Source: a virus (taxonomy: Duplodnaviria; Caudoviricetes). Taken from it: a stretch of 54,684 nucleotides of DNA. The stretch is from positions 1-54,684 of the IMG/VR virus record IMGVR_UViG_3300010399_000045, one strand, 5' to 3'. The notes below the pieces were generated by a model. That model had not been told where the DNA came from. It searched no databases and saw nothing but the letters and a program-made list of their open reading frames with translations. The translations under genes were made by a program, and so were the position numbers. Below are positions 1-54,684 of the stretch, one piece after another. Position 1 is the first letter of the stretch; every line of letters begins with the position of its first letter.

Positions 1-23
1 AACAGGTCCAGCGTGGCGTTGAC

Positions 24-218
24 GTGAAAGAAAAGACCCAGTTCGAGGTGTCGGCCGCCTGGATGAAGTCCTGCGGACTCGGCAGCGAGGCGAAGGTGTT
101 CCCAGTGCTGCGTACGCAGCACTACCCGAAGGCGGCGGACTGGTGTGCGGTGATGGTGATCGTGGAGCGCGACGGCCGCGAGTGGACGGTCGCGCAAGGA
201 CGCGGCAAGTTTATCTGA
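24..218 (+). CDS. Small hypothetical early protein (may start upstream of the window)
   Basis: ORF whose TGA abuts HH1. Confidence 0.6.
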   Translation: MKEKTQFEVSAAWMKSCGLGSEAKVFPVLRTQHYPKAADWCAVMVIVERDGREWTVAQGRGKFI

Positions 219-285
219 GTCGAAACCGGGCCAGGGTGCCCGGTCGCGCAGCACCCGGCCCGCTGCGCCTGATGATGACAGGCCG
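219..285 (+). ncRNA. Type II hammerhead ribozyme HH1 (predicted cleavage after C245)
   Basis: GTC-GAAA-[ccgggc/gcccgg]-TC-[gcgcagc/gctgcgc]-CTGATGA-T-GAC; loop I cggcc pairs with tail ggccg. Confidence 0.92.
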
Positions 286-300
286 ACAGGAGCAGCTGAT

Positions 301-438
301 ATGCTGCGCTTTTTGATTGTCGAGCTGTGCAAGGCGATCCTGACCGTCGTGGTTGCTGCCACCCTGGTCATGTCGTTCGGCGCGTGGCTCGTCGGAGATG
401 AACAGGAGAGACCATATGCCGCGCATGACCGACGCTGA
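301..438 (+). CDS. Small hydrophobic (single TM) hypothetical protein, 45 aa
   Basis: AGGAG RBS after HH1, ATG 301, MLRFLIVELCKAILTVVVAATLVMSFGAWLVG. Confidence 0.55.
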   Translation: MLRFLIVELCKAILTVVVAATLVMSFGAWLVGDEQERPYAAHDRR

Positions 439-626
439 CAAGCAGCGCGCGAAGTCCGAGATGGCGTGCATGTGCCTGACCGCGGTGCGCGACTACCTTG
501 GTTCAACCCGAGGTGCCCATCTCATGGGACCGGGGGCCAAGGCGGAACTCGGCGATCCACAAGACGATCATCGTCACCACCGCCGGTGGCACCTTCAAGG
601 TGGCGGTCAGCGAGTACCCCAACTGA
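416..626 (+). pseudogene. Small early gene with an apparent frameshift near 540-555
   Basis: AGGAG RBS and ATG 416; the +1 frame reads AIHKTIIVTTAGGTFKVAVSEYPN and stops at 624-626, just before HH2 like the other cassettes. Confidence 0.4.
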
Positions 627-630
627 AAGA

Positions 631-699
631 GCCGAAACGCCGCAGGGTGCGGCGTCGGTAGGGAGATGGGCCGACCCTGCCCTGATGATGGCAGGCCCA
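631..699 (+). ncRNA. Type II hammerhead ribozyme HH2 (cleavage after C656)
   Basis: GCC-GAAA-[cgccgca/tgcggcg]-TC-[ggtaggg/ccctgcc]-CTGATGA-T-GGC; loop tgggcc pairs with tail ggccca. Confidence 0.92.
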
Positions 700-715
700 A
701 ACCCGGAGAGAAAAA

Positions 716-916
716 ATGAAGGTCACGATCGATCCGATCGACGTCGACTCGATCACCGTCGAGATCAGTGGTGTGCCACTTCGCCTGTCGATCGACGTGA
801 ACGATTGCCTTCGCATCGAGTCCCAGAAGGACTACCTTGGGGCCGCGGTGCTGGCCAGCAACACGGTCCTGGTGTCGTACCTGTCGCCCCCTCCGAAGAA
901 AAAGGTGCGCAAATGA
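716..916 (+). CDS. Hypothetical protein
   Basis: GGAGAG RBS after HH2. Confidence 0.7.
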   Translation: MKVTIDPIDVDSITVEISGVPLRLSIDVNDCLRIESQKDYLGAAVLASNTVLVSYLSPPPKKKVRK

Positions 917-1362
917 TCACAAAACATCAGGTCAAGGCACTCGAGCGCGAGTTCCCGGAGGGCATCCCCGCATGGATGCTGACGGGCGGCCACAGCGCCG
1001 ACCAGATCCGCGAGCTCATGACGCTGCGGCGTGCCGGCCCCGCCAGATCGGCGGAAGGGCAGGCCCCGGAGCACAACTTCAGTGTCGAACCCGAGCAGTG
1101 GGACGACGCTGTCGTGATGAACGCCGCCTACTTTCAGATCGTCATCGGGCGAAACCCGGTGACGCGCGAGCGGATGCAGTGCAAGGATCTGCCCGAAGCT
1201 GTCAACCTCGCGCGGGTGCTGCTGCACACGGTCGCCGGCCAGAGGCCGATGATCTACGCTGTCACCGCGACCGGCCGCAGCACCATGCTGGTGCCGCAGC
1301 GCTGGGAGCACTACCTCAAACTTTGGGAGAAGCATCATGGGACTGCAAAAGTTTCGGGCTGA
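913..1362 (+). CDS. Hypothetical protein
   Basis: ATGA overlap with previous gene; start MITKHQVK. Confidence 0.7.
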   Translation: MITKHQVKALEREFPEGIPAWMLTGGHSADQIRELMTLRRAGPARSAEGQAPEHNFSVEPEQWDDAVVMNAAYFQIVIGRNPVTRERMQCKDLPEAVNLARVLLHTVAGQRPMIYAVTATGRSTMLVPQRWEHYLKLWEKHHGTAKVSG

Positions 1363-1615
1363 CAAGTTCGACAAGCAGTCGGACGGTGCCGAGATAGGCG
1401 TCTCCGAGTGGCTAGGCGGCCCGACGGTCTCGCTGGTCCGCAACTGCCGCCTCGCCAACCTGGAGGGTAACATGCGTCGCACGGTCTACGCGACAGGCGA
1501 TCCCGACACGTTCTTCTCCATCCCCGCGGTGACCGTGATCGCAGGGTGCCATGTCAACGGGCACCTGACGCTCGACGAGGATTGCCTGACGGTGTTTCGT
1601 CAGTGCTACTACTGA
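1337..1615 (+). CDS. Hypothetical protein
   Basis: GGAG RBS; stop immediately before HH3. Confidence 0.7.
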   Translation: MGLQKFRADKFDKQSDGAEIGVSEWLGGPTVSLVRNCRLANLEGNMRRTVYATGDPDTFFSIPAVTVIAGCHVNGHLTLDEDCLTVFRQCYY

Positions 1616-1617
1616 TC

Positions 1618-1682
1618 GCCGAAACGCCGCGGGTAGCGGCGTCGTGCCGACCTGGTCCACGGCACCTGATGATGGCAGACCA
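1618..1682 (+). ncRNA. Type II hammerhead ribozyme HH3 (cleavage after C1643)
   Basis: GCC-GAAA-[cgccgc/gcggcg]-TC-[gtgccg/cggcac]-CTGATGA-T-GGC; loop tggtc pairs with tail gacca. Confidence 0.92.
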
Positions 1683-1701
1683 AAGATTCAGGAGCAGCCC
1701 A

Positions 1702-1908
1702 ATGGGCAAGCGATACAAGATGCTGAACGGAGAAAAGATGCCGGAGTTTCGCGCGCGCTGCCAGCGGCTCGAGGAGGAGCGGCGGGCGCCACCGCCTCCG
1801 CCGAAGCCCAAGCGGGTGCGCAAGTCCCGTGCCAAGCCGAAGCCCACGCCGATCGCCGACAAGGTCGACGGTTTCGACCGCGACAACCTCGGGTTGTCCC
1901 CCGACTGA
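1702..1908 (+). CDS. Small basic Pro-rich hypothetical protein
   Basis: AGGAG RBS after HH3; stop before HH4. Confidence 0.7.
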   Translation: MGKRYKMLNGEKMPEFRARCQRLEEERRAPPPPPKPKRVRKSRAKPKPTPIADKVDGFDRDNLGLSPD

Positions 1909-1910
1909 TT

Positions 1911-1977
1911 GCCGAAACCCGGACCAGATGTCCGGGTCCGCGCGGCGGTGGTTCCCCGCGCGCTGAAGAGGCAAACC
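1911..1977 (+). ncRNA. Type II hammerhead ribozyme HH4, canonical core without the extra U (cleavage after C1938)
   Basis: GCC-GAAA-[cccggac/gtccggg]-TC-[cgcgcgg/ccgcgcg]-CTGAAGA-GGC; loop ggtt pairs with tail aacc. Confidence 0.93.
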
Positions 1978-1994
1978 CCCGGAGAGATCAAAAG

Positions 1995-2423
1995 ATGATC
2001 AAACATGATGACCACCCGTTCAAGCCGGGCGTGAAGGTCGCGGTGATCAGCGCCTACGGCACCAAGCGCACCTTCCGCGAGGACGAGGTCGCCAAGGTTC
2101 ACAAGACCGGGCGCTTCTCTCTGCAGCAGACGGGTGCGCAGTGGCGCGTGGAGCACGGCACGATCACATACGGCGGGCCGCGTGTCTGGTACGCCGAGCA
2201 ACCGGCCCAGTCTGGTCGCCGCTTCCGCGACCGGGTGCGAGTCCTCGACGAGTCATTCCTCGCCGAGATCGAGGTGGAGAAGGCTGAGGAGGCGCGGCGT
2301 ACGCGCGTGATCGAGGCGGTTCGGACAGCTGAGAAGTTTCTGGGTGGGCGATCGCAGGATCGCCTGACCGACTGGCAGCTCGAGGCACTCGAGACCTTCA
2401 ACAACCTGTGCAAGGAGCACTGA
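1995..2423 (+). CDS. Hypothetical protein
   Basis: GGAGAG RBS after HH4; start MIKHDDHPFKPG. Confidence 0.7.
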   Translation: MIKHDDHPFKPGVKVAVISAYGTKRTFREDEVAKVHKTGRFSLQQTGAQWRVEHGTITYGGPRVWYAEQPAQSGRRFRDRVRVLDESFLAEIEVEKAEEARRTRVIEAVRTAEKFLGGRSQDRLTDWQLEALETFNNLCKEH

Positions 2424-2428
2424 TACAC

Positions 2429-2686
2429 ATGAGCGAGATTATCACCCGAATTGTGGAGCTTGGAAACGCCATGAAAGTTGCCCGGGAACGAAGCGAACTC
2501 GACCGCCTCTACGAGAAGGCGCGTGCCTACGGCGAGATGGTTGTCGACTATGAAGACGACGCCGACCCGGACACGATCTACGACGCGTGGATCCGGGCAG
2601 CGCGCAAGGCGCTCGAGCATGAGCCCGACCGTGCGCTCGCCGAGCAGGCTGCTTCCAAGGTCGCGCAGGCGTTCGCGCAGCCCTGA
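2429..2686 (+). CDS. Hypothetical protein
   Basis: AGGAG RBS; stop before HH5. Confidence 0.65.
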   Translation: MSEIITRIVELGNAMKVARERSELDRLYEKARAYGEMVVDYEDDADPDTIYDAWIRAARKALEHEPDRALAEQAASKVAQAFAQP

Positions 2687-2693
2687 AAGAATC

Positions 2694-2758
2694 GCCGAAA
2701 CCGGGCACCTAGCCCGGTCGTGCGGGGGTGAGCTCCCCGCGCCTGATGATGGCAGCTC
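2694..2758 (+). ncRNA. Type II hammerhead ribozyme HH5 (cleavage after C2719)
   Basis: GCC-GAAA-[ccgggc/gcccgg]-TC-[gtgcgggg/ccccgcgc]-CTGATGA-T-GGC; loop gagct pairs with tail agctc. Confidence 0.92.
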
Positions 2759-2776
2759 TACCTACGGAGAGAACAG

Positions 2777-3766
2777 ATGACCGCAGCTGTAGAGACGATG
2801 GCCTGGACCGGTCAGACACCGTGGCACGGCGAGGGGTTCAAGGTCGACAACAACCTGACGCCCGAGCAGATGGTCGCCGCGGCGAAGATCAACTGGACCG
2901 TGTCCAAGCGCAAGGCCTTCTTCGAGCACGACGGTCAGATGGTACCGGCAAAGGATGAATACGCGCTGGTGCGCGACAGCGACGGCTTCAAGCTGTCGAT
3001 GGTCGGTGCCGGCTACAAACCCGTCCAGAACGCCGACGCCATGGACTTCTTCAAGCGCTTCGTCGACGCCGGTCACATGACGATGGAGACGGCCGGCGCC
3101 CTGTGGAATGGCCGCTACGTGTGGGGCCTCGCGCGGGTCGGCAAGGACTTCAAGCTGGGTAACAAGGACGAGGTGCGCGCGTATCTGCTCCTGTCGTCGC
3201 CGCACGTGCACGGCCGGTCGTTGAATATCCAGTTCACGACCGTGCGTGTCGTGTGCTGGAACACCCTCACGATGGCGCTCGGCGCCAAGCTGGACGGTGG
3301 CAAGGGCAAGGGGTTCCGTGTGCCACACTCGATCGCCTGGAACGATAAGGTGAAGGAGCAGGCGCAGGAGGCCTTCGGGCTCGCCGCGGAGCAGATGGTC
3401 CAATTCAAGGAGGCGGCGACAGTCCTCGTCAAGAAGAAGGCCGCGACGGCCGAGGTCGAGGAGTACTTCTGCGAGGTGATGCGGTACGATCCGAAGGAGA
3501 ACACCCGCAAGAAGAAGGCGGACGGGTCGGAGCGCGAGCCGAGGTCCCTGCCGAAGTTCCGCGCGGCGCTCGAGCACAGCCCCGGCCAGCAGCTGGCGCC
3601 GGCGCTCGGCACCTGGTGGGGCGCCCTGAACGCCGTCACCTTCGTGATCGATCACGAGATCGGTCGCGACCGCACGACGGCCCTGCGCAACGCCTGGATG
3701 GGTCACACCGCAGGCATCAAGCGGCGGGCCCTCGACCTGGCCCTGCAGAAGGCCGTGAAGTCCTGA
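2777..3766 (+). CDS. DUF932-family phage/plasmid protein
   Basis: ETMAW...PWHG, ETAGAL.NGR.VW, VRVVCWNTL and GTWWGALNAVT motifs typical of the family. Confidence 0.85.
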   Translation: MTAAVETMAWTGQTPWHGEGFKVDNNLTPEQMVAAAKINWTVSKRKAFFEHDGQMVPAKDEYALVRDSDGFKLSMVGAGYKPVQNADAMDFFKRFVDAGHMTMETAGALWNGRYVWGLARVGKDFKLGNKDEVRAYLLLSSPHVHGRSLNIQFTTVRVVCWNTLTMALGAKLDGGKGKGFRVPHSIAWNDKVKEQAQEAFGLAAEQMVQFKEAATVLVKKKAATAEVEEYFCEVMRYDPKENTRKKKADGSEREPRSLPKFRAALEHSPGQQLAPALGTWWGALNAVTFVIDHEIGRDRTTALRNAWMGHTAGIKRRALDLALQKAVKS

Positions 3767-3769
3767 ATT

Positions 3770-3842
3770 GCCGAAACCTGCGGGGCCCGACAGCCCCCAG
3801 GTCGTGCCGATCTGGTCCACGGCACCTGATGATGGCAGACCA
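3770..3842 (+). ncRNA. Type II hammerhead ribozyme HH6 (cleavage after C3803)
   Basis: GCC-GAAA-[cctg-c-ggggc/gcccc-cagg]-TC-[gtgccg/cggcac]-CTGATGA-T-GGC; loop tggtc pairs with tail gacca. Confidence 0.92.
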
Positions 3843-3867
3843 AAAAAGTGGAGAGGAAAAGCAGGTC

Positions 3868-4179
3868 ATGGCTGAGATCCACATCACCCTGAACGAGGAT
3901 TCGTACTACAAGTGCCTGACTGACGTCGGTCTTCTAGATCTGATGGCCGTTGCGCACGTCGACCGCGTTGGTGACAACTATCACGTGCGTTTGACCCACA
4001 AGGATCTGGAACAGCTCCTGAAAGGTGAAAAGATCAGCCCAGACGAGTACGCGCACGAATTAGCCTGCCAGCTTGTTCGTCAAAGCCGGCCCAAGAAGAC
4101 GAAAAGTTACCTACTTAGTGCGGCCGTTGTCGTGTGGGCCACGGCGAGCGTACTCCTATTGTTCTTGGCGTATCAATAA
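3868..4179 (+). CDS. Hypothetical protein with C-terminal TM segment
   Basis: ORF between HH6 and HH7; hydrophobic C-terminus. Confidence 0.6.
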   Translation: MAEIHITLNEDSYYKCLTDVGLLDLMAVAHVDRVGDNYHVRLTHKDLEQLLKGEKISPDEYAHELACQLVRQSRPKKTKSYLLSAAVVVWATASVLLLFLAYQ

Positions 4180-4182
4180 ATG

Positions 4183-4255
4183 GCCGAAACCCAGGTCTTC
4201 CAGTGTACCTGGGTCGTCGCGGGCTGGGTACCCGCGGCCTGATGATGGCAACCCA
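4183..4255 (+). ncRNA. Type II hammerhead ribozyme HH7 (cleavage after C4215)
   Basis: GCC-GAAA-[cccaggt/acctggg]-TC-[gtcgcggg/cccgcggc]-CTGATGA-T-GGC; loop tgggt pairs with tail accca. Confidence 0.92.
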
Positions 4256-4271
4256 AACCCGGAGAGAAACG

Positions 4272-5177
4272 ATGTTAAAGAGCTACGAGCAGCGCGCGCA
4301 GGAGTACCTGGGTCGCGACCTCGCGGGCCTCACCGCGTACCTGCAGGGCTGCAGGGTCGACATGCACGAGCCCGACGAGCAGGGTGTCAAGGCAAGTGTA
4401 GTCGGCAGTCACCTGGACAACTCGTTCGGCAATACCGGCACCAACGACGAGCTGGTTGTGCTCCTCGACCGCGACGGCAAGCCACAGGAACGTTTTAACC
4501 TGGCTACACTGATCGCGCTGGCACGGCTCGCCGACCTCGGGTCCTTGATCCCGCGCGAGTATCAGCTGACGCCCCTGCAGATCACGATGCTCCTGCACTA
4601 CCACGCGATCGTTACACCCTACGGCCGCGGCGAGCCGGAGCACGCCAACTCGCCGGCCGTGCGGCAGCAGCGGGAAGCGATGGTGACGATGGGCCTGCTG
4701 TACGCGACCGACGAGTTCCCGTCAGGCTACAGGACGACCGAGGCCGGGCGCCGGCACGTCGAGCGCCTGACGCAGATGAGCCCGGGGCGCGCGTCTGACA
4801 GCACCCCGCTCGACGAGCTGTTCGATGAGCGTGAGCGGCAGCAGAACAACATGATCTTCGCTGCCGCGAATATCAGGGCGCACGCGGAGGCGTTCCGTGA
4901 GGTGACCGACCGCATCGTGAACATCCTCATGACCGGCGGCGGTGGGCACGACGAGGTCATCGACGAGACGGAGGTCATGAACACCGACACCTACGTCGAC
5001 CATGTGCTCATGACCGAGGCGGCTGGCAAGATCGACGAGAAACGCCGGCGTGTCTCCAAGCTCGAGCAGTTGCTGTGTCAGATCGTCGACGCCTACTTTG
5101 GGAAACAGCCTATTCGCGATGCCATCGCTGAGGCACGTGAACTCGTCAAGGACGTGCCACGGGAGGTCAGGTCGTGA
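4272..5177 (+). CDS. Hypothetical, probably multidomain, early protein
   Basis: GGAGAG RBS after HH7; 301 aa ORF. Confidence 0.7.
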   Translation: MLKSYEQRAQEYLGRDLAGLTAYLQGCRVDMHEPDEQGVKASVVGSHLDNSFGNTGTNDELVVLLDRDGKPQERFNLATLIALARLADLGSLIPREYQLTPLQITMLLHYHAIVTPYGRGEPEHANSPAVRQQREAMVTMGLLYATDEFPSGYRTTEAGRRHVERLTQMSPGRASDSTPLDELFDERERQQNNMIFAAANIRAHAEAFREVTDRIVNILMTGGGGHDEVIDETEVMNTDTYVDHVLMTEAAGKIDEKRRRVSKLEQLLCQIVDAYFGKQPIRDAIAEARELVKDVPREVRS

Positions 5178-5373
5178 AGGACGACCTGGTCTGCATCAGG
5201 CCCAGCGCTGGAGGAAACCTCACCTGGGCCAGCAGGGCTGCGTGCATACGCAGCCTGCGCGAGTTCAGCCCGGCCCCGCGGGCTGCGCACCGTGTCGTCC
5301 GGTTCTGGTCGACCCGGTATGGTAAATGGCGGTATTGTCGAGTCCTAGACCCGACTCGGTGCCGCAAACAGAA

Positions 5374-5440
5374 GTCGAAACCGGGCACCTAGCCCGGTCG
5401 TGCGGGGGTGAGCTCCCCGCGCCTGATGATGGCAGCTCAC
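5374..5440 (+). ncRNA. Type II hammerhead ribozyme HH8 (cleavage after C5399)
   Basis: Near-identical to HH5; GTC/GGC stem II; loop gtgagct complementary to tail agctcac. Confidence 0.92.
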
Positions 5441-5464
5441 AGAACATGGAACCCGGAGAGAACC

Positions 5465-6256
5465 ATGCAGGATAACAACAAGATCATCGACAAGATCCGC
5501 AAGGTGCTGGCCCTCACGTCCTCGCCGAACGAGGGTGAGGCGGCGAGCGCGGCAGCACGCGTGCAGGAGATGCTCGCCAAGTACAACCTTCAGCTCGGCG
5601 ACGTCATCGAGAAGAAGGCGGACGAGGCGATCCAGATCTACAAGGGCATGCGCACGCCTTCCCGGCCCTGGTGCCGGCAGATCGCGGTAGCGACCGCCAG
5701 TCTGTACTTCTGCCGCTACTACTACACGTTCGTCAAGGAGGGTGCCGCGCGCAAGTGCGGCTACATCCGCTACGACGAGCACTATTTCGTCGGCCGTCCG
5801 CACAACGCGGCGGTCGCCATGATGATGTTTGAGTACCTGACCAAGACTGTCGAGCGGTTGGCGGTCGCGGGCAGCAAGTCGGTGCCGGCCACCGAGCGGA
5901 CCTCCTACATGACCTCGTTCCGCACAGCCTGCGCCCTGCGCCTGAACGCCCGCATCTACGCCCGGCTCACCGAGACCATCAAGTCGGCGACCCGCAGCAC
6001 CGAGGTCAATGGTAGCGGCGGTGCCCCCAGCAGCAACCTCCCCGCGCTCGCCAGCCTGTACCAGCAGGCGAAGCAGGAACTGCAGGAGTTCATGGATGAG
6101 AACTTCAGCAAGAACAGTATCAAAGAGAAGGTGACCAAGGTCGTCTACAACCACAGCAAAGGTACCCAGGACGGCGACAAGGCCGGTTCCTCGATCGGCC
6201 TCGACCAACAGGTCGGTGCGGGTGGCAAGCCCTCCGCACTGATCGGGAGGACCTGA
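5465..6256 (+). CDS. DUF2786-domain protein
   Basis: KIIDKIRKVLALTSSPNEGEAASAAARVQEMLAKYNL signature. Confidence 0.85.
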   Translation: MQDNNKIIDKIRKVLALTSSPNEGEAASAAARVQEMLAKYNLQLGDVIEKKADEAIQIYKGMRTPSRPWCRQIAVATASLYFCRYYYTFVKEGAARKCGYIRYDEHYFVGRPHNAAVAMMMFEYLTKTVERLAVAGSKSVPATERTSYMTSFRTACALRLNARIYARLTETIKSATRSTEVNGSGGAPSSNLPALASLYQQAKQELQEFMDENFSKNSIKEKVTKVVYNHSKGTQDGDKAGSSIGLDQQVGAGGKPSALIGRT

Positions 6257-6258
6257 TC

Positions 6259-6462
6259 ATGGCTCGAATGATCGTCAGCGAGCGCGAGCGCCTGCTTCAC
6301 GGCGCCGTCCACGACCTCAGCAGCGCATTGCAGCACGTGCTGCGCGCGATCGACCTGTCGCAGGCGAACGGCGACGCGAGTGTCACCGTTCGCCAACCCC
6401 TGATCGAGGCACTCGCGTGCATCGACACAAGCCGCATCGAACTGGAAGGATTCATCGGATAA
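6259..6462 (+). CDS. Hypothetical protein
   Basis: GGAGG RBS; stop before HH9. Confidence 0.65.
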   Translation: MARMIVSERERLLHGAVHDLSSALQHVLRAIDLSQANGDASVTVRQPLIEALACIDTSRIELEGFIG

Positions 6463-6463
6463 A

Positions 6464-6531
6464 GCCGAAACGGCGCGCGTCGTCGCGCCGTCGTGCCGAT
6501 CTGGTCCACGGCACCTGATGATGGCAAACCA
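6464..6531 (+). ncRNA. Type II hammerhead ribozyme HH9 (cleavage after C6492)
   Basis: GCC-GAAA-[cggcgcg/cgcgccg]-TC-[gtgccg/cggcac]-CTGATGA-T-GGC; loop tggt pairs with tail acca. Confidence 0.92.
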
Positions 6532-6549
6532 AACCCGGAGAGAAACCAC

Positions 6550-7011
6550 ATGACCAAAGGTCGCAAGGTCAACCCGAGATATGCAAGCAAGAAGCGGACA
6601 CCCCGCCCGACGAGGGAAGAGTTGAGCCGGCGTCTGCAGGATCTCAGTACAGAACTGCGCATCGTGGAATCTGTGCGCGCCAGTGCCGAGGAGCGTGCAG
6701 GCCGATACTGGGAGGAGATCACGAAGCTGAAGCAGTACCTGGAGGAGGCCCAGGCAGGATCACGACATGCCTATGAGCAGCGCGACGATACGATACGCGA
6801 GCGCAACGAGGCCGAGGCTCGCATGTGGCGCCAGGCAGGAGCGCTGCAGCTGATCTGGGCCGAGTTCGCGCCGTACAACATGCTCGGCGCTGACCCCAAT
6901 CGCCTGAAGAACTCGCTGCGCGTGATCCACGGCATCGCCGAGCAGGCACTCGGCAGACAGAGCCTGGGTTGCGGCCTTTTCGAGGCCGCGCAACTGCGGA
7001 AGACCAACTAG
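6550..7011 (+). CDS. Coiled-coil hypothetical protein
   Basis: GGAGAG RBS after HH9; TAG overlaps the first base of HH10. Confidence 0.7.
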   Translation: MTKGRKVNPRYASKKRTPRPTREELSRRLQDLSTELRIVESVRASAEERAGRYWEEITKLKQYLEEAQAGSRHAYEQRDDTIRERNEAEARMWRQAGALQLIWAEFAPYNMLGADPNRLKNSLRVIHGIAEQALGRQSLGCGLFEAAQLRKTN

Positions 7012-7077
7012 CCGAAACCGGGCGCCCTTCGCCCGGTCGCGCGGACCTGACCCGCCGCGCCTGATGATGGCAGGTCG
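7011..7077 (+). ncRNA. Type II hammerhead ribozyme HH10 (cleavage after C7038)
   Basis: GCC-GAAA-[ccgggcg/cgcccgg]-TC-[gcgcgg/ccgcgc]-CTGATGA-T-GGC; loop gacc pairs with tail ggtc. Confidence 0.92.
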
Positions 7078-7103
7078 AAACAAAATTCCCCGGAGAGAAA
7101 GAT

Positions 7104-7289
7104 ATGATCACCGAAAACAAGCTGAAACGCGTACCGCGCATCTACCGCTGGATTGAGGGCTACGCCACTCTCATGGTCGGTGGTGGTGGTGTCATGATGC
7201 TGCTCCAGCAGCCCCTTTGGGCGATCGCCTTCTTCACTGGCGCGATCGCTCTAAAGCTGGACCTGCGCGACACAAGGGAGGGTTACTGA
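7104..7289 (+). CDS. Small membrane protein
   Basis: RBS after HH10; two hydrophobic stretches. Confidence 0.65.
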   Translation: MITENKLKRVPRIYRWIEGYATLMVGGGGVMMLLQQPLWAIAFFTGAIALKLDLRDTREGY

Positions 7290-7519
7290 TGGTACGGGAA
7301 AAGGAGGTCGTAAATCTCGAGTGCCTCGACCGCGACGACCTGTCGGATTACATCCGCAAGCACCAGGACGATCCGGCCTACAGCTACCAGGTGTCGATCG
7401 CGCAAACCATCCGTGAGGCCCAGGCGGCGCAGTTGACAGGGCAGATCTCCCGCGCCCTCACCCTCGAGAAGCATGCGGACGCGCTCTACAAGCTCCTGCC
7501 GCAGGAGGAGCGCTGGTGA
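7289..7519 (+). CDS. Hypothetical protein
   Basis: TGATG coupling, GGAGG RBS; stop before HH11. Confidence 0.65.
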   Translation: MVREKEVVNLECLDRDDLSDYIRKHQDDPAYSYQVSIAQTIREAQAAQLTGQISRALTLEKHADALYKLLPQEERW

Positions 7520-7522
7520 GAA

Positions 7523-7590
7523 GTCGAAACGGCGCGATGACGCGCCGTCGTGCAGCACCCGGCCCCGCTGCGCCTGATGATGACAGGGCC
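7523..7590 (+). ncRNA. Type II hammerhead ribozyme HH11 (cleavage after C7549)
   Basis: GTC-GAAA-[cggcgcg/cgcgccg]-TC-[gtgcagc/gctgcgc]-CTGATGA-T-GAC; loop ggccc pairs with tail gggcc. Confidence 0.92.
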
Positions 7591-7604
7591 CCCGGAGAGA
7601 GAAG

Positions 7605-7964
7605 ATGAAGAAGGCATCAGTTGACCCACGCGAAGCGCGCCTGCCGGTTTGGGCACGCGACGAGCTCGACACGCTACGCCGCAAGGTCACGGATCTGCAG
7701 AAGGCGCTCACAACTATCACCGAGTGCAACAAACCGGCCCAGTTCTGGGTCGACCTCGGGCCATCGAGCAACACCCCCGGTCGCTTCTACCTGCAACAGC
7801 CGCGGATGCACTTCGGCGTGGACCCGATGGACGACGGTTTCGGTACCCAGCACCTGCAGCTGATCCATCGCGAGGAAGGTGGTCAGCACTACCTCGAGAT
7901 CAACGGCAAGCAGGCCCTGTACGTGCGTCCGTATGCTAGCAACGTCCTGCGGATCATGGTGTGA
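7605..7964 (+). CDS. Hypothetical protein
   Basis: GGAGAG RBS after HH11. Confidence 0.7.
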   Translation: MKKASVDPREARLPVWARDELDTLRRKVTDLQKALTTITECNKPAQFWVDLGPSSNTPGRFYLQQPRMHFGVDPMDDGFGTQHLQLIHREEGGQHYLEINGKQALYVRPYASNVLRIMV

Positions 7965-8320
7965 GCACCATGACCAAGTTCAAGCAGGGCAAGGAAGCTG
8001 CGGACCGGGTGCGCCAGCACCACGCGGACGAAGAGCAGTACGAACTGCCCGAACCCGACGTGACCCCCGCTACCCACCCCGACCATCACACGGTCGGCAA
8101 GGAGTTCATGGGTCACGACTACCGGCGACACGGGTGGCCCGCGGTGCGCTGGTTCTGCGAGTCACATGACCGATGCGGCTACTGGATGTACGCGACCGAC
8201 GGGTCCGGTCATTGGACCAATGTGTCGGAGCGCGCAATCGGCCGCAGCTTCCACGAGATCGAGCGCTTGCCGTCCGGTCGCCTGATCTGTGCGGGCTGGC
8301 GGGTTCCAACTTATACTTGA
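7961..8320 (+). CDS. Hypothetical protein
   Basis: GTGA overlap with previous gene. Confidence 0.6.
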   Translation: MSTMTKFKQGKEAADRVRQHHADEEQYELPEPDVTPATHPDHHTVGKEFMGHDYRRHGWPAVRWFCESHDRCGYWMYATDGSGHWTNVSERAIGRSFHEIERLPSGRLICAGWRVPTYT

Positions 8321-8331
8321 AAGGAGGAGAC

Positions 8332-9171
8332 ATGCGTGCGCAGCGAAGGACCGCCGAACCTCGATGGGGTGTCGTCGGAGCTGCGATTACGTTGGCTGCC
8401 GCTGCCGGTTACTTCAGTGTAACCGGCATGGCAGCACTCTATGCGGGGTCGGCGATCGGGGTCAGCGTAATCTTTGCGGCGATCGAGATCGGTAAATTGG
8501 CAACCGCCGCTTCCCTGCATCGCTACTGGCCCGGTCTGTCGTGGGTCGTTCGGATCGGACTGATGGTGGCCCTGCTGGCCGCCATGCTCCTGACCTCGGC
8601 TGGTGTGTACGGCTACCTTCTGCGGGCCTACCTGTCGCGCGCACCAGCACTCACCTCAGCGCAGCAGGTGGTAGCCTCACAAGAACGCCTGATCGTCGAC
8701 CTGGAAGCGCGCCTGCGTGCGGCGCCTGCCAAGATCAACCTGCCTTCTCGCATCTCGTCCCGCGCGATGACGATCGCTGCACAGGCGCAGGCAGCAGAAC
8801 AAAAGAGACAGGCGACAGATAGAATGCGCCTGACGACCGAGTACCAAGCTGCTCTACAACGGCTGGCGGAATTGCGCACAACAGCGGCCGAGGTGGAGGT
8901 GGAACTTGGACCCGCAAGAACACTCGCCACGTGGCTCAACCTGGGGCAGTCCGGTGCTGTAGAGGTGCTGACCTTGATCTCGGTGTTGTGCCTCGATCCG
9001 CTAGCCGTCCTGCTGATGATGGCCGGCAGTGGGCGCGCACAAAACCTTCCTATCAGGCGGGTCAAGAAGAAACGAAAAAGTCTCAAGAAGAAGGTGCGTA
9101 AAAGCTTACCGCGAGTAACACCAACCTACACAACACCAGTAGCGCGTTTAACAAGCAGCAAGAAGGGGTAA
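8332..9171 (+). CDS. Membrane protein (3 TM + coiled coil + TM, basic tail)
   Basis: AGGAGG RBS; hydrophobic helices; DPLAVLLMMA. Confidence 0.7.
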   Translation: MRAQRRTAEPRWGVVGAAITLAAAAGYFSVTGMAALYAGSAIGVSVIFAAIEIGKLATAASLHRYWPGLSWVVRIGLMVALLAAMLLTSAGVYGYLLRAYLSRAPALTSAQQVVASQERLIVDLEARLRAAPAKINLPSRISSRAMTIAAQAQAAEQKRQATDRMRLTTEYQAALQRLAELRTTAAEVEVELGPARTLATWLNLGQSGAVEVLTLISVLCLDPLAVLLMMAGSGRAQNLPIRRVKKKRKSLKKKVRKSLPRVTPTYTTPVARLTSSKKG

Positions 9172-9176
9172 AACCT

Positions 9177-9356
9177 ATGGGTATCGAAGAGATCCGCGCC
9201 GCACTTGCGCGGCGCGTCATGGAGCGGGGTCGACAGGCGGCTGTTGAGTCCCGAGTGCTGGACGTGGTCCGGTGCCTCCAAGAACTGCTCGGCCTGCTGC
9301 CCGAGGACGAGGTCGAGCAGTTCAGACAGGAGATCCAGACATGCGGCGAGTTATGA
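9177..9356 (+). CDS. Small hypothetical protein
   Basis: ATG 9177 to TGA 9356 fills the gap between genes. Confidence 0.5.
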   Translation: MGIEEIRAALARRVMERGRQAAVESRVLDVVRCLQELLGLLPEDEVEQFRQEIQTCGEL

Positions 9357-9503
9357 TCTTTACAGCATCGGTGGTACCGGCGCTGTGCTTCACCGCGTTC
9401 ATGGCGGTGGCGCACTACTGCCAGGTCAAGCAAGCGCTCGGTCTGCCGACCACTTTCTGCACCAGGCGGTGATGCCTGGTATGATCGGAGAGGAGTTTAG
9501 CAT

Positions 9504-9944
9504 ATGAAACGATACACGGTACACGACTACGTGGTGCGAGCACTTGCTGGATCTGTGTCACGCGGATACGTGACGACCGATCCGCTGGTGGTCGCTGAGA
9601 TCGAGAAGTTCTACAAGTACGCGCGCGAGATGTACGGCTACTCGCGTAGCGGTGCCGACAGGTGGCTCTCGTGTGCGAGCAGTGAGCGGTTAGACGCTGT
9701 GGTCGACCAGATCAGGGATGCCGATAAGCTCCTTCGCTTCAAGGCGGCCTGGGATCGGCTGAGCTCGGAGCAGCGGCAGCAGGTCGTCAATTGGGTCGAG
9801 GTGTTGTCAGCGACAGGTCGTCAGGTCGATCAGGGACCCGCCAGCCCGCAGACGCCTCAGGTCACCTGTGACCGCTGCGGCATCCTGAAGCGGCCCGCGA
9901 ATGAGGCGGATCACAACTGCGGAAGCTGCGGGGAACTGATATGA
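9504..9944 (+). CDS. Hypothetical protein with C-terminal CxxC...CxxC Zn ribbon
   Basis: AGGAG RBS; CDRC...CGSC. Confidence 0.65.
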   Translation: MKRYTVHDYVVRALAGSVSRGYVTTDPLVVAEIEKFYKYAREMYGYSRSGADRWLSCASSERLDAVVDQIRDADKLLRFKAAWDRLSSEQRQQVVNWVEVLSATGRQVDQGPASPQTPQVTCDRCGILKRPANEADHNCGSCGELI

Positions 9945-10171
9945 CAGATCAGGAACCCAAACGTGTCGACGTGCAGGTTATGGAGCTGCTGCCCGGTCTG
10001 ATGAACCGCGTCCTGCGGCTCATCGAATGGGGTGGGTACAGTAAACCGAAGACGCTGTCCTTGCCGAACTACACCGTCAGGCATCTGAGCCTGAAGACCG
10101 GAAGCATCTTCTGGCAACAGAGGCGTTCATTCGGTCACAAGGAACCGGCCAACTGGTACAAGGTGCTCTGA
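9941..10171 (+). CDS. Hypothetical protein
   Basis: ATGA overlap, coupled to primase. Confidence 0.55.
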   Translation: MTDQEPKRVDVQVMELLPGLMNRVLRLIEWGGYSKPKTLSLPNYTVRHLSLKTGSIFWQQRRSFGHKEPANWYKVL

Positions 10172-11172
10172 TGGACTGGGAGCACACCCTGTCGCAGCAC
10201 GGGGTGCCCTACGCGACCCGCGGGCCTAACGTGGCCCGCGGTGCGATAGCTGTAAAATGTCCGTTCTGCGGGCCGGCAGATCCGTCCGAGCACCTGGTCA
10301 TCGACCTCGGTGGCAAGGGTTGGCTCTGCCGGCGCTCGCGTGAGCACAGGGGCCGCTCCGCGACACGCCTTCTGCAGGCGCTCCTGGGCTGCACGCGCGA
10401 GCAGGCGCAGCGCCTATCAGGCGAGCGCAGCATCCCCGACGATATGCTGTCGATCGTCCGCGCGCGCCTGGGCCTCGACCTGCCTGCGGCTGTGCAGATG
10501 CGGAAACCACCGAACATGCCTGCCGGGTTCAAGCGATTCACCGGACTGCCCTCGTCGCGCCCGTTTGTCCACTATCTAGCGGGGCGGGGTTTTGACGACC
10601 GGCAGATCCGCGACATGATTGACAGATACGACCTGCGGTACTGTGTGCGGGGTTCGTTCGGCGGCCGGGTGATCTTCCCAATCAAGAGAGACGGCACACT
10701 GGTGTCGTGGACCGGCAGATCTATCAGCGCCGGGGCGCGCCTGCGGTACAAGACGCTGCCCGAGGACCCGGACGCTGCACGCGACCTCGACTGCGATCCG
10801 GCGGTCGCGCCCATATCGCACTACCTGCTGTGGGAAGACGAGCTGCGCGCGACCGAGGCCGACACCGTATCGATATCTGAAGGTCCTTTTGACGCACTAC
10901 GTGTAGCGCTCCTGGGCCGCGAGCTCGGCGTTTGTGGCACCTGTGTGTTCACCGCCGAACCGTCCGACGAGCAGGTCGGACTACTTCACGAGATCTTGCC
11001 TCGATTCAAACGGCGACTGCTCCTGCTGGATCAGAGTACTGTTAACGCGACGATGCGGATCAGCGCCGCACTCGCCGGGTTGTCAGTTGAACCTGTGTAC
11101 CTGCCAGCAGGGTTGAAGGACCCAGGTGAGATTCGCAGTACAAAAGACCTGGCCCAAGTCCTTTCTATATAA
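10171..11172 (+). CDS. DNA primase (Zn finger + TOPRIM)
   Basis: CPFC...H...C; RVIFPI...SWTGRSI; ISEGPFDA; KDPGE. Confidence 0.88.
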   Translation: MDWEHTLSQHGVPYATRGPNVARGAIAVKCPFCGPADPSEHLVIDLGGKGWLCRRSREHRGRSATRLLQALLGCTREQAQRLSGERSIPDDMLSIVRARLGLDLPAAVQMRKPPNMPAGFKRFTGLPSSRPFVHYLAGRGFDDRQIRDMIDRYDLRYCVRGSFGGRVIFPIKRDGTLVSWTGRSISAGARLRYKTLPEDPDAARDLDCDPAVAPISHYLLWEDELRATEADTVSISEGPFDALRVALLGRELGVCGTCVFTAEPSDEQVGLLHEILPRFKRRLLLLDQSTVNATMRISAALAGLSVEPVYLPAGLKDPGEIRSTKDLAQVLSI

Positions 11173-11185
11173 CCGACGATTTTTC

Positions 11186-11214
11186 TTGAGGTAAAGTCCG
11201 CTTTACCCTACCTT
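11186..11214 (+). promoter_or_regulatory. Putative sigma70-type promoter with palindromic spacer
   Basis: TTGAGG-17 bp-TACCTT; overlapping inverted repeat GGTAAAG-tccg-CTTTACC (11190-11207). Confidence 0.45.
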
Positions 11215-11338
11215 GACTCTATGCCGAGTTGCGTGGCATCTCTCCGCGGTGCTGGGGACCCCCGTCGCAATAGTCCCCGTTTACTCTTTTACTGAACAGG
11301 GTTCGGAGAGCTTGGAGTCAAAAGGGAGGCAGGGCCCG

Positions 11339-11893
11339 ATGATAGGCAAAGCACCGATGGCACCCGGTATGGATCAGGGTGCTCTGGGATGGATGATCAG
11401 GACAGCGAGAAAGAACCACTGGCGGGTTTCCGCCTACATCGATCTGGACGACCTGATGCAGGACGGGTACTTTTACTGGTTACGGATCGGCAGCAGGTAC
11501 CCAGATGTCAAGGACCAGCCGCTCCGCATGCGCTTGTTTCAAACCGCATTCAACAATCACCTTACAAATCTGGCGACTCGACGCACCCGCCAACCGAACT
11601 TCCTCCCCCTGATGGTGCAGCAGCTCGAAGAAGAAGCCGGCCGAACGCCTGAGCACGAGCTGATCGAACTCCCCCCAACGACCATCGCCTACTCGGATCA
11701 TGGTATCTGTCGCAACCTAGTACGCCGCGCGATTGAAGCGCTCGGCAGCGACGCTGGTGCCGCCGCATGGCGTGCTCCGTACGACCGGCGAGCCGACGGC
11801 ACACGCGAGACTACCAACGAGCGGCTGTGCCGCATCGTGGGCGTGGACCCCACCCAGATCAACATGCTTGCAGTACTCCGCGCGGCGCTCTGA
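11339..11893 (+). CDS. Sigma-factor-like protein (region 2-like)
   Basis: IDLDDLMQDGYFYW...F.TAFNNHL resembles sigma70/ECF region 2; GGGAGG RBS. Confidence 0.55.
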   Translation: MIGKAPMAPGMDQGALGWMIRTARKNHWRVSAYIDLDDLMQDGYFYWLRIGSRYPDVKDQPLRMRLFQTAFNNHLTNLATRRTRQPNFLPLMVQQLEEEAGRTPEHELIELPPTTIAYSDHGICRNLVRRAIEALGSDAGAAAWRAPYDRRADGTRETTNERLCRIVGVDPTQINMLAVLRAAL

Positions 11894-11946
11894 TACGCCG
11901 CGGTATGTACCTGGTACAAGGTCTTCTACCTGGAGAGACAAACAAG

Positions 11947-12411
11947 ATGCCAGTTGAGATCACCCGGCGCGTCGAGTTCGACGCCGGTCATCGCATTCCG
12001 AACCATGCGTCAAAATGCCGCAACATCCACGGTCACCGCTACCGCCTGGAGGCGACCGTGTCAGGGGCCGTCCTAGAAGCCCGCGGCGAGTCGGACGACG
12101 GGATGATCGTCGACTTCGGCCTCCTCAAGCAGGTCATGAGCGAGTGTGTCGCCGACAGGTGGGACCACGCCTTCCTCTGCTGGGAGGGTGACCACTCGAT
12201 GTGCTGGGTTCTGGAGCACGCGCGCGACGAGCTCGGCGATCACCGCACGGTCATCATGCCCGATGTGCCGACCGCCGAGAACTTGGCACAGGCGGCCTTC
12301 CGCCTGATCGACGGGGGGTTGCAAACGGCAGGCGCACCGTTCGAGCTCGTGCGGGTGCGCCTGTACGAGACCCCGAACTGCTGGGCCGACGCGACGAGGG
12401 GGGAGACCTGA
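11947..12411 (+). CDS. queD: 6-carboxy-5,6,7,8-tetrahydropterin synthase
   Basis: FDAGHRI...KCRNIHGHRY, DFG.LK, WDHAFL, PTAENLA, RLYETP. Confidence 0.93.
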   Translation: MPVEITRRVEFDAGHRIPNHASKCRNIHGHRYRLEATVSGAVLEARGESDDGMIVDFGLLKQVMSECVADRWDHAFLCWEGDHSMCWVLEHARDELGDHRTVIMPDVPTAENLAQAAFRLIDGGLQTAGAPFELVRVRLYETPNCWADATRGET

Positions 12412-12412
12412 G

Positions 12413-13204
12413 ATGCCGCACACCGCGGAGGAGCTCGCGAAGGTCGAGGTCACAGGGCCGGTGCTGTTCGCCGACGGCGCACGCGGCATGGCCCGACAGG
12501 AGTTTCAGGCGGTCGGCATCGAGCGCCTGCGCTACGTGTGGTCGCGGAAGGACCGCGACGACAAGGGCCGCACCTATTGGGCGGTCGATGGCACCGAGGT
12601 CGCGGATCTTGCGCATGCCGCCGAGATGCTCAACCGCGATCCAGACCCCGAGTCGCCGGCCGAGCAGTGGAAGCGCTGGCGCGCGGAGCAGGACGCCTCG
12701 CCGAAGCTCGCGGGTCGTGCTCGGCGCGCGCGCAACGTGGCCGAGTGCGCCGCGCACGTGGCCCCGGTCGGCCAGTTCAGCATGTGGCGCGAGCGGGTGG
12801 ATCATGCGTGGCACACCGGCATCAATCACTACGCCGACGACCTGCGCCATCAACCGCACGACCCCGGAACCTCGGTTCATCCGTACTGGTTGTACGACGT
12901 CAAGTACATGACCGGCGAGATGTCGCGGCTGCAGCACCTATGGGCCGCCGATCGCAAAGAGGACCAGGAACTGATCTGCGCGCTCGGTACCCGCTGCCGG
13001 GACTGCCCGATCCTACAGCAGATAGAGCTGTCACTCATAGAAGCACGGATCAAGAAGCCCTTCCCGCAACCCGACATCGAGGACGGGGACATCGACCTCG
13101 TCAAGACCATGACGTGCATCGGACACGTGCTGTCCCGGGGCGGCCCGCACAGCCTGCTGCACGACGGTTGCCTTATCACCAACAAGCGCGACAGGGAGGA
13201 TTGA
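12413..13204 (+). CDS. Hypothetical protein, Cys/His-containing
   Basis: Long ORF coupled to queD; CALGTRCRDC. Confidence 0.65.
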   Translation: MPHTAEELAKVEVTGPVLFADGARGMARQEFQAVGIERLRYVWSRKDRDDKGRTYWAVDGTEVADLAHAAEMLNRDPDPESPAEQWKRWRAEQDASPKLAGRARRARNVAECAAHVAPVGQFSMWRERVDHAWHTGINHYADDLRHQPHDPGTSVHPYWLYDVKYMTGEMSRLQHLWAADRKEDQELICALGTRCRDCPILQQIELSLIEARIKKPFPQPDIEDGDIDLVKTMTCIGHVLSRGGPHSLLHDGCLITNKRDRED

Positions 13205-13289
13205 ACCCAAAGCCAAAAACGGGATGGACCCGGGCGGTCCCGGAGAACTAGCGGCCCGGTCGGAAAAACCTTCGCAAAGGGTAGTACTT

Positions 13290-13916
13290 ATGACAAGCAT
13301 CTTGCAGGAACTGTCGAAAGCGGCCAGCATGAAGGCGCCGAAAGGCGGGCCGGACGAAGCTTGGTTGCGCTCGCTGGTCGAGACCATCAACGCAAAGGCC
13401 GACACCGACCAGGACTTCTGGGACAAGCTGTCCGAACCAGCACAGCAGTACGTCAACGACGGACAGCTCGCGCTGAACGAGGGCAAGCCCATCCCATCGA
13501 TCGACGACAACGGCCCGGCACCCAACGGTAACGGTGCCGATCATCAGGAGCAGGACGACATGACCGACAAGACCACCAAGAAGGCGAAACCCGCTGGTGG
13601 CGGTGGAGCGAAGAAGGCAGCGGCCGCGAAACCCGCGGGCGATCCCAAGAAGAAGGCAGCGGCACCGGCCAAAAAGGCAGCGGCAGCGAAGCCCGCGGCC
13701 GACAAGGCGGCGGGTCCCAAGAAGGTATCCGGGATCAAGGTTGCGATCAAGATGGCGATCATCAAGCAGCCCGGCATCTCGCTGGAGGACCTGATCGGCA
13801 AGCTCGAGAAAGATGGCGAGAAGGTTTCGCGGTACACGACGGCCTCCATCAGGTCGGAGTTTCGCCACAGCCTGCGCGTCCTCAATCAGGCCGGGGTCAC
13901 CAAGATCGATCTCTGA
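13290..13916 (+). CDS. Protein with Lys/Ala-rich histone H1-like repeats
   Basis: AKKAAAAKPA repeats between N- and C-terminal globular parts. Confidence 0.7.
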   Translation: MTSILQELSKAASMKAPKGGPDEAWLRSLVETINAKADTDQDFWDKLSEPAQQYVNDGQLALNEGKPIPSIDDNGPAPNGNGADHQEQDDMTDKTTKKAKPAGGGGAKKAAAAKPAGDPKKKAAAPAKKAAAAKPAADKAAGPKKVSGIKVAIKMAIIKQPGISLEDLIGKLEKDGEKVSRYTTASIRSEFRHSLRVLNQAGVTKIDL

Positions 13917-13946
13917 TCTGCGGCTTCCCCCGCAGGGGTTTGTTTC

Positions 13947-13988
13947 AAAAAGAGCGCGGGTCGGTTGAGATCCCAGGCCCGCGCTTTT
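13947..13988 (+). terminator. Putative intrinsic terminator hairpin
   Basis: agcgcgggtc...ggcccgcgct followed by TTT and preceded by an A run. Confidence 0.4.
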
Positions 13989-14021
13989 GACCTTCTCGGA
14001 ACTAAAAAAGGAGCACGCCGT

Positions 14022-14765
14022 ATGCCGTGCCTTGTCCTGCTATCCGGTGGAATGGATTCCACCGTGACGTTCTACGATCTGCTGCATAAGGCAAAGAAGG
14101 ACGAGATCCTCACAACAAGTGACGGTCACCGGCGATGCTATGTTTCGGGTCCGGTTCACGCCGCCGCGTTGTACTACGGGCAGCGTCACGAGAGGGAGCT
14201 CGCGGCCGCCGAACAGATCTTCAGGATGGCGCAGGGTCAGGACTTGCCTGCGGGGAGGTTCTTCGTACCCCCGAGGCTCGAGACATTCTCGGCTGACCAC
14301 TCGTGCTTGACAGGTCCCACCACCGTCGCCACGTACGAGAACCCACCCACCGAGCGCGAAGCAATGCGCGACCCGGCGTTCGTGCCCTACCGCAACCTGC
14401 TGTTCTTTACCGTCGGGGCCATGCTGGCCCGCTCGCTGGACGCGCACGTTATCGGCACCGGCATCCGCGGGGGGTACCCCGACTGCACCGAGGCGTTCGA
14501 GCGGCAGGTTGAGGCAACCCTCGAGGCGGCGGTACCTGGTACACAGTTGATACTCTACAGCGCGGCCCACGGCAGTCGTGCCGAGACGGTGTCACGTGCA
14601 CGAGGTTTGTCGGGGTGCTGGGAGGCACTGGCTCTCACGGTTACCTGCTTCCAGCGAACCCCTGTGATCGGCGGCTGCGGCAGGTGCTTGCCGTGTCATC
14701 GCCGCGCGCAGGGATTCGCTGCCGCCGGCTTCGCCGACCCAGCCCTCCCAGCCCTCCCCGCCTAG
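14022..14765 (+). CDS. queC: 7-cyano-7-deazaguanine synthase
   Basis: LLSGGMDST, YGQRH, FVPYRNL, YPDC, TCF...CGRCLPC. Confidence 0.9.
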   Translation: MPCLVLLSGGMDSTVTFYDLLHKAKKDEILTTSDGHRRCYVSGPVHAAALYYGQRHERELAAAEQIFRMAQGQDLPAGRFFVPPRLETFSADHSCLTGPTTVATYENPPTEREAMRDPAFVPYRNLLFFTVGAMLARSLDAHVIGTGIRGGYPDCTEAFERQVEATLEAAVPGTQLILYSAAHGSRAETVSRARGLSGCWEALALTVTCFQRTPVIGGCGRCLPCHRRAQGFAAAGFADPALPALPA

Positions 14766-14820
14766 GGTGCCGTTTTTCCGCGACCTGGCAGATCGCCGGG
14801 AGGAGATTTCGCGATCCCCT

Positions 14821-15435
14821 ATGGGGACATCACCGGAGACGCCCAAGATGCCCCGCGACCGACTTGCCGCCGTTGCCGCTGTGCGTAACCTGCTGGAGTT
14901 CAGTGGTGACAACCCTTTACGAGAGGGTCTGTCCGACACCCCCGAACGGGTCGTCAAGGCTTGGGAGTTCTGGACCTCGGGCTACGGGGTGAACCCGCAA
15001 GACCTGCTGACGACCTTCGAGGACGGGGTGTGCCGCGACGAGCTTGTCTTCCAGGCCGCCGTCCCGTTCTTCTCGCTCTGCGAGCATCATATGTGCCCGT
15101 TCTTCGGCCTCGCACACGTCGGGTATATCCCGGGTGCGCGGGTCGTCGGCCTGTCAAAAATTGCGCGGGTGATCGAGGTGTTTGCGCGACGTCTCCAGGT
15201 ACAGGAACGTTTGACAGGGCAGGTCGCCGACACTATTTGGGGAGGTCTCGGCGCCATGGGGGTGGGTGTCGTCATGCAGGCCCGCCACCTATGCATGGAG
15301 TCACGCGGTGTCCAAAAGATCGGCACCGTGACCACCACCACGGCCCTACGCGGCAACTTCAAGGAACGGCCCGAGGTGCGCGCCGAGTTCATGACCCTGG
15401 TCGGGGTCGCCATGCAGGGGATCAAAACGATATGA
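14821..15435 (+). CDS. folE: GTP cyclohydrolase I (start uncertain)
   Basis: REGLSDTPERV, SLCEHH, GLSKIAR, RRLQVQERL, HLCMESRGV. Confidence 0.95.
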   Translation: MGTSPETPKMPRDRLAAVAAVRNLLEFSGDNPLREGLSDTPERVVKAWEFWTSGYGVNPQDLLTTFEDGVCRDELVFQAAVPFFSLCEHHMCPFFGLAHVGYIPGARVVGLSKIARVIEVFARRLQVQERLTGQVADTIWGGLGAMGVGVVMQARHLCMESRGVQKIGTVTTTTALRGNFKERPEVRAEFMTLVGVAMQGIKTI

Positions 15436-15911
15436 AAAAGATCGACTGGGAAGAGGTCGTGGCTTTCCTAGACAACCAGCCCTACGACCGCGACGACGGG
15501 GCGTCCCATCGGCTGGCGGACGCGCTGCGCGCCGGCCTTGCTGAACCTTCACGCGCCGATCCCGACGTCGACTGGGACGCAGTCGTCACCAGGCTGTTCG
15601 CCAAGGGCGGCAGCCTCACCTTCAACGTGCCGGAACCTGTCGCCCTTACCCCGCGGCCAATCCAGTACTCCTACAACAGGGCTGGGTCGATCATGCTGCC
15701 CCCAGGTGCGCCGTTCGACGGCAAGGAGGTGCTGATCGAGCTCGCGGCCGGCTGGGTGCAGGCGCGCTGGGAGGACGAGAGGTCCTACGAGACCCAGGAC
15801 GGCAGGGAGACCACGGGCTTCTGCTGGGTATGTCTCGACGATGGTTACACCCAGCAGGAGCTCGACTGCGCGAAGCGCTGGATGCCCATCCCGTCGCCCG
15901 CCGAAGGATGA
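15432..15911 (+). CDS. Hypothetical protein
   Basis: ATGA overlap with folE; MKKIDWEEVV. Confidence 0.6.
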   Translation: MKKIDWEEVVAFLDNQPYDRDDGASHRLADALRAGLAEPSRADPDVDWDAVVTRLFAKGGSLTFNVPEPVALTPRPIQYSYNRAGSIMLPPGAPFDGKEVLIELAAGWVQARWEDERSYETQDGRETTGFCWVCLDDGYTQQELDCAKRWMPIPSPAEG

Positions 15912-15920
15912 TCAAAACCG

Positions 15921-17030
15921 ATGGTGACAAAGAAGACAAAGTTTGCCGTCGATTTGATGATGGACTCGGGCATCTTCAGCGCTTGGAACCGGGGTAAGAG
16001 CCTGAACTTGCTCGACTACATCAAATACGTCAAGGACAACAAGCACCTGCTGTGGACCTACGTCAACATGGACGAGATCCCCGGCAAGTTCGGGCAGAAG
16101 CGCACCCAGCGCGACGTCGACGAGTCTGCCGAGATCAGCTACTACAACCTGCAGACCATGAAGTCGCACGGCCTGCACCCGATCCCGGTCTTCCACCAAG
16201 GGGAGCGCTTCACCTGGCTGGAGCAGCTTCTGAAAGACGGCGAGGACTACATCGGTATCTCGTCGGCGAAGGACCTCAACCGACCCGCGCAGCAGGCCTG
16301 GCTGGACCAGGTGTTCTCGATCCTGTGCGACGGGCGCGGGCGGCCCATCATCAAAACCCACGGCTTTGGCATCTCGCGGGTCGCCTTCCTGCTGCGCTAT
16401 CCCTGGTGGTCGTCCGACTCGACGACCTGGTCGCTGACCCCGGGCTACGGTTCGATCCTGGTCCCACCCTGGGACGGCCGCAAGTTTGACTACAGCCGGT
16501 CTGCCTTCCGGTGCGTCACCTCAGGCGTGCAGCAGACAGGTGCGACCCTGCAGAAGCGCCAGTTCGAGGCCCTGGGTCCGCAGCAGCAGGCCGTCGTTCT
16601 GCGCTACCTCGCCGAGATCGGGGTGACTCTCGTCGAAGCGCGCTACAGCACCCAGCAGCGCCGGCGATGCGTCCTGCACTACTATCTGCAGCTGCAGAAG
16701 CATCTGGATGGTGTCAACTTCCGAGGTCACGGCAAGGCGAAGTCAGAGGGCATGGCTCCCTTCCGCACCAACATCGTCTACGCGACGATGCTCGACAAGG
16801 CGTGGGGCCAGCTGATGAACGAGCTCGGGGCGCGCACCCGCCTCCTGTCCTATTGGGAGATGCGCGACCAGCCCAGCGAGGTGCTCGCCCGGTATGTCGA
16901 GACAGGCACCCACGGTCCGTGGGTGCCGCGGGCACCGAAGCAATCATGGAAGTCAGAGGCCTACCGGAACTACCGCCGAGCGGCCCTGCACAGGAGAGGT
17001 TTGCAGGATGGAGAGGAAATTACTGCTTGA
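15921..17030 (+). CDS. TGT-fold DNA deazaguanine transglycosylase (DpdA-like)
   Basis: DSGIFSAW, NMDEIPG, PIPVFH, HGFG, SSDSTTW motifs; located next to queC/folE. Confidence 0.75.
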   Translation: MVTKKTKFAVDLMMDSGIFSAWNRGKSLNLLDYIKYVKDNKHLLWTYVNMDEIPGKFGQKRTQRDVDESAEISYYNLQTMKSHGLHPIPVFHQGERFTWLEQLLKDGEDYIGISSAKDLNRPAQQAWLDQVFSILCDGRGRPIIKTHGFGISRVAFLLRYPWWSSDSTTWSLTPGYGSILVPPWDGRKFDYSRSAFRCVTSGVQQTGATLQKRQFEALGPQQQAVVLRYLAEIGVTLVEARYSTQQRRRCVLHYYLQLQKHLDGVNFRGHGKAKSEGMAPFRTNIVYATMLDKAWGQLMNELGARTRLLSYWEMRDQPSEVLARYVETGTHGPWVPRAPKQSWKSEAYRNYRRAALHRRGLQDGEEITA

Positions 17031-18051
17031 GGCGGCGGAGAGCGTCGCACCAGCACTGTCCGCGACCGACATCATGCCAATCATGCAGTGCCTGTGGTTC
17101 TCAGGCGACTCGGTCATGGCCTACAACGACGTGATCGCGCTGCGCGCGCTTCTGCGCACCGACTTCTCCGGCGCCGTCTCAGGCAAGACCCTGCTCGCGC
17201 TCCTGCGCGCCTCGCGCGCGAAGGACGTCGAGACGATCGCGGCGGGTGACGCCCTGAAGATCAAGGCCGCGGGTGCGCGCATGACCCTGCCGGTGCAACC
17301 GGTCGACCACTTCGTGTTCGAGTTCCCCAAACTGGAGACGGTGCCACCATTGCCGATCGACAACACTGCGTTCTTGCAGGCGCTCGCCGCTTGCATGCAG
17401 TCGATCGGCGACGACACGGGGCACCCCGACACGCTCGGCGTGACCCTGATCGCTGGCAAAGACTCGATTACCCTATACTCGACCAACAACCGCACCATGA
17501 CCCGCGCTGTCCTGCCCGTCAATAAGGGTGCCAAGCTTCACAAGCTGGCCGCACGCTCGGTCCTGCCTGCGCTGTTCTGCGCACAGCTGCTCAAGCTGGC
17601 ACGCAAGGGTATCAACCTGCAGATCGACGACATTGAGGCGCATCTCACAGCGCCCGACGCCAGCATGTACGGCAAGCTGGTTCAGGTCGACAAGCCCCTC
17701 GACTTTGACGGGATATTTGGTCATCACGTGCCTGGTGATTACCGCAAGCGTCTCCGCGAGATCCCGAAACGATTGGCACTCGCGCTTGAACGTGCGACGA
17801 TCGTCGCCGGCGAGGACAGCAAGACCCTCCTGTCGGTCAAGGAGGGCAAGCTGCGGCTGGTCACCACCACCGATGGTAAGGGCGAGATACGCGACGTGCT
17901 GGCCTTCCCCGACCACGAGGATGCCGAGTTCTCGGTCAAACCGAAGGTGCTACGCGCGGCGATCGACGGTCAGGAGAAGATGCTGATCACCAAGCAGTGC
18001 GCGGTGCTGGAGCACGGCTCGATCCTGCATCTGGTCGCCGGCCAGGGCTGA
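17008..18051 (+). CDS. DNA sliding clamp (DNA pol III beta-like)
   Basis: 347 aa; N-terminus (APALSATDIMPIMQCLWF) and three-domain size resemble DnaN; precedes the polymerase. Confidence 0.75.
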   Translation: MERKLLLEAAESVAPALSATDIMPIMQCLWFSGDSVMAYNDVIALRALLRTDFSGAVSGKTLLALLRASRAKDVETIAAGDALKIKAAGARMTLPVQPVDHFVFEFPKLETVPPLPIDNTAFLQALAACMQSIGDDTGHPDTLGVTLIAGKDSITLYSTNNRTMTRAVLPVNKGAKLHKLAARSVLPALFCAQLLKLARKGINLQIDDIEAHLTAPDASMYGKLVQVDKPLDFDGIFGHHVPGDYRKRLREIPKRLALALERATIVAGEDSKTLLSVKEGKLRLVTTTDGKGEIRDVLAFPDHEDAEFSVKPKVLRAAIDGQEKMLITKQCAVLEHGSILHLVAGQG

Positions 18052-18059
18052 GCGGGGGC

Positions 18060-20600
18060 ATGGGGTTCTTTCCCGCAGGGCCTGCCCGGCCGCAGGGTCC
18101 GCGCGATCTCGGCGGGATCTCCCTCGCCACCCTTCACAAGGGCGGTTGCAGCATCTGCCCGCTGAACCACCAGCGCGGGCTGCACCATCCGCAGATGAAG
18201 CCGCACGGTGCGACAAAGCCCCGCGTCTACATGCTGGGTGAGGCGCCCGGCGAGAAGGAGGATGAGAAGGGTCGGCCCTTCGTCGGGCCCGCTGGCAGCA
18301 TGCTTCGCCAGCACATGCCCGACAAGTGGCGCGACGACAGGATACGCTGGAACAACGTCGTCCGCACCCGGCCTCCTGACAACCGAGACCCGGCACCTGT
18401 GGAGATCGAGTGTTGTAGACCCAGTATCGTAGCCGACGTAGAGGAGGCGGCACCCGAAGCAATATTTGGTTTCGGCAACGTGCCTCTGCACTGGGCGACC
18501 AGGCAGACAACTATCTCCAACTGGAACGGACGGCGGATACCCGTGCGGATCGGGAACCACACCTGCTGGTACTTCCCGATGCTGCACCCGTCCTTCATCC
18601 TGCACCTGCCCTCGCGGCGGTCGGCGGAAGAGTGGGAGTTCATATTTGCGCTGAACCTGTACCAGGCCTTCGAAGCCGTGGAGGCGGGCCTTCCCAAACC
18701 TGTGGTGCACACGCCCGAACGTGCGCTCGCCAACGTCGAGGTCGTGGACGGGTCAGGCGGGGAGGCGGACGTCAAACGTGTCGTTGAACTGATCCGGGGG
18801 TTGTACGACGAGAAGACAGCCGGCCTCGACTACGAGACCAAGCGCCTGCGACCGTACTACAACGACTCGCGCATCCTGTCAGTTGGACTGTCCTCGCGCA
18901 CGTCGACCTTCGCCTTCCCTGTCGACCACCCTGGGGGCTGGAAGAAGACGCGATACCGCGACGCTGTCGTCGACGAGTACAAGCGATTCCTGTACGAGGC
19001 GCCCACCATCAAGATCGCACATCAGCTGGCCTTCGAGCACGAATGGTCGGGCTGGACGTTTGGTCGGGACTGCATCCGCAAAGGTTGGGAGGACACCGCG
19101 TCACAGGCCTACATCCTGGACGAGCGCCCCGGCCACGGCAAGTGCCATTCCCTCAACTTCCTGTGTGTTCAGTACTTCGGGCTACCGATCAAAGACCTGC
19201 ACAGGCTCGACAAGGACAATCTGGACAAGGCGCCGATCCGCGACGTGCTGCAGTACAACGCGGTCGACGCGCGGTACTGCCGCTTCCTGCATTTCCCGCA
19301 GATGCAGCGTCTGCGCGACGAGTGCCTTGAGGTCGTCTACCGCCGACACATGCGGCGGATCCCGACCATGGTCCTGACCCAGATGAAGGGCATCCCGATC
19401 GACCAGGAGGTGGTGGCAGACTTCGACGAGAAGTTCACCAAACAGAAGGCGAAGATCGAGGCAGAGATCGCCGCGATCGACGTCGTGCAGCTGTTCGCGA
19501 AAAAGAAGGGTGCGCCGTTCAACCCGGGGTCGAACCCGGACATCATGTACGTGCTCAACAGACTGCTACTACTTGGCGTCGCGAACTGCGACGAGTCGAT
19601 CCTCAAACCACTCAAGCATCCTTTTGCGAAGACCATCCTGCGGTACCGAAACGTCACCAAGCTACACTCAACCTACGTCAAGTGCCTGATGCTGGGCAGT
19701 TCTGATCTGCATCCTGACGGCCTGATCCGCCCGTTCCTGGCAACGACTAAGACACGCACCTGGCGCACCTCATCCGAACAGCCTAACTCACAAAATTTTC
19801 CCAAGCGCGAGAATAAAGAACTGCGATCACAAGTCCGCAAGCGCGGCCACAAGGTCGTATCCTTCGACTATGGGCAGATCCAGGCGCGAAACGTGGGGAT
19901 GGAATCGCGCGACCCAGTGCTGGTCAAAGCTTTCTGGGACCATTACGACATCCATACCGCCTGGACCGAGATCATCGTCAAGTTATACCCCGCTTGGATC
20001 AAGGAGGGTGCAAAGACGCTCGCCACCGATCCCAAATTGTTCGAGAAGTACCGCGATCGCACGAAGAACGAGCTGGTGTTTCCCTCGTTCTTTGGTGCAC
20101 AGGCGACGTCGGTCGCTCGCTACCTTGGGATCCCCGACAACATCGCCAAGGAATTGCACGATCGCTTCTGGGATCGCTTTGGCGGCATCAGAAATTGGCA
20201 CCGACGCCTGGAGGCGAACTACAAGAAGACAGGCTACGTGACTGGGCACTCGGGTTTCAGACGGCGGGGTCCCATCAGCCCGAACGAGCTGATCAACGCG
20301 CCGATCCAGGCGGACGAGTCCCTGATCGTCTGCGACGCCATGGCACGCCTGTCGGAGCTCGGACCGGAGGAGTACCAGGCCAATATGGAGATCCACGACG
20401 ATCTCACCTTCATATGGCCGACAGAGAAGGTTGACGAGTACTCCGAGGTCGTGATCCGCGAGATGCTGCGGATCGAGTATGATTGGATTAACGTGCCGCT
20501 GGTCGTCGACCGCAGCATCGGCGACGACTGGGCCTTCAAGGAAGGTGCGGGTCGGTTCGAGACGAAGCGCGACGGTTCGTACTACGAGATCAAGAAATGA
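18060..20600 (+). CDS. Family A DNA polymerase with N-terminal uracil-DNA glycosylase-like domain
   Basis: CxxC, GEAPG, PFVGPAG, LHPS (UDG); DYET exonuclease; RTSSEQPNSQN, DYGQIQAR, IHDDL. Confidence 0.92.
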   Translation: MGFFPAGPARPQGPRDLGGISLATLHKGGCSICPLNHQRGLHHPQMKPHGATKPRVYMLGEAPGEKEDEKGRPFVGPAGSMLRQHMPDKWRDDRIRWNNVVRTRPPDNRDPAPVEIECCRPSIVADVEEAAPEAIFGFGNVPLHWATRQTTISNWNGRRIPVRIGNHTCWYFPMLHPSFILHLPSRRSAEEWEFIFALNLYQAFEAVEAGLPKPVVHTPERALANVEVVDGSGGEADVKRVVELIRGLYDEKTAGLDYETKRLRPYYNDSRILSVGLSSRTSTFAFPVDHPGGWKKTRYRDAVVDEYKRFLYEAPTIKIAHQLAFEHEWSGWTFGRDCIRKGWEDTASQAYILDERPGHGKCHSLNFLCVQYFGLPIKDLHRLDKDNLDKAPIRDVLQYNAVDARYCRFLHFPQMQRLRDECLEVVYRRHMRRIPTMVLTQMKGIPIDQEVVADFDEKFTKQKAKIEAEIAAIDVVQLFAKKKGAPFNPGSNPDIMYVLNRLLLLGVANCDESILKPLKHPFAKTILRYRNVTKLHSTYVKCLMLGSSDLHPDGLIRPFLATTKTRTWRTSSEQPNSQNFPKRENKELRSQVRKRGHKVVSFDYGQIQARNVGMESRDPVLVKAFWDHYDIHTAWTEIIVKLYPAWIKEGAKTLATDPKLFEKYRDRTKNELVFPSFFGAQATSVARYLGIPDNIAKELHDRFWDRFGGIRNWHRRLEANYKKTGYVTGHSGFRRRGPISPNELINAPIQADESLIVCDAMARLSELGPEEYQANMEIHDDLTFIWPTEKVDEYSEVVIREMLRIEYDWINVPLVVDRSIGDDWAFKEGAGRFETKRDGSYYEIKK

Positions 20601-20627
20601 GGTCAAGGTGACTATCGGGTTCGCAGA

Positions 20628-20964
20628 CTTTGTCGGATTCCTCGCGCGCGAGATGACCAAGGGCGTCACCGCGGGGACGGCGCTCCGGCGGGCCGTGATC
20701 CACTTCCTGCCCCGCGGGCCTGCGGACAGGCCTGATCAGGGCCTCGCTGTCCTGCTGTCCCTGATCCAGGCGGAGATGCTGAAGGGCAAGAAGCCCTGCC
20801 AGGCCCTGCGCGTCGCCATTGAAAAGCTGGACTGGCAAATACGCGATGGGGCGAAGCGGCAAACCCGGGCGTGCATCCGAGGTCGCAACGAAGAACACAA
20901 AATAGCGCGTGATCGACTTCCCGACAACCTGCTGGACGACCTAGATGAGGAGATCCCGTTTTGA
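20628..20964 (+). CDS. Hypothetical protein (start uncertain)
   Basis: ORF ending DDLDEEIPF. Confidence 0.45.
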
Positions 20965-21218
20965 AGAACAACAGGGTTCTTCCGAGACGTCCACGCCAGC
21001 CGCGTTACATGCCGGACTGGTCCGACGACAAGGTGGCACGCGAGGTCCTGCTCGACACCTACATCAACAAGGCACGTAAGGAGTTCAAGGCCGCGCGCCG
21101 CCGTATCACCGAGGTGCTCTCCGCGGAAGGGGATCCACCGTCACCGATCGAGATGCGGCGCATGGAGTTCGACGCCGTCGTCAAGATCGCCGAAGCCCTG
21201 GGAGTGAAATTACTCTGA
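20961..21218 (+). CDS. Hypothetical protein
   Basis: Coupled to the clamp loader start. Confidence 0.55.
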   Translation: MKNNRVLPRRPRQPRYMPDWSDDKVAREVLLDTYINKARKEFKAARRRITEVLSAEGDPPSPIEMRRMEFDAVVKIAEALGVKLL

Positions 21219-22150
21219 TGTCCCTTATCACCAAGCATCGCCCACGCAACTTCTCCGAGGTCGTCGGCCAGGAGACGGCTGTCAAGGTTCTGGAGGGCCT
21301 GGTTAAACGCGGGGAGGCGCACGCCTTCCTCCTGTCGGGGCCCGCAGGCACCGGCAAGACCTCCCTCGCGCGGATCGTCGCGCGCGCTCTCGGCATCCTC
21401 GACAAGGACATGCTCACGATCGCGGCGGCCGTCAAAACAGGCGTCGGTGACATGCGCGACGTGCTGGAGCTGACGCTCTACGCACCGCTCGGTAAGGGCA
21501 GCGGGCGCGCGATCATCCTCGACGAGGCGCACCGCTTGTCGGCCAACGCGTGGGACTCGCTACTGCTCGCGATCGAGGAACCGCAGAAGCATGTATACTG
21601 GTTCCTGTGCACCACCGACCCGCGCAAGATACCGGCGACCATCAAGCAGCGCTGTGCAGACATCAGCCTCAAGCCCGTTCCTGACAAGGTGCTGGGTACG
21701 CTGTACGACCGGGTGTGCAAGGTCGAGAAGATCAACTTGCCAGGTGACGTCGGCGACCTGATCATCCGCGAAGCCAACGGCTCACCGCGGCAGATGCTGG
21801 CGAACCTGGACGTGTGCCGCGATGTCAGCAGTCTGAAGGACGCGGCAAATCAGCTCAAGAAGGTACTCGACACCGAGCCTGTGATCGAGCTCGCGCGGTT
21901 CCTGCTGAACGGGGGTGGCTCGTGGGCGAAGGTCGCCGCGATCCTGGTCAAGCTGAAGGAGGAGCCCCCGGAGTCGGTTCGCATCGTCGTTGTGAACTAC
22001 ATCGCCGGCTGCATCAGGAACGCCAAGGCTGAGAAGGAGGTCTGCCACCTGCTCAGCGTGCTGGAAGCGTTCGCGACACCCTACAACCCGGCCGAGGGGC
22101 AGGCACCCCTCCTGCTGTCGGTGGGCAGGGTATTGTATTCAGGAAATTGA
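21218..22150 (+). CDS. dnaX: Clamp loader, DNA pol III gamma/tau-like AAA+ ATPase
   Basis: KHRPRNFSEVVGQ, GPAGTGKT, ILDEAH, IEEP, TIKQRC. Confidence 0.9.
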   Translation: MSLITKHRPRNFSEVVGQETAVKVLEGLVKRGEAHAFLLSGPAGTGKTSLARIVARALGILDKDMLTIAAAVKTGVGDMRDVLELTLYAPLGKGSGRAIILDEAHRLSANAWDSLLLAIEEPQKHVYWFLCTTDPRKIPATIKQRCADISLKPVPDKVLGTLYDRVCKVEKINLPGDVGDLIIREANGSPRQMLANLDVCRDVSSLKDAANQLKKVLDTEPVIELARFLLNGGGSWAKVAAILVKLKEEPPESVRIVVVNYIAGCIRNAKAEKEVCHLLSVLEAFATPYNPAEGQAPLLLSVGRVLYSGN

Positions 22151-22173
22151 CAGGCCGCGAGGGAAAGGGACCG

Positions 22174-22734
22174 ATGAAACGAACACCACCGGAAAGAGCT
22201 CCCGCGAAGTCCGCGCCTGAAAAGCGCGAACGCGCACCACCCGCAACCAACCCGGTCGACGATGAGCTCTACAGCGAGCTCGAGCTGGCGCTGCGGATCG
22301 ACGAGAACGCGCTCGACGAGGCCGAGATCAGGCAGGTCGACTGCTACCATGAGGCGAGTAAGCAGCTCAAGTTCCTGATCTCGCGCAGGGACGCGGCGAA
22401 GCAGCATCTCGCCGAGGCGGAGGCCGAGGCCTACCTACACGTCAAGTCTTTCCTGGAGAAGGCTGAGGCGGACGGCAAGAAGAAGGCGACCGAGAACGAG
22501 ATCAAGGCCCACGTCGTACAGGACCGGCAGGTACGCGAAGCGAACGCCACGCTGCTCGCGCTCTCTGAGCAGGTCGGTAAGTGGCAGGCGCTGGTGTCCT
22601 CCTTCGAGCAGCGCTCCTACGCGCTAAAGGATCTGGCGGCCCTATGGATCGCCGGTTACAACGGCGCCCGCGCGCCGCTGGTTCGCGACGTCAACAGGGA
22701 GGCGCTTGCCGCCGAGCGAAGGAGGCGCTCGTGA
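22174..22734 (+). CDS. UvsY-like recombination mediator
   Basis: Helical protein with KATENEIK...FEQRSYALK; located upstream of SSB and RecA. Confidence 0.5.
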   Translation: MKRTPPERAPAKSAPEKRERAPPATNPVDDELYSELELALRIDENALDEAEIRQVDCYHEASKQLKFLISRRDAAKQHLAEAEAEAYLHVKSFLEKAEADGKKKATENEIKAHVVQDRQVREANATLLALSEQVGKWQALVSSFEQRSYALKDLAALWIAGYNGARAPLVRDVNREALAAERRRRS

Positions 22735-22885
22735 CCGAAAGCCTGATCGCGGGGGCGGCGCTAGTGCTGACCGCCGCCTTGTTCACGGCAGCTACCATCA
22801 ACTACTACTTCCACTGCAAGCTGGGGTTCCACAGGCAGCTCATGCGTGATGCCGCGCACCCCGCAACACAAAGGAGCGACATCGG

Positions 22886-24133
22886 ATGATCATGCGAGCT
22901 GAGAAGAAGCGGGGCGCGTCAGGCCGAAGGCCCGGGAAGGGTTTCAAGTACAAGCCGCGGAACGCCGAGGCCGTCAAGGCGCGGGCCGAGCAGTCCGGCG
23001 GCCGGTTCGACTCGGCGTTCAAGTCGAGCTTGGATCTGTGGCGCCCCAAGGAGGGCGACAACCTGGTGCGTATCCTGCCCCCGACCTGGGACAGCGATCA
23101 CTACGGCCTCGATATCTGGGTGCACAAGTTCATCGGTGCCGACAACGGTACCTACCTGTGCAACGAGAAGATGGTCAACAAACCGTGCAAGGTCTGCAAC
23201 GCCATGCGCGAGGCCAAGGCCGAGGGCGAGGCAGACGAGGTGAAGGCGCTGACGCCGGCCCGGCAGGTCGTCTACTGGATCCGCGATCGCGACGACGACG
23301 CCAACCCACCGAACCCGCAGCTGTTCGCTGTGTCCTGGCAGGCCGACAAGGACATCGCAAAGGAGTGCCACGACAACCGCACCGGCAAGCTGCTGCTGAT
23401 CGACCATCCCGACGACGGCTACGATCTACGCATCTTCCGCGAGGGCAAGGGGCTGCGCACCCGCTACAAATACAGCGTAGCGCGCGACAACTCGCCGATC
23501 GACGACGATGCCGAGGTGCAGGACAACATCCTCGCTTTCATCACCGACAACCCGCTGCCGTCCTGCCTGCACTACTACAGCAGCGAGCACATCCAGCGCG
23601 CGCTGGAAGGTGTCGGCGGCGAGAAGGACGAGGAACTCGACGAGCGACCGGACCGCACCAAGCGGCGCCCGGCAGACGAGGAGGACGACGAGGACGGGGG
23701 CAAAAAGAAACCGGCACGCGGGCGATCCAGCGAGGATGAGGACGAGCGTCCGCGTCGTACCAAGCCTGCGCGCGACGAGGATGAAGACGAGGACCCCGAG
23801 GACGAGGAAGAGCAGGACGAGGAGGACAACGACGCCGAGGCCGAGGAGGCCGGTAGCGACGAGGACGATGACGATGCCGATCCTGAGGATGAGGAAGCCG
23901 GCGAAGACGCTGACGAAGACGAAGCCAGCGACGACGAGGACGAGGATCCTGAGGACGAGGAGGAACAGGCACCCCGCAAGAGGCCGGCCGCCGCGAAGCC
24001 GTCCCGCGAGCCTGAGAAGCCGCGCAAGTCGGGCACGACCCGGGTGCAGCCGCGGGAACCGGCGAAGACCTCCAGGGTCGCAGGCAAGACCCAGCGTACC
24101 GGCAGCGGCAGGAAGCAATACGACCGGGACTAG
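22886..24133 (+). CDS. Single-stranded DNA-binding protein (gp32-like) with long acidic region
   Basis: VRILPP, H...C...CKVC Zn ligands, DHPDDGYDL...GKGLRTRY, D/E-rich tail. Confidence 0.75.
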   Translation: MIMRAEKKRGASGRRPGKGFKYKPRNAEAVKARAEQSGGRFDSAFKSSLDLWRPKEGDNLVRILPPTWDSDHYGLDIWVHKFIGADNGTYLCNEKMVNKPCKVCNAMREAKAEGEADEVKALTPARQVVYWIRDRDDDANPPNPQLFAVSWQADKDIAKECHDNRTGKLLLIDHPDDGYDLRIFREGKGLRTRYKYSVARDNSPIDDDAEVQDNILAFITDNPLPSCLHYYSSEHIQRALEGVGGEKDEELDERPDRTKRRPADEEDDEDGGKKKPARGRSSEDEDERPRRTKPARDEDEDEDPEDEEEQDEEDNDAEAEEAGSDEDDDDADPEDEEAGEDADEDEASDDEDEDPEDEEEQAPRKRPAAAKPSREPEKPRKSGTTRVQPREPAKTSRVAGKTQRTGSGRKQYDRD

Positions 24134-24141
24134 CCTTTGCC

Positions 24142-24552
24142 ATGTATTGGCGCAAAATACCTGGGTACGGGCTGTACGAGGTGTCCAGTTTCGGCGAAGT
24201 TCGTCGGGCATTGGATTCCCCCAGAGGTCATGGCACGTACCCAGGGCGCCCCTGCAAACAAGCAAAGTCAGCTGCCGGTCGAGCTAACTTCACCTTGGTG
24301 AATGATCTTGGTCAGTGGAAACGCGGAATTTTGGCTAGTACTTTAGTCGCCTTAGCCTTTATTGGTCCGCGACCTTCCCCCAAGCATGGGGTACTCCACA
24401 AGGATGATGATAGAGGCAATGACCATATCGGCAACCTGTACTAGGGTACCCACAGTGACAATGGAAAGGATGCCGTCAAGAATGGGCGCATCCCTACTGG
24501 CCGTCAGCACCACCTGTGGAAACACGGGCGGAATTGCAAGAAGCGAGACTAG
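24142..24552 (+). pseudogene. NUMOD4-HNH homing endonuclease with in-frame TAG at 24442
   Basis: WRKIPGYGLYEVSSFGEVR; LVALAFIG...VLHKDDDRGND...NLY*GTHSDNGKDAVKNGR. Confidence 0.8.
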
Positions 24553-24715
24553 GCGACCTGTTGCAGGAATGCAACAGGTCTGGGCCGCGTCGTAGGAGAG
24601 GGCAGGGGTGCCGTGAACGGTTTTCCGGCACCCCCCACCGCAGGGAGGCCCAAAAACCGCCCCAGCAGCTCCCGCAGATGCATTTTCAGGCGTGATTAGG
24701 CAAGGAGTAGCAGCG

Positions 24716-25756
24716 ATGGCGCAGCGGGTGCGCGCGAACGCGAAGGAACGGGCAGCGGGAGGTGGGAACTACTTCTCGCTGGCCCGACAGGATGTCGAGT
24801 TCATCCCGACAGGATCCAAGCTGCTCGATCTGGCCTTGGGCGGTGGGTGGGCCGAAAGGCGTATCGCCAACATCATCGGCGACAAGTCGAGCGGGAAAAC
24901 CTTATTGTGTATCGAGGCCGCGGCGAACTTCGCGCGCAAGTACGCGAAGGGTGAGATCAGGTATCGGGAGACCGAGGCGGCCTTTCTGCCAGAGTACGCC
25001 GGTGCGCTCGGCATGCCCCTATCGCGGGTCGACTTCGGTGACCCACAGAAGCCTCTGGAGACGGTCGAGGACCTGTTCGAGGACCTCACCGCGATCGTCA
25101 AGGTGGCGAAGCGACCGACTCTGTACATCCTCGACTCGCTTGACGCCTTGTCGGACCGCGCAGAGATGGAGCGCGACTTCGACGAGGGTTCCTACGGGAC
25201 CCAGAAGGCGAAATACATGTCCAAGATGTTCCGCATGCTGATACGCCAGCTCGCCGTCAAGAACGTGACGATCCTGGTCGTCTCACAGATCAGATCGAAG
25301 ATCGGGGTCACCTACGGCGAGCAGACAACGCGCACCGGCGGTCGGGCGCTGGACTTCTACTGCTCCCAGGTGCTGTCGCTCGCGCAGACCGGCAAGGACG
25401 TGCGGACGGTCGGTGGCATCAAGCGGGTTGTCGGGGTCGACGTGCTGGGTCGGGTGAAGAAGAATAAGATCGGCCTGTCGTTCCGCGAGGCGGAGTTCAA
25501 CATCTCCTTCGGTTACGGCATCGAAGACGTTGCCTCGTGTGTCGCCTGGCTGAAGCAGGCGAAGGCCCTTAACCGCATCGGGGTTGACGGGCGAAAGGAT
25601 GCCGACAAGGAGTACCTACACGCGCTGCAAAAGAAGCCCGACAAGGAGTTCTGGGCCGAGGTCGCGAACCTGCACAAGGCCGTCGATGCACGCTGGCGCG
25701 AGATCGACGCCTCCTTCCTGCCGACGAGGCGAAAGTATGGACAAGAGCAGGCGTAG
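24716..25756 (+). CDS. recA: RecA/UvsX-like recombinase
   Basis: IPTGSKLLDLALGGG, GDKSSGKT, LDSLDAL, SQIRSKIG, GGRALDFY, VKKNK. Confidence 0.9.
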   Translation: MAQRVRANAKERAAGGGNYFSLARQDVEFIPTGSKLLDLALGGGWAERRIANIIGDKSSGKTLLCIEAAANFARKYAKGEIRYRETEAAFLPEYAGALGMPLSRVDFGDPQKPLETVEDLFEDLTAIVKVAKRPTLYILDSLDALSDRAEMERDFDEGSYGTQKAKYMSKMFRMLIRQLAVKNVTILVVSQIRSKIGVTYGEQTTRTGGRALDFYCSQVLSLAQTGKDVRTVGGIKRVVGVDVLGRVKKNKIGLSFREAEFNISFGYGIEDVASCVAWLKQAKALNRIGVDGRKDADKEYLHALQKKPDKEFWAEVANLHKAVDARWREIDASFLPTRRKYGQEQA

Positions 25757-26015
25757 AAAGCATCGGGTGGTACTCGAGATCACCATGGCCCGCGAGTGCG
25801 GACTCGTCGAGGCGATGCAAGCGCTGACCCACGCCCTCGAGCAGGGTGACTTTCGCTCCTGGGGCATCGACAAGGCGCTTCCGCTCGACTACCGCAAGAC
25901 CCTGACCAAGGTCGCCGGCTACGACAAGCAGTATCTGATCGACAACATCGAGGCGGCGATCGACACGCTGCGTGATGCTCGCACGCAGCTGGTGCGAACG
26001 GAGCCGCGGCCATGA
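25737..26015 (+). CDS. Hypothetical protein
   Basis: ATG overlapping the recA end. Confidence 0.55.
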   Translation: MDKSRRRKHRVVLEITMARECGLVEAMQALTHALEQGDFRSWGIDKALPLDYRKTLTKVAGYDKQYLIDNIEAAIDTLRDARTQLVRTEPRP

Positions 26016-26211
26016 GGCGGCCTCGGCCCATGCAGTTAGCGCCCAATAATCGCGCGCACCCGCTGCTGATCACCAGGCACATCCTCGACAAGGTCGACAC
26101 GGTCGGTCTCTTACGACGTGCTGATCAGGGTCATCAGCGATGGGTCGAGCGCTGGCGCATGACGCTGCGTGCCGACATAGCGCGGCGGAGCAAACCGAGG
26201 AGGCGGCACAC

Positions 26212-26643
26212 ATGAGCAGGGACGAGACCATTCATTTGATCGCGCTCGCACTGTCGACTCACAGCGTGCAGGTAAGCCTTGATCGCCTGGGCATCGGGTA
26301 TTCCCTGAACCAGGTCGCGGCGACCATCGCCAACCAGGTGGCTGCACATCTCGGTGAGGCTGAGGCCGTGTACGAGAGCCTGCACCAGGTCGAGGAGGCG
26401 CAGCGTACAGGCTCCTTCCCGGTGATGCACTTCGCGCGGGACTACGGTGTCGACTATGGGGATGTGCTGATCATGTTCGCGTACTACCTCCGAACAGACA
26501 GGTTTTACAGAATACGCAAGGCAGAGTTCAAGCGGCAGGAGTTCCTTGCGTCAAAGCGTCTGATGGATCATGATCCCGGTATATGCCACGAGATCGAGGT
26601 GCTGGCACAGGCCGAGCGAGAGCGACGAGAGAAGGTCATTTGA
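26212..26643 (+). CDS. Hypothetical protein
   Basis: GGAGG RBS, MSRDETIHL. Confidence 0.6.
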   Translation: MSRDETIHLIALALSTHSVQVSLDRLGIGYSLNQVAATIANQVAAHLGEAEAVYESLHQVEEAQRTGSFPVMHFARDYGVDYGDVLIMFAYYLRTDRFYRIRKAEFKRQEFLASKRLMDHDPGICHEIEVLAQAERERREKVI

Positions 26644-27257
26644 TGGCAAAGAAGGCGGCGACGCGCGTCAAGAAGCGATCGCGCAGCAAGCAAAAAGGCG
26701 GCCAGTTCGAGCGTGACACTTGCGTCAAGCTCTCCCACTGGCTCACCGGTGGCAAGAACAAGGACGTGTTCTGGCGAAGCGCCATGTCGGGTGGTCGCGC
26801 CACCGTCACACGACGCACAGGGCAGGCCGTGCGACAGGCCGGCGACATCTGCGCGGTAGCGGCCGAGGGTCATGTGCTGACCGATCGATGGTTCGTCGAG
26901 CTCAAGCACTACCGCGACCTGCAACTGGACCGCTTTCTTCTGCAGGGAACCGGCATCCTCACGCGGTTCTGGGACAAGGCACGCGAGGAGGCGCGATCGC
27001 ACGACAAGATGCCGGTCCTGATCGTCAGGCAGAACGGCTGGCCGGAACTGCTGATCATGCCTGACACCGCGATGATCGCCGCGGCCCCGCCGCGCGTTGC
27101 CATCTTGGGACGGGGGTCGTGCCGGGTGTGGATCCTCGCTGACTTCCTGCGGCGGGTCGCCATGTGCGCCGCATGTGGTACGCTGGTGGCGCGGCGGGTC
27201 ACCGGTCGCGGTATGCACAGATGTGCATCGTGCGCCAAGGTACAAGATGGGATCTGA
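26643..27257 (+). CDS. Holliday junction resolvase-like PD-(D/E)xK nuclease
   Basis: SKQKGGQFER...RSAMSGG...GDI...VELK. Confidence 0.8.
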   Translation: MAKKAATRVKKRSRSKQKGGQFERDTCVKLSHWLTGGKNKDVFWRSAMSGGRATVTRRTGQAVRQAGDICAVAAEGHVLTDRWFVELKHYRDLQLDRFLLQGTGILTRFWDKAREEARSHDKMPVLIVRQNGWPELLIMPDTAMIAAAPPRVAILGRGSCRVWILADFLRRVAMCAACGTLVARRVTGRGMHRCASCAKVQDGI

Positions 27258-27260
27258 GAG

Positions 27261-27653
27261 ATGCGCAGGTTACGGCATCTGAAGCGTGGGAGTTACTACA
27301 ACGAGGTGGCGCGCGGCACCCTGCAGGCCTCGGATCTGCAGCTGCTGCGTGATCAGGCCCCGGTCGCCATCTACCGGGCCGACGACGGATCGTGGCACGT
27401 GCGGGCCGCCGCCGAGTTCGACGACGGGCGTTACGAGGTGATGCCGGTGATCGTCCGCCACGTGGACGAAAGTAGACTATGGGCGTACCTGCGCCTGGGC
27501 TGGCACGCCGAGTATGTTGGAGAGAGAGGCCCGGGCAGCACCTACATGGTGTCCTGGATGCGGGCCGGGGACCCTGTCGAACCCGAGGAGGTCAAGCATG
27601 GTGGCACGAGTCAGGCCGGCGAACAGGGCGCCCCGACAGGCACCCCCACCTGA
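27261..27653 (+). CDS. Hypothetical protein (RHLKRG.YY...YRADDG..VR..EF domain)
   Basis: DUF1653-like motif. Confidence 0.55.
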   Translation: MRRLRHLKRGSYYNEVARGTLQASDLQLLRDQAPVAIYRADDGSWHVRAAAEFDDGRYEVMPVIVRHVDESRLWAYLRLGWHAEYVGERGPGSTYMVSWMRAGDPVEPEEVKHGGTSQAGEQGAPTGTPT

Positions 27654-27966
27654 ACTGCGGGTGACCATCCGCTTCCGGCGCTACGCCAGCACCGGGCCGC
27701 GCTACAGCGCGGTGATCACATCCGGCGATCGACACGTCGGAGACGTCGAATCCTCTCGGGTACCCTTCTGCGACGGCGCGCGGGTGGCGAAGGCGACCGG
27801 CCTGTTCCCAGACAGCACCCGGATCGTCATGGTGCGCGAGAACAGCGACGTTGTCGCGCTGCACGGCGAGCTCGGCAGGGTCGCGGGGCTGACCGTGTCG
27901 GAGAACGTGGTGCACCGTTTCGTGCCCTACCAGGCACGCCCCGCTACCGAGGAGGACGAGGAATGA
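27598..27966 (+). CDS. Hypothetical protein
   Basis: GGAGG RBS, MVARVRP. Confidence 0.55.
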   Translation: MVARVRPANRAPRQAPPPELRVTIRFRRYASTGPRYSAVITSGDRHVGDVESSRVPFCDGARVAKATGLFPDSTRIVMVRENSDVVALHGELGRVAGLTVSENVVHRFVPYQARPATEEDEE

Positions 27967-28165
27967 GCGCCAGCGCAGGTTCGGCGTTGCCGGCCCGCCC
28001 TGTCCTCCTCGGTACAAACTTGCCGCATGAGGTTTGGTGCACCCAAGGACAAGGCGGTACCTGCATCGCGGCCTTCGCTTCAAAGAAGGATGCTCGCGCT
28101 TTTCTGGATACTTGTGTTGCCAGGGGTGATGCCAGTTACGGGATAAGAACCAGGGAGAAGCTCTG

Positions 28166-28669
28166 GTGAGTAAACAAGTGGTACTGCGCCCGATTCTCCT
28201 CGGTATGAACAACCCGATCTCGGAGAACCCCGAGCACGCGCTCTACCCGCACCCGCCGAACTGCGCCGGCTGGCGGCTGTGGAAGATGCTGCAGGTCGGG
28301 CTCGGTGAACCAGTCGCCGCCGCTGCCTACCGCCGCGTGTTCGAGCGGCGCAACCTGCTTGAGGGTCGGAACTGGTCGGTAAAGGCGGCGCGTGCGCAGG
28401 CGCCTTTCCTGCTGAAGCAGCTCCGCGGCCGGCAGGTTGTAGTACTCGGCGCGCAGACCTGGGATTGTCTCACAGACTCCTGCCTACGGCCGGGACCGGC
28501 CCAGATCTGGATCAAACTAGCTGAGACCGGTTTGCCCACCACGCTGTACTATCTGCCCCACCCGTCAGGCCGCGACCGCTGGTACAACGACCCGCAGAAC
28601 TACGACCTCGCGGCCGACCTTCTCGCGAAGTTGTACTGCGATTACACAGAGAGCCGGGTACCAACATGA
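28166..28669 (+). CDS. Stand-alone UDG-superfamily-like protein
   Basis: LLGMN, VVVLG, LPHPSGR motifs. Confidence 0.55.
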   Translation: MSKQVVLRPILLGMNNPISENPEHALYPHPPNCAGWRLWKMLQVGLGEPVAAAAYRRVFERRNLLEGRNWSVKAARAQAPFLLKQLRGRQVVVLGAQTWDCLTDSCLRPGPAQIWIKLAETGLPTTLYYLPHPSGRDRWYNDPQNYDLAADLLAKLYCDYTESRVPT

Positions 28670-28792
28670 CCGCTTCCGACAAAGATCAGATCAGGTGCGA
28701 CACCTGCGATCAATGGGTCCACAAGGACAAGATCGCCGACTGCCAGCTGACGCCCTGCGGACTACGGCCCCGTCTCGATCGGTGGTGGACCG

Positions 28793-29194
28793 ATGATAAA
28801 ACCACCTGAGGTTACGAAGCACCCGCAGACCGGCGCGATGCTACCGACAGGTGATACCGAGATGGTTCACGACCTGCTGCAGTCTATTCTGCGGACGGCA
28901 AAGGTCGGTTCAGACCTCGCCGTGGAGGTGCTGCAGCTGAAGGATACCGTCGCTGACCTGGAGAAACGCAACGCGGATCTGAATGCAGAGTGCCTGGCCG
29001 GCATGACAGAGATCAGCCGACTCCGCGCGGAGAATATGACGGCAGAGGCTCATGCCGCCGAGCTTACCCGCGCACTGCGCAAGATCAGAGCGCGCACGTA
29101 CAGTTCAGATCGTTCCTGCCCCCTGACCGCCTTCGCCATCGCGGAGATCAGCGACACCGCAGCGATAGTCGCGGAAATCGACACTCAGGACTGA
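28793..29194 (+). CDS. Coiled-coil hypothetical protein
   Basis: ORF in gene-dense run. Confidence 0.55.
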   Translation: MIKPPEVTKHPQTGAMLPTGDTEMVHDLLQSILRTAKVGSDLAVEVLQLKDTVADLEKRNADLNAECLAGMTEISRLRAENMTAEAHAAELTRALRKIRARTYSSDRSCPLTAFAIAEISDTAAIVAEIDTQD

Positions 29195-29198
29195 GGCT

Positions 29199-29552
29199 AT
29201 GCTCGTGTACATCGGATGGCTGATTGGTTTCCCGATCCTGACGATCATGTTAATCCTCGCCAAAGTGATACCTAACGAATTTGGCCTGCTCGCGTTTCCG
29301 ATTTGGTGGCTCGGCGGGATACTGATTGAGGCTGCCAAGAACAAAGAACTGCTTGCTACCTTGTGCATGGGGGCAGTCATAGTCAGCGCGTTCGCCGTGC
29401 TGTTTGGGGAAACTTACCTGTGGACGGAGATCATACAGGTACCAGCATGGCTGTTGTTCTTGCTGATGCTGTCGCTCGCGCCGCGTTGGGGGTTCACTCT
29501 AATCGGCATTCAGCATCTTTGTTTGGTAATAAGTAGGAGACGGAACACATGA
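29199..29552 (+). CDS. Membrane protein
   Basis: Four hydrophobic segments; ATGA overlap with thyX. Confidence 0.55.
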   Translation: MLVYIGWLIGFPILTIMLILAKVIPNEFGLLAFPIWWLGGILIEAAKNKELLATLCMGAVIVSAFAVLFGETYLWTEIIQVPAWLLFLLMLSLAPRWGFTLIGIQHLCLVISRRRNT

Positions 29553-30559
29553 CCATCACGGCGAAGATCATCGCGGCATCCGCCCACCCGCACGGCGGCC
29601 CGCCGCTCTACACTCTGCAGCTCCGTTACCCCAAATTTATCCATGGTGAGGGGAAAACGCACCGCCTGATCCGGATCGCGGACAGGGCCTACGAACTGCT
29701 GCAGGAGGTCGGGTTTATGGACGACCCGGACCTTTCGCGCAACGCCTCGTCGTCCCGCGCGATCCCGGTCGAACGCATGATCCAGGACGTGATGGATGAC
29801 CCAGTCATCCCGATGCACTGGGGCAAGAACCAGCCCGGCATGCAGGCGCGCGAGGAACACAACGCACCTGTCATGATGCCGATGCCTGACATCGATGATC
29901 AGACGCATATGTGCTGCGACCGCCTGCATGCATGGCTGCGCGCGCGGGATCAAATGATCGGAGCTGCGCGCGCCTTTGCCAAGGCCGGCTATGCCAAGCA
30001 GTTCGTCAATCGCCTGCTGGAACCGTGGCTGCACATCAACGTGGTCGTGACCGCGACCGAGTGGTCCAACTTCTTCGCGCTGCGCTGCCACCCCGACGCG
30101 CAGCCCGAGATGCGCGCGCTCGCCGAGTCCGTGCGGGAGGCGATCGCACTTGCGACTCCGCGGGTGCTGCAGCCCGGCGAATGGCATCTGCCATATGTAT
30201 CCGCAGAAGACGAGCATCGGATTGACGAGTTCGCAGCAGGCGAAGAGGTGGCGGACGTCTATTCGCATGTCAGTGTTGACGAACGTTTGATCAAATTGTC
30301 GGTGGCCCGCTGCGCGCGCGTCTCCTACCTGACCCAGGATGGCAAGGTCCCGGCGATCGAGCAGGACCTCGCGCTCTATGACCGGCTGGTAGCTTCTGTC
30401 CCGCTTCACGCTTCGCCGTGTGAGCACCAGGCGACGCCTGATACGCAGGAGTGGGTCGACGCGGCTTGCACCAGAACTACTTGGGAGTATCCGCAGCTCC
30501 ATGGCAATCTGCGCGGGTGGCGCCAATTTCGCAAGACGCTGCCCGGTGAGTGCCAGTGA
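29549..30559 (+). CDS. thyX: Flavin-dependent thymidylate synthase
   Basis: THR...SRNASSSRAIP, WGKNQPGMQA, NRLLEPW, NFFALR.HPDAQPE, HASPCEHQA. Confidence 0.88.
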   Translation: MTITAKIIAASAHPHGGPPLYTLQLRYPKFIHGEGKTHRLIRIADRAYELLQEVGFMDDPDLSRNASSSRAIPVERMIQDVMDDPVIPMHWGKNQPGMQAREEHNAPVMMPMPDIDDQTHMCCDRLHAWLRARDQMIGAARAFAKAGYAKQFVNRLLEPWLHINVVVTATEWSNFFALRCHPDAQPEMRALAESVREAIALATPRVLQPGEWHLPYVSAEDEHRIDEFAAGEEVADVYSHVSVDERLIKLSVARCARVSYLTQDGKVPAIEQDLALYDRLVASVPLHASPCEHQATPDTQEWVDAACTRTTWEYPQLHGNLRGWRQFRKTLPGECQ

Positions 30560-30751
30560 ACCGTGAGGACCCGGAGACGCGGGAGATCAAGGAAGCGCGG
30601 CTGACTGAGTTCCGCCGTCAGTTCAGCGCGCGGGAGATCTCGCTGCACCTGTTCCGCGCCCGCCTTCACATGCTGGGCCTGCGCGGGCAGGCGATCCAGA
30701 ACGAGGTGTTCGCCAACTGGCCGCCGGCCGTCAAAAAGAGGAGCTGATAAA

Positions 30752-31045
30752 ATGATCACGTTTACCCAGTATCTGCTACCCGACGGACAAAAGCAGGAGG
30801 TCACGGTCGAGCGGCCCCCGGAGATCGAGGCGTTGGCGAAGCGCTTCGTCGACGCCGGGGGCAGGTACGAGGCTGAGATCCTCACAACCGGGCAGGTGTC
30901 GTTAACCGCCGTCTACTCGGTCGACGGCGAACCGCAAGATGTGATCATCAAGATCGGAGCCAACGGGCACGGCCTGCTCGACATGACCGACGACCTGATC
31001 CGCAGGTCCGTGGACTATCTAGACGGCAACGTCGACCCGACCTAA
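30752..31045 (+). CDS. Hypothetical protein
   Basis: AGGAG RBS. Confidence 0.6.
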   Translation: MITFTQYLLPDGQKQEVTVERPPEIEALAKRFVDAGGRYEAEILTTGQVSLTAVYSVDGEPQDVIIKIGANGHGLLDMTDDLIRRSVDYLDGNVDPT

Positions 31046-31074
31046 AGGAAGGGTATGTCAAGAGGAACGGACTG

Positions 31075-31677
31075 ATGCGGAGGTTTACGTTCGTGACCAC
31101 GATACCAGATCGCTGGAAAAGGATCCTGGGAGCCGTTCAATCGGCGACACCAGAGGCGCTGCTCGCCGGTGGCGCCCTGCGTGACCGCGTCATGGGGCGG
31201 GAACCCAAGGATCTCGACATCTTCGTGCCGTACAACAGCGTGCAGCCCGAGGTCGTCGAGAAGATGGACGCCGCGCTCGCCAAGCTGGGCTACCGCTACC
31301 TGGAGCCACCCGAGGTCGAGGAGGGTGCTTCGTCCGAGCTACCGGACGACGCCGTGATGAAAGAGGAGTACCACTACACCTCAGAGCATCCCGACGACCT
31401 GCCGATCAACATGATCGAGGTCGGTAAGGATTGGACGCCGAAGAAGCGTCTGTACCACTTCGACTTCGGTCTGTGCCAGATCGGCTACGACGGCGACCGG
31501 CCGATCGTGACCGACGCCTTCCAGCACGACAAGGACTTCGAGTGCTTCACCCTGTTGCATGCGCCGACCTGGCGCATCTTCTATCAGTCGCTGAAGCGCT
31601 ACCGGCGCTTCCTGGCGAAGTACCCAAAATTTCCGCTGGTGATCAAACCTGACCTGGTGTGGCCAAAGCCGGATTGA
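31075..31677 (+). CDS. Nucleotidyltransferase (CCA/poly(A) polymerase head-like)
   Basis: AGGALRD...PKDLDIF...FDFGLCQ. Confidence 0.75.
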   Translation: MRRFTFVTTIPDRWKRILGAVQSATPEALLAGGALRDRVMGREPKDLDIFVPYNSVQPEVVEKMDAALAKLGYRYLEPPEVEEGASSELPDDAVMKEEYHYTSEHPDDLPINMIEVGKDWTPKKRLYHFDFGLCQIGYDGDRPIVTDAFQHDKDFECFTLLHAPTWRIFYQSLKRYRRFLAKYPKFPLVIKPDLVWPKPD

Positions 31678-31693
31678 AAAAGGGAGCAAGCGA

Positions 31694-31891
31694 ATGGTGC
31701 GGGTTCGACCCATGATCAGGACGACGGTCGGCCGGGTTCGTTTGTGGACCGTGGACAACATGAACTGGGTGATGGCGCCCAAGTCTGTCGAGGTTGGTGG
31801 GACGGTCGTGTGGGCCGGCAGGACCTACAAGGTTGTACGCGCCGCGGACGGTACTCGCCGCGTGCGAGAGATTCGCGGTAGGGAGGCGTAA
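31694..31891 (+). CDS. Hypothetical protein
   Basis: GGAG RBS. Confidence 0.5.
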   Translation: MVRVRPMIRTTVGRVRLWTVDNMNWVMAPKSVEVGGTVVWAGRTYKVVRAADGTRRVREIRGREA

Positions 31892-31892
31892 T

Positions 31893-32255
31893 GTGACCTA
31901 CAAGGGGCGTACCGACACGATCGAGGTCCGGCGGCGCAAGCGGGCGGCGATCAACAAGCGGAACGGGCACGAGCCTGGTTACGCAGAGGAGGCCCTCGAC
32001 CTGTACCTGTCGGGTGAGCACATGGCCGAGATCGCGGAGGCCTTTGACATCGGCATCAAGACCATGCGGATCAGCATCGCGCATGCCGCCTTGTGGCGCC
32101 TGCTCGAGGCAGGTGGTGCCAGTACTCCGCGCGACATGTCAACAGAGCAGGTGGCGAAGAGCTCCGCGCTGATGCGGGAGGTGATCGCGCTGCGCGCTGA
32201 GTGCACAGCGCTGAAGCTACGCCTCGAACTGCGCACCGTTGGTGCACAGGCCTGA
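31893..32255 (+). CDS. Putative HTH DNA-binding protein
   Basis: LYLSGEHMAEIAEAFDIGIKTMR; GGAGG RBS. Confidence 0.55.
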   Translation: MTYKGRTDTIEVRRRKRAAINKRNGHEPGYAEEALDLYLSGEHMAEIAEAFDIGIKTMRISIAHAALWRLLEAGGASTPRDMSTEQVAKSSALMREVIALRAECTALKLRLELRTVGAQA

Positions 32256-32441
32256 TCCACAATGATCCCGCCGGCCTGGATCGCCCTGCACATCGGCTGG
32301 ATCACGATACTGCTGGTCGGAGGAGTTTCCATCGAGATTGGTCGACCTGTGCCGGCCTGGATGATTGTACACCTCGCCTCCTGGGCGGCGGTGATAGTAG
32401 GGATCGCCGCACTGATCAGCGCGAGGAAGGGGTGACCAAAG

Positions 32442-32693
32442 ATGCTCTCCATTTTTATCTGCCACTTCCTTCCCGGAGCACGTCGGCGTCGGCGGGCGGC
32501 AGCGGAGGCTTCAGTACTCGCCGTGATCGAGGCGAGTCCTGGTGGACTCAGCGCCATGCAAATCCAGGAAGCAACAGGCATCGGAACGGGCATGCTCTAC
32601 CTAGTACTCGACGAGCTCGAGGAAAGTGGCAAGATCAGCGGAGTATGGATGGACGAACCGTACCCCCGGCGACGGATCTACGTGAAAAGGTGA
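32442..32693 (+). CDS. Winged-helix (PadR-like) small protein
   Basis: IQEATGIGTGMLYLVLDELEESGKI...PRRRIY. Confidence 0.6.
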   Translation: MLSIFICHFLPGARRRRRAAAEASVLAVIEASPGGLSAMQIQEATGIGTGMLYLVLDELEESGKISGVWMDEPYPRRRIYVKR

Positions 32694-32699
32694 TCAAAG

Positions 32700-33224
32700 A
32701 TGCGACAGGCAATCGTCATAGCCGAGATCATGTCGGGCGGTCAGACGGGTGTCGACCAGGCGTTCCTGCGCGCGGCCGCTGCCTGCCGCATCCCGACGAG
32801 GGGCTGGATGCCTCGCGGGTACCTGACAGAGGACGGCCCGCGACCCGATCTCGCGCGACGGTTCTGCCTGGAGGAGCACCTCTCCGACAAGTACCCACCA
32901 CGGACAGCGAAGAACATCCACGAGTCGGACGTCACCCTGCTGATCGCCCCGTACAGGTTCGGGCCCGGCAGCAAGTTGACGATGACGATGTGCGAGTCCA
33001 TGAAGAAGCCCTGCTACCACATCGCCTCAGATTCCCTACACTCCCACTATACCGACGCGCGCTTCTATGCTGTTATAAGCTGGCTCAAGAAGGCAGCGGC
33101 GCTCAAGGGCGCGCTGACCGTCAACGGTGCTGGTTCACGCGAGTCAAGTCAGCCGGGCATCGGTGTCGCGGCCGAGAAGTTCCTGATCGCCCTGTTCAGG
33201 TACCTTGACGGGAAGCCGATATGA
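32700..33224 (+). CDS. SLOG-family (putative molybdenum carrier-like) protein
   Basis: SGGQTGVDQA, GWMPRG..TEDG, YPPRT.KNI.ESD.TL, NGAGSRES. Confidence 0.8.
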   Translation: MRQAIVIAEIMSGGQTGVDQAFLRAAAACRIPTRGWMPRGYLTEDGPRPDLARRFCLEEHLSDKYPPRTAKNIHESDVTLLIAPYRFGPGSKLTMTMCESMKKPCYHIASDSLHSHYTDARFYAVISWLKKAAALKGALTVNGAGSRESSQPGIGVAAEKFLIALFRYLDGKPI

Positions 33225-34243
33225 CCGTCCTCATCGCCGCCGACCTTCACCTCAGTGACCTGCCTCGTGACGAGTACCGCCACGTCTGGCAAGAGTGGCT
33301 CCGCGCGCAGGTGAAGCACCACCGAGTCACGCGTGTGCTGATTCTCGGCGACCTTACCGAACAGAAGGGGCGCCATTCAGCGCAGCTGGTCAACCGGATC
33401 GTTGACCACATGGCGCGACTGGCGGCCATGTGCCCTGTCACCTTCCTGCGCGGCAACCACGACGGGTTCTCGCCTGACAACCCGTTCTTCGGGTTCCTGC
33501 GCGAGATCGAGAACATCGACTGGATCAACGATCCGTCCAGTGCCGACTACCCAGAGCTCGGCCGGTGCCTGTTCCTGCCGCATAGTTCGCGCCCTGAGAT
33601 CGATTGGGTAACCGCGCTGGAGGCAGCCTATCCGCCACGGTGGGTGTTCGCCCACGCGACATTCGCCGGTGCCAAGGGTGAGTCGGGGAGGGAGCTTCAC
33701 GGCGTGGCGCAGGAGCCACTGCACCGTTTCCGGGCACCCATCATCGCGGGGGACGTGCACGTGCCGCAGGTCATCGGCAAGGTCCAGTATGTCGGTGCCC
33801 CGTACACCATCGACTTCGGCGACGCCTACCGCGGTCAGGTGCTGCTGGTCGAAGGCGACCGGCCGAAGGACAAGCCGCGGCAGCTGATCTACAACGGTCC
33901 GCAGAAGATGCTGGTGGACTCGGAGCTGCTCCTATCAGGCAACATCGGGGCCCCTCAGTACGCCGGCTGGGTCGTCAAGGCACGGGTGCATCTGCGGGCC
34001 GTCGACCGCGATAGGTTTCCTGACATCCGACGCAGGCTGGTTGAACGCGCAGGGGAACTCGGCCTCGAACTGCATTCCGTCGAACCTGTGATCGCGGCAC
34101 CCGACAGGCCGCCGGCCGGCACCCCGGTACCGCGCGCGCGAAAGCGCGACGACGAACGCCTGATCGCCGAGTATGCACAGCGTAGGGGCCTGCCCGCAGC
34201 GACGCTGAAGACGGGCCTGCGGATCGCAAAGGAGACGTCATGA
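33221..34243 (+). CDS. SbcD/Mre11-like metallophosphoesterase nuclease
   Basis: ADLHL, LGDL, RGNHD, GDVHVPQ, YVGAP. Confidence 0.88.
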   Translation: MTVLIAADLHLSDLPRDEYRHVWQEWLRAQVKHHRVTRVLILGDLTEQKGRHSAQLVNRIVDHMARLAAMCPVTFLRGNHDGFSPDNPFFGFLREIENIDWINDPSSADYPELGRCLFLPHSSRPEIDWVTALEAAYPPRWVFAHATFAGAKGESGRELHGVAQEPLHRFRAPIIAGDVHVPQVIGKVQYVGAPYTIDFGDAYRGQVLLVEGDRPKDKPRQLIYNGPQKMLVDSELLLSGNIGAPQYAGWVVKARVHLRAVDRDRFPDIRRRLVERAGELGLELHSVEPVIAAPDRPPAGTPVPRARKRDDERLIAEYAQRRGLPAATLKTGLRIAKETS

Positions 34244-34592
34244 AGTTGTCAGTACTAATGGTTCTCGCGGCGGTCACCGGAGGTGTGGACGAGCCCGCAC
34301 TAACCTGCGACCAGCGATTGATGATACTGCACGAAAACTCTGTCAGGCTGGCGACGCGTTCCTTCCTGTTCGGCCACGCCTGCGCCAGGAGTGGAGAGTC
34401 TGTCAAGGTCTGCTCGGAGCAATTCCTCGCTGCGACGAGCAGCTTACCGTGAGAACCCGCTTCTTCAGGAGGATAAAACTGTGCTCGCCCTTGAAATCAT
34501 CGGCGCTTTGGTCATTGCCGTGCTTATTGGACTCGGCGTGACGAAGTATCTCGAACGTCGCAACCACCAACTCAACCGAAGGAAATAAGCTC

Positions 34593-35489
34593 ATGCCCCC
34601 ACGTGCCTCACAAGACGGTTACACCGCTGCTGGCCCGATCGCCATCGGCGCAGGTGCGGCCGCGTTTATTGTCGCAATGATGGTCATCTTCGGCTCCTGG
34701 TACACCATCGATCAGACCCAGCGCGGTGTGCTACTGCGCAACGGCGCCTTCGTCGAGGTCGTCCAGCCCGGCCTGCACTTCAAGTTGCCTTGGTTCGAAA
34801 ACGTCGTGAAGATCGACATGCAGACGCACACCACGACCTACGACAAGATGGAGGCGTACTCAGCCGATCAGCAGCCGGCGCACCTGCGCGTGTCCGTTAC
34901 CCGGCACGTCGCGGCCGACAAGGTCCCGGAGATGTACTCGCGTTTTGCCGGTGACACCGACGCCGCTGTGCAGCGCCTCATCGCCCCGCACGTCTACGAG
35001 CGCACCAAGGTCGTGTTCGGCCAGTACACAGCCGCCCGCGCGATCTCCAGTCGCGGCCAGCTCAACGCCGACGCGGCCAAGAGCTTGATCGAGGCCATCG
35101 CCTACGATCCGGTCTTCGTCATCGAGTCCACCCAGATCGAAGACATCACCTTCAGCGGCGACTACATCAAGTCCGTGGAGAGTCGCATGCAGGCCGAGGT
35201 GGAGGTGCTGCGCCTGCGGCAGAATCTGGAGCGCGAGAAGGTGCAGGCTGACATCGCTGTGACGCAGGCGACCGGCCGCGCTAACTCGGTGCGGGCCGAA
35301 GCCCAGGCACAGGCAGATGCGATCACACTCCGGGGCAATGCGGAGGCAACAGCAATTCGCGCGCGTGGTGCAGCGTTAGGGGACAATCCCAACCTTGTTT
35401 CCCTCACGCAGGCTGAACGGTGGAATGGTGTACTGCCGACCACCATGCTTCCACAAGGCTCGGTGCCTATGCTCACGCTGGGGCGCTGA
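34593..35489 (+). CDS. SPFH/band-7 (prohibitin) family membrane protein
   Basis: TM + RGVLLRNG...PGLHFKLPW; AEAQAQADA; ERWNGVLP. Confidence 0.88.
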   Translation: MPPRASQDGYTAAGPIAIGAGAAAFIVAMMVIFGSWYTIDQTQRGVLLRNGAFVEVVQPGLHFKLPWFENVVKIDMQTHTTTYDKMEAYSADQQPAHLRVSVTRHVAADKVPEMYSRFAGDTDAAVQRLIAPHVYERTKVVFGQYTAARAISSRGQLNADAAKSLIEAIAYDPVFVIESTQIEDITFSGDYIKSVESRMQAEVEVLRLRQNLEREKVQADIAVTQATGRANSVRAEAQAQADAITLRGNAEATAIRARGAALGDNPNLVSLTQAERWNGVLPTTMLPQGSVPMLTLGR

Positions 35490-35569
35490 TTGCTCCTTAA
35501 AAGGAACAAAACCCAGTGCACATGCCGTAAATGCCGGGCATGCGCATCGGACCAAAAACCGGGGTTGAC

Positions 35570-35806
35570 ATGACGACACTGCGGCCAGAGGTACGCTGCG
35601 TCGGCGCGACCGACGCCTGCGGTCAGGTCAGCGGCGTCTGTCCCTGCTGCGAGCTTGTCAATGCGCGGCCTCCGAAGCGCTGGCGCTCTCCGCGGGTGTG
35701 TCCTCGCTGCGGAGATCGCTGCACCAAGATCTTCCATCTGAGCACCGGCAAGTACGAGTGCCAGATCTGCGACCACAGATACGACCCGCCGGAGAGACGC
35801 GCATGA
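35570..35806 (+). CDS. Small Cys-rich Zn-finger protein
   Basis: CPRC...CQIC. Confidence 0.45.
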   Translation: MTTLRPEVRCVGATDACGQVSGVCPCCELVNARPPKRWRSPRVCPRCGDRCTKIFHLSTGKYECQICDHRYDPPERRA

Positions 35807-36099
35807 TCAGGACCATCATCGTCCATCCGGATATGGGGATCTACCTGGGCAGCTGCATGGGCATGGGATTCTTCTCATTGCTCGACGCGGTAGGGCAGGA
35901 CCGCGCAGTTGTGTTCCTCGACGAGCCCCAGGCGCGCGACCACGTGGCGCACCGGGAAAATAACAACGATCCTGATGCGTACCAGTACAAACAGGTAAAC
36001 GTCAAAGACGACTACTACGCCGACCCGAATGAACTGCTGTCGGCCGGATTACCTGAGATGTTCGTCTTACCTTTGATGACCCCGGAGGGCCACGCATGA
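35803..36099 (+). CDS. Hypothetical protein
   Basis: GGAG RBS, ATGA overlaps. Confidence 0.55.
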   Translation: MIRTIIVHPDMGIYLGSCMGMGFFSLLDAVGQDRAVVFLDEPQARDHVAHRENNNDPDAYQYKQVNVKDDYYADPNELLSAGLPEMFVLPLMTPEGHA

Positions 36100-36536
36100 C
36101 CAACACCCTCATGATCCCCGCGAGCGCACTGCTCGCGCTGCTGGAGCAGTACCCCGACGTCAAGATTGAACTCGTCAAGAATGCCACCCTCCAGGTGGCG
36201 GAGGCGCTGCGCAAGCGCATCGATCGATCGGAGCTGTCCAAGGAGATCGTCGAAGACATCCGCGCGCAGCTCGCCGGCAACTTCTCGCGCTACAACCTGC
36301 CCAAGACCCTGCTCGCTGTGATCGACGATGCGGCGAAGCACGCCGTCGACGAGAAGATCAACAGCAAGGTCACGGAGGAAGCGCGCAAACTGCTCGATGA
36401 GACTGTCAAACGACAGCTGGAAGCTTGGCGTCGTCAGATCGACATCGAGGTGCGTGTGAAGGTCACCGAGGCCGCCGAGAAGCAGGTCAGCGCGATGCTC
36501 GCCGCGGCGGCCAAGATCGGGCGGGGCGCGCGGTGA
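36096..36536 (+). CDS. Hypothetical protein
   Basis: GGAGG RBS, coupled to sbcC-like gene. Confidence 0.65.
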   Translation: MTNTLMIPASALLALLEQYPDVKIELVKNATLQVAEALRKRIDRSELSKEIVEDIRAQLAGNFSRYNLPKTLLAVIDDAAKHAVDEKINSKVTEEARKLLDETVKRQLEAWRRQIDIEVRVKVTEAAEKQVSAMLAAAAKIGRGAR

Positions 36537-38467
36537 TACTGTCGCTCGACCGGCTCGAGATCTCCTGCTTCAAGTCGTTCGGTGCGCCGGCGACGTTCGA
36601 CCTGCGCGTGCTCGAACCTGGGCTGCACCTGCTCGCGGGGGAGACTGGCGACGCGGCGATGGGTTCGAACGGCGCAGGCAAGAGCACCGTCTGGGATGCG
36701 TTGTGCTGGTGCCTGTACGGCATCACCCCGCGGGGGCTGCGCGGACCACAGATCAGGCCGTGGGTGGGGGAGGGGCAGACGAAGGTCGCGCTGACCTGGC
36801 GTGCGGACAACAAGACGCGCACCTGCACACGCACCGCGACACCGAACAGTCTGCGGCTTGACGACGTCGACGCCGGGCAGGAAGACGTCACCCGCGCCTT
36901 CGGCCTGTCCCAGCCGGTGCTGCTGCACACGCTACTGTTCGGGCAGGCGCAGCCGCTGTTCCTCGACCTCGAACCGCGTCGCAAGATGGAGATCCTGTCA
37001 GAGGTGCTGGAGCTCGAGCGCTGGGACAGGCGCGCGCAGGCCGCCTCCGACAAAGCGAAGCGCTGGCGCCTACGCACCGAACAGTCAAATATCGAGGCGG
37101 CGTCAGCGCTGGAGCAGGAGGAGCGCCTGCGTGAGATGCTGGCGCGCGCGAAGACAGACTCGGCGGACTGGGAGGAGGTCAGAAGGGCGAAGCGCGAGAA
37201 GCGCGCGGCCATGATCACCGAGCTGCAGCAGGTGCTCGAGGTACAGGGGAAGCGCCAGGCCGACGCCGAGCTCGCACTGGACGGCGCTGAGACGGAGCGG
37301 CGGGCCTGCGCACGCGAGGTCGACCAGATGATCGACTGCATACAGGGTCGGCGCGTCGAGTACAACGGTATCAAGGTCGAGCGCGAGGTGGCGGATCGCG
37401 AGGTCGTGCGGCTGCGCGGCAACCTGAAAAAAATGCAGGCGGGTCGCTGCCCGGAGTGCGGTCAGAACATCGCGGCGGGACACCGAGCGAAGCATGAGAA
37501 GGCGCTCACCGCGGCGAAGAAGAACGCGCAGAAGCTGGCGGGACCACTTGCTGAGTGCGGGGAGGAGCTCGTAGAACTGGAGGCAAAGCGTACGCGCGCA
37601 GCACAGGCGGCGTCCGAGTTCTCGCGCAAGGCTGACAGGGCACGGGACGACCTCGATCTGATACAACGCGAGGTCGCCACAGCGCAAGCGCAGTTGAACG
37701 CGCTAGAGGGGGAGGAGGTCGAGGAGAACCCACACCTCGCGCGGGTCGCCGACCTGAGGGCGGCTGTCCGCAAGATCGCGGCAAAGTGCGGCGAGGCCGG
37801 CAAGCAGGCGCGGAAGTTCGAGGCGGCAGGCGAGCGTGCCGAGTCCTGGGTCAAGGGGTTCAGGGAGATACGGTTGTACCTGCTCGACGACGTACTCGCC
37901 GAGCTAGAGATCGTGACGACAGGGCTGCTGGAGGGGTTCGGGATGCCGGGCTGGCGGGTACGACACGTGGTCGAGCGCGAGACCAAGTCAGGCAGCGTGC
38001 GGCGCGGTCTGACTACGATGATCTCGGTGCCGGGGAGCCCGGAGGAGGTGCAGTGGGAGAACTGGTCGGGAGGGGAGGCGCAGCGGCTGCGGCTGATCGG
38101 ATCGATGGCGCTGTCGCACGTGCTGCTCGACCGCGCGGGCCTGCAGATCGACACCGAGATCTGGGACGAGCCGTCCCAGCACCTGTCGGAGGCCGGCATC
38201 GTCGCGATGTGCGACGTGCTCGCTGACAGGGCGCGCGATACCAAACGTCGGGTGATCTATTGCGATCACCACGTGATAGACGGCGCCAGGTTCGAGTCGA
38301 CGATCCGCGTCGTCAAAGACGCGAACGGATCGAGGATCGAGGGTGCCGCCGCGGCACGGGCCTCCCTGCGTCAGGAGCTAACACCGCAGGGAGACCCGGC
38401 CCGCGCCCCGGCGATGGCGTGCCGGGCCGAAGAGCGTCAAAGTTTGCGGCGGATCCGCAAGAAGTAG
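36533..38467 (+). CDS. SbcC/Rad50-like SMC ATPase
   Basis: FKSF, GSNGAGKST, CPECGQ zinc hook, SGGE, DEP, DH. Confidence 0.9.
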   Translation: MILSLDRLEISCFKSFGAPATFDLRVLEPGLHLLAGETGDAAMGSNGAGKSTVWDALCWCLYGITPRGLRGPQIRPWVGEGQTKVALTWRADNKTRTCTRTATPNSLRLDDVDAGQEDVTRAFGLSQPVLLHTLLFGQAQPLFLDLEPRRKMEILSEVLELERWDRRAQAASDKAKRWRLRTEQSNIEAASALEQEERLREMLARAKTDSADWEEVRRAKREKRAAMITELQQVLEVQGKRQADAELALDGAETERRACAREVDQMIDCIQGRRVEYNGIKVEREVADREVVRLRGNLKKMQAGRCPECGQNIAAGHRAKHEKALTAAKKNAQKLAGPLAECGEELVELEAKRTRAAQAASEFSRKADRARDDLDLIQREVATAQAQLNALEGEEVEENPHLARVADLRAAVRKIAAKCGEAGKQARKFEAAGERAESWVKGFREIRLYLLDDVLAELEIVTTGLLEGFGMPGWRVRHVVERETKSGSVRRGLTTMISVPGSPEEVQWENWSGGEAQRLRLIGSMALSHVLLDRAGLQIDTEIWDEPSQHLSEAGIVAMCDVLADRARDTKRRVIYCDHHVIDGARFESTIRVVKDANGSRIEGAAAARASLRQELTPQGDPARAPAMACRAEERQSLRRIRKK

Positions 38468-38901
38468 AACAACCCGCCGAGGACGATCCAGGCGGATAGG
38501 GCAGCTAGCAATCCGACGGTGGCGAACAGCACAGCGACGAAGGCTGTCCCGATCCAGGGCCACTCACCCCAGGTGCGCGGCGACCATATCCTGATGTAGC
38601 ACAGCCCTCCGATAGCGAGCACGGCGGCGCCCACAAGGATGATCTTGTCCTGGTGCAGGACGATAAAATCAGGTGGCAGGCCGGCGTTGGAGCGGGTACG
38701 CACCCACCAGATAACCCCAGCCTTGACCATCTCCCCGGAGAACACAGCACCCAGGGAGATCGCGGCGCGCGCGCGTAGCCGGCTGTACCCGAAGGATGCC
38801 ATCTCGATCCAGAGGTACCGCGCGACCAGGAAGGCCATGCCGGAGAAGATCGCCAGGATGCCAGCGTTGACGGCTTCCAGCAGTTGTGAGTTCAAGGTCA
38901 T
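38437..38901 (-). CDS. Multi-pass membrane protein
   Basis: Four or more hydrophobic helices; end of late operon, overlaps the sbcC 3' end. Confidence 0.65.
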   Translation of the reverse strand: MTLNSQLLEAVNAGILAIFSGMAFLVARYLWIEMASFGYSRLRARAAISLGAVFSGEMVKAGVIWWVRTRSNAGLPPDFIVLHQDKIILVGAAVLAIGGLCYIRIWSPRTWGEWPWIGTAFVAVLFATVGLLAALSAWIVLGGLFYFLRIRRKL

Positions 38902-39152
38902 CTGTCATTGTGCTCCGCTGAACGTCGAACATCCTCGTCCCGGCGAAAGTCATGCGCCAGAACGTCGAACATGTCGGCGCCGTCCACGTCGTCCGGGTCG
39001 TGCCTTGTGATCTCCTCTGCCTTCTGCTGCATACGGCTCACCTCGGTGCGTAGTTCTGAAGATGCCGCGTCGGCGGCACGCTTCATCTCGTGATCCTCGC
39101 TGCCGAGGAACAGGACCTTCATGAACTGGAAGATCTTCCGCAGTCTATCCAC
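38898..39152 (-). CDS. Hypothetical protein (start uncertain)
   Basis: Coupled ORF in late operon. Confidence 0.55.
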   Translation of the reverse strand: MDRLRKIFQFMKVLFLGSEDHEMKRAADAASSELRTEVSRMQQKAEEITRHDPDDVDGADMFDVLAHDFRRDEDVRRSAEHNDR

Positions 39153-39474
39153 TGGCGGTGTCCCTGTTGCGGCGGCCATCTCCCAGTTCTCTCTGCCGGA
39201 TCTCGTTTGATACACGAGAACTTTCCGACAACGAGGTCACCACCTGTCGGATGACCCGCATCTCCTCGACCACCTTGTTGATTATTGCATTATTGGCTGC
39301 GAAGGCTTCGGCCGAGGCCTTCGCGTCGTCAACACGTGTCTGCCATGACTTGATCAGCAGCTGTACCGCGCGTATCGCGAGGACCCAACCAGCGAGCGCG
39401 AGCAGACCAATCGGTCCAGACTCGATCAGCGCGCGGACGATCGCGGCGATCGCTGCAGTTACAGGATCGACCAT
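39145..39474 (-). CDS. Small membrane protein (holin-like)
   Basis: GPIGLLALAGWVLAI TM followed by helical tail. Confidence 0.5.
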   Translation of the reverse strand: MVDPVTAAIAAIVRALIESGPIGLLALAGWVLAIRAVQLLIKSWQTRVDDAKASAEAFAANNAIINKVVEEMRVIRQVVTSLSESSRVSNEIRQRELGDGRRNRDTASG

Positions 39475-39478
39475 AAAA

Positions 39479-40072
39479 TTAACGAGTCACGGTTGCGGAA
39501 ACGTTAGGCATCGGCGTGTAGGACGGTCGGTACCAACCGAAGGGTCCGCACTCGTGTCTGGCGAACGCGCGGTGAGTCAGCGGACCGGGCAGGCAGTCCT
39601 CCGGCATGACGATCTGTCGGCACTTGGCGTCGACCTTACCAATATTTGCCGGAGTTGAGATCGTGTAGACCGGATAGTCAAACCGCCTCTCGATCACCAG
39701 GTTAAGTTCAGGCGGTGCGCCTGGGGCGCGCACGTAGCAGGTCACGTTGTAGATGAGCTCCGAGCGGCACACCTTGAACCACTCAACGCCCTCGAAGCAG
39801 AGGTTCGCCTTCTTGCCGGCCTGGACCGTGTCCGGGACGAACTTCGTCTGCGATGGTTCCCCGTAAGTGACTACACGCTCGTTGCGCCACGGAGCAAGTA
39901 CCTCGCTGTTCCACAAGGTGACCCCACCGCCGACCAGGACAGCGCCGAGCACGGGTGCCAGATAACGCTGGCGCCCTCGTCTCGGTGGGAACTTCCCACT
40001 GCTCGGCGCCGTGCTGCCGAGATTTTGATCGATCATGATACTGTTCCCTGAGGTTTTGGCGCCGTTGACCAT
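39479..40072 (-). CDS. Membrane-anchored Cys-containing hypothetical protein
   Basis: One TM, several Cys in the C-terminal domain. Confidence 0.55.
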   Translation of the reverse strand: MVNGAKTSGNSIMIDQNLGSTAPSSGKFPPRRGRQRYLAPVLGAVLVGGGVTLWNSEVLAPWRNERVVTYGEPSQTKFVPDTVQAGKKANLCFEGVEWFKVCRSELIYNVTCYVRAPGAPPELNLVIERRFDYPVYTISTPANIGKVDAKCRQIVMPEDCLPGPLTHRAFARHECGPFGWYRPSYTPMPNVSATVTR

Positions 40073-40197
40073 CCCCTGAAGCTCCTTTTGCCGCCCTTTT
40101 CTAAACCAAACGAGGAAAATCCCCGGGCCACGCGGGGGCTTGACCGGCGGCAGCTTTTTTATCAGACCACCGCCGGATCGTTCGCGGGCCTGACCTT

Positions 40198-40422
40198 TCA
40201 GGACGGATCGTCGGGGATGTCCTTGTTGAACTCGGCGAGGTCACTGTCGAACTCCGCCTCGACCTCTGCCAGCTCAGCGTCGGTGATCGTTCCCTTCTGG
40301 CCGCCCTCGGACAGGCGCTTCATGCGATCGATGATCTTGACAACCTCAGGGGTCGCGTTGATGACCTGCTCGAGGACGCCGAGGCCTTTGCCCAGCAGCT
40401 CCATGATCTTTACGTAGTCCAT
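40198..40422 (-). CDS. Hypothetical protein (lysis module)
   Basis: AGGAG RBS. Confidence 0.65.
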   Translation of the reverse strand: MDYVKIMELLGKGLGVLEQVINATPEVVKIIDRMKRLSEGGQKGTITDAELAEVEAEFDSDLAEFNKDIPDDPS

Positions 40423-40460
40423 CTTTCTACTCCTTTGCGCTTGACCGTCGCGCGGTTCCG

Positions 40461-40835
40461 CTACTGCGTGACACCGCTCGCGACGGCGATGCGCTTGGCG
40501 TTGGACATCAGCTGGGTGAGCTGATTGTACACGACCAGCGCGTTGACCTGATCGTTCTCCTTAACGAAGCCGCGCAGCTGTGCGACCAGCGGCGGCACCT
40601 GCCGTGTGTAGACCTGGATCGCGCGGATGTTGGCGCGGCAATGCACGTCCGCGGCACCGCGCAGGCACGACCGTCGGTAGACGAGCAGGCTCTTGGTGGC
40701 GAGGTCGAGTGTCTGCTCGACCTGCGCAAGCGTGGTGCGATCGACCGGGTTGTCGACCGAGCCGGTGAGGATGCGAAGCTGCGCGCAGCCGGCGAGGCTG
40801 GCAGCGATGAGAACCGCGGCGAGAAGACGCTTCAT
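40461..40835 (-). CDS. Lipoprotein (possible spanin component)
   Basis: MKRLLAAVLIAASLAGC lipobox; downstream of endolysin and holin. Confidence 0.65.
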   Translation of the reverse strand: MKRLLAAVLIAASLAGCAQLRILTGSVDNPVDRTTLAQVEQTLDLATKSLLVYRRSCLRGAADVHCRANIRAIQVYTRQVPPLVAQLRGFVKENDQVNALVVYNQLTQLMSNAKRIAVASGVTQ

Positions 40836-41131
40836 TTCGGCACCACCTTCATGGTTGCACTGGATACGATGTTGGTCTCAGGGGTGTCGTGCGCGGTCTG
40901 CGCGTCGGTCACGACGGTGAAGCCCTTTTGGGCTGCGGCGGCCTGTGCGAGCGCCTTCGGGCGATTGATCCACCAGGCCCACGCACCACCGACCGCGGTG
41001 GTCGCGCCTGCGGCGATGTACGCGGCCATATCCTGGTCGATATAGCCCTTGCCGACGAGCTTCACCAACACCGCCATCACGGCGGCGTAGACCAGGCGCT
41101 CGGCGATGCCTTTTGTTTGATCTGTGTTCAT
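40832..41131 (-). CDS. Putative holin (2 TM)
   Basis: Two hydrophobic helices, directly after the endolysin. Confidence 0.6.
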   Translation of the reverse strand: MNTDQTKGIAERLVYAAVMAVLVKLVGKGYIDQDMAAYIAAGATTAVGGAWAWWINRPKALAQAAAAQKGFTVVTDAQTAHDTPETNIVSSATMKVVPK

Positions 41132-41137
41132 GACGTT

Positions 41138-42049
41138 TCAGTTTTGCTCCTTCTTCGCCGGGGACGTGCGGGCGCTGCGCTCGGCGAGTGCCGAGGCGAC
41201 AGCGGCGCGGGTGACGGGTCCGGCGATCCCGTCTACCGCGAGGTGGTGGTCGCGCTGGAAGGCGCGTACAGCGGCGGCGGTGCGCCTGCCGTAGCTCCCG
41301 TCGACCGTCAGTGGGGTACCCTCGACGCCCAGCATGTTGAGTCCGCGCTGTAGGTCCGCGCAGGTGTCGAGCTCGACACGCTGGGATGCCTTTTTCGGGC
41401 TGGGTGCGGGATCGCCAGGAGGCGTTTCTGGCACGGGCTGTAGGGGGGTGGCGGACAAGGTCGGAATAAGCCCCAGGTCGGGCGCGAGCTCGATCATGCG
41501 CAGCATGACCGGGACGACGCCGAGCTGCCCGTCCTCGTGATTAGGATCCCACCTCCCGTCCCGTATGTACTTGCCGCGGGTGTAGTGATCGGTGCCGGCC
41601 CACAGGTAGCCAGTATTGATGCCGTGGTTGCGCGGGCCGAAGCCGTTCCAGGCCTCCGCACGGTAGCAGCAGTAAGGCAGGGTCCAGGGGCCCCTATCAC
41701 CAACGAGACTGTCGTAGGTCAGCGCGTCGATCGCGGCGTACTCCCAGGTCACCGGAAAGCCCATTCCCGGGAGAAGCTTCGGTCGACCCTTGGGCACGTG
41801 GGTACTGGGTCGAGACAACGGGTCGCCCTGCGCGAGGTTGGTTTTGAAGTCGAAGTCAGACTCGCGCATGTGCAGGGTGGCGAGCAGTAGGACAGGCACG
41901 TCGGTCGACCTGGTGACTTCCTCGTAGCGCGCGCGGTGGGACAGACCGAGCCGCGCTGCCTTGTCAACAGCGGACGTACGGGTGATCTTCACGGTAGCCA
42001 GAAGCCGCTCATACTCGGGCCGCAGCTGATCGAACGTCGGGTGCTTCAT
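41138..42049 (-). CDS. Endolysin (lysozyme-like catalytic domain + peptidoglycan-binding domain)
   Basis: LHMRES...QGDP, EAWNGFG, YLWAGT..Y..GKY..DG; VDGSYGRRTAAAVRAFQRDHHLAVDGIAGPVT. Confidence 0.88.
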   Translation of the reverse strand: MKHPTFDQLRPEYERLLATVKITRTSAVDKAARLGLSHRARYEEVTRSTDVPVLLLATLHMRESDFDFKTNLAQGDPLSRPSTHVPKGRPKLLPGMGFPVTWEYAAIDALTYDSLVGDRGPWTLPYCCYRAEAWNGFGPRNHGINTGYLWAGTDHYTRGKYIRDGRWDPNHEDGQLGVVPVMLRMIELAPDLGLIPTLSATPLQPVPETPPGDPAPSPKKASQRVELDTCADLQRGLNMLGVEGTPLTVDGSYGRRTAAAVRAFQRDHHLAVDGIAGPVTRAAVASALAERSARTSPAKKEQN

Positions 42050-42062
42050 CTGAAGTAACTTT

Positions 42063-43169
42063 TTACAGGGTGATGGTGATCGGACGGGCAACGATCTGGG
42101 AGCCCGGTAGTCGGGTGTCGGCGTAGATGATCAGGAACGAGTTCCCGGTCGTCTTCAGCATGGTCATCCGAAACGTCGTCGTACTGTCGATCGTCGTCAG
42201 GTGACCCCAAGACTCGCCGTTGTCCTCAGAGAAGAGCAGGTAGAGGCCCGTACCTGGAATTGAGTAACCGAGAACGACGACCCCGTTGTCCAGGACGACC
42301 ACCTGCGGCGCATCACCACCGAGTGTCTGATCGACAGCGATCGAGACAGCGAGCGGTGTCGAGGTCGACCCCAGATCTCCGGACGACACGGTGTAATAGA
42401 TCGGCGTCGTCAGGATCGGCGCTTCCTGGGTTGCCACCCGCGTGCCGGAACGCGCGAAGCAGAGGACAGATCCGTTCGCCGCGATGCCGGCGCAGTTGAC
42501 GGTCGAACCCTCCATCGACACCATCGGCACAGGAATGATGTCCAGCAGATCGGGATCGAGATTGGTCCCCCGGCCGAGCGCCAGGTTGTTGAAGATCGTC
42601 GTTGGCGGCCCCCACGTAGCCCCTTTGTCTAACGACAGGCTTCGGACGACCCGCGCTTTCATGGTACCGTAGGCGGTTGGCCAGCAGGCGGCCGGAGTCA
42701 CGTCCCCCGTGTGGAGACCGTAAAACAAGGCCATGAGGTTGCCAGAGGCAAGTTTGACGACGCCTCTGTCAAATATCATGGAAGGGACGCGGGACTCGCC
42801 CGGTGGATTATAAGCGACAGACGAGGCCTGCGTGACGGCCCCCGATTCCCCTGTTACTGTCACCCAGTCGTTTGTTGATCGACGCTGGGCAAGTGACCAT
42901 GGCGAGGCTGATCCTGTCAGCTGCCGCGACATGGACAGGATCTCGTTCGACGCGACGTAGAGTGCCGCCACCTCGCCCGTCCCCAGCCCGGGCCCGGGCG
43001 CTGTACGTCCTCCGATCGGCGTCGGTCCCCAGGACACACCGTTTGCCGACCAGGCGCTGGTCGAGGGGCCGGCAGCGACACAAAACGTGCCGTCTGCAAA
43101 GCGGAACGCGCGGGTGTCGATCGCCGCGGGGATCGGCGAGAGGGCACCGGCCGTCAGTGTGAAGCTCAT
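42063..43169 (-). CDS. BNR/Asp-box beta-propeller (sialidase-like) protein
   Basis: SLDKGATW, SEDNGESW. Confidence 0.7.
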   Translation of the reverse strand: MSFTLTAGALSPIPAAIDTRAFRFADGTFCVAAGPSTSAWSANGVSWGPTPIGGRTAPGPGLGTGEVAALYVASNEILSMSRQLTGSASPWSLAQRRSTNDWVTVTGESGAVTQASSVAYNPPGESRVPSMIFDRGVVKLASGNLMALFYGLHTGDVTPAACWPTAYGTMKARVVRSLSLDKGATWGPPTTIFNNLALGRGTNLDPDLLDIIPVPMVSMEGSTVNCAGIAANGSVLCFARSGTRVATQEAPILTTPIYYTVSSGDLGSTSTPLAVSIAVDQTLGGDAPQVVVLDNGVVVLGYSIPGTGLYLLFSEDNGESWGHLTTIDSTTTFRMTMLKTTGNSFLIIYADTRLPGSQIVARPITITL

Positions 43170-44527
43170 GAGACCCGCACCTCAAGCGGAGTCGACACGG
43201 GCGAGCTGTCAACAGTCGACGTACCGCTGAGCGTGAACTCGGTAGTCGCCGACAACATGCCGGTGGTCTTGTAGCTATTGGGATTGACCGAGAGGTTGGT
43301 GTACGGTCCGCCGTTTAGCTTTAGGTTAGTCGCGCGGATCGAGAACCACTGCAGAAGCGCCGAACGGCCGCTCTTTACACCCCACGGCGTCGCGATCGTC
43401 TGGATGTACGCGTTATTCTGCTGACCGTCGACGTCGACCACGATCTGACGCGCGACGAAGTCGCCGGCCGTCGTCGAGTAATACACCAAAAGGACCGTGT
43501 TCCAGCCGATCTGCACCAGGTCGAGGTCGTTGCCCGAGTTCGTCAGCTTGAGGACCGTTCCCCAGCCCGACCGACCGCCGTCTTCCGAGAACGCGACGTA
43601 GCCGTACGGCTCGCAGAAGGTCATGCACACAACGCCATTGCCGAGTACAGCGAGGCGTGTCGAGGCGGATCTGATGATGCCGCTGTTCTGGGAACCGACA
43701 GGTGCGGTCGCGCGGGGGAGATCCCAGTCGTACCCGTTGGGTGAGCGGATGAGATAGATCGGCGTGTGCGGAACGGGCGCCGTCGCGACGCTCTTGCGCG
43801 AGCCTGACCGTACCGCGACCAGATAGTGCCTGTTGGGCGGCCCTTCACGGCACATTCCCGCCTCGTTCATACCCTCCTGGTCCAGGGTTGGTGCCTCCGC
43901 CAGATCCCAGCCCTGCGCGTCGGGCTGTGTTCCCCGCACCAGCATCTTGTCGTAGCCGATCGTCTTGGCGTTCCCCCAGGTCGACCCGTAGGGCGGCGGG
44001 GAGTACATGACGATGCTGCGCGACTTGATGGCCCCGTACACTGCTGGGTAACCATCGTAGAGCCTGGTGTCACCGACGTTGTTGCCGAAGAACGTGGCGA
44101 TCAGCTCGCCGGTGTCGGTGAACTGAACCCCGTGGTGCTCGATGTATGCCGGGCTGGTGTCACCCGCGTCACCGGTGAAGGGCTTCGCGTCGGGGGCTGT
44201 GCAGGCACCTGACAACGAGCTGACAGCGCCCCAGTCATTCGTCGACATGCGGTACGGCAACGCGTACGGCGACATCTCGCCGGTCATGGTTGCCTGGAGG
44301 GCGATGATCCCGCCGTTGCCATCGGTGTAGGTGGCAACCTGCTCACCGCTCGCGCATCCCGGACCAGGATCTACCCGCCCGCCGATCGGCGTCGGACCCC
44401 AGGTACCGCCGCCGTCGCTCGTCCACGCACCTTTAACAGCGATGGTGCCGTCGCAGAAGCGGAAGGGATGGACGTCCTGGCATCCGGGAATCACGTTCTC
44501 AGCGCCGAGCGTAAGCGTGATGCTCAC
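43166..44527 (-). CDS. BNR/Asp-box beta-propeller protein with C-terminal Ig-like segment
   Basis: TSDGGGTW, SEDGGRSGW; paralogous to the neighbouring gene. Confidence 0.7.
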   Translation of the reverse strand: MSITLTLGAENVIPGCQDVHPFRFCDGTIAVKGAWTSDGGGTWGPTPIGGRVDPGPGCASGEQVATYTDGNGGIIALQATMTGEMSPYALPYRMSTNDWGAVSSLSGACTAPDAKPFTGDAGDTSPAYIEHHGVQFTDTGELIATFFGNNVGDTRLYDGYPAVYGAIKSRSIVMYSPPPYGSTWGNAKTIGYDKMLVRGTQPDAQGWDLAEAPTLDQEGMNEAGMCREGPPNRHYLVAVRSGSRKSVATAPVPHTPIYLIRSPNGYDWDLPRATAPVGSQNSGIIRSASTRLAVLGNGVVCMTFCEPYGYVAFSEDGGRSGWGTVLKLTNSGNDLDLVQIGWNTVLLVYYSTTAGDFVARQIVVDVDGQQNNAYIQTIATPWGVKSGRSALLQWFSIRATNLKLNGGPYTNLSVNPNSYKTTGMLSATTEFTLSGTSTVDSSPVSTPLEVRVS

Positions 44528-46446
44528 TTGGCGAACTCCACGGACGCGCCGTGGAGGCGGGCGTTCGCCGTCGCTGACGTGACGACCCTCACGTCCACGA
44601 TCTGACCCGCGGTGACCGAGGCCGTGTGGGTCGTGTCGTTGCAGACGCTAACGGCCGATGTGACGGTGCACGTGATCGAGCTCGCGACGCCCGCCACCAT
44701 CACCGTCATTACAAAGGTGTCGGAGCCACCCGGCGAGCCGCCTGACTTCACACGCAATCGACTGAGCGTGCCGTTGGACGTCGCCGCGAACCCCCCGACG
44801 TCGGCTGTGGTCTGCGTGCAGTTTGACGGGGTTATGTAGGCCGTCGTGTTCGCTGCGATGGTCGCACCGCAGGACCCGAACGCGATAGGAGTTGCGGGTG
44901 ACGAGCACGTGTAGGTACCAGCAGTGAAGTCGCTGACGAACAGGCCGACGCCGCAGGTGACGTTCAATGCCATGTAGGAGAAGGTGGTGCCGTCCGAGTA
45001 CAGCGTCCGACCGATCTTCGTCCCGCTGTCGATCCAGAACGCGGCCTGACCGGACGGCGGCGTGGACGGTGCCGAGACGGCTGTCAGATACAGTCCGTTC
45101 AGCAGGGGCGTCTGGCTGCAGGTGGGATCACCGCTCGCTGTCGTGATGAACGCGTAGCCGGCGGTCTGGCACGCGTCCCCAATAGTCACCGGCAGGAGGC
45201 CGTTGCCGCGCCCAACCATGAGCCGATGATTGGACAGATTCAGCGGGGCCGATACCGACGGCGAGTATCCGCTGGTGATCGGCGACAGCCTGATCGACCC
45301 GTAGGCCGCGGCGAACGTCACCGACGCTTGCCCCCCGATCAGTTCTGCGCCGTTGGGGACGATCGTCCACTGGTTGGTCGCGGCTGTGCCGTTGTTGTCG
45401 AAGATCGTCACCGCCACCGTCTTCGACGCGGCGGCCGGAAGATTGATCGTGCATGCGGCGGCAGCGTTGACGATGATCACAACGTCGGTCGCTGCGACGG
45501 TGATGGGACTGGAACAGGTGCTGGTCTGGGTGGTGCCGCCGGAGGTCGAGACGGCCGACAGCAGCACCTTCTTGAGCTGCCCGGTGCTCTGGTCTGCGAG
45601 CAGCAGCAGATCGGATGCGCTCGGCGTCGTCTGCTGTGTCAGCGCCGCGATCGTCGAGTCCTGCGGCGCAGCCGACGACCCCGTAAAGTTCCCCTTCAGG
45701 GTGTAGGCCGCGCTATTTGACAGCTTGGAGTTGGCCGTAGAACCGGCGACCAGCTGGGAGCCGTCGATCGTCTTGTTGGTCAGCGTGTCGGAAGTCGCGC
45801 GACCGACCAGCGTGTCGGTGGCATTCGGGACGGTGACGGTCGCGGTACCGGCACTCGCCGACAGAGTGTTTCCGTTGATCTTAATAGTGTTCGGGCCGGC
45901 GGTGTCGATCGTCTTGTTGGTCAGCGTAACCGTGTTGTCTGACGTGACGAAGGTACTGCCGCACGCGAACCCCGCGTCGGTCGTCCACTGCAGAGCCGAG
46001 GTCGCCGACGAACACGACGGCATCGCGAACGGGAGCGGCTGCGCGAGGCCTGACGTCGCGTTGGCGATCACCGTGTTCCCGGCGGTAGGCGGTCCGTAGG
46101 ACCCGTACAGAGGACCGACCGTCACGCCTGACACCTGCATGAACAACCCGGACAGGGTCATCCACATGTCGCCGTCTACCGGTGCCGACGGTACGCCGCC
46201 GGGGGCGATGTTGAACGCCGCGAACTGGTTGATCAACAGCGACGAGACGGCGAGGCGGCCGAGGATCGTGTCCCCACCCTTGTTCAAGGGTGTAAAACCA
46301 AGGACGTCCTGCTTCATGGCGAAGTAGGAGTTCCACTGCGCGGCGGTGGGCACCTGCCCACGCGACAGATTCGGCGACGACTGGCCGAACGCCGGCGAAG
46401 CGAGTGCGCACAGCGCGAGGCAGACTGACAGAAAACGCGGGCGCAT
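44524..46446 (-). CDS. Tail fibre/adhesin-like Thr/Ser/Gly-rich protein
   Basis: TLTNKTID repeats, beta-rich composition, tail module position. Confidence 0.7.
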   Translation of the reverse strand: MRPRFLSVCLALCALASPAFGQSSPNLSRGQVPTAAQWNSYFAMKQDVLGFTPLNKGGDTILGRLAVSSLLINQFAAFNIAPGGVPSAPVDGDMWMTLSGLFMQVSGVTVGPLYGSYGPPTAGNTVIANATSGLAQPLPFAMPSCSSATSALQWTTDAGFACGSTFVTSDNTVTLTNKTIDTAGPNTIKINGNTLSASAGTATVTVPNATDTLVGRATSDTLTNKTIDGSQLVAGSTANSKLSNSAAYTLKGNFTGSSAAPQDSTIAALTQQTTPSASDLLLLADQSTGQLKKVLLSAVSTSGGTTQTSTCSSPITVAATDVVIIVNAAAACTINLPAAASKTVAVTIFDNNGTAATNQWTIVPNGAELIGGQASVTFAAAYGSIRLSPITSGYSPSVSAPLNLSNHRLMVGRGNGLLPVTIGDACQTAGYAFITTASGDPTCSQTPLLNGLYLTAVSAPSTPPSGQAAFWIDSGTKIGRTLYSDGTTFSYMALNVTCGVGLFVSDFTAGTYTCSSPATPIAFGSCGATIAANTTAYITPSNCTQTTADVGGFAATSNGTLSRLRVKSGGSPGGSDTFVMTVMVAGVASSITCTVTSAVSVCNDTTHTASVTAGQIVDVRVVTSATANARLHGASVEFAK

Positions 46447-46472
46447 CTTCGTTTCTCTCCTTTTGATAGTTC

Positions 46473-46985
46473 TCACTTGCGGTTGCGCCGTGCGGCAGGA
46501 GGCGCGATACCGGCGAAGGCGCTGACGACCGCGACTTCCTCGTTGATCGCACCTGCCTCGATCGCCGCAACGACCTCCGCCTCCTTGGCGAAGCACCGCT
46601 GCACGTGCGCACCTACAGCAACCGCGATCGCGAGCACCTGGTCGCGCGAGATCTCGATGAAGCCCATGCCGGTCTTCCACTGGAAGGTCGCGTTCTTCGG
46701 GCCGGCCTGGGCCGCCATCGTGGCACCCATGATCAGTGCCTGACTCTGCCGATCGGTGGAGACAGCGATGTTCTCGACCGTGATACCCCCGATCTCGGCA
46801 CGATAGCGTGCCAGGGCCGCCGCAGCCAGCAGCTTGGTGCGCGCGGGTGGGTTCTCGCGCAGGATCGCCTCGATCCTGGCTTTTTGCTCCGGGTCGAGCC
46901 CGTGGTCAACAAGGCGCTCGTCGTCTTCGATGGAGAACGGCAGGCCATTCAGCCCGGCCGCCCTCAGCTTGTCCCATACGCTCAT
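46473..46985 (-). CDS. DUF4376-like tail fibre assembly protein
   Basis: RYRAEIGGI...STDRQSQ...WK...HVQRCF..E. Confidence 0.75.
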   Translation of the reverse strand: MSVWDKLRAAGLNGLPFSIEDDERLVDHGLDPEQKARIEAILRENPPARTKLLAAAALARYRAEIGGITVENIAVSTDRQSQALIMGATMAAQAGPKNATFQWKTGMGFIEISRDQVLAIAVAVGAHVQRCFAKEAEVVAAIEAGAINEEVAVVSAFAGIAPPAARRNRK

Positions 46986-46998
46986 GGTGCGCGGTACC

Positions 46999-48438
46999 TC
47001 ACTGGTTCACAAGAAGTAGGGTCGTGATGTTGTCGACTCGCATGGTGTCAGATACGTTCGCTGACTGGAACACGCTGGTTGCGAAGTGCGATCCGCGCGA
47101 CAGCACAGCACTGGTTGCGTAGGACGACGCCGGTACCCAGGTGTCCTGCTGCACTCGTGCTGCTGTTCCTTGCGCCGCGGCGACAGCGTCGATACCGACA
47201 GCGTAGTGCCCATCGGCGTTGACACCGAGGGTGTCGGCTCGCATAGACGACGCCCCGATGACGACAGCGTACCCATCGTTACAGACAAAGGTGATGCGGG
47301 TCGATGATATCTCGATGAAAGCCGTAGACGTCGTGGTCGACTGCCCGGAGTTATTGGCCGAGAAGGCGCGGGGCTGCGCGTTGAAGTGGCTGGCGAGGCC
47401 TGGGCGGTCCTGCCACAGCGAACCTGCGGTCGTCAGTGCGATGCCGACGTAGGTCGCGGTGAGGTCATTGTTCTGCACCAGCAGCCGATAGACAGGGTGC
47501 GCGGCCGGCGGGTTGGTGTTGTGCACGAGCACGATCGCCGACCCGCTCCAGGTCGCGTAGACGTAACGGATCTGCGAGCTCGATGCGCCTGTCGGTGCGA
47601 CCGCGACACCGGCCGACGGCACCGTGCGAAACACGCCGTTGATGAAGATCTGGTCACCGAAGTAGGGCGTCAGACGCAGGTTGCTGCCGTCGAGGTTCAG
47701 CTGAACCGCGCCGAAGGCCTGGGCCGCGTTCAACAGCAGCGACGACGCTGTCGGGTTCAAGACCTGAAAGCTAGTGCCGTCATAGGTCAGCAGGTAGATG
47801 CCGTCAGCGACCACCGTGCCCGCGGCGAGCGCTGAACCGTCAACGTTGACGAGAGGGGCAGCTCCGAGCCCGTTGAGATTTACGGTGGTCGCCCCGGTGT
47901 TGGTCACGTTGACCTTCACCAGGAAGTGCCGTCCCTCAGCGTAGGCCGCGATCGCCGGGACAGGGGTGCCGACGATCGTATTCGCTGTACCGGTGTCGGT
48001 AACGTAGACGTCGTCGGGCAGGTTGAATCCGACCCAGCCGGCACCACCCGCGTCGGGGTCCGACACGTTGTTATTGATGGTCGACCGCCAGAAGGAGGTG
48101 AAGGCCCCGGCACCCGACCGCGCGATGAGGATGGCACCCTTGGGGTAACCACCGCGGGCGCCGGCGAAGGTCGCATCATAGTAGGCTTGACCGCCGAGTG
48201 CCTGCCAGATCGACCACTGGGTGATCAGGTTCAACAGGCCGTTGAAGTCCTGACCGAACGGAGGCACGCCACCCGAGCCAACAGGCAGAAAGTTCAGGGG
48301 CGGAAAGCCGTCGGTCAGCGAGGCCGCCCCGTCCTGGATGCCGATCTGGGAGGCCTGCGGCACCGTGCGGATGTAGGAGGTTCCCGCCGACGAGGCGAAC
48401 GGGATGTTGAACTTGGACGGGATGTCGGACGACTGCAT
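46999..48438 (-). CDS. Tail fibre protein
   Basis: GAASLTDGFPP...GGVPPFGQDFNG...GGYPKGA baseplate-attachment N-terminus. Confidence 0.85.
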   Translation of the reverse strand: MQSSDIPSKFNIPFASSAGTSYIRTVPQASQIGIQDGAASLTDGFPPLNFLPVGSGGVPPFGQDFNGLLNLITQWSIWQALGGQAYYDATFAGARGGYPKGAILIARSGAGAFTSFWRSTINNNVSDPDAGGAGWVGFNLPDDVYVTDTGTANTIVGTPVPAIAAYAEGRHFLVKVNVTNTGATTVNLNGLGAAPLVNVDGSALAAGTVVADGIYLLTYDGTSFQVLNPTASSLLLNAAQAFGAVQLNLDGSNLRLTPYFGDQIFINGVFRTVPSAGVAVAPTGASSSQIRYVYATWSGSAIVLVHNTNPPAAHPVYRLLVQNNDLTATYVGIALTTAGSLWQDRPGLASHFNAQPRAFSANNSGQSTTTSTAFIEISSTRITFVCNDGYAVVIGASSMRADTLGVNADGHYAVGIDAVAAAQGTAARVQQDTWVPASSYATSAVLSRGSHFATSVFQSANVSDTMRVDNITTLLLVNQ

Positions 48439-48453
48439 TATCCTTTTCCTTCC

Positions 48454-49200
48454 TCAGAAGAACTGCACAACGCTAGCCTTGACACCAGTCGGTTTTGGCA
48501 GCACACCCGAGTTCAACACGATCGCCTGCTCGGACGGACTCAAGGCAAAGTTGAACGTATAGGTCATCGTCATCCGCGGCTGCGCAGACCCATCAAAAAA
48601 TGCAGCCTGATTGAAGCCCGTCACGGTGTCCAGTTGCTCGGCGAAACCGAAGAACAGGATCGGCGGGTTGCCCTCGGTGACGTAGGCGTTACCCCTGTTG
48701 GGGAACAGGGTCATCAGCATCCTGTTGATCGCCGGGATGCTACCCGAGGTGATGTTCGCCGCGGCCTTCGTCAGGATCAAGGTGCGATAGGACTGATCCG
48801 ACAGAAAGAAGTTCTCGGTCAGCGGGGTGCCTGACCACATGGCCGACTGACCGAAGGGGTCGGCGTCGAGGGTACCCATCTCGGCGAACCCGAACCACTT
48901 GCCGACCGTGATCTGCAGGACGCGGTTGACGCCGACAATCCGGCCCCACACGTCCAGCCCGTAGCCCTCGGCCGTGTCCAGGTTCCAGACCTTGTCGAAG
49001 AAGTCGTCAAGGTTCGCGGTCTGGTCGACATAAGAGAAGAAGTTCTGGATCAGCTGAACGATGATCGGCGAGTTGGCGTATTGTGATAGGATCGTGTCCC
49101 AGATATCAAACGGAGGCTGGGTGCCGATCGGCGACTCACCGATGACGAACTCGCCGATCGCGTTGGGGATCGGGCCCCGCGGAAGGTCAGGTCCGGTCAT
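48454..49200 (-). CDS. Baseplate wedge protein (DUF2612-like)
   Basis: SQYANSP, DTAEGYGLDVWGRIVG, LPKPTGV. Confidence 0.85.
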   Translation of the reverse strand: MTGPDLPRGPIPNAIGEFVIGESPIGTQPPFDIWDTILSQYANSPIIVQLIQNFFSYVDQTANLDDFFDKVWNLDTAEGYGLDVWGRIVGVNRVLQITVGKWFGFAEMGTLDADPFGQSAMWSGTPLTENFFLSDQSYRTLILTKAAANITSGSIPAINRMLMTLFPNRGNAYVTEGNPPILFFGFAEQLDTVTGFNQAAFFDGSAQPRMTMTYTFNFALSPSEQAIVLNSGVLPKPTGVKASVVQFF

Positions 49201-50682
49201 CTATGTTTCCAGTATCAGGGTGATGTCCGCGAGCGAGACAGTGGGGGCCTGATCGATCAAGACGGGAGACTCGTCTACCAGCGCGCGGATGGCGTACATC
49301 ACCTGCAGCACCGTCGACTGCGATACGCTCACCCGATAGGTGCCGATACCACCGAGCGTCCCGGACAGGTGTGCGAGGATCATCGTGCCGGCAGCGACGC
49401 CTGATCCCTGCACCGTCTGACCCACAGACAGCGTGCCGGAGGTGATCGCGGTGACGGTCATCGTTCCGCCGATCGAACCTGACGAGATCAATCCTGTGAA
49501 CTGGGCCGAGGTCGTGTTCTGGGTGCCGATCTTGATGTTGACAATCGCGACCGTCGGACCCAGGGCCTCGGCCACAGGCTCGTAGAAGCGCGACGCGAAC
49601 AGGGTCGCGCCGATCGTCGCGCGGGAACCCCCGTCGGCCCCGGCCATCGCCCTGATGATCGCCTGCTGGGTCAGGGTCAGGGCATTCGCTGGTACCAGCG
49701 GGTTCGGCTTGATGGTGACCGAGAATATCACAGGCAGTGGTTCGGGAACCTGGTAGGACACCTGATAGGCCGGGAAGGGCGGGTTGTAACCCTCGCTGGT
49801 GTCGTACACGGTGCGTGTCGTGTTGCCGTTGTACGCGCAGCCTGGGGCCTTCTTCTCCCAGATCGCGCGGCAGATCTCATCTGGGTCACCGCCGACGACA
49901 GCGACGTAGAGCGAGTTCGGTGCGAGTACTACACCGCCGATCGTGCGCGGGGTGTTCTCCACGTTCTCGACGACGTACGCGTCGATCACGCCCTCCAGCG
50001 ACAACACAGATCCCAGGATCGCCGGCAGAAAGCCCAGCGCGTTCTGCGCCACCGACAGTGAACGCCTGCGCTCGAACTGTGCGCGCGTCTCGAGGTCCTG
50101 GCCGAGGATGCCTTCTGTCAGGTTCTCGATCCGATCCCAGCCGAGGATCGTCGAGAAGATGGTGTCGAGCGCACCGGGAGGGCACGGGATCGGTCCGGGG
50201 ATCGTGCAGGCGAATGGGAGGGTAATGGCACCCGAGGCCGGGATCGTTCCTGACCCGGTGCAGGTGTACAGATTGCCGTCAACAGCCTTCGCGGTCGCAC
50301 CGACAGGGATGAGGACGCCCTCCAGCCCCGTACACAGCGCTTCCACGGTTGTGGGCAGGGACGGCTTGCGCTCGATGAAGTAGATGCGCGCGAGGCCGTC
50401 CTGGTACCGACCGAACGAGAAGGCCGGGTCCAGCATCTGGGTCATCATCAGGAACGTGTCGTTGACGTTACCGACGATCGCCGAGATCGAGGCAGCGAGC
50501 TGCCCCTGCGGCGTCGCGTTGGTCAGGCTTCCGTCTGTCGTGCTGAAGTTCAGCACACCGCCGAAGGCGGCCTGCATGTCCTCGATGATGCCGCGCAGGA
50601 TGTCCGACTCCGCGGGCTCGATGAAGCCCTGCGGACCGAAGGTCGGGCCCGGAACATTTGTCGTGACGGTCGTGGTCGCCAT
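49201..50682 (-). CDS. Baseplate J-like protein
   Basis: TPQGQLA, LDPAFS.GRYQD, ETRAQFE.RR, KKAPGC. Confidence 0.85.
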   Translation of the reverse strand: MATTTVTTNVPGPTFGPQGFIEPAESDILRGIIEDMQAAFGGVLNFSTTDGSLTNATPQGQLAASISAIVGNVNDTFLMMTQMLDPAFSFGRYQDGLARIYFIERKPSLPTTVEALCTGLEGVLIPVGATAKAVDGNLYTCTGSGTIPASGAITLPFACTIPGPIPCPPGALDTIFSTILGWDRIENLTEGILGQDLETRAQFERRRSLSVAQNALGFLPAILGSVLSLEGVIDAYVVENVENTPRTIGGVVLAPNSLYVAVVGGDPDEICRAIWEKKAPGCAYNGNTTRTVYDTSEGYNPPFPAYQVSYQVPEPLPVIFSVTIKPNPLVPANALTLTQQAIIRAMAGADGGSRATIGATLFASRFYEPVAEALGPTVAIVNIKIGTQNTTSAQFTGLISSGSIGGTMTVTAITSGTLSVGQTVQGSGVAAGTMILAHLSGTLGGIGTYRVSVSQSTVLQVMYAIRALVDESPVLIDQAPTVSLADITLILET

Positions 50683-50693
50683 TGCCTGCTACC

Positions 50694-51047
50694 TCAGAAG
50701 TCGGCGGCGGTGACGAAGCCGGCCTGATCCCGTACCTGGACCTGCCCTGTCACGGTGCGGCCCTCTATGGACCTGATGAAGCAGCGCGCGGCCAGCACGT
50801 TCGGTACCGTCAGTGCTGCGCGGGTGAACAGCGCCTTCATGAGCGTCTTCGGCGGGTACTTACCCAGCACCTGCCCGAAGTAAGGGATGCCCTGCGACTT
50901 GTCGTACCAGAGCTCGGCCTCGAACAGCTTGATCGAGGAGGCGGCGTCCTGCGCCAACGCGTAGGGCTCGGCGGCGACGGCGATGTTTCCATCAGCTCCC
51001 ACCACCAGGTCCCAGGTCTCGGTGTCGAGTAGGAGTGTTGATGCCAT
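50694..51047 (-). CDS. Baseplate protein (gp25/gpW-like position)
   Basis: WDLV...GNIA...ELWYD..GIPY. Confidence 0.75.
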   Translation of the reverse strand: MASTLLLDTETWDLVVGADGNIAVAAEPYALAQDAASSIKLFEAELWYDKSQGIPYFGQVLGKYPPKTLMKALFTRAALTVPNVLAARCFIRSIEGRTVTGQVQVRDQAGFVTAADF

Positions 51048-51048
51048 G

Positions 51049-51744
51049 TCAGTTGCTGTCCGACTCGTTGATCACGGCGAACACCTTCTCGGACGGTCCG
51101 TCGACCGTGACGACGGCGTGCGCCGCGTTCTTCTTGCCCAGGTCGATCCGGTTAGGCGTCACGTAGACAGCGATGCCGTTCGCGTGCATCCTGATCTCGT
51201 CCTTCTTGATCGAGAAGAACGTCTTCCCCTCGTCGGGGGAGATGGTGATCGTCCCGTTATTGTCGAACTGGATGTAGGAGGTCGGCTTGTCCTTCGACGC
51301 CACGACCCCGACGAACACACCGTCAGCGAAGTCGTTGCGGCGCTTGCTGCCCGGGTTGGACTGTTTGAGGTTCTTTTTGACAGCCGATATGTCGCGGTCG
51401 GCAAAGACAACGAGACCAATATCGCCGTCCTGCGGATCCATGATGATCGCCTGCTTACCGGACTGCGACCGGAAGTACGGCATGTTGTGGACGACCTGGT
51501 GCTTTACCGGCTTCCCCGAACCGTCGACCATGTTGACGAGCGGCAGCACGTCCAGGTAGCCGATCGGCTGCACCTCGCCGGCCTTCCCCTTGCTGTCCTT
51601 CTCACGCGGCTTGTACTTCTTGACCTGAACCAGCGTCGCCGTAGACATGAGCTTTTGGCTCTGCTGGATGTGGAAGTCCCGCTCGGAGAAGCCTGAGGTC
51701 GACGAGGCCGCGTTGTTCTGCCCGAAGTAGCCCTTTCCTGCCAT
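51049..51744 (-). CDS. Baseplate spike (gp138/gpV-like)
   Basis: VLPLVN, DP..GDIGLVVFADRDIS, PGSKR..DFADG. Confidence 0.8.
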   Translation of the reverse strand: MAGKGYFGQNNAASSTSGFSERDFHIQQSQKLMSTATLVQVKKYKPREKDSKGKAGEVQPIGYLDVLPLVNMVDGSGKPVKHQVVHNMPYFRSQSGKQAIIMDPQDGDIGLVVFADRDISAVKKNLKQSNPGSKRRNDFADGVFVGVVASKDKPTSYIQFDNNGTITISPDEGKTFFSIKKDEIRMHANGIAVYVTPNRIDLGKKNAAHAVVTVDGPSEKVFAVINESDSN

Positions 51745-51770
51745 GCAAAAATTCCTTGCTACCAAGAATC

Positions 51771-52631
51771 TCAGGAGGACACGGTTGGCCCCTGGCCTTC
51801 CCTGATGCCCTCGATCGTCACGAACCAGTGGCCCTTGGGGACCTCGGACTCGAGATCATACTCTAACCTATTGATCATCCAGTCTCCGCAAGCTGGAACG
51901 ATGTCAGACTTCACGGTGAACTTCTGCCTGTAGGACAGCGCGCGCGAGAACTCCTGTTTGACCAGCACCCCGACCGCTGTAAAACCCGGGTAGGACACCA
52001 TGCCTGTTTCCGGCGCGACCAGCAAGCCTCCACCTCCGCGTGCCTTGTTCTGCGGCATGATGGCGAGCACGTTGCGGTCGATCACCCATGATATGCCGGC
52101 CGCCGCCGCGATCTGTTTGACCATGTTGCGCGGCGAGCCCCACAGGTAGGGCGAGTCCAGCTTGACGTTCACCCCGTGGTTCTCGAATAGGGAGACCTCA
52201 TCCATCTGACCCTGCACCTTCTTCAGGATCGTGGCGACGTCGGTACTTCCGTCAAACGACATGGGTTCGACCGGCTTCATCGCGTCGAGGAGGCCGGCCT
52301 GCGCGAGGATGTGGAAGGGGACCAGCGGCGCACCTTGAAAGTCCGGCCACGCCTGGGTGATGGTGCCGCGGAAGATCTCCGACATCCCGTTGACGTCGTC
52401 GCCAGCCTCGATGATCAGGGTGTTGCGCTGGTACTCGGTGACGCGCTGCCCGAATGTCGCAAGCTGGTTCATGGTGTCGAGCGTCAGTCCGTAGATAAGC
52501 ACGTCCGCTGTCCCCATCTGCACCTCGCCGGCCATAGCGACGCGCACCGAGGTCTTCAGGCCCTCCTCTGTTAGCCCGGCGATCTTGGTGCCGGACACCG
52601 TCAGCTTGATGCGGCGACGTGCAAAGGTCAT
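51771..52631 (-). CDS. Baseplate hub protein
   Basis: IYGL...MNQL, IEAGD, F.GTI..AW.D, ETGMV.YP. Confidence 0.78.
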   Translation of the reverse strand: MTFARRRIKLTVSGTKIAGLTEEGLKTSVRVAMAGEVQMGTADVLIYGLTLDTMNQLATFGQRVTEYQRNTLIIEAGDDVNGMSEIFRGTITQAWPDFQGAPLVPFHILAQAGLLDAMKPVEPMSFDGSTDVATILKKVQGQMDEVSLFENHGVNVKLDSPYLWGSPRNMVKQIAAAAGISWVIDRNVLAIMPQNKARGGGGLLVAPETGMVSYPGFTAVGVLVKQEFSRALSYRQKFTVKSDIVPACGDWMINRLEYDLESEVPKGHWFVTIEGIREGQGPTVSS

Positions 52632-52948
52632 GCGTCAAATCCCAGATCGGCCAGATCCTGCGACGACAGGTAGGCCAGCGAATAGCGCGTACCCAGACCT
52701 GTGTAGACAGGGTCCGTCTCGCTCTGATTGTCAATGAAGATGAAGTCCCCATCAAACGCTAGGTAGACAGAACGCACGATACGGTTGAGGTTCTGGCAGA
52801 TCACCCCGCCGACGATCAGGACGTCGTCGACCAGCAGGTCGAGGAACAGACCGTAGAACCGCTGGTACACGCGCAGAGTGACAGCCTGCTCTGCGAGCAC
52901 GGTGTTGAGTATCTGCGACGGGGCCGCCTGCAGCGGGATGATCAGCAT
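52628..52948 (-). CDS. Baseplate/tail-associated protein
   Basis: IPLQAAPSQ...DP.Y.GLG.RY.L.Y. Confidence 0.7.
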   Translation of the reverse strand: MLIIPLQAAPSQILNTVLAEQAVTLRVYQRFYGLFLDLLVDDVLIVGGVICQNLNRIVRSVYLAFDGDFIFIDNQSETDPVYTGLGTRYSLAYLSSQDLADLGFDA

Positions 52949-52963
52949 GGTTGCGAGCTACCT

Positions 52964-53581
52964 TCAGGTCGCCGCGGTCGCCGCGGAGCTCTGGTTGCCG
53001 GTCGGGGCTGTCGGCTGCACGTTGCCGCCCTGCAGAGGGTCGGCACCTGATGGGGAGGCCGAGTCACGCACGGTCGTCGCGCCCTGCACGCGCACCTCCT
53101 GCACCATCACGTCGACGACGATCATGCCGACACCGTTGGTCGTGGTGCGCCTATAGTCGTAGCGCACCATGTTGGCGTTGACGTAGACGACCTCGGGCGT
53201 GACGATGTTGTAGAGGTCAAGGGTCGGCAGGGCTGCGGCGACCGACAGCAATAGCGCCTCGCGCGCCGCCTGGGTGCCGCCTGCGACGAACTGCACACGC
53301 GCCTCGTACGGCCTGTCGACCTTGTCATACGACTGGAACGAGCCCCGCTCCAGCGGAAAGTCGGCAACCACCTCCTCGCCCTTGTAGTCGAATGCCGTCA
53401 CCGTGTCGGCCGTGATGACAGCGCGACCGCCGAGGTAGAGTCCCCACTGCGGGCGCAGGCCGGCGCCGAAGCCGACGGTCTCGTCCCGATCCATCAGGTC
53501 GGGCGGTGCCGGGGCGGCGACCCCCGGCTCGCGGATCAGCGGCGGGACGCCCGGTGCGATGGGAACGACTGGGAAAGGCAT
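52964..53581 (-). CDS. Tail tube initiator/baseplate-associated protein
   Basis: FPLERGSFQSYDKV..P, IVTPE; position after tape measure. Confidence 0.65.
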   Translation of the reverse strand: MPFPVVPIAPGVPPLIREPGVAAPAPPDLMDRDETVGFGAGLRPQWGLYLGGRAVITADTVTAFDYKGEEVVADFPLERGSFQSYDKVDRPYEARVQFVAGGTQAAREALLLSVAAALPTLDLYNIVTPEVVYVNANMVRYDYRRTTTNGVGMIVVDVMVQEVRVQGATTVRDSASPSGADPLQGGNVQPTAPTGNQSSAATAAT

Positions 53582-53582
53582 G

Positions 53583-54684
53583 CTAGTTGGGCCCGTAATT
53601 CGCCTGGTTCATCTGGGAGGCGCGGTCGATCGCGGACGGAAGTTCGCGCGCGATGCCGTAGGCGTCGGTCGCCTGGGTGTGCACGTTGAGCGATCCGATG
53701 TGCGTCTCCGCGCGCGACGAGTTGTTGCTGACGGTCGAACTCTGGTTGAAGAATCCGGTCCGCACCATCTGGTCGACCATCGGTGTACGCGGCCGCAGCT
53801 GATTTGACGCAGACTGCTCGCGCGCGATCTCAGAGAAGGTGGGGCCCTTCTCAGCGGCGGTAGTTGCCGACTTACGCACCTGCGCCTGCTGGCGCTCGCG
53901 CCACTGCCGCGAACCGGGGTAGCCCCAGTCGTTGAACCGTTCCTTGTTGATGTTGATCCCGATCCCGCCAGCCTCATAGTTCGGGTCGCCTTTGCTCCCC
54001 TGGTCGGTATACCCCTCGATGGTGTTGCTGCCAGCGAGTGCAGCGTCGGTCCGCCTGTTCATCTGCGCTGCAAACTTCGGGTCGTTCATCTTCTGCAGAT
54101 GCGCGTTGATCGACCTGTTGCGTATCGGATTGTAGAAGCTCTTTCCGCCGCCGATCGACGGGTGGCCGACGATCATGTCGCGCAGAGTCAGCGGGGGAAG
54201 GCCGCGCTTGGCGCGCGCCTGGTTGACCATCGCCGTCCGGTTCATAAGAGACTCGGCAACCGCCGGCCCGGCCCCCGGATTCTCGGAGCTGATGACAGCA
54301 CCCAGCAGCTTGCGCGTCTCCGGGTTCTCCTCCAGCTCCTTGGCAAAGGGTGCTCGCTGGGAGGCGAGGAAGGCGTTACCCGTCTTCGACAGGTCGCCAC
54401 CCAAACCAGCATCGGCTGCTCCACCGATTCCACCACCCCCTTGACGTCTGCCACCCCCGGACCCCGCATCGCCTCCTGGCGATCCCGCACCGCGCCCGAA
54501 ATTGCCGCCCCCACCGGAGCCAGACCCGCCCCCACCGCCGAGCGAGGCCTGCATGACACGGGCGTCGCCGAACTGCCCCCCACCGCTCGGACTGAACGCG
54601 GAACGCTGGAAGCCGAGGATATTCATCAGCCCGTCCAGGATGCCCTTTTTGGTACCCTCCTCCGCGCCCTTGCGCGTGGCGTCC
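53583..54684 (-). CDS. C-terminal part of a tape-measure-like tail protein with putative cell-wall hydrolase domain (5' truncated by window)
   Basis: Frame open to the window end; Gly-rich linker; SENP...AVAESLMNR; IGSLNVHTQATDA C-terminus. Confidence 0.65.
   Translation of the reverse strand, partial: DATRKGAEEGTKKGILDGLMNILGFQRSAFSPSGGGQFGDARVMQASLGGGGGSGSGGGGNFGRGAGSPGGDAGSGGGRRQGGGGIGGAADAGLGGDLSKTGNAFLASQRAPFAKELEENPETRKLLGAVISSENPGAGPAVAESLMNRTAMVNQARAKRGLPPLTLRDMIVGHPSIGGGKSFYNPIRNRSINAHLQKMNDPKFAAQMNRRTDAALAGSNTIEGYTDQGSKGDPNYEAGGIGININKERFNDWGYPGSRQWRERQQAQVRKSATTAAEKGPTFSEIAREQSASNQLRPRTPMVDQMVRTGFFNQSSTVSNNSSRAETHIGSLNVHTQATDAYGIARELPSAIDRASQMNQANYGPN

What the first reader, a model, noticed from the sequence alone, without database searches (positions are those of the whole stretch)
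219..7590. Array of 11 hammerhead ribozymes punctuating the phage early operon
Seen: 11 elements with the order stemII(GCC or GTC)-GAAA-stemIII-UC-stemI-CUGANGA-(U)-stemII(GGC or GAC), starting at 219, 631, 1618, 1911, 2694, 3770, 4183, 5374, 6464, 7011 and 7523. Stem sequences differ between copies but always pair. Nine follow an intact gene's stop codon within 0-7 nt; HH2 follows the frameshifted gene and HH8 follows a structured region. All lie upstream of the next RBS. Known: this is the hammerhead catalytic core in type II topology with a GUC cleavage triplet, and hammerheads are known from bacteria and phages. Inference: the phage uses protein-free self-cleavage to cut one early transcript into RNAs carrying one to three genes, of about 411, 987, 295, 781, 1084, 412, 1184, 1093, 546 and 511 nt. 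This parallels RNase III processing of T7 early mRNA. I do not know of a described phage using such a regular ribozyme array this way.
Basis: partly seen in the sequence, partly recalled or inferred. Interest (0 to 1): 0.97.

Follow-up and report, generated by a model that had tools for sequence, protein, structure and literature searches.

The report
Eleven-hammerhead ribozyme array in phage operon
An uncultured soil phage places eleven well-formed self-cutting hammerhead RNAs between the small genes at one end of its genome, probably chopping one long message into short ones; this layout has been known in phages since 2011, so this is a large, regular example and not a new kind of system.

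Summary
All 11 elements are at the stated coordinates on the + strand. Each has the full hammerhead core, the GUC site, three paired stems and type II topology.

- Rfam RF02276 matches all 11 full length: 7 reach the gathering score and 4 fall below it (35.0, 34.4, 33.2, 27.7 bits).
- A model built from the 11 copies finds no twelfth in the remaining 47 kb.
- Stems covary: 96.6% of cells are paired, and 9 of 16 pairs change on both sides.
- Every copy has a 4-6 bp loop I/3'-tail pseudoknot.

The processing reading is plausible but untested. No RNA run holds this DNA.

The novelty claim fails. Perreault et al. 2011 (PMC3088659) described multiple hammerheads flanking single genes or short gene blocks in prophages. 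They proposed the same processing role and showed cleavage for three tandem arrangements.

Larger arrays exist. I found 17 copies in each of two Streptomyces genomes and 9 in a 6.1-kb viral contig. This scan has also reported similar arrays on other DNA (7, 9, 10 and at least 12 copies, and a note of up to about 25).

Two contigs with a 62%-identical DUF932 gene keep hammerheads beside it. More distant relatives do not.

Verdict: a new member of a known kind, of modest interest.

The parts
219..287 (+). HH1, a type II hammerhead with a GUC/GAC stem II. Cleavage is predicted after C245. The loop I/tail pseudoknot is 5 bp.
   Evidence: RF02276 33.2 bits, below the gathering score of 37; R1 78.4 bits; parse.
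631..700 (+). HH2. Cleavage is predicted after C656. The pseudoknot is 6 bp.
   Evidence: RF02276 47.2 bits; parse.
1618..1684 (+). HH3. Cleavage is predicted after C1643. The pseudoknot is 5 bp.
   Evidence: RF02276 47.3 bits; parse; the minimum-free-energy fold equals the three-way junction.
1911..1980 (+). HH4. It is the only copy with CUGAAGA and the only one without the extra U. Cleavage is predicted after C1938. The pseudoknot is 4 bp.
   Evidence: RF02276 41.9 bits; parse; the minimum-free-energy fold equals the three-way junction.
2694..2761 (+). HH5. Cleavage is predicted after C2719. The pseudoknot is 4 bp. It is almost identical to HH8.
   Evidence: RF02276 48.8 bits.
3770..3844 (+). 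HH6. Stem III is long and has a bulged C. Cleavage is predicted after C3803. The pseudoknot is 5 bp.
   Evidence: RF02276 35.0 bits, below the gathering score; R1 72.5 bits. The homologue in related contig L277 shows a U-A to C-G compensatory change in stem III.
4183..4257 (+). HH7. Cleavage is predicted after C4215. The pseudoknot is 5 bp.
   Evidence: RF02276 45.1 bits; parse.
5374..5441 (+). HH8. Stem II has a G-U pair (GUC/GGC). Cleavage is predicted after C5399. The pseudoknot is 5 bp.
   Evidence: RF02276 48.2 bits; parse.
6464..6533 (+). HH9. Cleavage is predicted after C6492. The pseudoknot is 4 bp.
   Evidence: RF02276 41.9 bits; parse.
7011..7079 (+). HH10. Its first base is the G of the upstream TAG stop codon. 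Cleavage is predicted after C7038. The pseudoknot is 4 bp.
   Evidence: RF02276 34.4 bits, below the gathering score; R1 80.1 bits.
7523..7592 (+). HH11, with a GUC/GAC stem II. Cleavage is predicted after C7549. The pseudoknot is 5 bp. It is the last copy of the array.
   Evidence: RF02276 27.7 bits, below the gathering score; R1 69.8 bits.
2777..3766 (+). DUF932 gene, flanked by HH5 and HH6.
   Evidence: Pfam PF06067 E=2.3e-43; phrog_1221. Relatives at 62% identity are also flanked by hammerheads.
5465..6256 (+). DUF2786 + DUF7168 gene, the first gene after HH8.
   Evidence: Pfam PF10979 and PF23771; phrog_421.
3..7964 (+). Co-directional block of about 20 small genes, mostly without a known family, that the array punctuates. 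Each inter-ribozyme fragment carries one to three genes.
   Evidence: ORF lists and GC3 values. The RBS motif CGGAGAGA follows 8 of the 11 hammerheads and occurs only once elsewhere on the + strand.

Best explanation
The stretch holds eleven genuine type II hammerhead ribozymes. Each sits between a stop codon and the ribosome-binding site of the next gene, in a co-directional block of small phage genes upstream of the replication module.

Most likely the block is transcribed as one or a few long RNAs, and each ribozyme cuts itself after its GUC during or soon after transcription. That would give RNAs of 295-1184 nt carrying one to three genes.

Type II hammerheads are open at stem II. Because of this, every upstream product would end in the stem III hairpin plus one nucleotide, with a 2',3'-cyclic phosphate. 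Every downstream product would begin with a 5'-hydroxyl at the foot of the stem I hairpin, followed 55-65 nt later by the start codon.

Shown here: ribozyme identity, structure, covariation and placement. Inferred: cleavage in the cell, a single precursor, early timing, and any benefit such as end-protected messages with independent stability and translation.
For: **Core and model.**
- The core nucleotides, the GUC site and the three stems are present in 11 of 11 copies.
- RF02276 matches are full length for 11 of 11, and 7 are above the gathering score.
- The same family gives no hit in 14 control genomes.

**Structure.**
- Stem covariation is far above the shuffled and slid controls.
- A Watson-Crick pseudoknot of 4-6 bp joins loop I and the 3' tail in 11 of 11 copies. 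The summed length is 52 bp, against a shuffled-tail mean of 34.7 and maximum of 46, with 0 of 5000 shuffles reaching 52.
- Perreault 2011 showed this pseudoknot to be needed for fast cleavage (passages).

**Placement.**
- Gaps from the upstream stop codon are -1 to 7 nt for 10 copies, and the 5' UTR after cleavage is 55-65 nt.
- A shared RBS motif follows 8 of 11 copies.
- The array is confined to 219-7592, with no copy in the other 47 kb.
- No sigma-70-like promoter lies on the + strand, and terminator-like sites do not exceed chance.
- Predicted folds put the stem III hairpin 1 nt from the 3' end of all 11 upstream products.

**Relatives.**
- L277, a roughly 90% identical relative, keeps hammerheads in the HH6 and HH7 slots. 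It shows one compensatory U-A to C-G change, pair-preserving one-sided changes, and a change at the free N7 position.
- L251 and L252, with a DUF932 gene 62% identical at the protein level, keep hammerheads beside the gene. Their stems are entirely different and their pseudoknot is 7 bp.

**Precedent.** Tandem prophage hammerheads cleave in vitro and in E. coli (PMC3088659 passages). Three type II hammerheads were found cleaved in Desulfovibrio vulgaris RNA (PMC8782182 abstract and passages).
Against: - There is no RNA evidence of any kind for this phage.
- Four of 11 copies are below Rfam's gathering score.
- Ten of 11 copies have an extra U between A9 and stem II. Its effect on catalysis was not tested here. 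The variant is common: at least 113 viral and at least 120 genomic stretches match it exactly.
- Nested minimum-free-energy folding gives the clean three-way junction in only 4 of 11 copies (HH3-HH6) and roughly in 2 more. Z-scores are -0.9 to -3.0.
- Predicted accessibility of the Shine-Dalgarno/start region is the same in precursor and product (0.58 against 0.60; Wilcoxon p=0.41). Cleavage is therefore not predicted to unmask translation.
- The contig is a fragment that begins inside a gene. The promoter, the true start of the array and the timing class cannot be seen.
- Promoters that are not of the sigma-70 type would not have been detected.
Confidence: 0.75

Rival explanations
1. Cassette-junction reading. 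The main role of the ribozyme units is at the level of genome evolution. Their conserved cores act as joints at which genes and half-ribozymes are exchanged between phages and between slots, and RNA cleavage is secondary or incidental.
For: **Ribozyme halves are shared independently of each other.**
- 5' halves: HH2 and HH3 are 96% identical, and HH5 and HH8 are 96% identical.
- 3' halves: HH3, HH6 and HH9 are 95-98% identical, and HH1 and HH11 are 88% identical.
- The other half of the same copies is only about 60-80% identical.

**Neighbouring genes are unrelated.** No pair of array proteins matches at E<0.05.

**Relatives show exchanges.**
- In relative L277 the HH7 slot carries an HH6-like stem III.
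- A related contig in run X4 lacks 1890-2410 (HH4 plus one gene), with 23 other letters in its place.

**Gene content differs completely between arrays**. Perreault 2011 also says that gene identities are not constant.
Against: - The catalytic core is intact in 11 of 11 copies. Stems and pseudoknot are kept by compensatory change. That pattern is expected only if the RNA fold is under selection.
- The X4 deletion does not end at ribozyme borders.
- The microhomology at the GUC junction is only 3-4 nt, which is a poor substrate for homologous recombination (inference).
- This reading can be true in addition to RNA processing rather than instead of it.
Confidence: 0.1
2. Regulated rather than constitutive cleavage. 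The ribozymes cut only under certain conditions (Mg2+, temperature, a host or phage factor). They would then act as switches that time expression or change message stability during infection.
For: - Perreault 2011 raises regulated cleavage for phage hammerheads (Discussion passage).
- The extra U next to A9 in 10 of 11 copies, and the short 3-bp stem II, could lower basal activity (inference).
- Alternative minimum-free-energy folds compete with the active fold in about 5 of 11 copies.
Against: - No ligand-binding or extra domain is present. The copies are minimal, 67-75 nt.
- The tertiary pseudoknot that gives fast cleavage is present in all copies.
- Tandem prophage hammerheads tested in 2011 cleaved efficiently during transcription.
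Confidence: 0.1
3. Ligation reading. The 5'-OH and 2',3'-cyclic-phosphate ends are rejoined by the ribozyme itself or by an RtcB-type ligase. This would give circular or spliced RNAs.
For: The end chemistry fits RtcB substrates (established knowledge). Perreault 2011 names this possibility.
Against: - Perreault 2011 state that they could not detect spliced or circular products (data not shown in that paper).
- No RtcB, RNA ligase or polynucleotide kinase family was found among the 50 window proteins scanned with Pfam. Only about half of the genome is in hand.
- After cleavage the two ends of one fragment belong to different ribozymes with different stems, so self-templated circularisation has no obvious helix (inference).
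Confidence: 0.05

Closest known systems
Clustered hammerhead ribozymes flanking genes in prophages (Perreault et al. 2011, PLoS Comput Biol, PMC3088659; passages read)
   Same: - Several hammerheads lie on one strand, close together.
- They flank single genes or short gene blocks of variable identity in phage DNA.
- The type II topology with a loop I/3'-tail pseudoknot is the same.
[quoted passage not shown]
- An anti-restriction gene (ardA) sits in one published array. Here the array holds DUF932 and DUF2786 genes.
   Different: - Copy number: 11 in 7.4 kb here. The published arrangements that were tested were described as triple or tandem, on fragments of about 2 kb.
- I could not see Figure 3, the supplementary figures or Dataset S1, so the largest published array is unknown to me.
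- This one is in an uncultured free-phage contig and has had no biochemical test.
Rfam RF02276, Hammerhead_II
   Same: All 11 copies align full length (model positions 1-66). Core, stems and 3' tail are in the consensus order.
   Different: - Four copies score below the gathering threshold.
- Ten copies have an inserted U after CUGAUGA, which the model treats as an insertion.
- Two copies use U-A in stem II instead of C-G.
Larger arrays found here: 17 copies in Streptomyces mangrovi CGMCC 4.7117 (L249) and 17 in Streptomyces sp. NPDC057253 (L250); 9 in a 6.1-kb IMG/VR contig (L039)
   Same: The layout is the same: stop codon, hammerhead, about 40 nt, next start codon, all on one strand.
   Different: - No protein similarity to the window's array genes at E<=1e-3.
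- The two Streptomyces arrays lie in bacterial chromosome contigs where local GC is 63%, with an Lsr2 gene downstream of the L249 array. They are probably prophages or other integrated elements, but this was not shown.
RNase III processing of phage T7 early mRNA, and synthetic ribozyme insulators such as RiboJ (both recalled from memory, not looked up)
   Same: A polycistronic message is cut between genes into defined units with structured ends.
   Different: T7 processing uses a host protein enzyme. RiboJ is engineered. Here the cutter would be encoded in the RNA itself and repeated 11 times.

Membership tests
Hammerhead ribozyme, type II (RF02276) | Conserved core C3 U4 G5 A6 N7 G8 A9 and G12 A13 A14 | tested here: met
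   11 of 11 copies have CUGA(U/A)GA and GAAA.
Hammerhead ribozyme, type II (RF02276) | A15.1-U16.1 pair and cleavage-site nucleotide H17 (not G) | tested here: met
   11 of 11 copies have an A...U pair closing stem III, followed by C (GUC).
Hammerhead ribozyme, type II (RF02276) | Three helices around the core, supported by covariation | tested here: met
   96.6% of cells are paired. 9 of 16 pairs change on both sides. The covariation score is 0.531 against 0.143 in shuffles (0 of 500 reach it) and at most 0.094 when partners are slid.
Hammerhead ribozyme, type II (RF02276) | Type II topology: the 5' and 3' ends leave through stem II, and stems I and III are closed by loops | tested here: met
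   The order of elements is the same in 11 of 11 copies. All align full length to the type II model.
Hammerhead ribozyme, type II (RF02276) | Score at or above Rfam's gathering threshold (37 bits) | tested here: inconclusive
   7 of 11 copies are above it (41.9-48.8 bits). 4 of 11 are below it (35.0, 34.4, 33.2, 27.7).
Hammerhead ribozyme, type II (RF02276) | Tertiary contact between stems I and II, here a loop I/3'-tail pseudoknot | tested here: met
   11 of 11 copies have 4-6 Watson-Crick pairs. The summed length is 52 bp, and 0 of 5000 tail shuffles reach it.
Hammerhead ribozyme, type II (RF02276) | Stem II pair 10.1-11.1 directly next to A9 and G12 | tested here: inconclusive
   10 of 11 copies have an extra U between A9 and the first stem II pair. 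The exact variant is widespread: at least 113 viral and at least 120 genomic stretches. Its activity was not tested.
Hammerhead ribozyme, type II (RF02276) | Mg2+-assisted self-cleavage giving 2',3'-cyclic-phosphate and 5'-OH ends | not testable with these tools
   No RNA run holds this DNA. This needs bench work.
Clustered phage/prophage hammerheads (Perreault 2011) | [quoted passage not shown] | tested here: met
   11 copies lie in 7.4 kb, with 1-3 genes between neighbours. The phage context is shown by primase, DNA polymerase, baseplate and tail-fibre families.
Clustered phage/prophage hammerheads (Perreault 2011) | Gene identities between the ribozymes are not constant from array to array | tested here: met
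   No protein match at E<=1e-3 between this array's genes and 9 other loci that hold arrays.

The most novel reading that the evidence does not exclude
The array may be more than a row of cutters. It may be a modular junction system.

Half-ribozymes are exchanged independently, both between slots and between related phages. One half is stem II 5' strand, GAAA and stem III. The other half is stem I, the core, stem II 3' strand and the pseudoknot tail. The breakpoint lies at the cleavage site, and the adjacent genes are unrelated.

If this exchange is what lets phages add, drop and reorder small early genes, every resulting message would still end up capped by a hairpin at both ends. Only the type II topology gives that property. 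Hammerhead arrays of 9-17 or more copies would then be a general gene-cassette architecture of phages, comparable in role to integron attC sites but working through an RNA fold.
Probability: 0.15. Interest if true: 0.6.

Novelty: new member of a known kind. Interest (0 to 1): 0.3.

Why it matters
The biological role of bacterial and phage hammerheads is still described as largely elusive (review PMC6765202, passage). A very regular 11-copy array is a clean natural test bed for the idea that phages use protein-free RNA cutting to turn one transcript into many independently stable messages. The 17-copy arrays in two cultivable Streptomyces strains found here serve the same purpose.

The kind of system, its proposed role and its basic biochemistry have been in print since 2011. 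This scan has already met similar arrays on other DNA. This instance therefore adds an example and some comparative detail, not a new principle.

Tried and rejected
1. **RNA evidence.** The look-up of sequencing runs listed no RNA holder. The four DNA runs laid are contigs only and say nothing on expression or RNA ends.

2. **Close relatives among deposited phages.**
   - blastn of 1-8000 against 50,697 phage records gave no match.
   - The DNA polymerase finds only relatives at 34% identity or less. There is no cultured stand-in.

3. **Is the hammerhead a property of the DUF932 or DUF2786 gene family?**
   - The DUF2786 query found no relative in viral contigs.
   - I scanned 30 loci with DUF932 relatives using R1 at E<=0.01.
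   - Three loci have a hammerhead next to the gene: L277, L251 and L252.
   - Two more (L267, L270) have one about 7 kb away on the other strand.
   - Twenty-five have none.
   - Twenty of the distant loci also gave no Rfam family at gathering score.
   - The link is therefore specific to the lineage and does not extend to the whole gene family.

4. **Does cleavage free the ribosome-binding site?** Predicted unpaired probability of the SD-AUG region is 0.58 before and 0.60 after cleavage (p=0.41). The idea has no support from this nested-only thermodynamic test.

5. **Thermodynamic folding alone.** Z-scores are -0.9 to -3.0, and the clean hammerhead fold appears in 4 of 11 copies. This is weak by itself, so I rely on the covariance model and on covariation instead.

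6. **Duplicated cassettes as the source of shared ribozyme halves.** No paralogy was found among 20 array ORFs at E<0.05.

7. **RNA repair or ligase genes in the window.** None was found among the 50 proteins scanned with Pfam. One nucleotidyltransferase-like hit (31075-31677) is below Pfam's cut-off.

8. **REP-like repeats or terminators.** Rejected. The elements match a ribozyme model with an intact core, they covary, and they lack U-tracts.

9. **Literature.** Six full-text searches found no paper on large hammerhead arrays in phages or Streptomyces beyond Perreault 2011 and reviews that cite it. Supplements and figures were not visible, so the largest published array size is unknown to me.

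Full report
**What the window is.** It is a whole IMG/VR virus record of 54,684 bases. It is linear and estimated at about 54% complete, with 63% GC.
- Beyond the array it encodes a primase, a family A DNA polymerase, an SSB-like protein, an SbcC-like nuclease, a baseplate wedge protein and tail fibres.
- It also encodes a clamp-loader-like ATPase, a RecA-like protein and a queuosine-type cluster of PTPS/QueD, QueC, FolE and a TGT-like gene.
- It is therefore a tailed phage.
- No deposited phage is close. blastn found nothing, and the polymerase is at most 34% identical to any record.
- DNA runs that hold it are soil and rhizosphere metagenomes.

**The observation.** All 11 elements are present on the + strand at the stated starts.
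- A parse that picks the best stem III/stem I split gives the same layout for every copy.
- That layout is a 3-bp stem II, GAAA, a stem III of 5+5 to 8 pairs closed by A-U, C17, a stem I of 6-9 pairs, CUGAUGA (CUGAAGA in HH4), an extra U in 10 of 11 copies, and the stem II 3' strand.
- C17 falls at 245, 656, 1643, 1938, 2719, 3803, 4215, 5399, 6492, 7038 and 7549.

**Independent model.** Rfam RF02276 reports 7 copies above its gathering score and 2 just below it in whole-window scans.
- HH1 scores 33.2 bits and HH11 scores 27.7 bits when short stretches are scanned.
- All 11 matches are full length.
- The family rings in none of 14 control genomes.

**No further copies.** Model R1 was built from the 11 copies and run without filters.
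- It finds the 11 copies, which is by construction.
- It finds nothing else above 14.7 bits, so the array ends at 7592.
- The remaining 47 kb has none.

**Is it more than chance?**
- Stem covariation is strong. 96.6% of cells are paired, 9 of 16 pairs show changes on both sides, and the score is 0.531. Shuffles give 0.143 (0 of 500 reach the observed value) and slid partners give at most 0.094.
- Each copy can also form a pseudoknot of 4-6 Watson-Crick pairs between loop I and the bases just after stem II.
- The paired words differ from copy to copy. The summed length of 52 bp is reached by 0 of 5000 tail shuffles, whose mean is 34.7 and maximum 46.
- Against this, nested minimum-free-energy folding gives the clean three-way junction in only 4 of 11 copies, and z-scores are modest.

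**Placement.**
- Ten hammerheads begin -1 to 7 nt after an upstream stop codon.
- One of these, HH2, follows a gene whose coding frame switches from frame 2 to frame 0 between about 476 and 535, judged by GC3.
- HH8 lies 196 nt after the stop of the 4272-5177 gene.
- The ORF 5174-5392 fills that gap. It starts in a GTGA overlap with the previous stop and ends in the loop of HH8's stem III.
- In a related contig of run X4, 12 of the 20 listed substitutions in 5179-5356 fall on the third codon position of this frame (my count). The ORF has no Pfam match, so this stays tentative.
- The next start codon lies 55-65 nt after each cleavage site.
- The motif CGGAGAGA follows 8 of the 11 ribozymes and occurs once elsewhere on the + strand.
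- No sigma-70-like promoter is predicted on the + strand in 1-9000, and terminator-like sites are at the chance level.

**Relatives.**
- L277 is a 1248-nt metagenome contig about 90% identical to 3623 onward. It keeps hammerheads in the HH6 and HH7 slots.
  - Its HH6 has a U-A to C-G double change in stem III and a U to C change at the unconstrained N7.
  - Its HH7 keeps stem I through pair-preserving single changes.
  - Its HH7 carries an HH6-like stem III.
- L251 and L252 have a DUF932 gene 62% identical at the protein level. They have hammerheads directly before the gene, and L251 also has one after it.
  - Their stems are quite different, they have no extra U, and their pseudoknot is 7 bp.
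  - L251 has a GUU site.
- Of the remaining 27 of the 30 loci scanned, 25 have no hammerhead. Two have one far away on the other strand.
- Twenty of them have no Rfam family at all at gathering score.

**Arrays elsewhere.** The exact core variant occurs in at least 113 viral and at least 120 genomic stretches.
- Hosts named in the genome records span Planctomycetota, Clostridia, Streptomyces and others.
- Most of the 83 viral loci I scanned have one to three copies.
- One 6.1-kb contig has 9 RF02276 matches, 8 of them above the cut-off. Another contig has 6 and a third has 7.
- Two Streptomyces genomes each carry 17 copies on one strand within about 10.3 kb.
- A plain regex confirms 17 on the + strand and 0 on the - strand in each 18-kb locus.
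- ORFs there fit the same layout of stop, hammerhead, about 40 nt and start.
- None of those arrays shares a protein with this one.
- The scan's own records list similar arrays on other DNA. I did not check those notes.

**What is known.** In passages of Perreault et al. 2011 (PMC3088659) I read the following.
[quoted passage not shown] - Three tandem arrangements gave the expected products in vitro.
- The Agrobacterium one, around ardA, also cleaved in E. coli.
- Spliced or circular products were not detected.
- The type II pseudoknot is needed for fast cleavage.

A 2019 review (PMC6765202; passages) still calls the bacterial roles largely elusive. A 2021 methods paper (PMC8782182; abstract and passages) detected cleavage of three type II hammerheads in Desulfovibrio vulgaris RNA. 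I could not see figures or supplements.

**How it most likely works.**
- Shown: 11 intact, covarying type II hammerheads in intergenic slots of a co-directional gene block.
- Inferred: the block is transcribed as a long RNA and each ribozyme cuts after its GUC.
- From the topology it follows that each upstream product ends with the stem III hairpin plus C17. Predicted folds put that hairpin 1 nt from the 3' end in 11 of 11 copies.
- Each downstream product starts at the base of stem I.
- That such ends slow 3' exonucleases and 5'-end-dependent decay is established for E. coli-type decay (recalled). It is untested here.
- A simple in-silico test gave no sign that cleavage opens the ribosome-binding site.

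**Verdict.** The processing role is likely but unproven. The novelty claim does not hold, so this is a large, regular new member of a known kind.

Noticed in passing
window 219-7592; L277 149-637: Ribozyme halves are shared independently of each other. The 5' halves of HH2 and HH3, and of HH5 and HH8, are 96% identical. The 3' halves of HH3, HH6 and HH9 are 95-98% identical, and those of HH1 and HH11 are 88% identical. The other halves are about 60-80% identical, and the adjacent genes are unrelated. In relative L277 the HH7 slot has an HH6-like stem III.
   Followed up: partly
window 416-661: The gene before HH2 changes coding frame from frame 2 to frame 0 between about 476 and 535, judged by GC3. 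Frame 2 stays open into HH2 as far as 661. This could be a frameshift, an assembly error or a pseudogene; I did not resolve which.
   Followed up: partly
window 5174-5392: The gap before HH8 is filled by a 72-codon ORF. It starts in a GTGA overlap with the previous stop and ends in the loop of HH8's stem III. In a related contig, 12 of the 20 listed substitutions fall on its third codon positions. It has no Pfam match. It may be a small gene rather than a structured RNA.
   Followed up: partly
L249 (Streptomyces mangrovi CGMCC 4.7117) 4066-14350; L250 (Streptomyces sp. NPDC057253) 3610-14001: Each locus holds 17 type II hammerheads on one strand in about 10.3 kb, with one gene between most neighbours. 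Local GC is 63%. An Lsr2 gene lies downstream of the L249 array. These are cultivable hosts in which the array idea could be tested.
   Followed up: partly
L039 5049-5185 (- strand): Two RF02276 hammerheads sit back to back, only 3 nt apart, inside a 9-copy array on a 6.1-kb viral contig.
   Followed up: no
window 1890-2410: A related contig in run X4 joins 1889 to 2411 with 23 other letters in between. It therefore lacks HH4 and the 1995-2423 gene. The ends of the gap are not at ribozyme borders.
   Followed up: no
window 1655-1681, 2696-2758, 3815-3830, 5405-5409: Contigs of the probable source run break at the repeated ribozyme modules, and the 63-nt piece shared by HH5 and HH8 has double depth. 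The order of cassettes in the record depends on the assembler having resolved repeats of up to about 66 nt. L277 independently confirms the order DUF932 gene, HH6, next gene, HH7.
   Followed up: partly
window 11767-17030: PTPS/QueD-like (11767-12411), QueC (13965-14765), GTP cyclohydrolase I (14767-15435) and a queuine tRNA-ribosyltransferase-like gene (15921-17030) lie together. This fits a 7-deazaguanine DNA-modification cluster.
   Followed up: no
window 31075-35489: A nucleotidyltransferase-like ORF has a sub-threshold PolyA_pol head match (31075-31677). It is followed by a cpYpsA SLOG protein (32700-33224), a metallophosphoesterase (33221-34243) and an SPFH/Band 7 protein (34593-35489).
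   Followed up: no
L277 640-1248 compared with window 4272-5177: In the related contig, the gene after HH7 starts at what corresponds to about residue 100 of the window's 301-residue protein. The N-terminal part is therefore absent there.
   Followed up: no

What the first reader, a model, noticed from the sequence alone, without database searches (positions are those of the whole stretch)
253..7590. Covarying loop I / 3'-tail pseudoknot in all 11 copies
Seen: loop I is complementary to the sequence just 3' of stem II in every copy, with different sequences: cggcc/ggccg, tgggcc/ggccca, tggtc/gacca (two copies), ggtt/aacc, gagct/agctc, tgggt/accca, gtgagct/agctcac, tggt/acca, gacc/ggtc, ggccc/gggcc. 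Known: tertiary contacts between the stem I and stem II regions let natural hammerheads cleave fast at physiological Mg2+. Inference: selection acts on RNA structure, so these are functional ribozymes rather than DNA repeats, and the pseudoknot compensates for a stem II of only about 3 bp.
Basis: partly seen in the sequence, partly recalled or inferred. Interest (0 to 1): 0.8.

Follow-up and report, generated by a model that had tools for sequence, protein, structure and literature searches.

The report
Known pseudoknot in eleven phage hammerheads
Eleven self-cutting hammerhead RNAs sit between the early genes of an uncultured soil phage, and each carries the loop-to-tail pseudoknot that was described and tested for this ribozyme type in 2011, so the feature is real but ordinary.

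Summary
Window 219-7590 (+ strand) contains 11 complete type II hammerhead ribozymes. Own loop/tail helices average 5.0 bp against 2.2 bp for 100 cross-class pairings. The 11 copies collapse to 7 sequence classes; one representative of each gives a summed helix length of 36. No derangement (0 of 1854, maximum 24) and no tail shuffle (0 of 5000) reaches that.

Perreault et al. 2011 (PMC3088659) described this same pseudoknot for type II hammerheads. They showed by disruptive and compensatory mutants at 0.5 mM Mg2+ that it is needed for fast cleavage, and they reported clustered hammerheads flanking prophage genes.

Rfam RF02276 scores 7 of 11 copies above its threshold. Other viral contigs carry similar arrays, for example 9 hits in 6.1 kb, and this scan has noted such arrays before on other DNA. 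Cleavage itself was not tested; no RNA data were available.

The parts
219..285 (+). HH1, type II hammerhead: stem II 219-221/277-279 (GUC/GAC), stem III 225-244, cleavage after C245, stem I 246-268, loop I 253-261, core 269-275, pseudoknot 256-260 CGGCC with 281-285 GGCCG
   Evidence: own model 79 bits; not reported by Rfam at E<=1
631..699 (+). HH2: cleavage after C656, loop I 664-674, pseudoknot 667-672 UGGGCC with 694-699 GGCCCA (6 bp)
   Evidence: (47.2 bits)
1618..1682 (+). HH3: cleavage after C1643, loop I 1650-1659, pseudoknot 1653-1657 UGGUC with 1678-1682 GACCA
   Evidence: (47.3 bits)
1911..1977 (+). HH4: cleavage after C1938, core CUGAAGA, the only copy without the extra U after A9; pseudoknot 1950-1953 GGUU with 1974-1977 AACC (4 bp)
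   Evidence: (41.9 bits)
2694..2758 (+). HH5: cleavage after C2719, pseudoknot 2730-2734 GAGCU with 2754-2758 AGCUC (starts directly after stem II)
   Evidence: (48.8 bits)
3770..3842 (+). HH6: cleavage after C3803, long stem III 3776-3802, pseudoknot 3813-3817 UGGUC with 3838-3842 GACCA
   Evidence: (35.0 bits, under the 37-bit threshold); orthologue in L152
4183..4255 (+). HH7: cleavage after C4215, pseudoknot 4225-4229 UGGGU with 4251-4255 ACCCA
   Evidence: (45.1 bits); orthologue in L152
5374..5440 (+). HH8: cleavage after C5399, near-copy of HH5 with stem II GUC/GGC (G.U); pseudoknot 5408-5414 GUGAGCU with 5434-5440 AGCUCAC (7 bp, uses the closing G.U of stem I)
   Evidence: (48.2 bits)
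6464..6531 (+). HH9: cleavage after C6492, same stem I as HH3 and HH6; the tail carries A where they have G, leaving an uncompensated A.C and a 4-bp pseudoknot 6502-6505 UGGU with 6528-6531 ACCA
   Evidence: (41.9 bits)
7011..7077 (+). HH10: cleavage after C7038, pseudoknot 7048-7052 UGACC with 7073-7077 GGUCG (4 Watson-Crick pairs plus G.U)
   Evidence: (34.4 bits, under threshold)
7523..7590 (+). HH11: cleavage after C7549, stem II GUC/GAC, pseudoknot 7561-7565 GGCCC with 7586-7590 GGGCC
   Evidence: own model 73.3 bits; not reported by Rfam at E<=1

Best explanation
These are 11 self-cleaving type II hammerhead ribozymes in the long early transcript of an uncultured soil phage. Each sits between the end of one small gene and the ribosome-binding site of the next. 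In each, loop I pairs through 4-7 Watson-Crick pairs with the bases that follow the 3-bp stem II, usually after a single A. This pseudoknot extends stem II and holds stems I and II side by side, so that the conserved core folds and cuts after C17 at cellular Mg2+ (inferred from published mutational work on other members). Cutting would leave an upstream RNA that ends in the stem III hairpin with a 2',3'-cyclic phosphate. The downstream RNA would start with a 5'-OH, the stem I hairpin and the pseudoknot, followed 3-14 nt later by GGAG and 14-26 nt later by ATG. Only the short stem II would hold the two products together, so they should separate. Shown here: the sequence anatomy, the covariation and the regular placement. 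Inferred: the cleavage itself, and the role of dividing the operon into single-gene or few-gene messages with structured ends.
For: The core (C3 U4 G5 A6 N7 G8 A9, G12 A13 A14, A15.1-U16.1, C17) is complete in 11 of 11. Rfam RF02276 scores 7 of 11 above its gathering score and 2 more at 35.0 and 34.4 bits. For stems I-III, 91.4% of 187 cells pair, 9 of 17 pairs change on both sides, and the covariation score is 0.433 against 0.130 in shuffles (0 of 500 reach it) and 0.056-0.076 when slid. The pseudoknot is present in 11 of 11, with the controls. Relatives: in L152 (93% identical over 641 aligned bases) the HH6 orthologue has a compensated U-A to C-G change in stem III and a loop change that adds a sixth pseudoknot pair; the HH7 orthologue keeps 4 pairs. 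L126 and L127 (DUF932 62% identical) carry a hammerhead in the same place with a different 7-bp pseudoknot, UGAUCCU/AGGAUCA. Among 132 distinct type II hammerheads from other viral contigs, 80% have an own pseudoknot of at least 4 bp, against 17% for cross pairings. Every copy is followed by GGAG and ATG at regular distances, and 10 of 11 are preceded by a stop codon within about 8 nt. Literature: the same pseudoknot, its mutational proof and the clustered prophage hammerheads with observed processing are in PMC3088659. The review PMC6155905 states that type II tertiary contacts are usually Watson-Crick pairs. Three type II hammerheads cleave in vivo in Desulfovibrio vulgaris (PMC8782182).
Against: No cleavage or RNA data exist for this phage. 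Rfam does not report HH1 and HH11 at E<=1, and two more copies are under its threshold. Only 7 independent pseudoknot classes exist, and some cross pairings are as good as the own ones (HH1/HH11 5 bp each way; HH4 loop with HH9 tail 5 bp; 11 of 100 cross-class pairs reach 4-5 bp). HH9 has an uncompensated mismatch, and HH4 and HH9 have only 4 pairs. In the published construct, shortening the helix from 6 to 4 pairs cost about 20-fold in rate. Ten of 11 copies carry an extra U after A9 whose effect on this type I did not find tested. Nested-only folds of the 3' products do not always keep stem I, and only 1 of 11 has a z-score below -2. ORFs 353-661 and 5174-5392 run into HH2 and HH8, so those two gene boundaries are unclear.
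Confidence: 0.88

Rival explanations
1. The loop/tail complementarity is inherited, not selected. The copies arose by duplication of a few founder units, loop and tail lie only about 25 nt apart, and so they simply travel together.
For: The 11 copies fall into 7 classes. Within a class, loop and tail are the same or nearly so (HH3/6/9, HH5/8, HH1/11). Stem modules are shared between copies in mosaic fashion.
Against: Between classes the helices differ at 4 of 5 positions by changes on both sides (16 cells, against a shuffle mean of 4.05; 0 of 2000 shuffles reach it). Seven class representatives still beat all 1854 derangements. Unrelated viral hammerheads show 45 distinct helices with the same geometry.
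Confidence: 0.03
2. The tail pairs with loop I as an alternative hairpin that competes with stem I. It would be a switch that turns the ribozyme off or hides the leader, not a pseudoknot that coexists with stem I.
For: The nested-only minimum-energy folds of the 3' products of HH2 and HH7 use the loop/tail helix in place of stem I.
Against: That program cannot draw pseudoknots, so the result is expected either way. Stem I covaries (5 of 7 pairs change on both sides), so it forms. Loop lengths leave 0-3 unpaired bases 3' of the helix and 0-2 linker bases (1 in 8 of 11), a regular H-type geometry. In-line probing and mutants in PMC3088659 support coexistence.
Confidence: 0.05
3. The units act mainly at the DNA level, as recombination sites that shuffle gene cassettes; the RNA fold is incidental.
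For: Contigs of related phages join 6460 to 1635 (HH9 to HH3). Others skip 1889-2411, so they lack HH4 and the gene behind it. In L152 the HH7 orthologue carries an HH6-like stem III.
Against: A DNA site would not need all 13 core bases, the A15.1-U16.1 pair and C17 intact in 11 of 11, nor compensated stems and pseudoknot. Recombination between repeated ribozymes is a likely side effect, not an alternative.
Confidence: 0.03

Closest known systems
Type II hammerhead ribozyme with loop I / 3'-tail pseudoknot (Rfam RF02276 Hammerhead_II; Perreault et al. 2011, PMC3088659)
   Same: Same topology (stems I and III closed, stem II open), same core, same short stem II. [quoted passage not shown]
   Different: Ten of 11 copies have an extra U between A9 and G10.1 and a 3-bp stem II, which cmscan aligns as a 2-nt insertion relative to the Rfam consensus. 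Four of 11 fall under the Rfam threshold.
Clustered hammerheads flanking genes in prophages (Perreault et al. 2011, section read; triple arrangement around ardA in Agrobacterium tumefaciens)
   Same: Several ribozymes in one transcription unit, each flanking single genes or short gene blocks of varied and mostly unknown function. Processing into gene-length RNAs was proposed and observed in vitro and in E. coli.
   Different: Here there are 11 in 7.4 kb at the cut end of a phage contig that encodes its own primase, polymerase and tail. The text I read names triple arrangements. Larger arrays exist in public contigs (9 Rfam hits in 6,146 bp; 7 in another contig).
Pseudoknot-containing hammerhead solved by crystallography (Zhan et al. 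2024, PMC11300833)
   Same: A Watson-Crick pseudoknot replaces loop-loop contacts as the tertiary brace and gives fast cleavage.
   Different: Different wiring. There the pseudoknot takes the place of helix II and is made with an extra stem-loop (helix IV) joined to helix I, giving a pistol-like fold. Here stem II is kept and loop I pairs with its 3' extension. The 2017 review says no structure of a type II hammerhead was then available.
Loop-loop tertiary contacts of type I and III hammerheads (viroid, satellite and Schistosoma ribozymes; review PMC6155905)
   Same: Same job: dock stems I and II so that the ribozyme works at low Mg2+.
   Different: Those contacts are non-canonical pairs between loops; here it is a plain helix that covaries.
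Synthetic ribozyme insulators placed before a ribosome-binding site (RiboJ; recalled, no call)
   Same: A self-cleaving hammerhead directly upstream of the ribosome-binding site gives every gene a defined, structured 5' end.
   Different: Engineered, derived from a satellite-RNA ribozyme, single units. The comparison is by function only and rests on recall.

Membership tests
Hammerhead ribozyme, type II (RF02276) | Conserved core C3 U4 G5 A6 N7 G8 A9, G12 A13 A14, A15.1-U16.1 pair, non-G at position 17 | tested here: met
   11 of 11. Position 17 is C in all. N7 is U in 10 and A in 1. An extra U follows A9 in 10 of 11.
Hammerhead ribozyme, type II (RF02276) | Three stems around the core, with stems I and III closed by loops and stem II open (5' and 3' ends leave through stem II) | tested here: met
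   11 of 11 parse this way. Stem II is 3 bp, stem III has 5-8 contiguous pairs from its base, stem I 6-9 bp.
Hammerhead ribozyme, type II (RF02276) | Stems supported by covariation | tested here: met
   91.4% of cells paired, 9 of 17 pairs with changes on both sides, 0 of 500 shuffles reach the covariation score. The alignment was fitted to the model, which leans towards the structure.
Hammerhead ribozyme, type II (RF02276) | Score at or above Rfam's gathering threshold (37 bits) | tested here: inconclusive
   7 of 11 above it (41.9-48.8 bits), 2 of 11 at 35.0 and 34.4 bits, 2 of 11 not reported at E<=1. The misses have GUC/GAC stem II, or a long stem III, or a divergent loop I.
Hammerhead ribozyme, type II (RF02276) | Pseudoknot of 4 or more pairs between loop I and the bases just 3' of stem II (a majority feature, not obligatory; Perreault et al. 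2011) | tested here: met
   11 of 11, 4-7 bp, starting 0-2 nt after stem II.
Hammerhead ribozyme, type II (RF02276) | Site-specific self-cleavage after position 17 that gives 2',3'-cyclic phosphate and 5'-OH ends | not testable with these tools
Clustered phage/prophage hammerheads that flank genes | Several hammerheads on one strand of one gene block, in the gaps between genes | tested here: met
   11 on the + strand in 7.4 kb. Ten of 11 have a stop codon within about 8 nt upstream, and all are followed by GGAG and ATG. No excess of promoter- or terminator-like sites in 1-9000.

The most novel reading that the evidence does not exclude
Pseudoknot strength (4 bp in HH4 and HH9, 5-6 bp in seven copies, 7 bp in HH8), together with the extra U after A9, sets a different cleavage rate at each junction. 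The array would then act as a graded processing programme that fixes the relative amounts and lifetimes of the early messages, rather than as 11 equal cutters. The ribozyme-plus-ribosome-site unit would double as a portable boundary at which related phages swap gene cassettes.
Probability: 0.12. Interest if true: 0.5.

Novelty: new member of a known kind. Interest (0 to 1): 0.15.

Why it matters
It matters little as a discovery. The pseudoknot, its function and the clustering of hammerheads in phage operons were published in 2011, and the family is in Rfam. The value is as a clean natural example. One transcript carries 11 ribozymes with 7 different pseudoknot helices of one geometry. That makes a ready-made set for comparing pseudoknot length and sequence with cleavage rate, and for asking what ribozyme punctuation does for phage early gene expression, a question the 2017 review still lists as open. 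It also shows that Rfam's model misses or under-scores 4 of 11 genuine copies of this subtype.

Tried and rejected
RNA evidence: the look-up of sequencing runs listed no RNA holder for window 1-8000. Only DNA runs from soil and rhizosphere metagenomes were listed, so expression and cleavage ends could not be examined.

Laying contigs of four DNA runs: this showed relatives at roughly 85-99% likeness and some joints, but the printed tables were cut and gave no variant inside a pseudoknot.

Formal pair counting of the pseudoknot with the count of structure pairs: not possible. MAFFT (A1, A4) and the model-fitted alignment (A3) put the loop I bases of different copies in different columns. I therefore computed the same measures in a script on an alignment anchored at the tail.

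Orthogonality idea: neighbouring ribozymes never share a pseudoknot class (order A B C D E C F E C G A), which might avoid misfolding. Rejected as evidence, because a random order gives this with probability 0.35.

Idea that the 3' products keep the ribosome site free: the nested folds are mixed and their z-scores unremarkable, so I draw nothing from them.

Closest cultured phage: megablast of 1-8000 against 50,697 phage records found nothing. The DNA polymerase is at most 33.7% identical to any record, so host and taxon remain unknown.

DUF932 relatives: the three in viral contigs (L123-L125) and most of the 27 in metagenome contigs (24 of 27) have no hammerhead by my descriptor.

Array size: I did not establish how large such arrays get. 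Paper searches showed no paper on arrays of this size, but the figures and supplements of PMC3088659 were not seen and may show larger clusters.
Full report
What the window is. The window is one whole IMG/VR virus record of 54,684 bases, linear, estimated about 54% complete, with 63% G+C. PHROG matches show a tailed phage with its own primase, family A DNA polymerase, UvsX-like recombinase, SbcC-like nuclease, a queuine tRNA-ribosyltransferase-like protein, a baseplate wedge and tail fibres. No phage record resembles its first 8 kb at the DNA level. Its polymerase is at most 33.7% identical to any of 50,697 phage records. The only public runs that hold the stretch are DNA runs labelled soil or rhizosphere metagenome.

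The observation. A regular-expression scan and a stricter descriptor run on both strands each find exactly 11 type II hammerheads. All are on the + strand between 219 and 7590, and there are none in the other 47 kb. The descriptor requires GAA, an A...U-closed stem III hairpin, a non-G position 17, a stem I hairpin, CUGANGA, an optional extra base, and a stem II that pairs back. A covariance model built from the 11 and run over the whole window with filters off recovers the 11 at 45.5-81.4 bits. It adds only one 16-bit hit at 53384-53432 (E 0.032), which I regard as spurious. Rfam's Hammerhead_II model (RF02276) scores 7 of the 11 above its 37-bit threshold and 2 more at 35.0 and 34.4 bits. 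It does not report HH1 and HH11 at E<=1.

Anatomy of each copy. The order is: three bases of stem II, G12 A13 A14, stem III closed by A15.1-U16.1, C17 (the cleavage site), stem I of 6-9 bp with a loop of 5-11 nt, then C3 U4 G5 A6 N7 G8 A9. An extra U follows in 10 of 11 copies. Then come the three bases that close stem II, usually one A, and the tail.

The pseudoknot. In 11 of 11 copies the tail can pair with loop I by a contiguous Watson-Crick helix of 4-7 bp that begins 0-2 nt after stem II.

Is it more than chance? I compared each loop with every tail using the same search rule. Own pairs give 4-7 bp, mean 5.0. The 100 pairs between different sequence classes give a mean of 2.2 bp: 4 at 0, 13 at 1, 55 at 2, 17 at 3, 9 at 4 and 2 at 5. 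The 11 copies are not independent. By loop and tail they fall into 7 classes: {HH1,HH11}, {HH2}, {HH3,HH6,HH9}, {HH4}, {HH5,HH8}, {HH7}, {HH10}. With one representative per class the summed helix length is 36. None of the 1854 derangements of tails reaches it (mean 16.3, maximum 24), and none of 5000 shuffles of the tail bases does (mean 17.6, maximum 28).

Pseudo-tails taken from the 9 nt before stem II, or from 10 nt further downstream, give 1-4 bp. In an alignment anchored at the tail, 52 of 55 cells at tail positions 1-5 are standard pairs (94.5%). This falls to 22-49% when the partner is slid by 1-3 bases and to 69% on average in column shuffles (0 of 2000 reach the observed value). Sixteen cells differ from the commonest pair on both sides, against a shuffle mean of 4.05 (0 of 2000). 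Two coarser measures were not significant: the number of positions with any double change (4 of 5) and the number of further pair types (8) were reached by 391 and 875 of 2000 shuffles.

Points against independence. The HH1 and HH11 loops fit each other's tails equally well. The HH4 loop fits the HH9 tail (5 bp) better than its own (4 bp). HH9 carries an uncompensated A.C. The register was chosen to maximise pairing, though the controls used the same rule.

The rest of the fold also covaries. On the model-fitted alignment A3, 91.4% of 187 cells in the 17 modelled pairs of stems I-III are standard pairs. Nine pairs change on both sides. The covariation score is 0.433, against 0.130 in shuffles (0 of 500 reach it) and 0.056-0.076 for slid partners. 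Stem II itself covaries: GCC/GGC in 8 copies, GUC/GAC in 2, GUC/GGC in 1.

Relatives. A metagenome contig 93% identical over 641 aligned bases (L152) carries the orthologues of HH6 and HH7. In HH6 a U-A pair of stem III has become C-G. N7 has changed from U to C. A loop change lets the linker A pair, so the pseudoknot grows from 5 to 6 bp. In HH7 a 5-nt deletion behind the tail leaves 4 pairs, two single-sided changes in stem I keep pairing (G.U and U-A), and stem III is replaced by an HH6-like one.

Two contigs whose DUF932 protein is 62% identical to that of the window (L126, L127) have a type II hammerhead in the same place, just before that gene. Its pseudoknot is a different 7-bp helix, UGAUCCU/AGGAUCA.

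Its loci together with L123-L125 (116 in all) yielded 132 distinct type II hammerheads by my descriptor. Of these, 80% have an own pseudoknot of at least 4 bp, against 17% for random cross pairings, and they show 45 distinct helices. That sample is biased towards the extra-U subtype by the pattern used.

Placement. Every copy is followed by GGAG 3-14 nt after the pseudoknot and by ATG 14-26 nt after it; cleavage site to start codon is 55-65 nt. Seven of the 11 share the string CCCGGAGAGA. Ten of 11 are preceded by a stop codon within about 8 nt, and in HH1 and HH10 the stop codon touches or overlaps stem II. Promoter-like and terminator-like sites in 1-9000 are no more frequent than in shuffles (1 against 1.0; 7 against 6.0). 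This fits one long transcript but does not prove it.

The genes between the ribozymes are small and mostly without family. The exceptions are DUF932 (2777-3763) and DUF2786 plus DUF7168 (5465-6253); just behind the array lies DUF7239 (7605-7961). The contig starts inside a gene 218 bases before HH1, so the array may continue upstream.

What is known. Perreault et al. 2011 (PMC3088659; I read section 6 in full and passages, but not figures or supplements) reported the first natural type II hammerheads. [quoted passage not shown] They noted stem II commonly as short as two pairs. [quoted passage not shown]

The same paper reports multiple hammerheads flanking single genes or short gene blocks in prophages. 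It proposes that long phage transcripts are processed into operon- or gene-length mRNAs, and it shows cleavage for three such arrangements in vitro and for one in E. coli. A 2017 review says that type II tertiary contacts are usually Watson-Crick pairs, that no structure of a type II hammerhead was then available, and that the role of prokaryotic hammerheads is an open question (PMC6155905, passages). Three type II hammerheads were shown to cleave in Desulfovibrio vulgaris (PMC8782182, passages). A 2024 crystal structure of a pseudoknot hammerhead concerns another wiring, in which the pseudoknot replaces helix II (PMC11300833, passages).

Array size. Other viral records carry comparable arrays. 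One has 9 Rfam hits in a 6,146-base contig, one has 7 in a 77-kb contig (my descriptor finds 7 within 3.4 kb there), and others have 6 and 4. Their pseudoknots also differ from copy to copy. Among the 116 loci scanned, only 2 held seven or more. Earlier notes of this scan report such arrays on other DNA, including a nine-copy array and a statement that some phages carry up to about 25. I did not check that last number.

Mechanism, and how sure. I am confident (about 0.9) that these are genuine type II hammerheads whose pseudoknot serves as the stem I/stem II brace. The sequence evidence is complete, and the function of this exact element has been shown on relatives. I consider it probable, though only inferred, that all 11 cleave in the infected cell and divide the early transcript into messages with a stem III hairpin at the 3' end and a stem I/pseudoknot cap at the 5' end. 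Whether those ends protect the RNAs, and whether the weaker pseudoknots of HH4 and HH9 make those junctions slower, is speculation.

Verdict. The copies are new members of a known family in a new phage. Interest is low.

Noticed in passing
window 276, 689, 1673, 2750, 3833, 4246, 5430, 6522, 7068, 7581: Ten of 11 copies have an extra U between A9 and G10.1; HH4 alone lacks it. In other viral contigs 105 of 132 type II hammerheads had it, but the search pattern demanded it for the seed hit. The passages of Perreault 2011 that I read discuss insertions after A6, within GAAA and near C3, not this one.
   Followed up: partly
window 219-7590; relatives laid: Stem III and stem I types are combined in mosaic fashion: HH1, HH5, HH8 and HH10 share a stem III type, HH2 and HH3 another, HH9 and HH11 a third, and each is combined with different stems I. 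Contigs of related phages join 6460 to 1635 (HH9 to HH3). Others skip 1889-2411, so they lack HH4 and the gene behind it. This suggests gain, loss and exchange of gene cassettes at the ribozymes.
   Followed up: partly
L152 559-626: In a 93%-identical relative, the HH7 orthologue has its stem III replaced by one like that of HH6, while stem I and the core stay.
   Followed up: partly
window 353-661 and 5174-5392: Two + strand ORFs run into HH2 and HH8 instead of stopping before them. A shorter frame (498-626) ends just before HH2. No clean gene fills 5174-5373, where HH8 also lacks an adjacent upstream stop codon.
   Followed up: no
L126 123-188 and L127 263-328: DUF932 genes 62% identical to the window's are also directly preceded by a type II hammerhead, so the link between ribozyme and gene is older than this phage lineage. 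L126 has U and L127 has C at position 17.
   Followed up: partly
viral record G002 (holds L041), 6,146 bases: Nine Rfam Hammerhead_II hits in one 6.1-kb contig, two of them only a few bases apart (5049-5111 and 5115-5185).
   Followed up: no
window 15921-17027: The protein matches phage queuine tRNA-ribosyltransferase families (phrog_887, E 4.3e-41). This may point to 7-deazaguanine modification of the phage DNA.
   Followed up: no
window 53384-53432: Weak 12th hit of my own hammerhead model (16 bits, E 0.032, 49 nt for a 77-position model). It is not found by the descriptor or by Rfam and is probably chance.
   Followed up: partly

Follow-up and report, generated by a model that had tools for sequence, protein, structure and literature searches.

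Tandem hammerhead ribozymes as probable recombination linkers between small early genes of a soil phage

The tandem hammerhead ribozymes that separate the early genes in an uncultivated phage from soil are probably dispersed intergenic linker repeats for recombination at the DNA level, resembling the promoter-early stem-loops (PeSLs) of T4-type phages and carrying a stem III hairpin that turns over fast. The window, that is, the whole stretch of DNA analysed, comprises 54,684 nt (IMGVR_UViG_3300010399_000045) of a phage known from about 111 kb over two contigs. A core-motif scan of both strands of the whole window detected 11 type II hammerheads, all on the plus strand, between positions 218 and 7596. 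Contig L135, which shows a 100% overlap with window positions 1-123, contains five further hammerheads upstream; the early-gene operon, of about 9.8 kb, has at least 16 type II hammerheads, of which the final 11 lie in the window. The observation made in a previous, sequence-only reading of the array, the mixing of ribozyme halves, is confirmed, and its interpretation as a gene-cassette system is partly supported by the sequence comparisons described below.

The first ribozyme, HH1 (218-287, found by the core scan), is composed of a stem III hairpin (226-243), a predicted cleavage site after position 245, a stem I hairpin (246-268), the core segment CUGAUGA (269-275) and a stem II formed by GUC and GAC; Rfam does not report it, and it fits a 25-sequence covariation alignment. 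It is followed on the same strand, with each start as given by the motif scan, by HH2 (630-700, predicted cleavage after 656, Rfam score 47.2 bits), HH3 (1617-1684, after 1643, 47.3 bits), HH4 (1910-1981, after 1938, 41.9 bits), which has the core CUGAAGA and the site GUC/C, HH5 (2693-2761, after 2719, 48.8 bits), HH6 (3769-3844, after 3803, 35.0 bits, under the gathering score of 37), whose long stem III contains one mismatch, HH7 (4182-4257, after 4215, 45.1 bits), HH8 (5373-5441, after 5399, 48.2 bits), HH9 (6463-6533, after 6492, 41.9 bits), HH10 (7010-7079, after 7038, 34.4 bits, also under the gathering score) and HH11 (7522-7592, after 7549), the final ribozyme of the array, which has a GUC/GAC stem II and no Rfam report.

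The segments CTGA(T/A)GA, CGAAAC and GTC are present in the correct order and spacing in all 11 hammerheads. A weak match of a looser detector at 29170, with stems of 3 and 4 bp, was treated as chance. The Rfam model RF02276 places seven of the 11 above its gathering score (37 bits) and nine at E ≤ 1, two of them scoring 34-35 bits. HH1 and HH11 were not reported in 251-nt windows even at E ≤ 10, and nonetheless have CUGAUGA, GAAA, GUC, three helices and a pseudoknot between loop I and the tail. Since the same model reports all five hammerheads of the adjoining contig, some of them with the same GUC/GAC stem II, this variant alone does not explain why HH1 and HH11 are missed. The alignment of 25 hammerheads of the window lineage has 93.3% of its 525 cells paired (74.4% in shuffles) and 14 of 21 pairs changed on both sides, pseudoknot included, a score that was met by none of 500 shuffles. 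The helices alone have 93-99% of cells paired and two-sided changes in 10 of 16 pairs, and covariation supports an architecture in which stems I and III are closed by loops and stem II is open. The pseudoknot between loop I and the 3' tail, formed by 4-6 complementary bases in all 11 ribozymes, is paired in 80.8% of cells in this alignment, with four of its five pairs changed on both sides. From these intact cores, and by analogy with clusters tested by Perreault et al. (2011), as far as described there, we infer that the ribozymes cleave themselves.

Small ORFs fill the intervals between ribozymes (3-7519, plus strand), one or two in each. Every one has a GGAG-type ribosome-binding site 6-12 nt 5' of its ATG, and the stops lie 0-10 nt ahead of the next ribozyme or within it. 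Two of them, at 2777-3766 (DUF932) and 5465-6256 (DUF2786 and DUF7168), belong to recognizable families, and most others have no family match. If the array behaves like other members of the hammerhead family, a long transcript would be cut after GUC at each ribozyme, releasing mRNAs of one or two genes whose 5' end would carry the stem I hairpin followed by the pseudoknot tail and the ribosome-binding site, and whose 3' end would be the stem III hairpin. In the DNA, these elements of about 70 nt are dispersed direct repeats that occupy nearly all intergenic gaps, and the invariant segments that they have in common are GYCGAAAC, GGTC and CCTGATGATGRCA, behind which CCGGAGAGA is often found.

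The pattern of shared hairpins was described correctly in the sequence-only reading. The stem I GTGCCGAyCTGGTCCACGGCAC is common to HH3, HH6 and HH9, which have three different stem IIIs; the stem III CCGGGC/GCCCGG is common to HH1, HH5, HH8 and HH10, whose stem Is are of three kinds; HH2 and HH3, like HH9 and HH11, have only the stem III helix in common, and HH1 and HH11 only stem I. In 8 of 55 pairs stem III is identical over its first 6 nt, against 2.5% between hammerheads of unrelated contigs (binomial tail 7e-5), and in 5 of 45 pairs when HH8 is left out (tail 0.005), these pairs being phylogenetically non-independent and, like the detector and the flank-homology thresholds, counted by ad hoc rules. 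Both halves are common to a single pair, HH5/HH8, where 0.73 would be expected under independence. When the two halves were compared separately, as also proposed earlier, their similarity matrices were incongruent (Mantel r = 0.055, p = 0.33, without HH8), and the halves are independent modules; if the close metagenome relative R is included, two stem III types and two stem I types occur in every one of their four possible pairings (HH3, HH9, HH11 and R6). The idea that GTCG is the switch point holds in that an invariant spacer of 3-4 nt parts two variable hairpins, and little beyond that can be retained; in HH4 the junction is GTCC.

Part of this sharing does not require transfer. The helix CCGGGC/GCCCGG with its flanking cores is found in 33 other viral stretches and CGCCGC/GCGGCG in 17, and the loops differ among HH1, HH5 and HH10, which have the same helix, and likewise between HH2 and HH3 and between HH9 and HH11. 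Helix identity alone is thus weak evidence of exchange, and since such helices recur in phages generally, some of the sharing is convergence. These data are also those that favour an explanation without any exchange, in which compensatory mutation would produce the same few stable G+C-rich helices again and again, selection favouring a stable stem III and a stem I loop able to pair with the tail. We regard it as unlikely, because the hairpins are shared beyond their helices: the 17-nt stem III hairpin of HH3, loop included, is identical at the non-orthologous sites V2, V5, R1 and R5, but not in its orthologue R9, which has a different one, and identical 22-nt stem I hairpins stand ahead of unrelated ORFs (HH10, V2 and R1; R2 and R7; HH6 and HH9). 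Helix sharing also reaches 21 of 120 pairs within the phage and 13 of 45 in R, well over the 2.5% background.

The close relative R, assembled from L133 and L134, is 79-98% identical to window positions 39-2751 and differs from the phage in gene content at five places, which, coming from the only close relative lineage found, are few and are read as undirected differences. Relatives had been predicted to differ in the gene content of the array, with breaks associated with the ribozymes, and they do: a ribozyme edge is at least one boundary in all five differences and both boundaries in four. The predicted breakpoint itself, GTC/G, was used in none of the five once the relatives were compared. 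One difference is a 196-nt insert with a 62-aa ORF, flanked by two copies of AAGTCGAAAC; another sets two ORFs with a hammerhead between them against a single unrelated ORF, limited by a ribozyme tail and the 5' edge of the next ribozyme; a third replaces only an ORF, from the ribosome-binding site to the 5' edge of the next ribozyme. The hammerhead R7 with its ORF exists in R only, and the HH2 helix is that of R8 rather than R7. Finally, HH4 with the ORF at 1995-2423 exists in the window only, R having no ribozyme at that place, and the corresponding joint (1889 to 2411) is also present in a contig of run X4.

At none of the four sites with an unrelated upstream ORF has the stem III helix changed; the changes are confined to two of the four sites where the upstream ORF is homologous. 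The pairs V2/R1 and V3/R3 form whole-ribozyme islands (stem III identity 1.00 and 0.89, stem I 1.00 and 1.00) between unrelated flanks of about 0.5 identity. In these comparisons stem III follows position rather than the upstream ORF in the window lineage, indicating that genes have been swapped between intact ribozymes and have not travelled in cassettes that begin and end where the RNA is cut. The exchanged unit had been equated with the RNA released by two cleavages, a claim that neither the breakpoints nor the retained stem IIIs support; moreover, among 36 non-orthologous pairs with exactly one hairpin in common none also shares the adjoining ORF flank, and HH5 (2696-2758) and HH8 (5376-5438) are a 63-nt identical copy of a whole ribozyme with unrelated flanks, whose unitig has double depth in run X1.

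These results bear on a dedicated cassette system, in which units running from stem I through the core, ribosome-binding site and gene or genes to GAAA and stem III would be swapped at GTC/G, either in a site-directed recombination of DNA or by way of an RNA intermediate, with every order of the units restoring working ribozymes. The statistical independence of the halves speaks for it, and so does the near-invariant stem II (GYC/GRC), so that mixed halves would still close, as in HH8, where GUC already faces GGC. Even so, such a system looks unlikely for this array: besides the evidence above, HH4 and its gene stand where R has no ribozyme to split, and Perreault et al. (2011; PMC3088659) report having failed to detect products of such clusters that were spliced or circular.

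The whole-ribozyme copy HH5/HH8 and the islands are also what would be expected if the ribozyme itself were mobile, complete hammerheads inserting before genes, with or without the ORF behind them, in the manner of morons, and later decay and hairpin turnover producing the mosaic; a complete ribozyme with its downstream ORF is indeed the content of both such indels between the window and R. We consider this quite improbable, since neither an insertion signature nor an enzyme for it was found in the phage, the AAGTCGAAAC-flanked indel is an ORF without its own ribozyme, and both flanking ribozymes remain after ORF-only replacements. It overlaps, however, with recombination at linkers, and the two are not mutually exclusive.

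In a second lineage of 18 hammerhead arrays, breaks are spread over the 5' side of the ribozyme, the segment between its hairpins and its 3' side, those at the junction being a minority, and this lineage too has ORF-only replacements with both flanking ribozymes left in place. Arrays L112 and L114 differ by a clean indel of exactly stem I, ORF and stem III; stem III is kept with the upstream flank and stem I accompanies the new gene downstream in 4 of 16 comparisons with the same upstream side, and stem I is kept and stem III is not in 7 of 13 with the same downstream side. Over 267 hammerheads, stem III is conserved alongside the upstream flank in a larger share of pairs (64 of 212, 30%) than alongside the downstream one (35 of 256, 14%), as a cassette system would have it. 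Junction-bounded indels of the kind originally proposed do exist in this lineage, although as a minority there and in none of the five differences of the window lineage. Because GGTC, with 4 nt, is short for a RecA-type exchange, such events need a stem III tract that was once shared or some other mechanism. The second lineage also bears on convergence: its stem IIIs are C/G helices of 4-6 bp with UUCG- or GNRA-like loops, for which very few sequences are possible, and two apparent stem I swaps proved to be compensatory variants. Against an origin of all sharing by convergence, exact stem III sharing at non-homologous sites is in excess within a locus (14 of 340 pairs, vs 88 of 5755 between loci; odds ratio 2.8, p = 0.0015), and stem III changes faster than stem I between orthologues (edit distance of at least 4 in 119 of 252 pairs vs 5 of 252), yet it is shared more between paralogues.

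The phage encodes recombination proteins of its own, all on the plus strand: a gp32-like single-strand-binding protein (22886-24133; Pfam gp32, E = 2e-5, below the curated cut-off) and a RecA/UvsX-like recombinase (24692-25756; Pfam RecA, E = 1.6e-38), which are its homologous-recombination proteins, together with an Mre11-like phosphoesterase (33221-34243; Metallophos, E = 2.8e-9) and an SbcC/Rad50-like ATPase (36425-38467; AAA_23, E = 2.5e-11). The absence of integrase and reverse transcriptase noted before for the window extends to six frames of both phage contigs (G000 and G001; about 111 kb), where resolvase, HUH (Y1) transposase and RtcB are likewise absent (no match to PF00239, PF01797, PF00078 or PF01139, nor to PF00589 at E ≤ 0.01), with CheckV completeness estimates of 54% and 59% indicating that part of the genome may be unseen. 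This absence is a further point against a dedicated cassette system.

Recombination at the ribozymes, the explanation that we favour, would probably be driven by the RecA/UvsX, gp32 and Mre11/Rad50 machinery, the conserved linkers serving homologous or microhomology recombination within the genome and between co-infecting relatives. Three kinds of product could result. ORF-by-ORF replacements and indels would be limited by the outer edges of the ribozymes, that is, the stop codon or 5' core on one side and the tail, ribosome-binding site or start codon on the other, some of them taking a whole ribozyme along with the downstream ORF. Copies of whole ribozymes, such as HH5/HH8, would be a second product. 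The third would concern the weakly constrained stem III hairpin, open to short-patch replacement, loop inversion and homogenization within the genome, and stem I with its pseudoknot tail would evolve slowly by compensatory change. Only recombinants with each hairpin and the pairing between loop I and tail intact would survive, so crossovers would be visible only in the invariant spacers, and this would give the appearance of halves reassorted at the cleavage site. A very improbable alternative for the junction-bounded events (L112/L114 and the minority of the second lineage) is that they come from a dedicated route acting on the cleavage unit. A structure-specific enzyme might cut single-stranded DNA between the adjacent hairpins, as the integron integrase acts on folded attC, or cleaved cassette RNAs might be rejoined in a new order, by ribozyme or ligase, and then copied back into DNA; if so, hammerhead arrays would be a ribozyme-defined gene-cassette system.

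Integron cassettes are recombined between attC and attI sites by IntI. The present array resembles them in being an ordered, same-strand series of mostly single promoterless ORFs, each with a hairpin element and with a content that varies among relatives. The label "integron-like", used for it earlier, is nevertheless misleading: neither contig has a tyrosine recombinase, breaks are distributed over at least three points about the ribozyme instead of a fixed crossover site, and the repeat is an RNA-level catalyst in a phage of lytic type. In the modular theory of lambdoid phages, short conserved boundary or linker sequences between genes are the crossover points by which whole genes are exchanged while their neighbours are otherwise unrelated; unlike these, the linkers described here perform a defined task at the RNA level, and their sequence is strongly structured and in part hypervariable.

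Hammerhead clusters of phages and prophages were described by Perreault et al. (2011; PMC3088659), according to whom they flank single genes or short blocks. In that paper the genes next to the ribozymes "are not constant", in vitro cleavage is stated for three tandem arrangements, and the proposed role is the processing of long transcripts to gene-length mRNAs. The present array agrees with the clusters of that account in its type II fold, its pseudoknot between loop I and 3' tail and its position on one strand between small variable phage genes, and differs in being much denser, with 16 or more ribozymes over about 9.8 kb; the independent assortment of stems III and I, the turnover of stem III and the breakpoint positions are features of the present array that are absent from the passages of that paper considered here. 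A close parallel is found in the PeSL cassettes of T4-type phages (Arbiol et al. 2010, PMC2839356; Comeau et al. 2014, PMC4122927), presented in both papers as small conserved regulatory repeats among non-essential ORFan genes of a hyperplastic region, where the insertions, deletions and replacements that they bound are ascribed to homologous recombination between repeats. As in that system, repeats among small ORFs bound the indels and replacements of close relatives, here in both array lineages, and both phages have their own recombination machinery. The present repeat is, unlike a PeSL as portrayed there, a self-cleaving ribozyme instead of an early promoter with a terminator stem-loop, and is itself modular, being composed of two hairpins that assort independently.

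The elements at 218-7596 were identified by a core-motif search (GAAA, hairpin, GTH, hairpin, CTGANGA: the type II order) that covered all 54,684 bases of the window and gave 11 matches, every one on the + strand (HH1 to HH11, numbered 5' to 3'). A weak extra match at 29170, returned by a looser detector, has stems of 3 and 4 bp and was taken as chance. Seven of the 11 lie above the gathering score of Rfam Hammerhead_II and nine match at E<=1; HH1 (218-291) and HH11 (7522-7596) give no match to this model in 251-nt windows, even at E<=10. Both are nonetheless complete, with the core, three helices and a pseudoknot between loop I and the tail. They have in common a GUC/GAC stem II, and copies with that helix on the adjoining contig are detected by Rfam; the standard model overlooks these two members with intact cores. 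Covariation was analyzed in an alignment of 25 hammerheads (11 from the window, five from the adjoining contig and nine from R, a close relative whose tenth copy, truncated at a contig end, was excluded). With the pseudoknot counted, pairing was found in 93.3% of 525 cells versus 74.4% in shuffles, both-sided changes were present in 14 of 21 pairs, and none of 500 shuffles matched the observed pairing values. Judged by sequence and covariation, the window's elements are genuine type II hammerheads, and we infer that they cleave.

CheckV puts the window, a viral contig of IMG/VR, at 54% completeness. The terminal 123 bases of L135 (reverse strand 1-7407; V for short), a locus of another IMG/VR contig (G001, 56,957 bases), are identical to window 1-123, and L135 carries five further hammerheads just upstream of the window array; we infer from the sequence that the two contigs are halves of one phage genome of ~111 kb, whose array holds at least 16 ribozymes within ~9.8 kb. 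This phage encodes a family A DNA polymerase (PolA, a UDG-superfamily domain and a 3'-5' exonuclease in one 867-aa ORF, window 17997-20600), a clamp-loader-like ATPase, a baseplate protein and a recombination/repair set composed of gp32-like, RecA/UvsX-like, PDDEXK, Mre11-like and SbcC/Rad50-like proteins. A QueD-like PTPS, QueC and GTP cyclohydrolase I (FolE), the usual route to 7-deazaguanine precursors, are encoded together at 11767-15435, and the phage DNA may be modified. In six frames and at E<=0.01, neither contig gave a match to tyrosine integrase, serine resolvase, Y1 transposase, reverse transcriptase or RtcB, so that site-specific recombinases and reverse transcriptase are absent from both, as the sequence-only reading had stated of integrase and reverse transcriptase for the window. 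Megablast of window 1-8400 against 50,697 cultured phage records gave no match and the best identity in tblastn with the PolA protein was never above 34%; there is therefore no annotated relative.

The ribozymes are separated by small genes, most of them without a family match; those matched are DUF932 and DUF2786+DUF7168, and a DUF7239 ORF (7605-7964) lies directly past the last ribozyme. In protein-seeded scans of viral contigs, DUF932 hit just three loci, distant ones (39-44% identity) that lack hammerheads, and neither the DUF2786 protein nor ORF 913-1362 hit any. The nine stretches of genome contigs matched by the tail+RBS pattern contain neither hammerheads nor homologous proteins and were taken as chance. 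Some ORFs extend into the next ribozyme and end within its stem III, at a TAG in the loop (window 5174-5392, L133 reverse strand 176-406 and L135 reverse strand 5611-5799); because such ends run through the ribozyme 5' core and stem III, two unrelated proteins share a ...SKRRG tail. The leader GGAGAGATCAAAA followed by ATG stands ahead of four different genes (L135 reverse strand ~4813-4845, 5150-5180 and 5835-5866; window 1973-1997), two of which also have in common the first codons ATGAACATCC, so that the RBS/start region, too, is a repeated segment. The operon may begin at the first of these genes, which has no ribozyme ahead of it.

In each hammerhead the stem III hairpin lies 5' of the cleavage site (GTC|G, or GTC|C in HH4) and the stem I hairpin 3' of it, and the sequence-only reading had listed which ribozymes share one or the other, concluding that the halves are reassorted at the cleavage site. 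Each of its sharing statements is correct, and the mixing of halves that they describe is confirmed: the first six bases of stem III are common to 8 of the 55 window pairs and stem I to 5, both halves being common to HH5/HH8 only (0.73 pairs expected if the halves are independent), and with HH8 left out the stem I and stem III distances do not correlate (Mantel r=0.055, p=0.33). Stem III sharing in the window is more than chance, since between hammerheads of unrelated viral contigs the six bases are shared at 2.5% (90 loci, with the window's lineage excluded and a 20-locus lineage, lineage 2, counted as one locus per draw). The loops of the shared stem III helices differ, and HH5 and HH8, which have unrelated flanks, are a single whole-ribozyme copy, identical over 63 nt (2696-2758 = 5376-5438). 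What was read as a switch at GTCG amounts to two variable hairpins with an invariant spacer between them. In viral contigs the exact stem I type A pattern matched no stretch, and the patterns of two of the shared stem III helices matched 33 and 17 other stretches, among which neither tblastn nor blastn found a close relative.

The position of the breaks could be followed in R, composed of two overlapping metagenome contigs (L133 and L134, identical across 2,145 bases), which is 79-98% identical to window 39-2751 and extends further upstream. Between the combined V and window array and R there are eight orthologous ribozyme sites and five gene-content differences. The first is a 196-nt insert with a 62-aa ORF, present in V and lacking in R, bounded by copies of the 10-nt ribozyme 5' core AAGTCGAAAC (L135 reverse strand 5583-5592 and 5779-5788); no ribozyme follows the first of these copies, an orphan core. 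From V2/R1 to V3/R3, an ORF-ribozyme-ORF stretch of R stands opposite one unrelated ORF of V, with breaks in the tail of the first ribozyme and at the 5' edge of the next, and from V3/R3 to V4/R4 the ORF alone is replaced, from the RBS to the next 5' edge. The fourth is an additional ribozyme (R7) plus ORF in R; here HH2 has the stem III helix of R8, whereas an exchanged unit running from stem I through core, RBS and gene(s) to GAAA and stem III, as had been proposed, predicts that of R7. The fifth is an additional HH4 plus ORF (1995-2423) in the window, R having there two adjacent genes without a ribozyme; the same joint (1889->2411) was also found in a contig of an independent run, X4. None of the five differences breaks at GTC|G. 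In identity profiles V2/R1 and V3/R3 are whole-ribozyme islands (stem III 1.00 and 0.89, stem I 1.00) with unrelated flanks on both sides. Low-depth contig joints (e.g., 6460->1635 and 7076->7031) were not counted as rearrangements, repeated stem I sequences being sufficient to explain them.

Changes in stem III do not follow the gene upstream: the helix is kept at all four sites with an unrelated upstream ORF, and where it is altered (HH1/R6 and HH3/R9) the upstream ORF is homologous in both. Among non-orthologous pairs in the window and R, 36 share just one hairpin at a similarity of >=0.8 (14 stem I only and 22 stem III only), and the adjoining 60-nt or 90-nt ORF flank is also shared in none of them. 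The 17-nt stem III hairpin CGCCGCGGGTAGCGGCG is found, loop included, in HH3, V2, V5, R1 and R5, and R9, the orthologue of HH3, carries another. The stem IIIs of R1 (L133 reverse strand, 387) and R2 (708) are exact reverse complements of each other, and the HH2 hairpin (638-654) differs from that of R8 by a near-inversion of the loop. These sequences suggest that stem III can mutate by inversion of a loop held between perfectly palindromic arms. For the window and R, exact stem III sharing at non-homologous sites (1/90 versus 2/90) showed no within-genome excess.

A generic type II pattern matched at least 120 viral stretches, of which at least 20, with 4-13 ribozymes each, form the syntenic group lineage 2 (L014, L026, L027, L038, L056, L059, L061, L080, L081, L088, L101, L108, L112, L114, L116, L119, L120, L121, L127 and L128); 18 arrays were analyzed, L059 and L120 being omitted as near-duplicates. 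This lineage is well sampled and well suited to studies of how ribozymes and cassettes evolve. Tandem ribozymes without an intervening gene occur in L014, L038 and L059. The densest array among those examined lies elsewhere, in L124 (874-4613), where ten type II hammerheads, ~300-670 bases apart, occupy 3.7 kb and have one loop I motif (TGGCTA) and one tail in common. Retention was compared in different-locus pairs of 267 non-identical hammerheads from 112 loci: stem III and stem I were retained in 149/343 and 258/343 pairs when both flanks were homologous, 35/256 and 147/256 with only the downstream flank homologous, 64/212 and 69/212 with only the upstream flank, and 423/30,808 and 437/30,808 with neither. 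The retention counts and those of lineage 2 come from comparisons that lack phylogenetic independence and use ad hoc thresholds. In lineage 2, 13 cases with the same downstream and different upstream sequence kept the whole ribozyme in 4, stem I only in 7 and neither in 2; in 16 cases with the same upstream and different downstream sequence, stem I stayed with the upstream side in 7, stem III only in 4 and neither in 5; at orthologous sites >=4 edits were found in 119/252 pairs for stem III versus 5/252 for stem I; and exact stem III sharing at non-homologous sites was 14/340 within a locus versus 88/5755 between loci (OR 2.8, p=0.0015). Alignments give clean examples of the whole ribozyme kept with a break at the stop or start codon, and of an indel (L112 vs L114) that is exactly stem I-ORF-stem III, so that three joints are in use and the junction between the hairpins is not the sole one. 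Another indel (L121 vs L128) could be assigned to no single junction. Two candidates, a stem I patch swap (L056 vs L027) and a whole-ribozyme swap (L108 vs L101), were rejected because the alignments show compensatory variants of one stem I, with stem III replaced in the second.

The cassette idea is partly supported, as modular exchange linked to the ribozymes, but not as an integron-like or RNA-mediated exchange of a unit bounded by the cleavage sites: breaks at GTC|G in relatives, which that unit calls for, were seen in lineage 2 at the L112/L114 junction, beside other joints, and in none of the differences with R. In the mechanism that we consider most likely, the early transcript would be cut by the ribozymes into gene-length mRNAs, and the ribozymes, dispersed repeats with three invariant segments, would be crossover points for homologous or microhomology recombination. 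As selection would favor intact hairpins and loop I-tail pairing, joints would be left in the invariant spacers only. Junction-type events could arise between ribozymes sharing the 5' core and stem III (a ~25-nt tract) or through GGTC microhomology. Stem III would be a weakly constrained terminal hairpin, subject to patch replacement, loop inversion and partial within-genome homogenization, and stem I, tail and RBS would act as a conserved 5' leader. Such arrays are a natural data set of free (stem III) and constrained (stem I and pseudoknot tail) ribozyme parts, which bears on the ribozyme insulators of synthetic biology.

Phage hammerhead clusters have been known since 2011, although to our knowledge there is no clear account of their purpose and evolution. 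These observations suggest that one 70-nt element has two jobs, insulation at the RNA level, giving each early gene standard 5' and 3' ends, and a linker for whole-gene exchange at the DNA level. Hammerhead clusters flanking variable phage genes were described earlier by Perreault et al. 2011 (PMC3088659), who tested cleavage in other clusters, considered ligation and circles as well and reported none. In the parts of the literature consulted, nothing beyond Perreault et al. 2011 deals with reassorted ribozyme halves or ribozyme-bounded phage cassettes, and no paper was found on independent hairpin assortment in ribozymes or on ribozymes as recombination linkers. The integron-like form of the earlier proposal is not supported, since an integron has an integrase and one crossover site, and the hammerhead array has no single crossover site and neither contig an integrase. 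The known system nearest to the array in the way it works is the PeSL repeat, through which ORFan genes of T4-type phages undergo indels and replacements via repeat-repeat recombination (PMC2839356, PMC4122927). If the ribozymes do serve as such linkers, their arrays would be a second, independent solution, beside PeSLs, for renewing early accessory genes rapidly, anti-defence genes probably among them.

Follow-up and report, generated by a model that had tools for sequence, protein, structure and literature searches.

The Hammerhead Array

An IMG/VR virus record (IMGVR_UViG_3300010399_000045; Duplodnaviria; Caudoviricetes) with replication, tail and lysis genes carries eleven type II hammerhead ribozymes (HH1 to HH11) in one 7.4-kb block near its left end. 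The window, meaning the whole stretch of 54,684 nucleotides that was analysed, contains no others in the rest of its 54.7 kb. All copies lie on the plus strand, and between them they bound fragments of one to three open reading frames (ORFs), clustered in one orientation in phage DNA (Table 1). The contig is cut at its left end, so further hammerheads may lie there.

The copies were located in several ways. A regular expression for the catalytic core matches eleven sites on the plus strand of the window and none on the minus strand. With the Rfam model Hammerhead_II (RF02276), seven of the eleven reach the gathering score (GA) of 37 bits, two more (HH6 and HH10) score below it, and the first and last copies are unreported at E ≤ 1. 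A covariance model built from two array copies (R1), with which the whole window was scanned with filters off, returns exactly eleven matches with E-values from 6e-34 to 6e-7; the next-best match has E = 0.069. The positions 246, 2720, 3803 and 7549 given in the initial annotation coincide exactly with the mapped GUC cut sites. Close relatives of the phage were sought and none were found, and metagenome contigs scanned for an exact match to a stretch of the window yielded no match.

Table 1. Hammerhead ribozymes (HH) and the fragments (F) that cleavage after each GUC is predicted to release
Feature	Position	Strand	Predicted cut	Details
HH1, type II hammerhead	218..287	+	245/246	stem II GUC/GAC; pseudoknot CGGCC/GGCCG; R1 49.5 bits, E 5e-15; unreported by Rfam at E ≤ 1
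F1	246..656	+		411 nt; ORF 301-438 and apparently frameshifted ORF 416-626
HH2	630..700	+	656/657	pseudoknot UGGGCC/GGCCCA; Rfam 47.2 bits
F2	657..1643	+		987 nt; ORFs 716-916, 913-1362, 1337-1615
HH3	1617..1684	+	1643/1644	pseudoknot UGGUC/GACCA; Rfam 47.3 bits
F3	1644..1938	+		295 nt; ORF 1702-1908
HH4	1910..1980	+	1938/1939	core CUGAAGA, without extra U; pseudoknot GGUU/AACC; Rfam 41.9 bits
F4	1939..2719	+		781 nt; ORFs 1995-2423, 2429-2686
HH5	2693..2761	+	2719/2720	nearly the same as HH8; Rfam 48.8 bits
F5	2720..3803	+		1084 nt; ORF 2777-3766, DUF932 / phrog_1221
HH6	3769..3844	+	3803/3804	long stem III; 3′ half 98% identical to those of HH3 and HH9; Rfam 35.0 bits (below GA 37); R1 E 9e-11
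F6	3804..4215	+		412 nt; ORF 3868-4179
HH7	4182..4257	+	4215/4216	pseudoknot UGGGU/ACCCA (by eye); Rfam 45.1 bits
F7	4216..5399	+		1184 nt; ORFs 4272-5177, 5174-5392
HH8	5373..5441	+	5399/5400	stem II GUC/GGC (G-U wobble); Rfam 48.2 bits
F8	5400..6492	+		1093 nt; ORF 5465-6256 (DUF2786 + DUF7168, phrog_421), ORF 6259-6462
HH9	6463..6533	+	6492/6493	pseudoknot UGGU/ACCA (4 bp, by eye); Rfam 41.9 bits
F9	6493..7038	+		546 nt; ORF 6550-7011
HH10	7010..7079	+	7038/7039	Rfam 34.4 bits (below GA); R1 E 1e-18
F10	7039..7549	+		511 nt; ORFs 7104-7289, 7289-7519
HH11, last copy	7522..7592	+	7549/7550	stem II GUC/GAC; R1 41.4 bits, E 4e-12; unreported by Rfam

Structure and Conservation of the Ribozymes

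Each copy forms a three-stem junction in which stems I and III are capped and stem II, of 3 bp, is open. The catalytic core is intact in all eleven: CUGAUGA in ten and CUGAAGA in one, with GAAA and the GUC cut site throughout. In ten of the cores A9 is separated from stem II by one extra U, treated as an insertion in the Rfam alignment. Self-cleavage of the eleven copies is predicted, and this U, together with the Rfam results for four copies (two below GA, two unreported), counts against it.

In the structural alignment of the eleven copies, which was fitted to the model and so favours structure, 98.9% of 187 cells are paired, compared to only 30–51% in slid controls. Both sides change in 12 of 18 pairs, and the observed covariation score was reached in none of 500 shuffles; compensatory changes are present in all three stems. 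In addition, loop I pairs with the 3′ tail as a pseudoknot. Within the first 8 tail nucleotides, every copy pairs with itself over at least 4 bp and eight of them over at least 5 bp, while at least 4 bp form in 38% of 102 non-self loop/tail pairs, which served as the control. The pseudoknots are copy-specific, with at least six different sequences among the eleven copies, and CCCGGAGAG is common to seven of the eleven tails.

Genes Between the Ribozymes

Cleavage at the predicted sites would yield ten fragments of 295–1184 nt. Nucleotide 1 of stem I (6–9 bp, −8.0 to −16.0 kcal/mol) would be the first of each fragment, without an overhang, and CUGAUGA, the 3′ strand of stem II and the pseudoknot tail would come next. 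The 3′ end would consist of the 5′ strand of stem II, GAAA, a stem III hairpin of −12.7 to −17.6 kcal/mol and a single C. The initial annotation had described a stem I hairpin with a pseudoknot at the start and a stem III hairpin at the end, and this arrangement is seen in every fragment.

Every hammerhead lies between a stop codon and the next SD and start codon. The distance from the cut to the start codon is 55–65 nt in all ten fragments, which have a strong GGAGAG SD, and stem II lies −19 to +7 nt from the stop codon in nine of the ten as called. The remaining fragment, F1, fits this spacing if its second ORF ends at 626. Stop codons may even enter the ribozyme: that of the second ORF of F7 lies within the stem III loop of HH8, and the first stem II base of HH10 is overlapped by the upstream TAG. 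Conventional signals are not enriched around the array, since positions 1–12000 hold two sigma-70-like promoters (1.7 expected) and nine terminators (7.8 expected).

The same packing is found in the wider family, which was collected from 79 sources. Of 118 scorable matches, 92 have a stop codon ending no more than 2 nt from the start of the model, and a start codon lies 10–30 nt past the model end in 92 of 106. Most sources (55 of 79) hold a lone hammerhead within about 6 kb, and other arrays are also known, with 9 copies in the source L032 and 12 in the record behind the source L008. The order of stop codon, ribozyme, SD and start codon is repeated in arrays with a GC content of 45% and of 66%.

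Re-assortment Among the Copies

Halves of the ribozymes have re-assorted between copies of this genome. HH3, HH6 and HH9 are 95–98% identical in their 3′ halves, whereas identity between their 5′ halves does not exceed 67%; HH2 and HH3 have a common 5′ half (85%), and HH1 and HH11 a common 3′ half (86% identical). HH5 and HH8 are 93% identical over their full length. For nine of the eleven copies, the nearest relative is another copy in the same genome.

These patterns could mean that the repeats of approximately 70 bp act mainly as DNA-level boundaries for the gain, loss and shuffling of early gene cassettes, with RNA cleavage being secondary. The re-assorted halves speak for this reading, and in the L008 array one stem III is likewise common to five copies with differing stem I sequences. 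Moreover, homologues of the DUF932 gene occur in other viral contigs without hammerheads, and the genes beside the ribozymes differ and for the most part lack annotation (80 of 93 without a Pfam match). However, plain recombination repeats need no intact core, no GUC in eleven of eleven copies, no compensation in three stems and no copy-specific pseudoknot. As the main role of the array, DNA-level linkage is therefore unlikely, and it is compatible with RNA processing into linear messages rather than a replacement for it.

The close relationship among copies of one genome could also point to small mobile or duplicating elements that settle in intergenic gaps as selfish or neutral passengers, without benefit to the phage. 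Published work describes clustering of self-cleaving ribozymes close to each other and to genes of Mu-like phages, for which no reason is known, and this would suit such elements. In contrast, the precise packing between stop codon and SD in both the 45% and 66% GC arrays and across the 79 sources, together with the orientation of every copy along the genes, argues for integration into gene expression, and makes passengers of this kind very unlikely.

Probable Processing into Linear mRNAs

We consider it moderately probable that the array processes one long transcript into protected linear mRNAs. From the structures, placement and conservation described above, we infer transcription as a single unit, cleavage in vivo and a stabilising effect. 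The 7.4-kb block, with its genes all in one direction, would be transcribed as a single early or accessory unit of a tailed phage, where “early” is read solely from its position upstream of the replication genes. As RNA polymerase clears each gap, the ribozyme of roughly 70 nt would fold through stems I and III, the 3-bp stem II and the pseudoknot between loop I and the tail, and would cut after GUC. Type II products are joined by the 3-bp stem II only, so they would separate, leaving at least ten linear mRNAs, each with one to three genes, in place of the long transcript.

Each of these mRNAs would start with a 5′-OH on a paired nucleotide, with stem I flush at the end, then the pseudoknot and the strong GGAGAG SD. 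Each would finish with the GC-rich stem III hairpin and a one-nucleotide tail bearing a 2′,3′-cyclic phosphate. Ends of this kind offer little access to 5′-end-dependent RNase E or J, to 3′ exonucleases or to poly(A) polymerase. The likely benefit would be a uniform leader and a lifetime of its own for every cassette, so that it would depend neither on neighbouring cassettes nor on processing enzymes of the host. The predicted unpaired probability of the SD and start codon is the same for the cleaved form (0.63) and with 200 nt of upstream sequence (0.60), and folding thus gives no support to insulation through exposure of the SD. A 5′-OH can promote decay where the host has RNase J, as the glmS precedent indicates, and the sign of any stability effect may therefore depend on the host.

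The opposite outcome, in which cuts destabilise early messages or cleavage is itself regulated, would curb potentially toxic takeover genes or set stoichiometry. Decay could proceed through 5′-OH-dependent RNase J or the loss of a protective triphosphate, for which decay by RNase J1 after the glmS ribozyme cut is a precedent, and cleavage could be modulated by Mg2+ or by ribosomes terminating 1–7 nt upstream. Because stop codons abut or overlap the ribozymes, here and in most of the family, a terminating ribosome would cover stems II and III. Perreault et al. (PMC3088659) suggested regulated cleavage for some of the phage hammerheads that they describe. Nevertheless, a decay entry site would need the opposite of what the cuts produce, namely a flush and stable hairpin at each new end, and the units of roughly 70 nt show no evident ligand-binding or switch element. 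We regard timed shut-off or regulated cleavage as improbable.

Circular mRNAs as an Unlikely Alternative

After two cuts, host RtcB could also join the 5′-OH and the 2′,3′-cyclic phosphate of a fragment to each other. Alternatively, the hammerhead reaction could run in reverse and join them on a chimeric ribozyme made of the 3′ half of one hammerhead and the 5′ half of the next. In both cases the result would be an exonuclease-proof, translatable circle. The initial annotation proposed that joining a fragment’s own ends rebuilds a hammerhead, and it does so on paper: all three stem II pairs form in nine of the ten fragments, and F1 forms two of three (GCC against GAC). Linear minimum free energy (MFE) folds join the ends through stem II in three of the ten (F5, F6 and F9), while circular folds form stem II in none, although for long mRNAs such folds carry little evidential weight. 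According to the literature consulted, the ends have the right chemistry for RtcB, and circles were also considered by Perreault et al. in 2011 (PMC3088659).

Across the family, however, there is no indication of selection for such joining. Of 51 neighbouring pairs from the 79 sources, 41 would form every pair of a chimeric stem II, compared to a fraction of 0.75 for random pairings, so that neighbouring halves show no excess of mutual compatibility. In contrast, 125 of 130 ribozymes have a paired stem II of their own. Ten chimeras are broken among the 28 pairs of neighbours with differing stem II sequences. Selection is thus visible on the cis ribozyme only. Lone hammerheads, which make up most of the family, cannot bound a circle, and with 55 of 79 sources holding just one, the conserved role of the family cannot need two cuts.

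Further observations on the fragments point the same way. Their ends would be held by 3 bp alone, with no rod-like or extended end pairing, and a sealed circle would presumably restore an active ribozyme and be cut again. Genes matching RtcB, RNA_ligase or 2_5_RNA_ligase2 / 2H were sought in the window (about 54% of the genome) without a match. Known hammerhead circles, as covered in PMC13725137, involve type III or type I ribozymes, and for prophage clusters Perreault et al. mention that circles were undetected (data not shown in PMC3088659).

The annotation had left linear and circular products as alternatives. The linear half fits the anatomy, with flush GC-rich hairpins, leaders of 55–65 nt and an SD; the circular half is geometrically possible and unsupported by every indirect test that was run. 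RNA circles are less likely than hairpin-protected short messages, and their formation here is highly improbable. There is a similarly slim prospect that the fragments serve as RNA-level gene cassettes, a meaningful share of which is sealed into translatable circular mRNAs or re-joined in new orders. If this were true, early messages would be immune to exonucleases, and the re-assorted DNA halves would be the footprint of such joining.

Comparison with Known Systems

The early polycistronic transcript of phage T7 is cut by RNase III in intergenic gaps, giving mRNAs with a 3′ hairpin. The processing proposed here would be a ribozyme counterpart, in which a long early transcript is split at gaps and a 3′ hairpin is kept. 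In T7 the cutter is a host protein enzyme that leaves a 5′-phosphate and a 3′-OH, while in the array it is encoded in the RNA and would leave a 5′-OH and a 2′,3′-cyclic phosphate.

RiboJ, an engineered insulator, derives from a type III satellite hammerhead and has an added hairpin. As in RiboJ and related insulators, the hammerheads of the array lie between upstream RNA and an SD, and cleavage would detach the upstream RNA and leave a structured leader with a 5′-OH; the likeness is one of structure and placement alone, with standard leaders in all ten fragments. Unlike RiboJ, the array is natural, type II and eleven-fold, would also set the 3′ end of the preceding message, and is predicted by folding to have no effect on SD exposure. 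Promoter-stem-loop cassettes (PeSLs) mediate modular shuffling in T4-type phages. They are likewise short repeated elements between small early genes with signs of recombination among copies, but they are promoters with terminator-like hairpins and contain no ribozymes.

In 2011, Perreault et al. (PMC3088659) described clusters of prophage hammerheads that cleave in vitro and in E. coli; they are type II, and their loop I forms a pseudoknot with the 3′ tail. The proposal there was that long phage transcripts are processed into mRNAs the length of a gene, and products that are circular or spliced were raised as well. Both the clusters and the idea of circles have thus been in print since then, and the present array is a new, large example. 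It resembles the clusters described there in following gene orientation and in flanking single genes or short blocks of phage origin. It differs from what that report describes in its eleven copies in 7.4 kb (triple arrangements on constructs of roughly 2 kb were tested there), in its lytic-type replication context instead of a position beside an integrase, and in the extra U after A9 in ten of the eleven cores.

In viroid-like RNAs and retrozymes, two hammerhead cuts release a unit for joining of the tRNA-ligase or RtcB type (PMC7761336, PMC6765202, PMC13725137). End joining would restore a ribozyme in these RNAs as it would in the array. As described in those sources, they carry type III or type I ribozymes and are mostly non-coding, a few hundred nucleotides long and folded into rods that unite the ends. 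In the array, by contrast, the ribozymes are type II with an open 3-bp stem II, and the units between them are ordinary mRNAs that contain stop codons. Their ends are united neither by the open stem of a type III or type I ribozyme nor by an extended rod, and the 3-bp stem II is the sole pairing between them.

Implications

The purpose of ribozymes between phage genes has been open since 2011, and reviews of 2019 and 2023 give the reason as unknown. The array offers a compact test bed, with eleven active-looking copies, exact predicted cuts and ten defined fragments. The 7.4-kb block could show whether processing stabilises, insulates or shuts off phage messages, and whether circles form. In addition, natural type II hammerheads with orthogonal pseudoknots may provide a set of non-interfering insulators for synthetic operons.

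Structure and extent of the hammerhead array

The window corresponds to an IMG/VR virus record, linear, 54,684 bp long and estimated to be about 54% complete, and all eleven of its type II hammerhead ribozymes (HH1 to HH11, numbered from left to right) lie between 218 and 7592. A regular expression for the core finds 11 sites on the + strand of the window and 0 on the − strand. The Rfam type II model (RF02276) places seven + strand sites at or above its gathering score, and two further matches fall slightly under it (35.0 and 34.4 versus 37 bits). A covariance model made from two window copies, run unfiltered on both strands of the whole window, recovers exactly the same 11 copies at E values from 6e-34 to 6e-7, the next match having an E value of 0.069. 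Each predicted cut lies 3′ of GUC (11/11), and the positions in the initial annotation (246, 7549, and 3803 joined to 2720) coincide exactly with these cuts. The observation of a hammerhead array in the window is confirmed. The array may extend past the left end, because the contig begins inside an open reading frame (ORF) that stops at 218, directly 5′ of HH1.

Hammerheads, predicted cuts and other features of the window
Feature	Position	Strand	Cut 3′ of	Remark
HH1		+	245	
HH2	630-700	+	656	
HH3	1617-1684	+	1643	
HH4	1910-1980	+	1938	
HH5		+	2719	
HH6		+	3803	
HH7	4182-4257	+	4215	
HH8	5373-5441	+	5399	
HH9	6463-6533	+	6492	
HH10		+	7038	
HH11		+	7549	
Second ORF of the first fragment	416-661			
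DUF932/phrog_1221 ORF	2777-3766	+		family match
ORF ending in HH8	5174-5392			TAG stop
Inverted repeat CGAGTC...GACTCG	5338-5362			just 5′ of HH8
DUF2786+DUF7168/phrog_421 ORF	5465-6256	+		family match
DUF7239 gene	3′ of last ribozyme			family match
QueD/QueC-like gene cluster	11767-17030			
PF01743-like protein	31075-31677			22.3 bits, cut-off 23

In a structural alignment of the 11 copies, standard pairs occupy 98.9% of 187 cells and both-sided changes occur at 12 of 18 pairs. The observed covariation was reached by 0 of 500 shuffles, and pairing falls to 30–51% when partners are slid. Although fitting the alignment to the model biases it towards the structure, the slid controls and double changes clearly support the structure. 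Stem II has 3 bp, namely GCC/GGC in eight copies, GUC/GAC in two and GUC/GGC in one. An extra U separates A9 from stem II in 10 of 11 cores, HH4 (CUGAAGA) being the one without it. In every copy, loop I can form a pseudoknot with the tail, which begins one nucleotide 3′ of stem II (at least 4 bp in 11/11, at least 5 bp in 8/11; the canonical pairing of HH7 and HH9 was read by eye), compared with at least 4 bp in 38% of 102 non-self loop/tail combinations. The stop codons of upstream ORFs fall between a point 7 nt 5′ of the stem II strand and one 19 nt into the ribozyme. The stop codon of the ORF ending in HH8 sits in the stem III loop, with a coding/ribozyme overlap of 19 nt, and a short inverted repeat is found nearby.

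Genomic context and relatives

ORFs were picked by third-position GC and lie on the + strand up to about 38.4 kb. Seventeen were called inside the array, mostly without family matches. The genes 3′ of the array include a primase, a QueD/QueC/GTP cyclohydrolase/transglycosylase-like cluster, a sliding clamp, DNA polymerase, clamp loader, SSB, a UvsX-like recombinase, RusA, thymidylate synthase and SbcCD-like genes, while the endolysin, tail fibre and baseplate genes are on the − strand. From the order of these genes, the array sits where an early or accessory block would be expected, a timing that we infer. Sigma-70-like promoters and intrinsic terminators in positions 1–12000 occur at chance level, a result of little weight, as the host may use promoters of another type. 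The QueD-like, QueC-like, GTP cyclohydrolase and tRNA-ribosyltransferase-like genes form a set typical of phage 7-deazaguanine DNA modification. In addition, one protein weakly matches PF01743, the head domain of poly(A) polymerase/CCA-adding enzymes, and may be a nucleotidyltransferase acting on RNA 3′ ends.

A megablast of window 1–8000 against phages gave no match, and the primase protein had no relative in viral contigs. A 37-nt ribozyme half had 0 matches in viral contigs, and a 40-nt window stretch had 0 exact matches in metagenome contigs. The DUF932 protein retrieved 3 loci at 39–44% identity, at which no hammerheads were found by Rfam (E ≤ 1) or by R2, a model built from the 11 window copies (E ≤ 0.001). 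Among cultured phages even the best matches are remote, at 34% for the DNA polymerase (an Edwardsiella phage) and 48% for baseplate J (Burkholderia phages).

The ribozyme family in other viral contigs

In viral contigs, a two-core-motif pattern hit at least 117 stretches, with 80 loci among the matches listed. The survey set comprised the window and 78 non-overlapping loci whose flanks extend about 6 kb either way (the overlapping L059 and L063 were excluded), and R2 made 130 matches at E ≤ 0.001 in the window and these 78 loci among the matches listed. Counted as lower bounds in these 79 sources, there is one hammerhead in 55, two in 16, three in 4 and four in 1. The richest are locus L008 with seven (GC 45%) and locus L032 with nine (GC 66%), both lower bounds given the flanks of about 6 kb, and the window with eleven. 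The 77-kb virus record behind L008 has 12 hammerheads on its − strand (57856–71303, within 13.4 kb), and there are 8, some with a GC of just 0.34–0.41, in a phage of 217 kb that is complete and has terminal repeats. Unrelated phages thus also carry large arrays, and the window array is not the largest.

Among the matches listed, 92 of 118 scorable hits have an upstream ORF that stops at most 2 nt from the model start, and 92 of 106 have a start codon preceded by a Shine-Dalgarno (SD) sequence 10–30 nt 3′ of the model end. This placement, from stop to ribozyme to SD and start, is general across the family. A reading of the hammerheads as selfish passengers appears very improbable. Most downstream ORFs (80 of 93 at the loci among the matches listed) lack any Pfam match at the E ≤ 1e-4 level. 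The annotated ones include three Mu-type transposases (L022, L011, L028), HTH proteins, two LPD25 proteins, a MazF/PemK-like protein (L030:3296-3775), an AcrIC5-domain protein (L033:1328-1681), and ankyrin and Bro-N proteins. The Mu-type genes agree with a published but unexplained tendency of bacterial self-cleaving ribozymes to lie close to each other and to genes of Mu-like phages.

The hammerheads may also act mainly at the DNA level, as recombination linkers. HH3, HH6 and HH9 have a 95–98% identical 3′ half (stem I and pseudoknot tail) joined to three different 5′ halves, HH2 and HH3 have a common 5′ half, HH1 and HH11 have a common 3′ half, and five L008 copies have one common stem III. 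These re-assorted halves suggest that copies have exchanged sequence by recombination or gene conversion, breaking close to the cut site. HH5 and HH8 are also among the window pairs with re-assorting halves. A linker role thus has real support and is compatible with a role in RNA processing; as the main role it is unlikely.

Fragments between the ribozymes

The ten fragments between successive predicted cuts (F1 to F10) are 295–1184 nt long. Every 5′ end is the first stem I base, already paired in a hairpin of −8.0 to −16.0 kcal/mol, and every 3′ end is the stem III hairpin (−12.7 to −17.6 kcal/mol) followed by a single C. By model alignment and folding, the terminal hairpins proposed in the initial annotation are found in 10/10 fragments. 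In global MFE folds, linear and circular, which we judge uninformative for GC-rich translated mRNAs, they are present in only some structures. In 10/10 fragments the start codon lies 55–65 nt from the cut. In 7 of 11 leaders (HH2, 4, 7, 8, 9, 10 and 11), CCCGGAGAG stands directly after the pseudoknot tail, just 5′ of the start; the genes 3′ of the last ribozyme (7970 onward) are without it and look translationally coupled.

The second ORF of F1 is apparently frameshifted. High third-position GC follows the frame of ATG 416 to about 555 and then the frame ending in TGA 624–626, and an uninterrupted frame would cross the HH2 cut (656|657), which would deprive it of its stop codon. Either an assembly indel or a genuine shift could explain the frame change.

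Circular or linear RNAs

Type II hammerheads with the same pseudoknot, in clusters that flank prophage genes, were described by Perreault et al. 2011 (PMC3088659), and the window array is a large new example of this known kind of feature. In that study, triple arrangements cleave in vitro, the Agrobacterium one also in E. coli, and processing into gene-length mRNAs was proposed; cleavage and ligation could yield spliced or circular products, which the authors did not detect (data not shown). By cyPhyRNA-seq, cleavage in Desulfovibrio has been shown for three hammerheads of type II that lie close to phage-like genes. The purpose of such hammerheads is still called unknown in reviews and later papers, and no report of phage hammerhead circles or of RtcB involvement was found in the open-access and bioRxiv papers searched.

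Functional circles, formed by joining fragment ends, for example through a chimeric HH(n)/HH(n+1) ribozyme, have suitable geometry and end chemistry, and linear MFE folds form the chimeric stem II in 3 of 10 fragments (F5, F6 and F9), which is regarded as weak support. If chimeric closure matters, complementarity between the stem II strands of HH(n+1) and HH(n) should be preserved. The earlier claim that end joining rebuilds a hammerhead holds for 9 of 10 chimeras, in which stem II pairs fully, but fails in the one informative mismatch case of the window, HH1 GAC versus HH2 GCC. Across the sources among the matches listed, neighbour stem II is fully paired in 41 of 51 cases versus 0.75 for random pairings, and 10 of 28 chimeras are broken where neighbour stem II sequences differ, while self stem II pairs in 125 of 130 ribozymes. 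Thus, selection is visible on the cis ribozyme only. Moreover, a single-copy hammerhead cannot bound a circle, and 55 of the 79 sources (lower-bound counts, loci among the matches listed) have one copy. Type II products would share only the 3-bp stem II, and a sealed circle would re-create an active ribozyme with no rod-like pairing to trap it. Profiles for RtcB, RNA_ligase and 2_5_RNA_ligase2 have no match in the window, which is about half a genome, and the host may supply RtcB. The hammerheads of known circular RNAs are reported to be type III or type I (PMC13725137). Functional circles are therefore highly unlikely, and the circular mRNAs of the initial annotation are left unsupported.

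Probable processing of a long transcript

The other proposal of the initial annotation, of protected or insulated linear mRNAs, is supported in part by the hairpin-capped ends and uniform leaders, but folding indicates no SD freed by cleavage, as predicted accessibility does not differ between cleaved and uncleaved RNAs (0.63 versus 0.60). Regulated or destabilising cleavage seems improbable. The ribozymes probably cut a single long transcript, which would yield ten or more linear mRNAs, each with a standard leader and hairpin-capped ends. Cutting would proceed without any host enzyme and would leave a 5′-OH and a 2′,3′-cyclic phosphate, both hairpin-capped. The RNase III cuts of the T7 early transcript act likewise, whereas the array would need no host enzyme; it would also work similarly to RiboJ. 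RNase E and RNase J favour accessible 5′-monophosphate ends, and 3′ exonucleases and poly(A) polymerase require a free 3′-OH tail. From these general end preferences, processing by the array would be predicted to stabilise the fragments.
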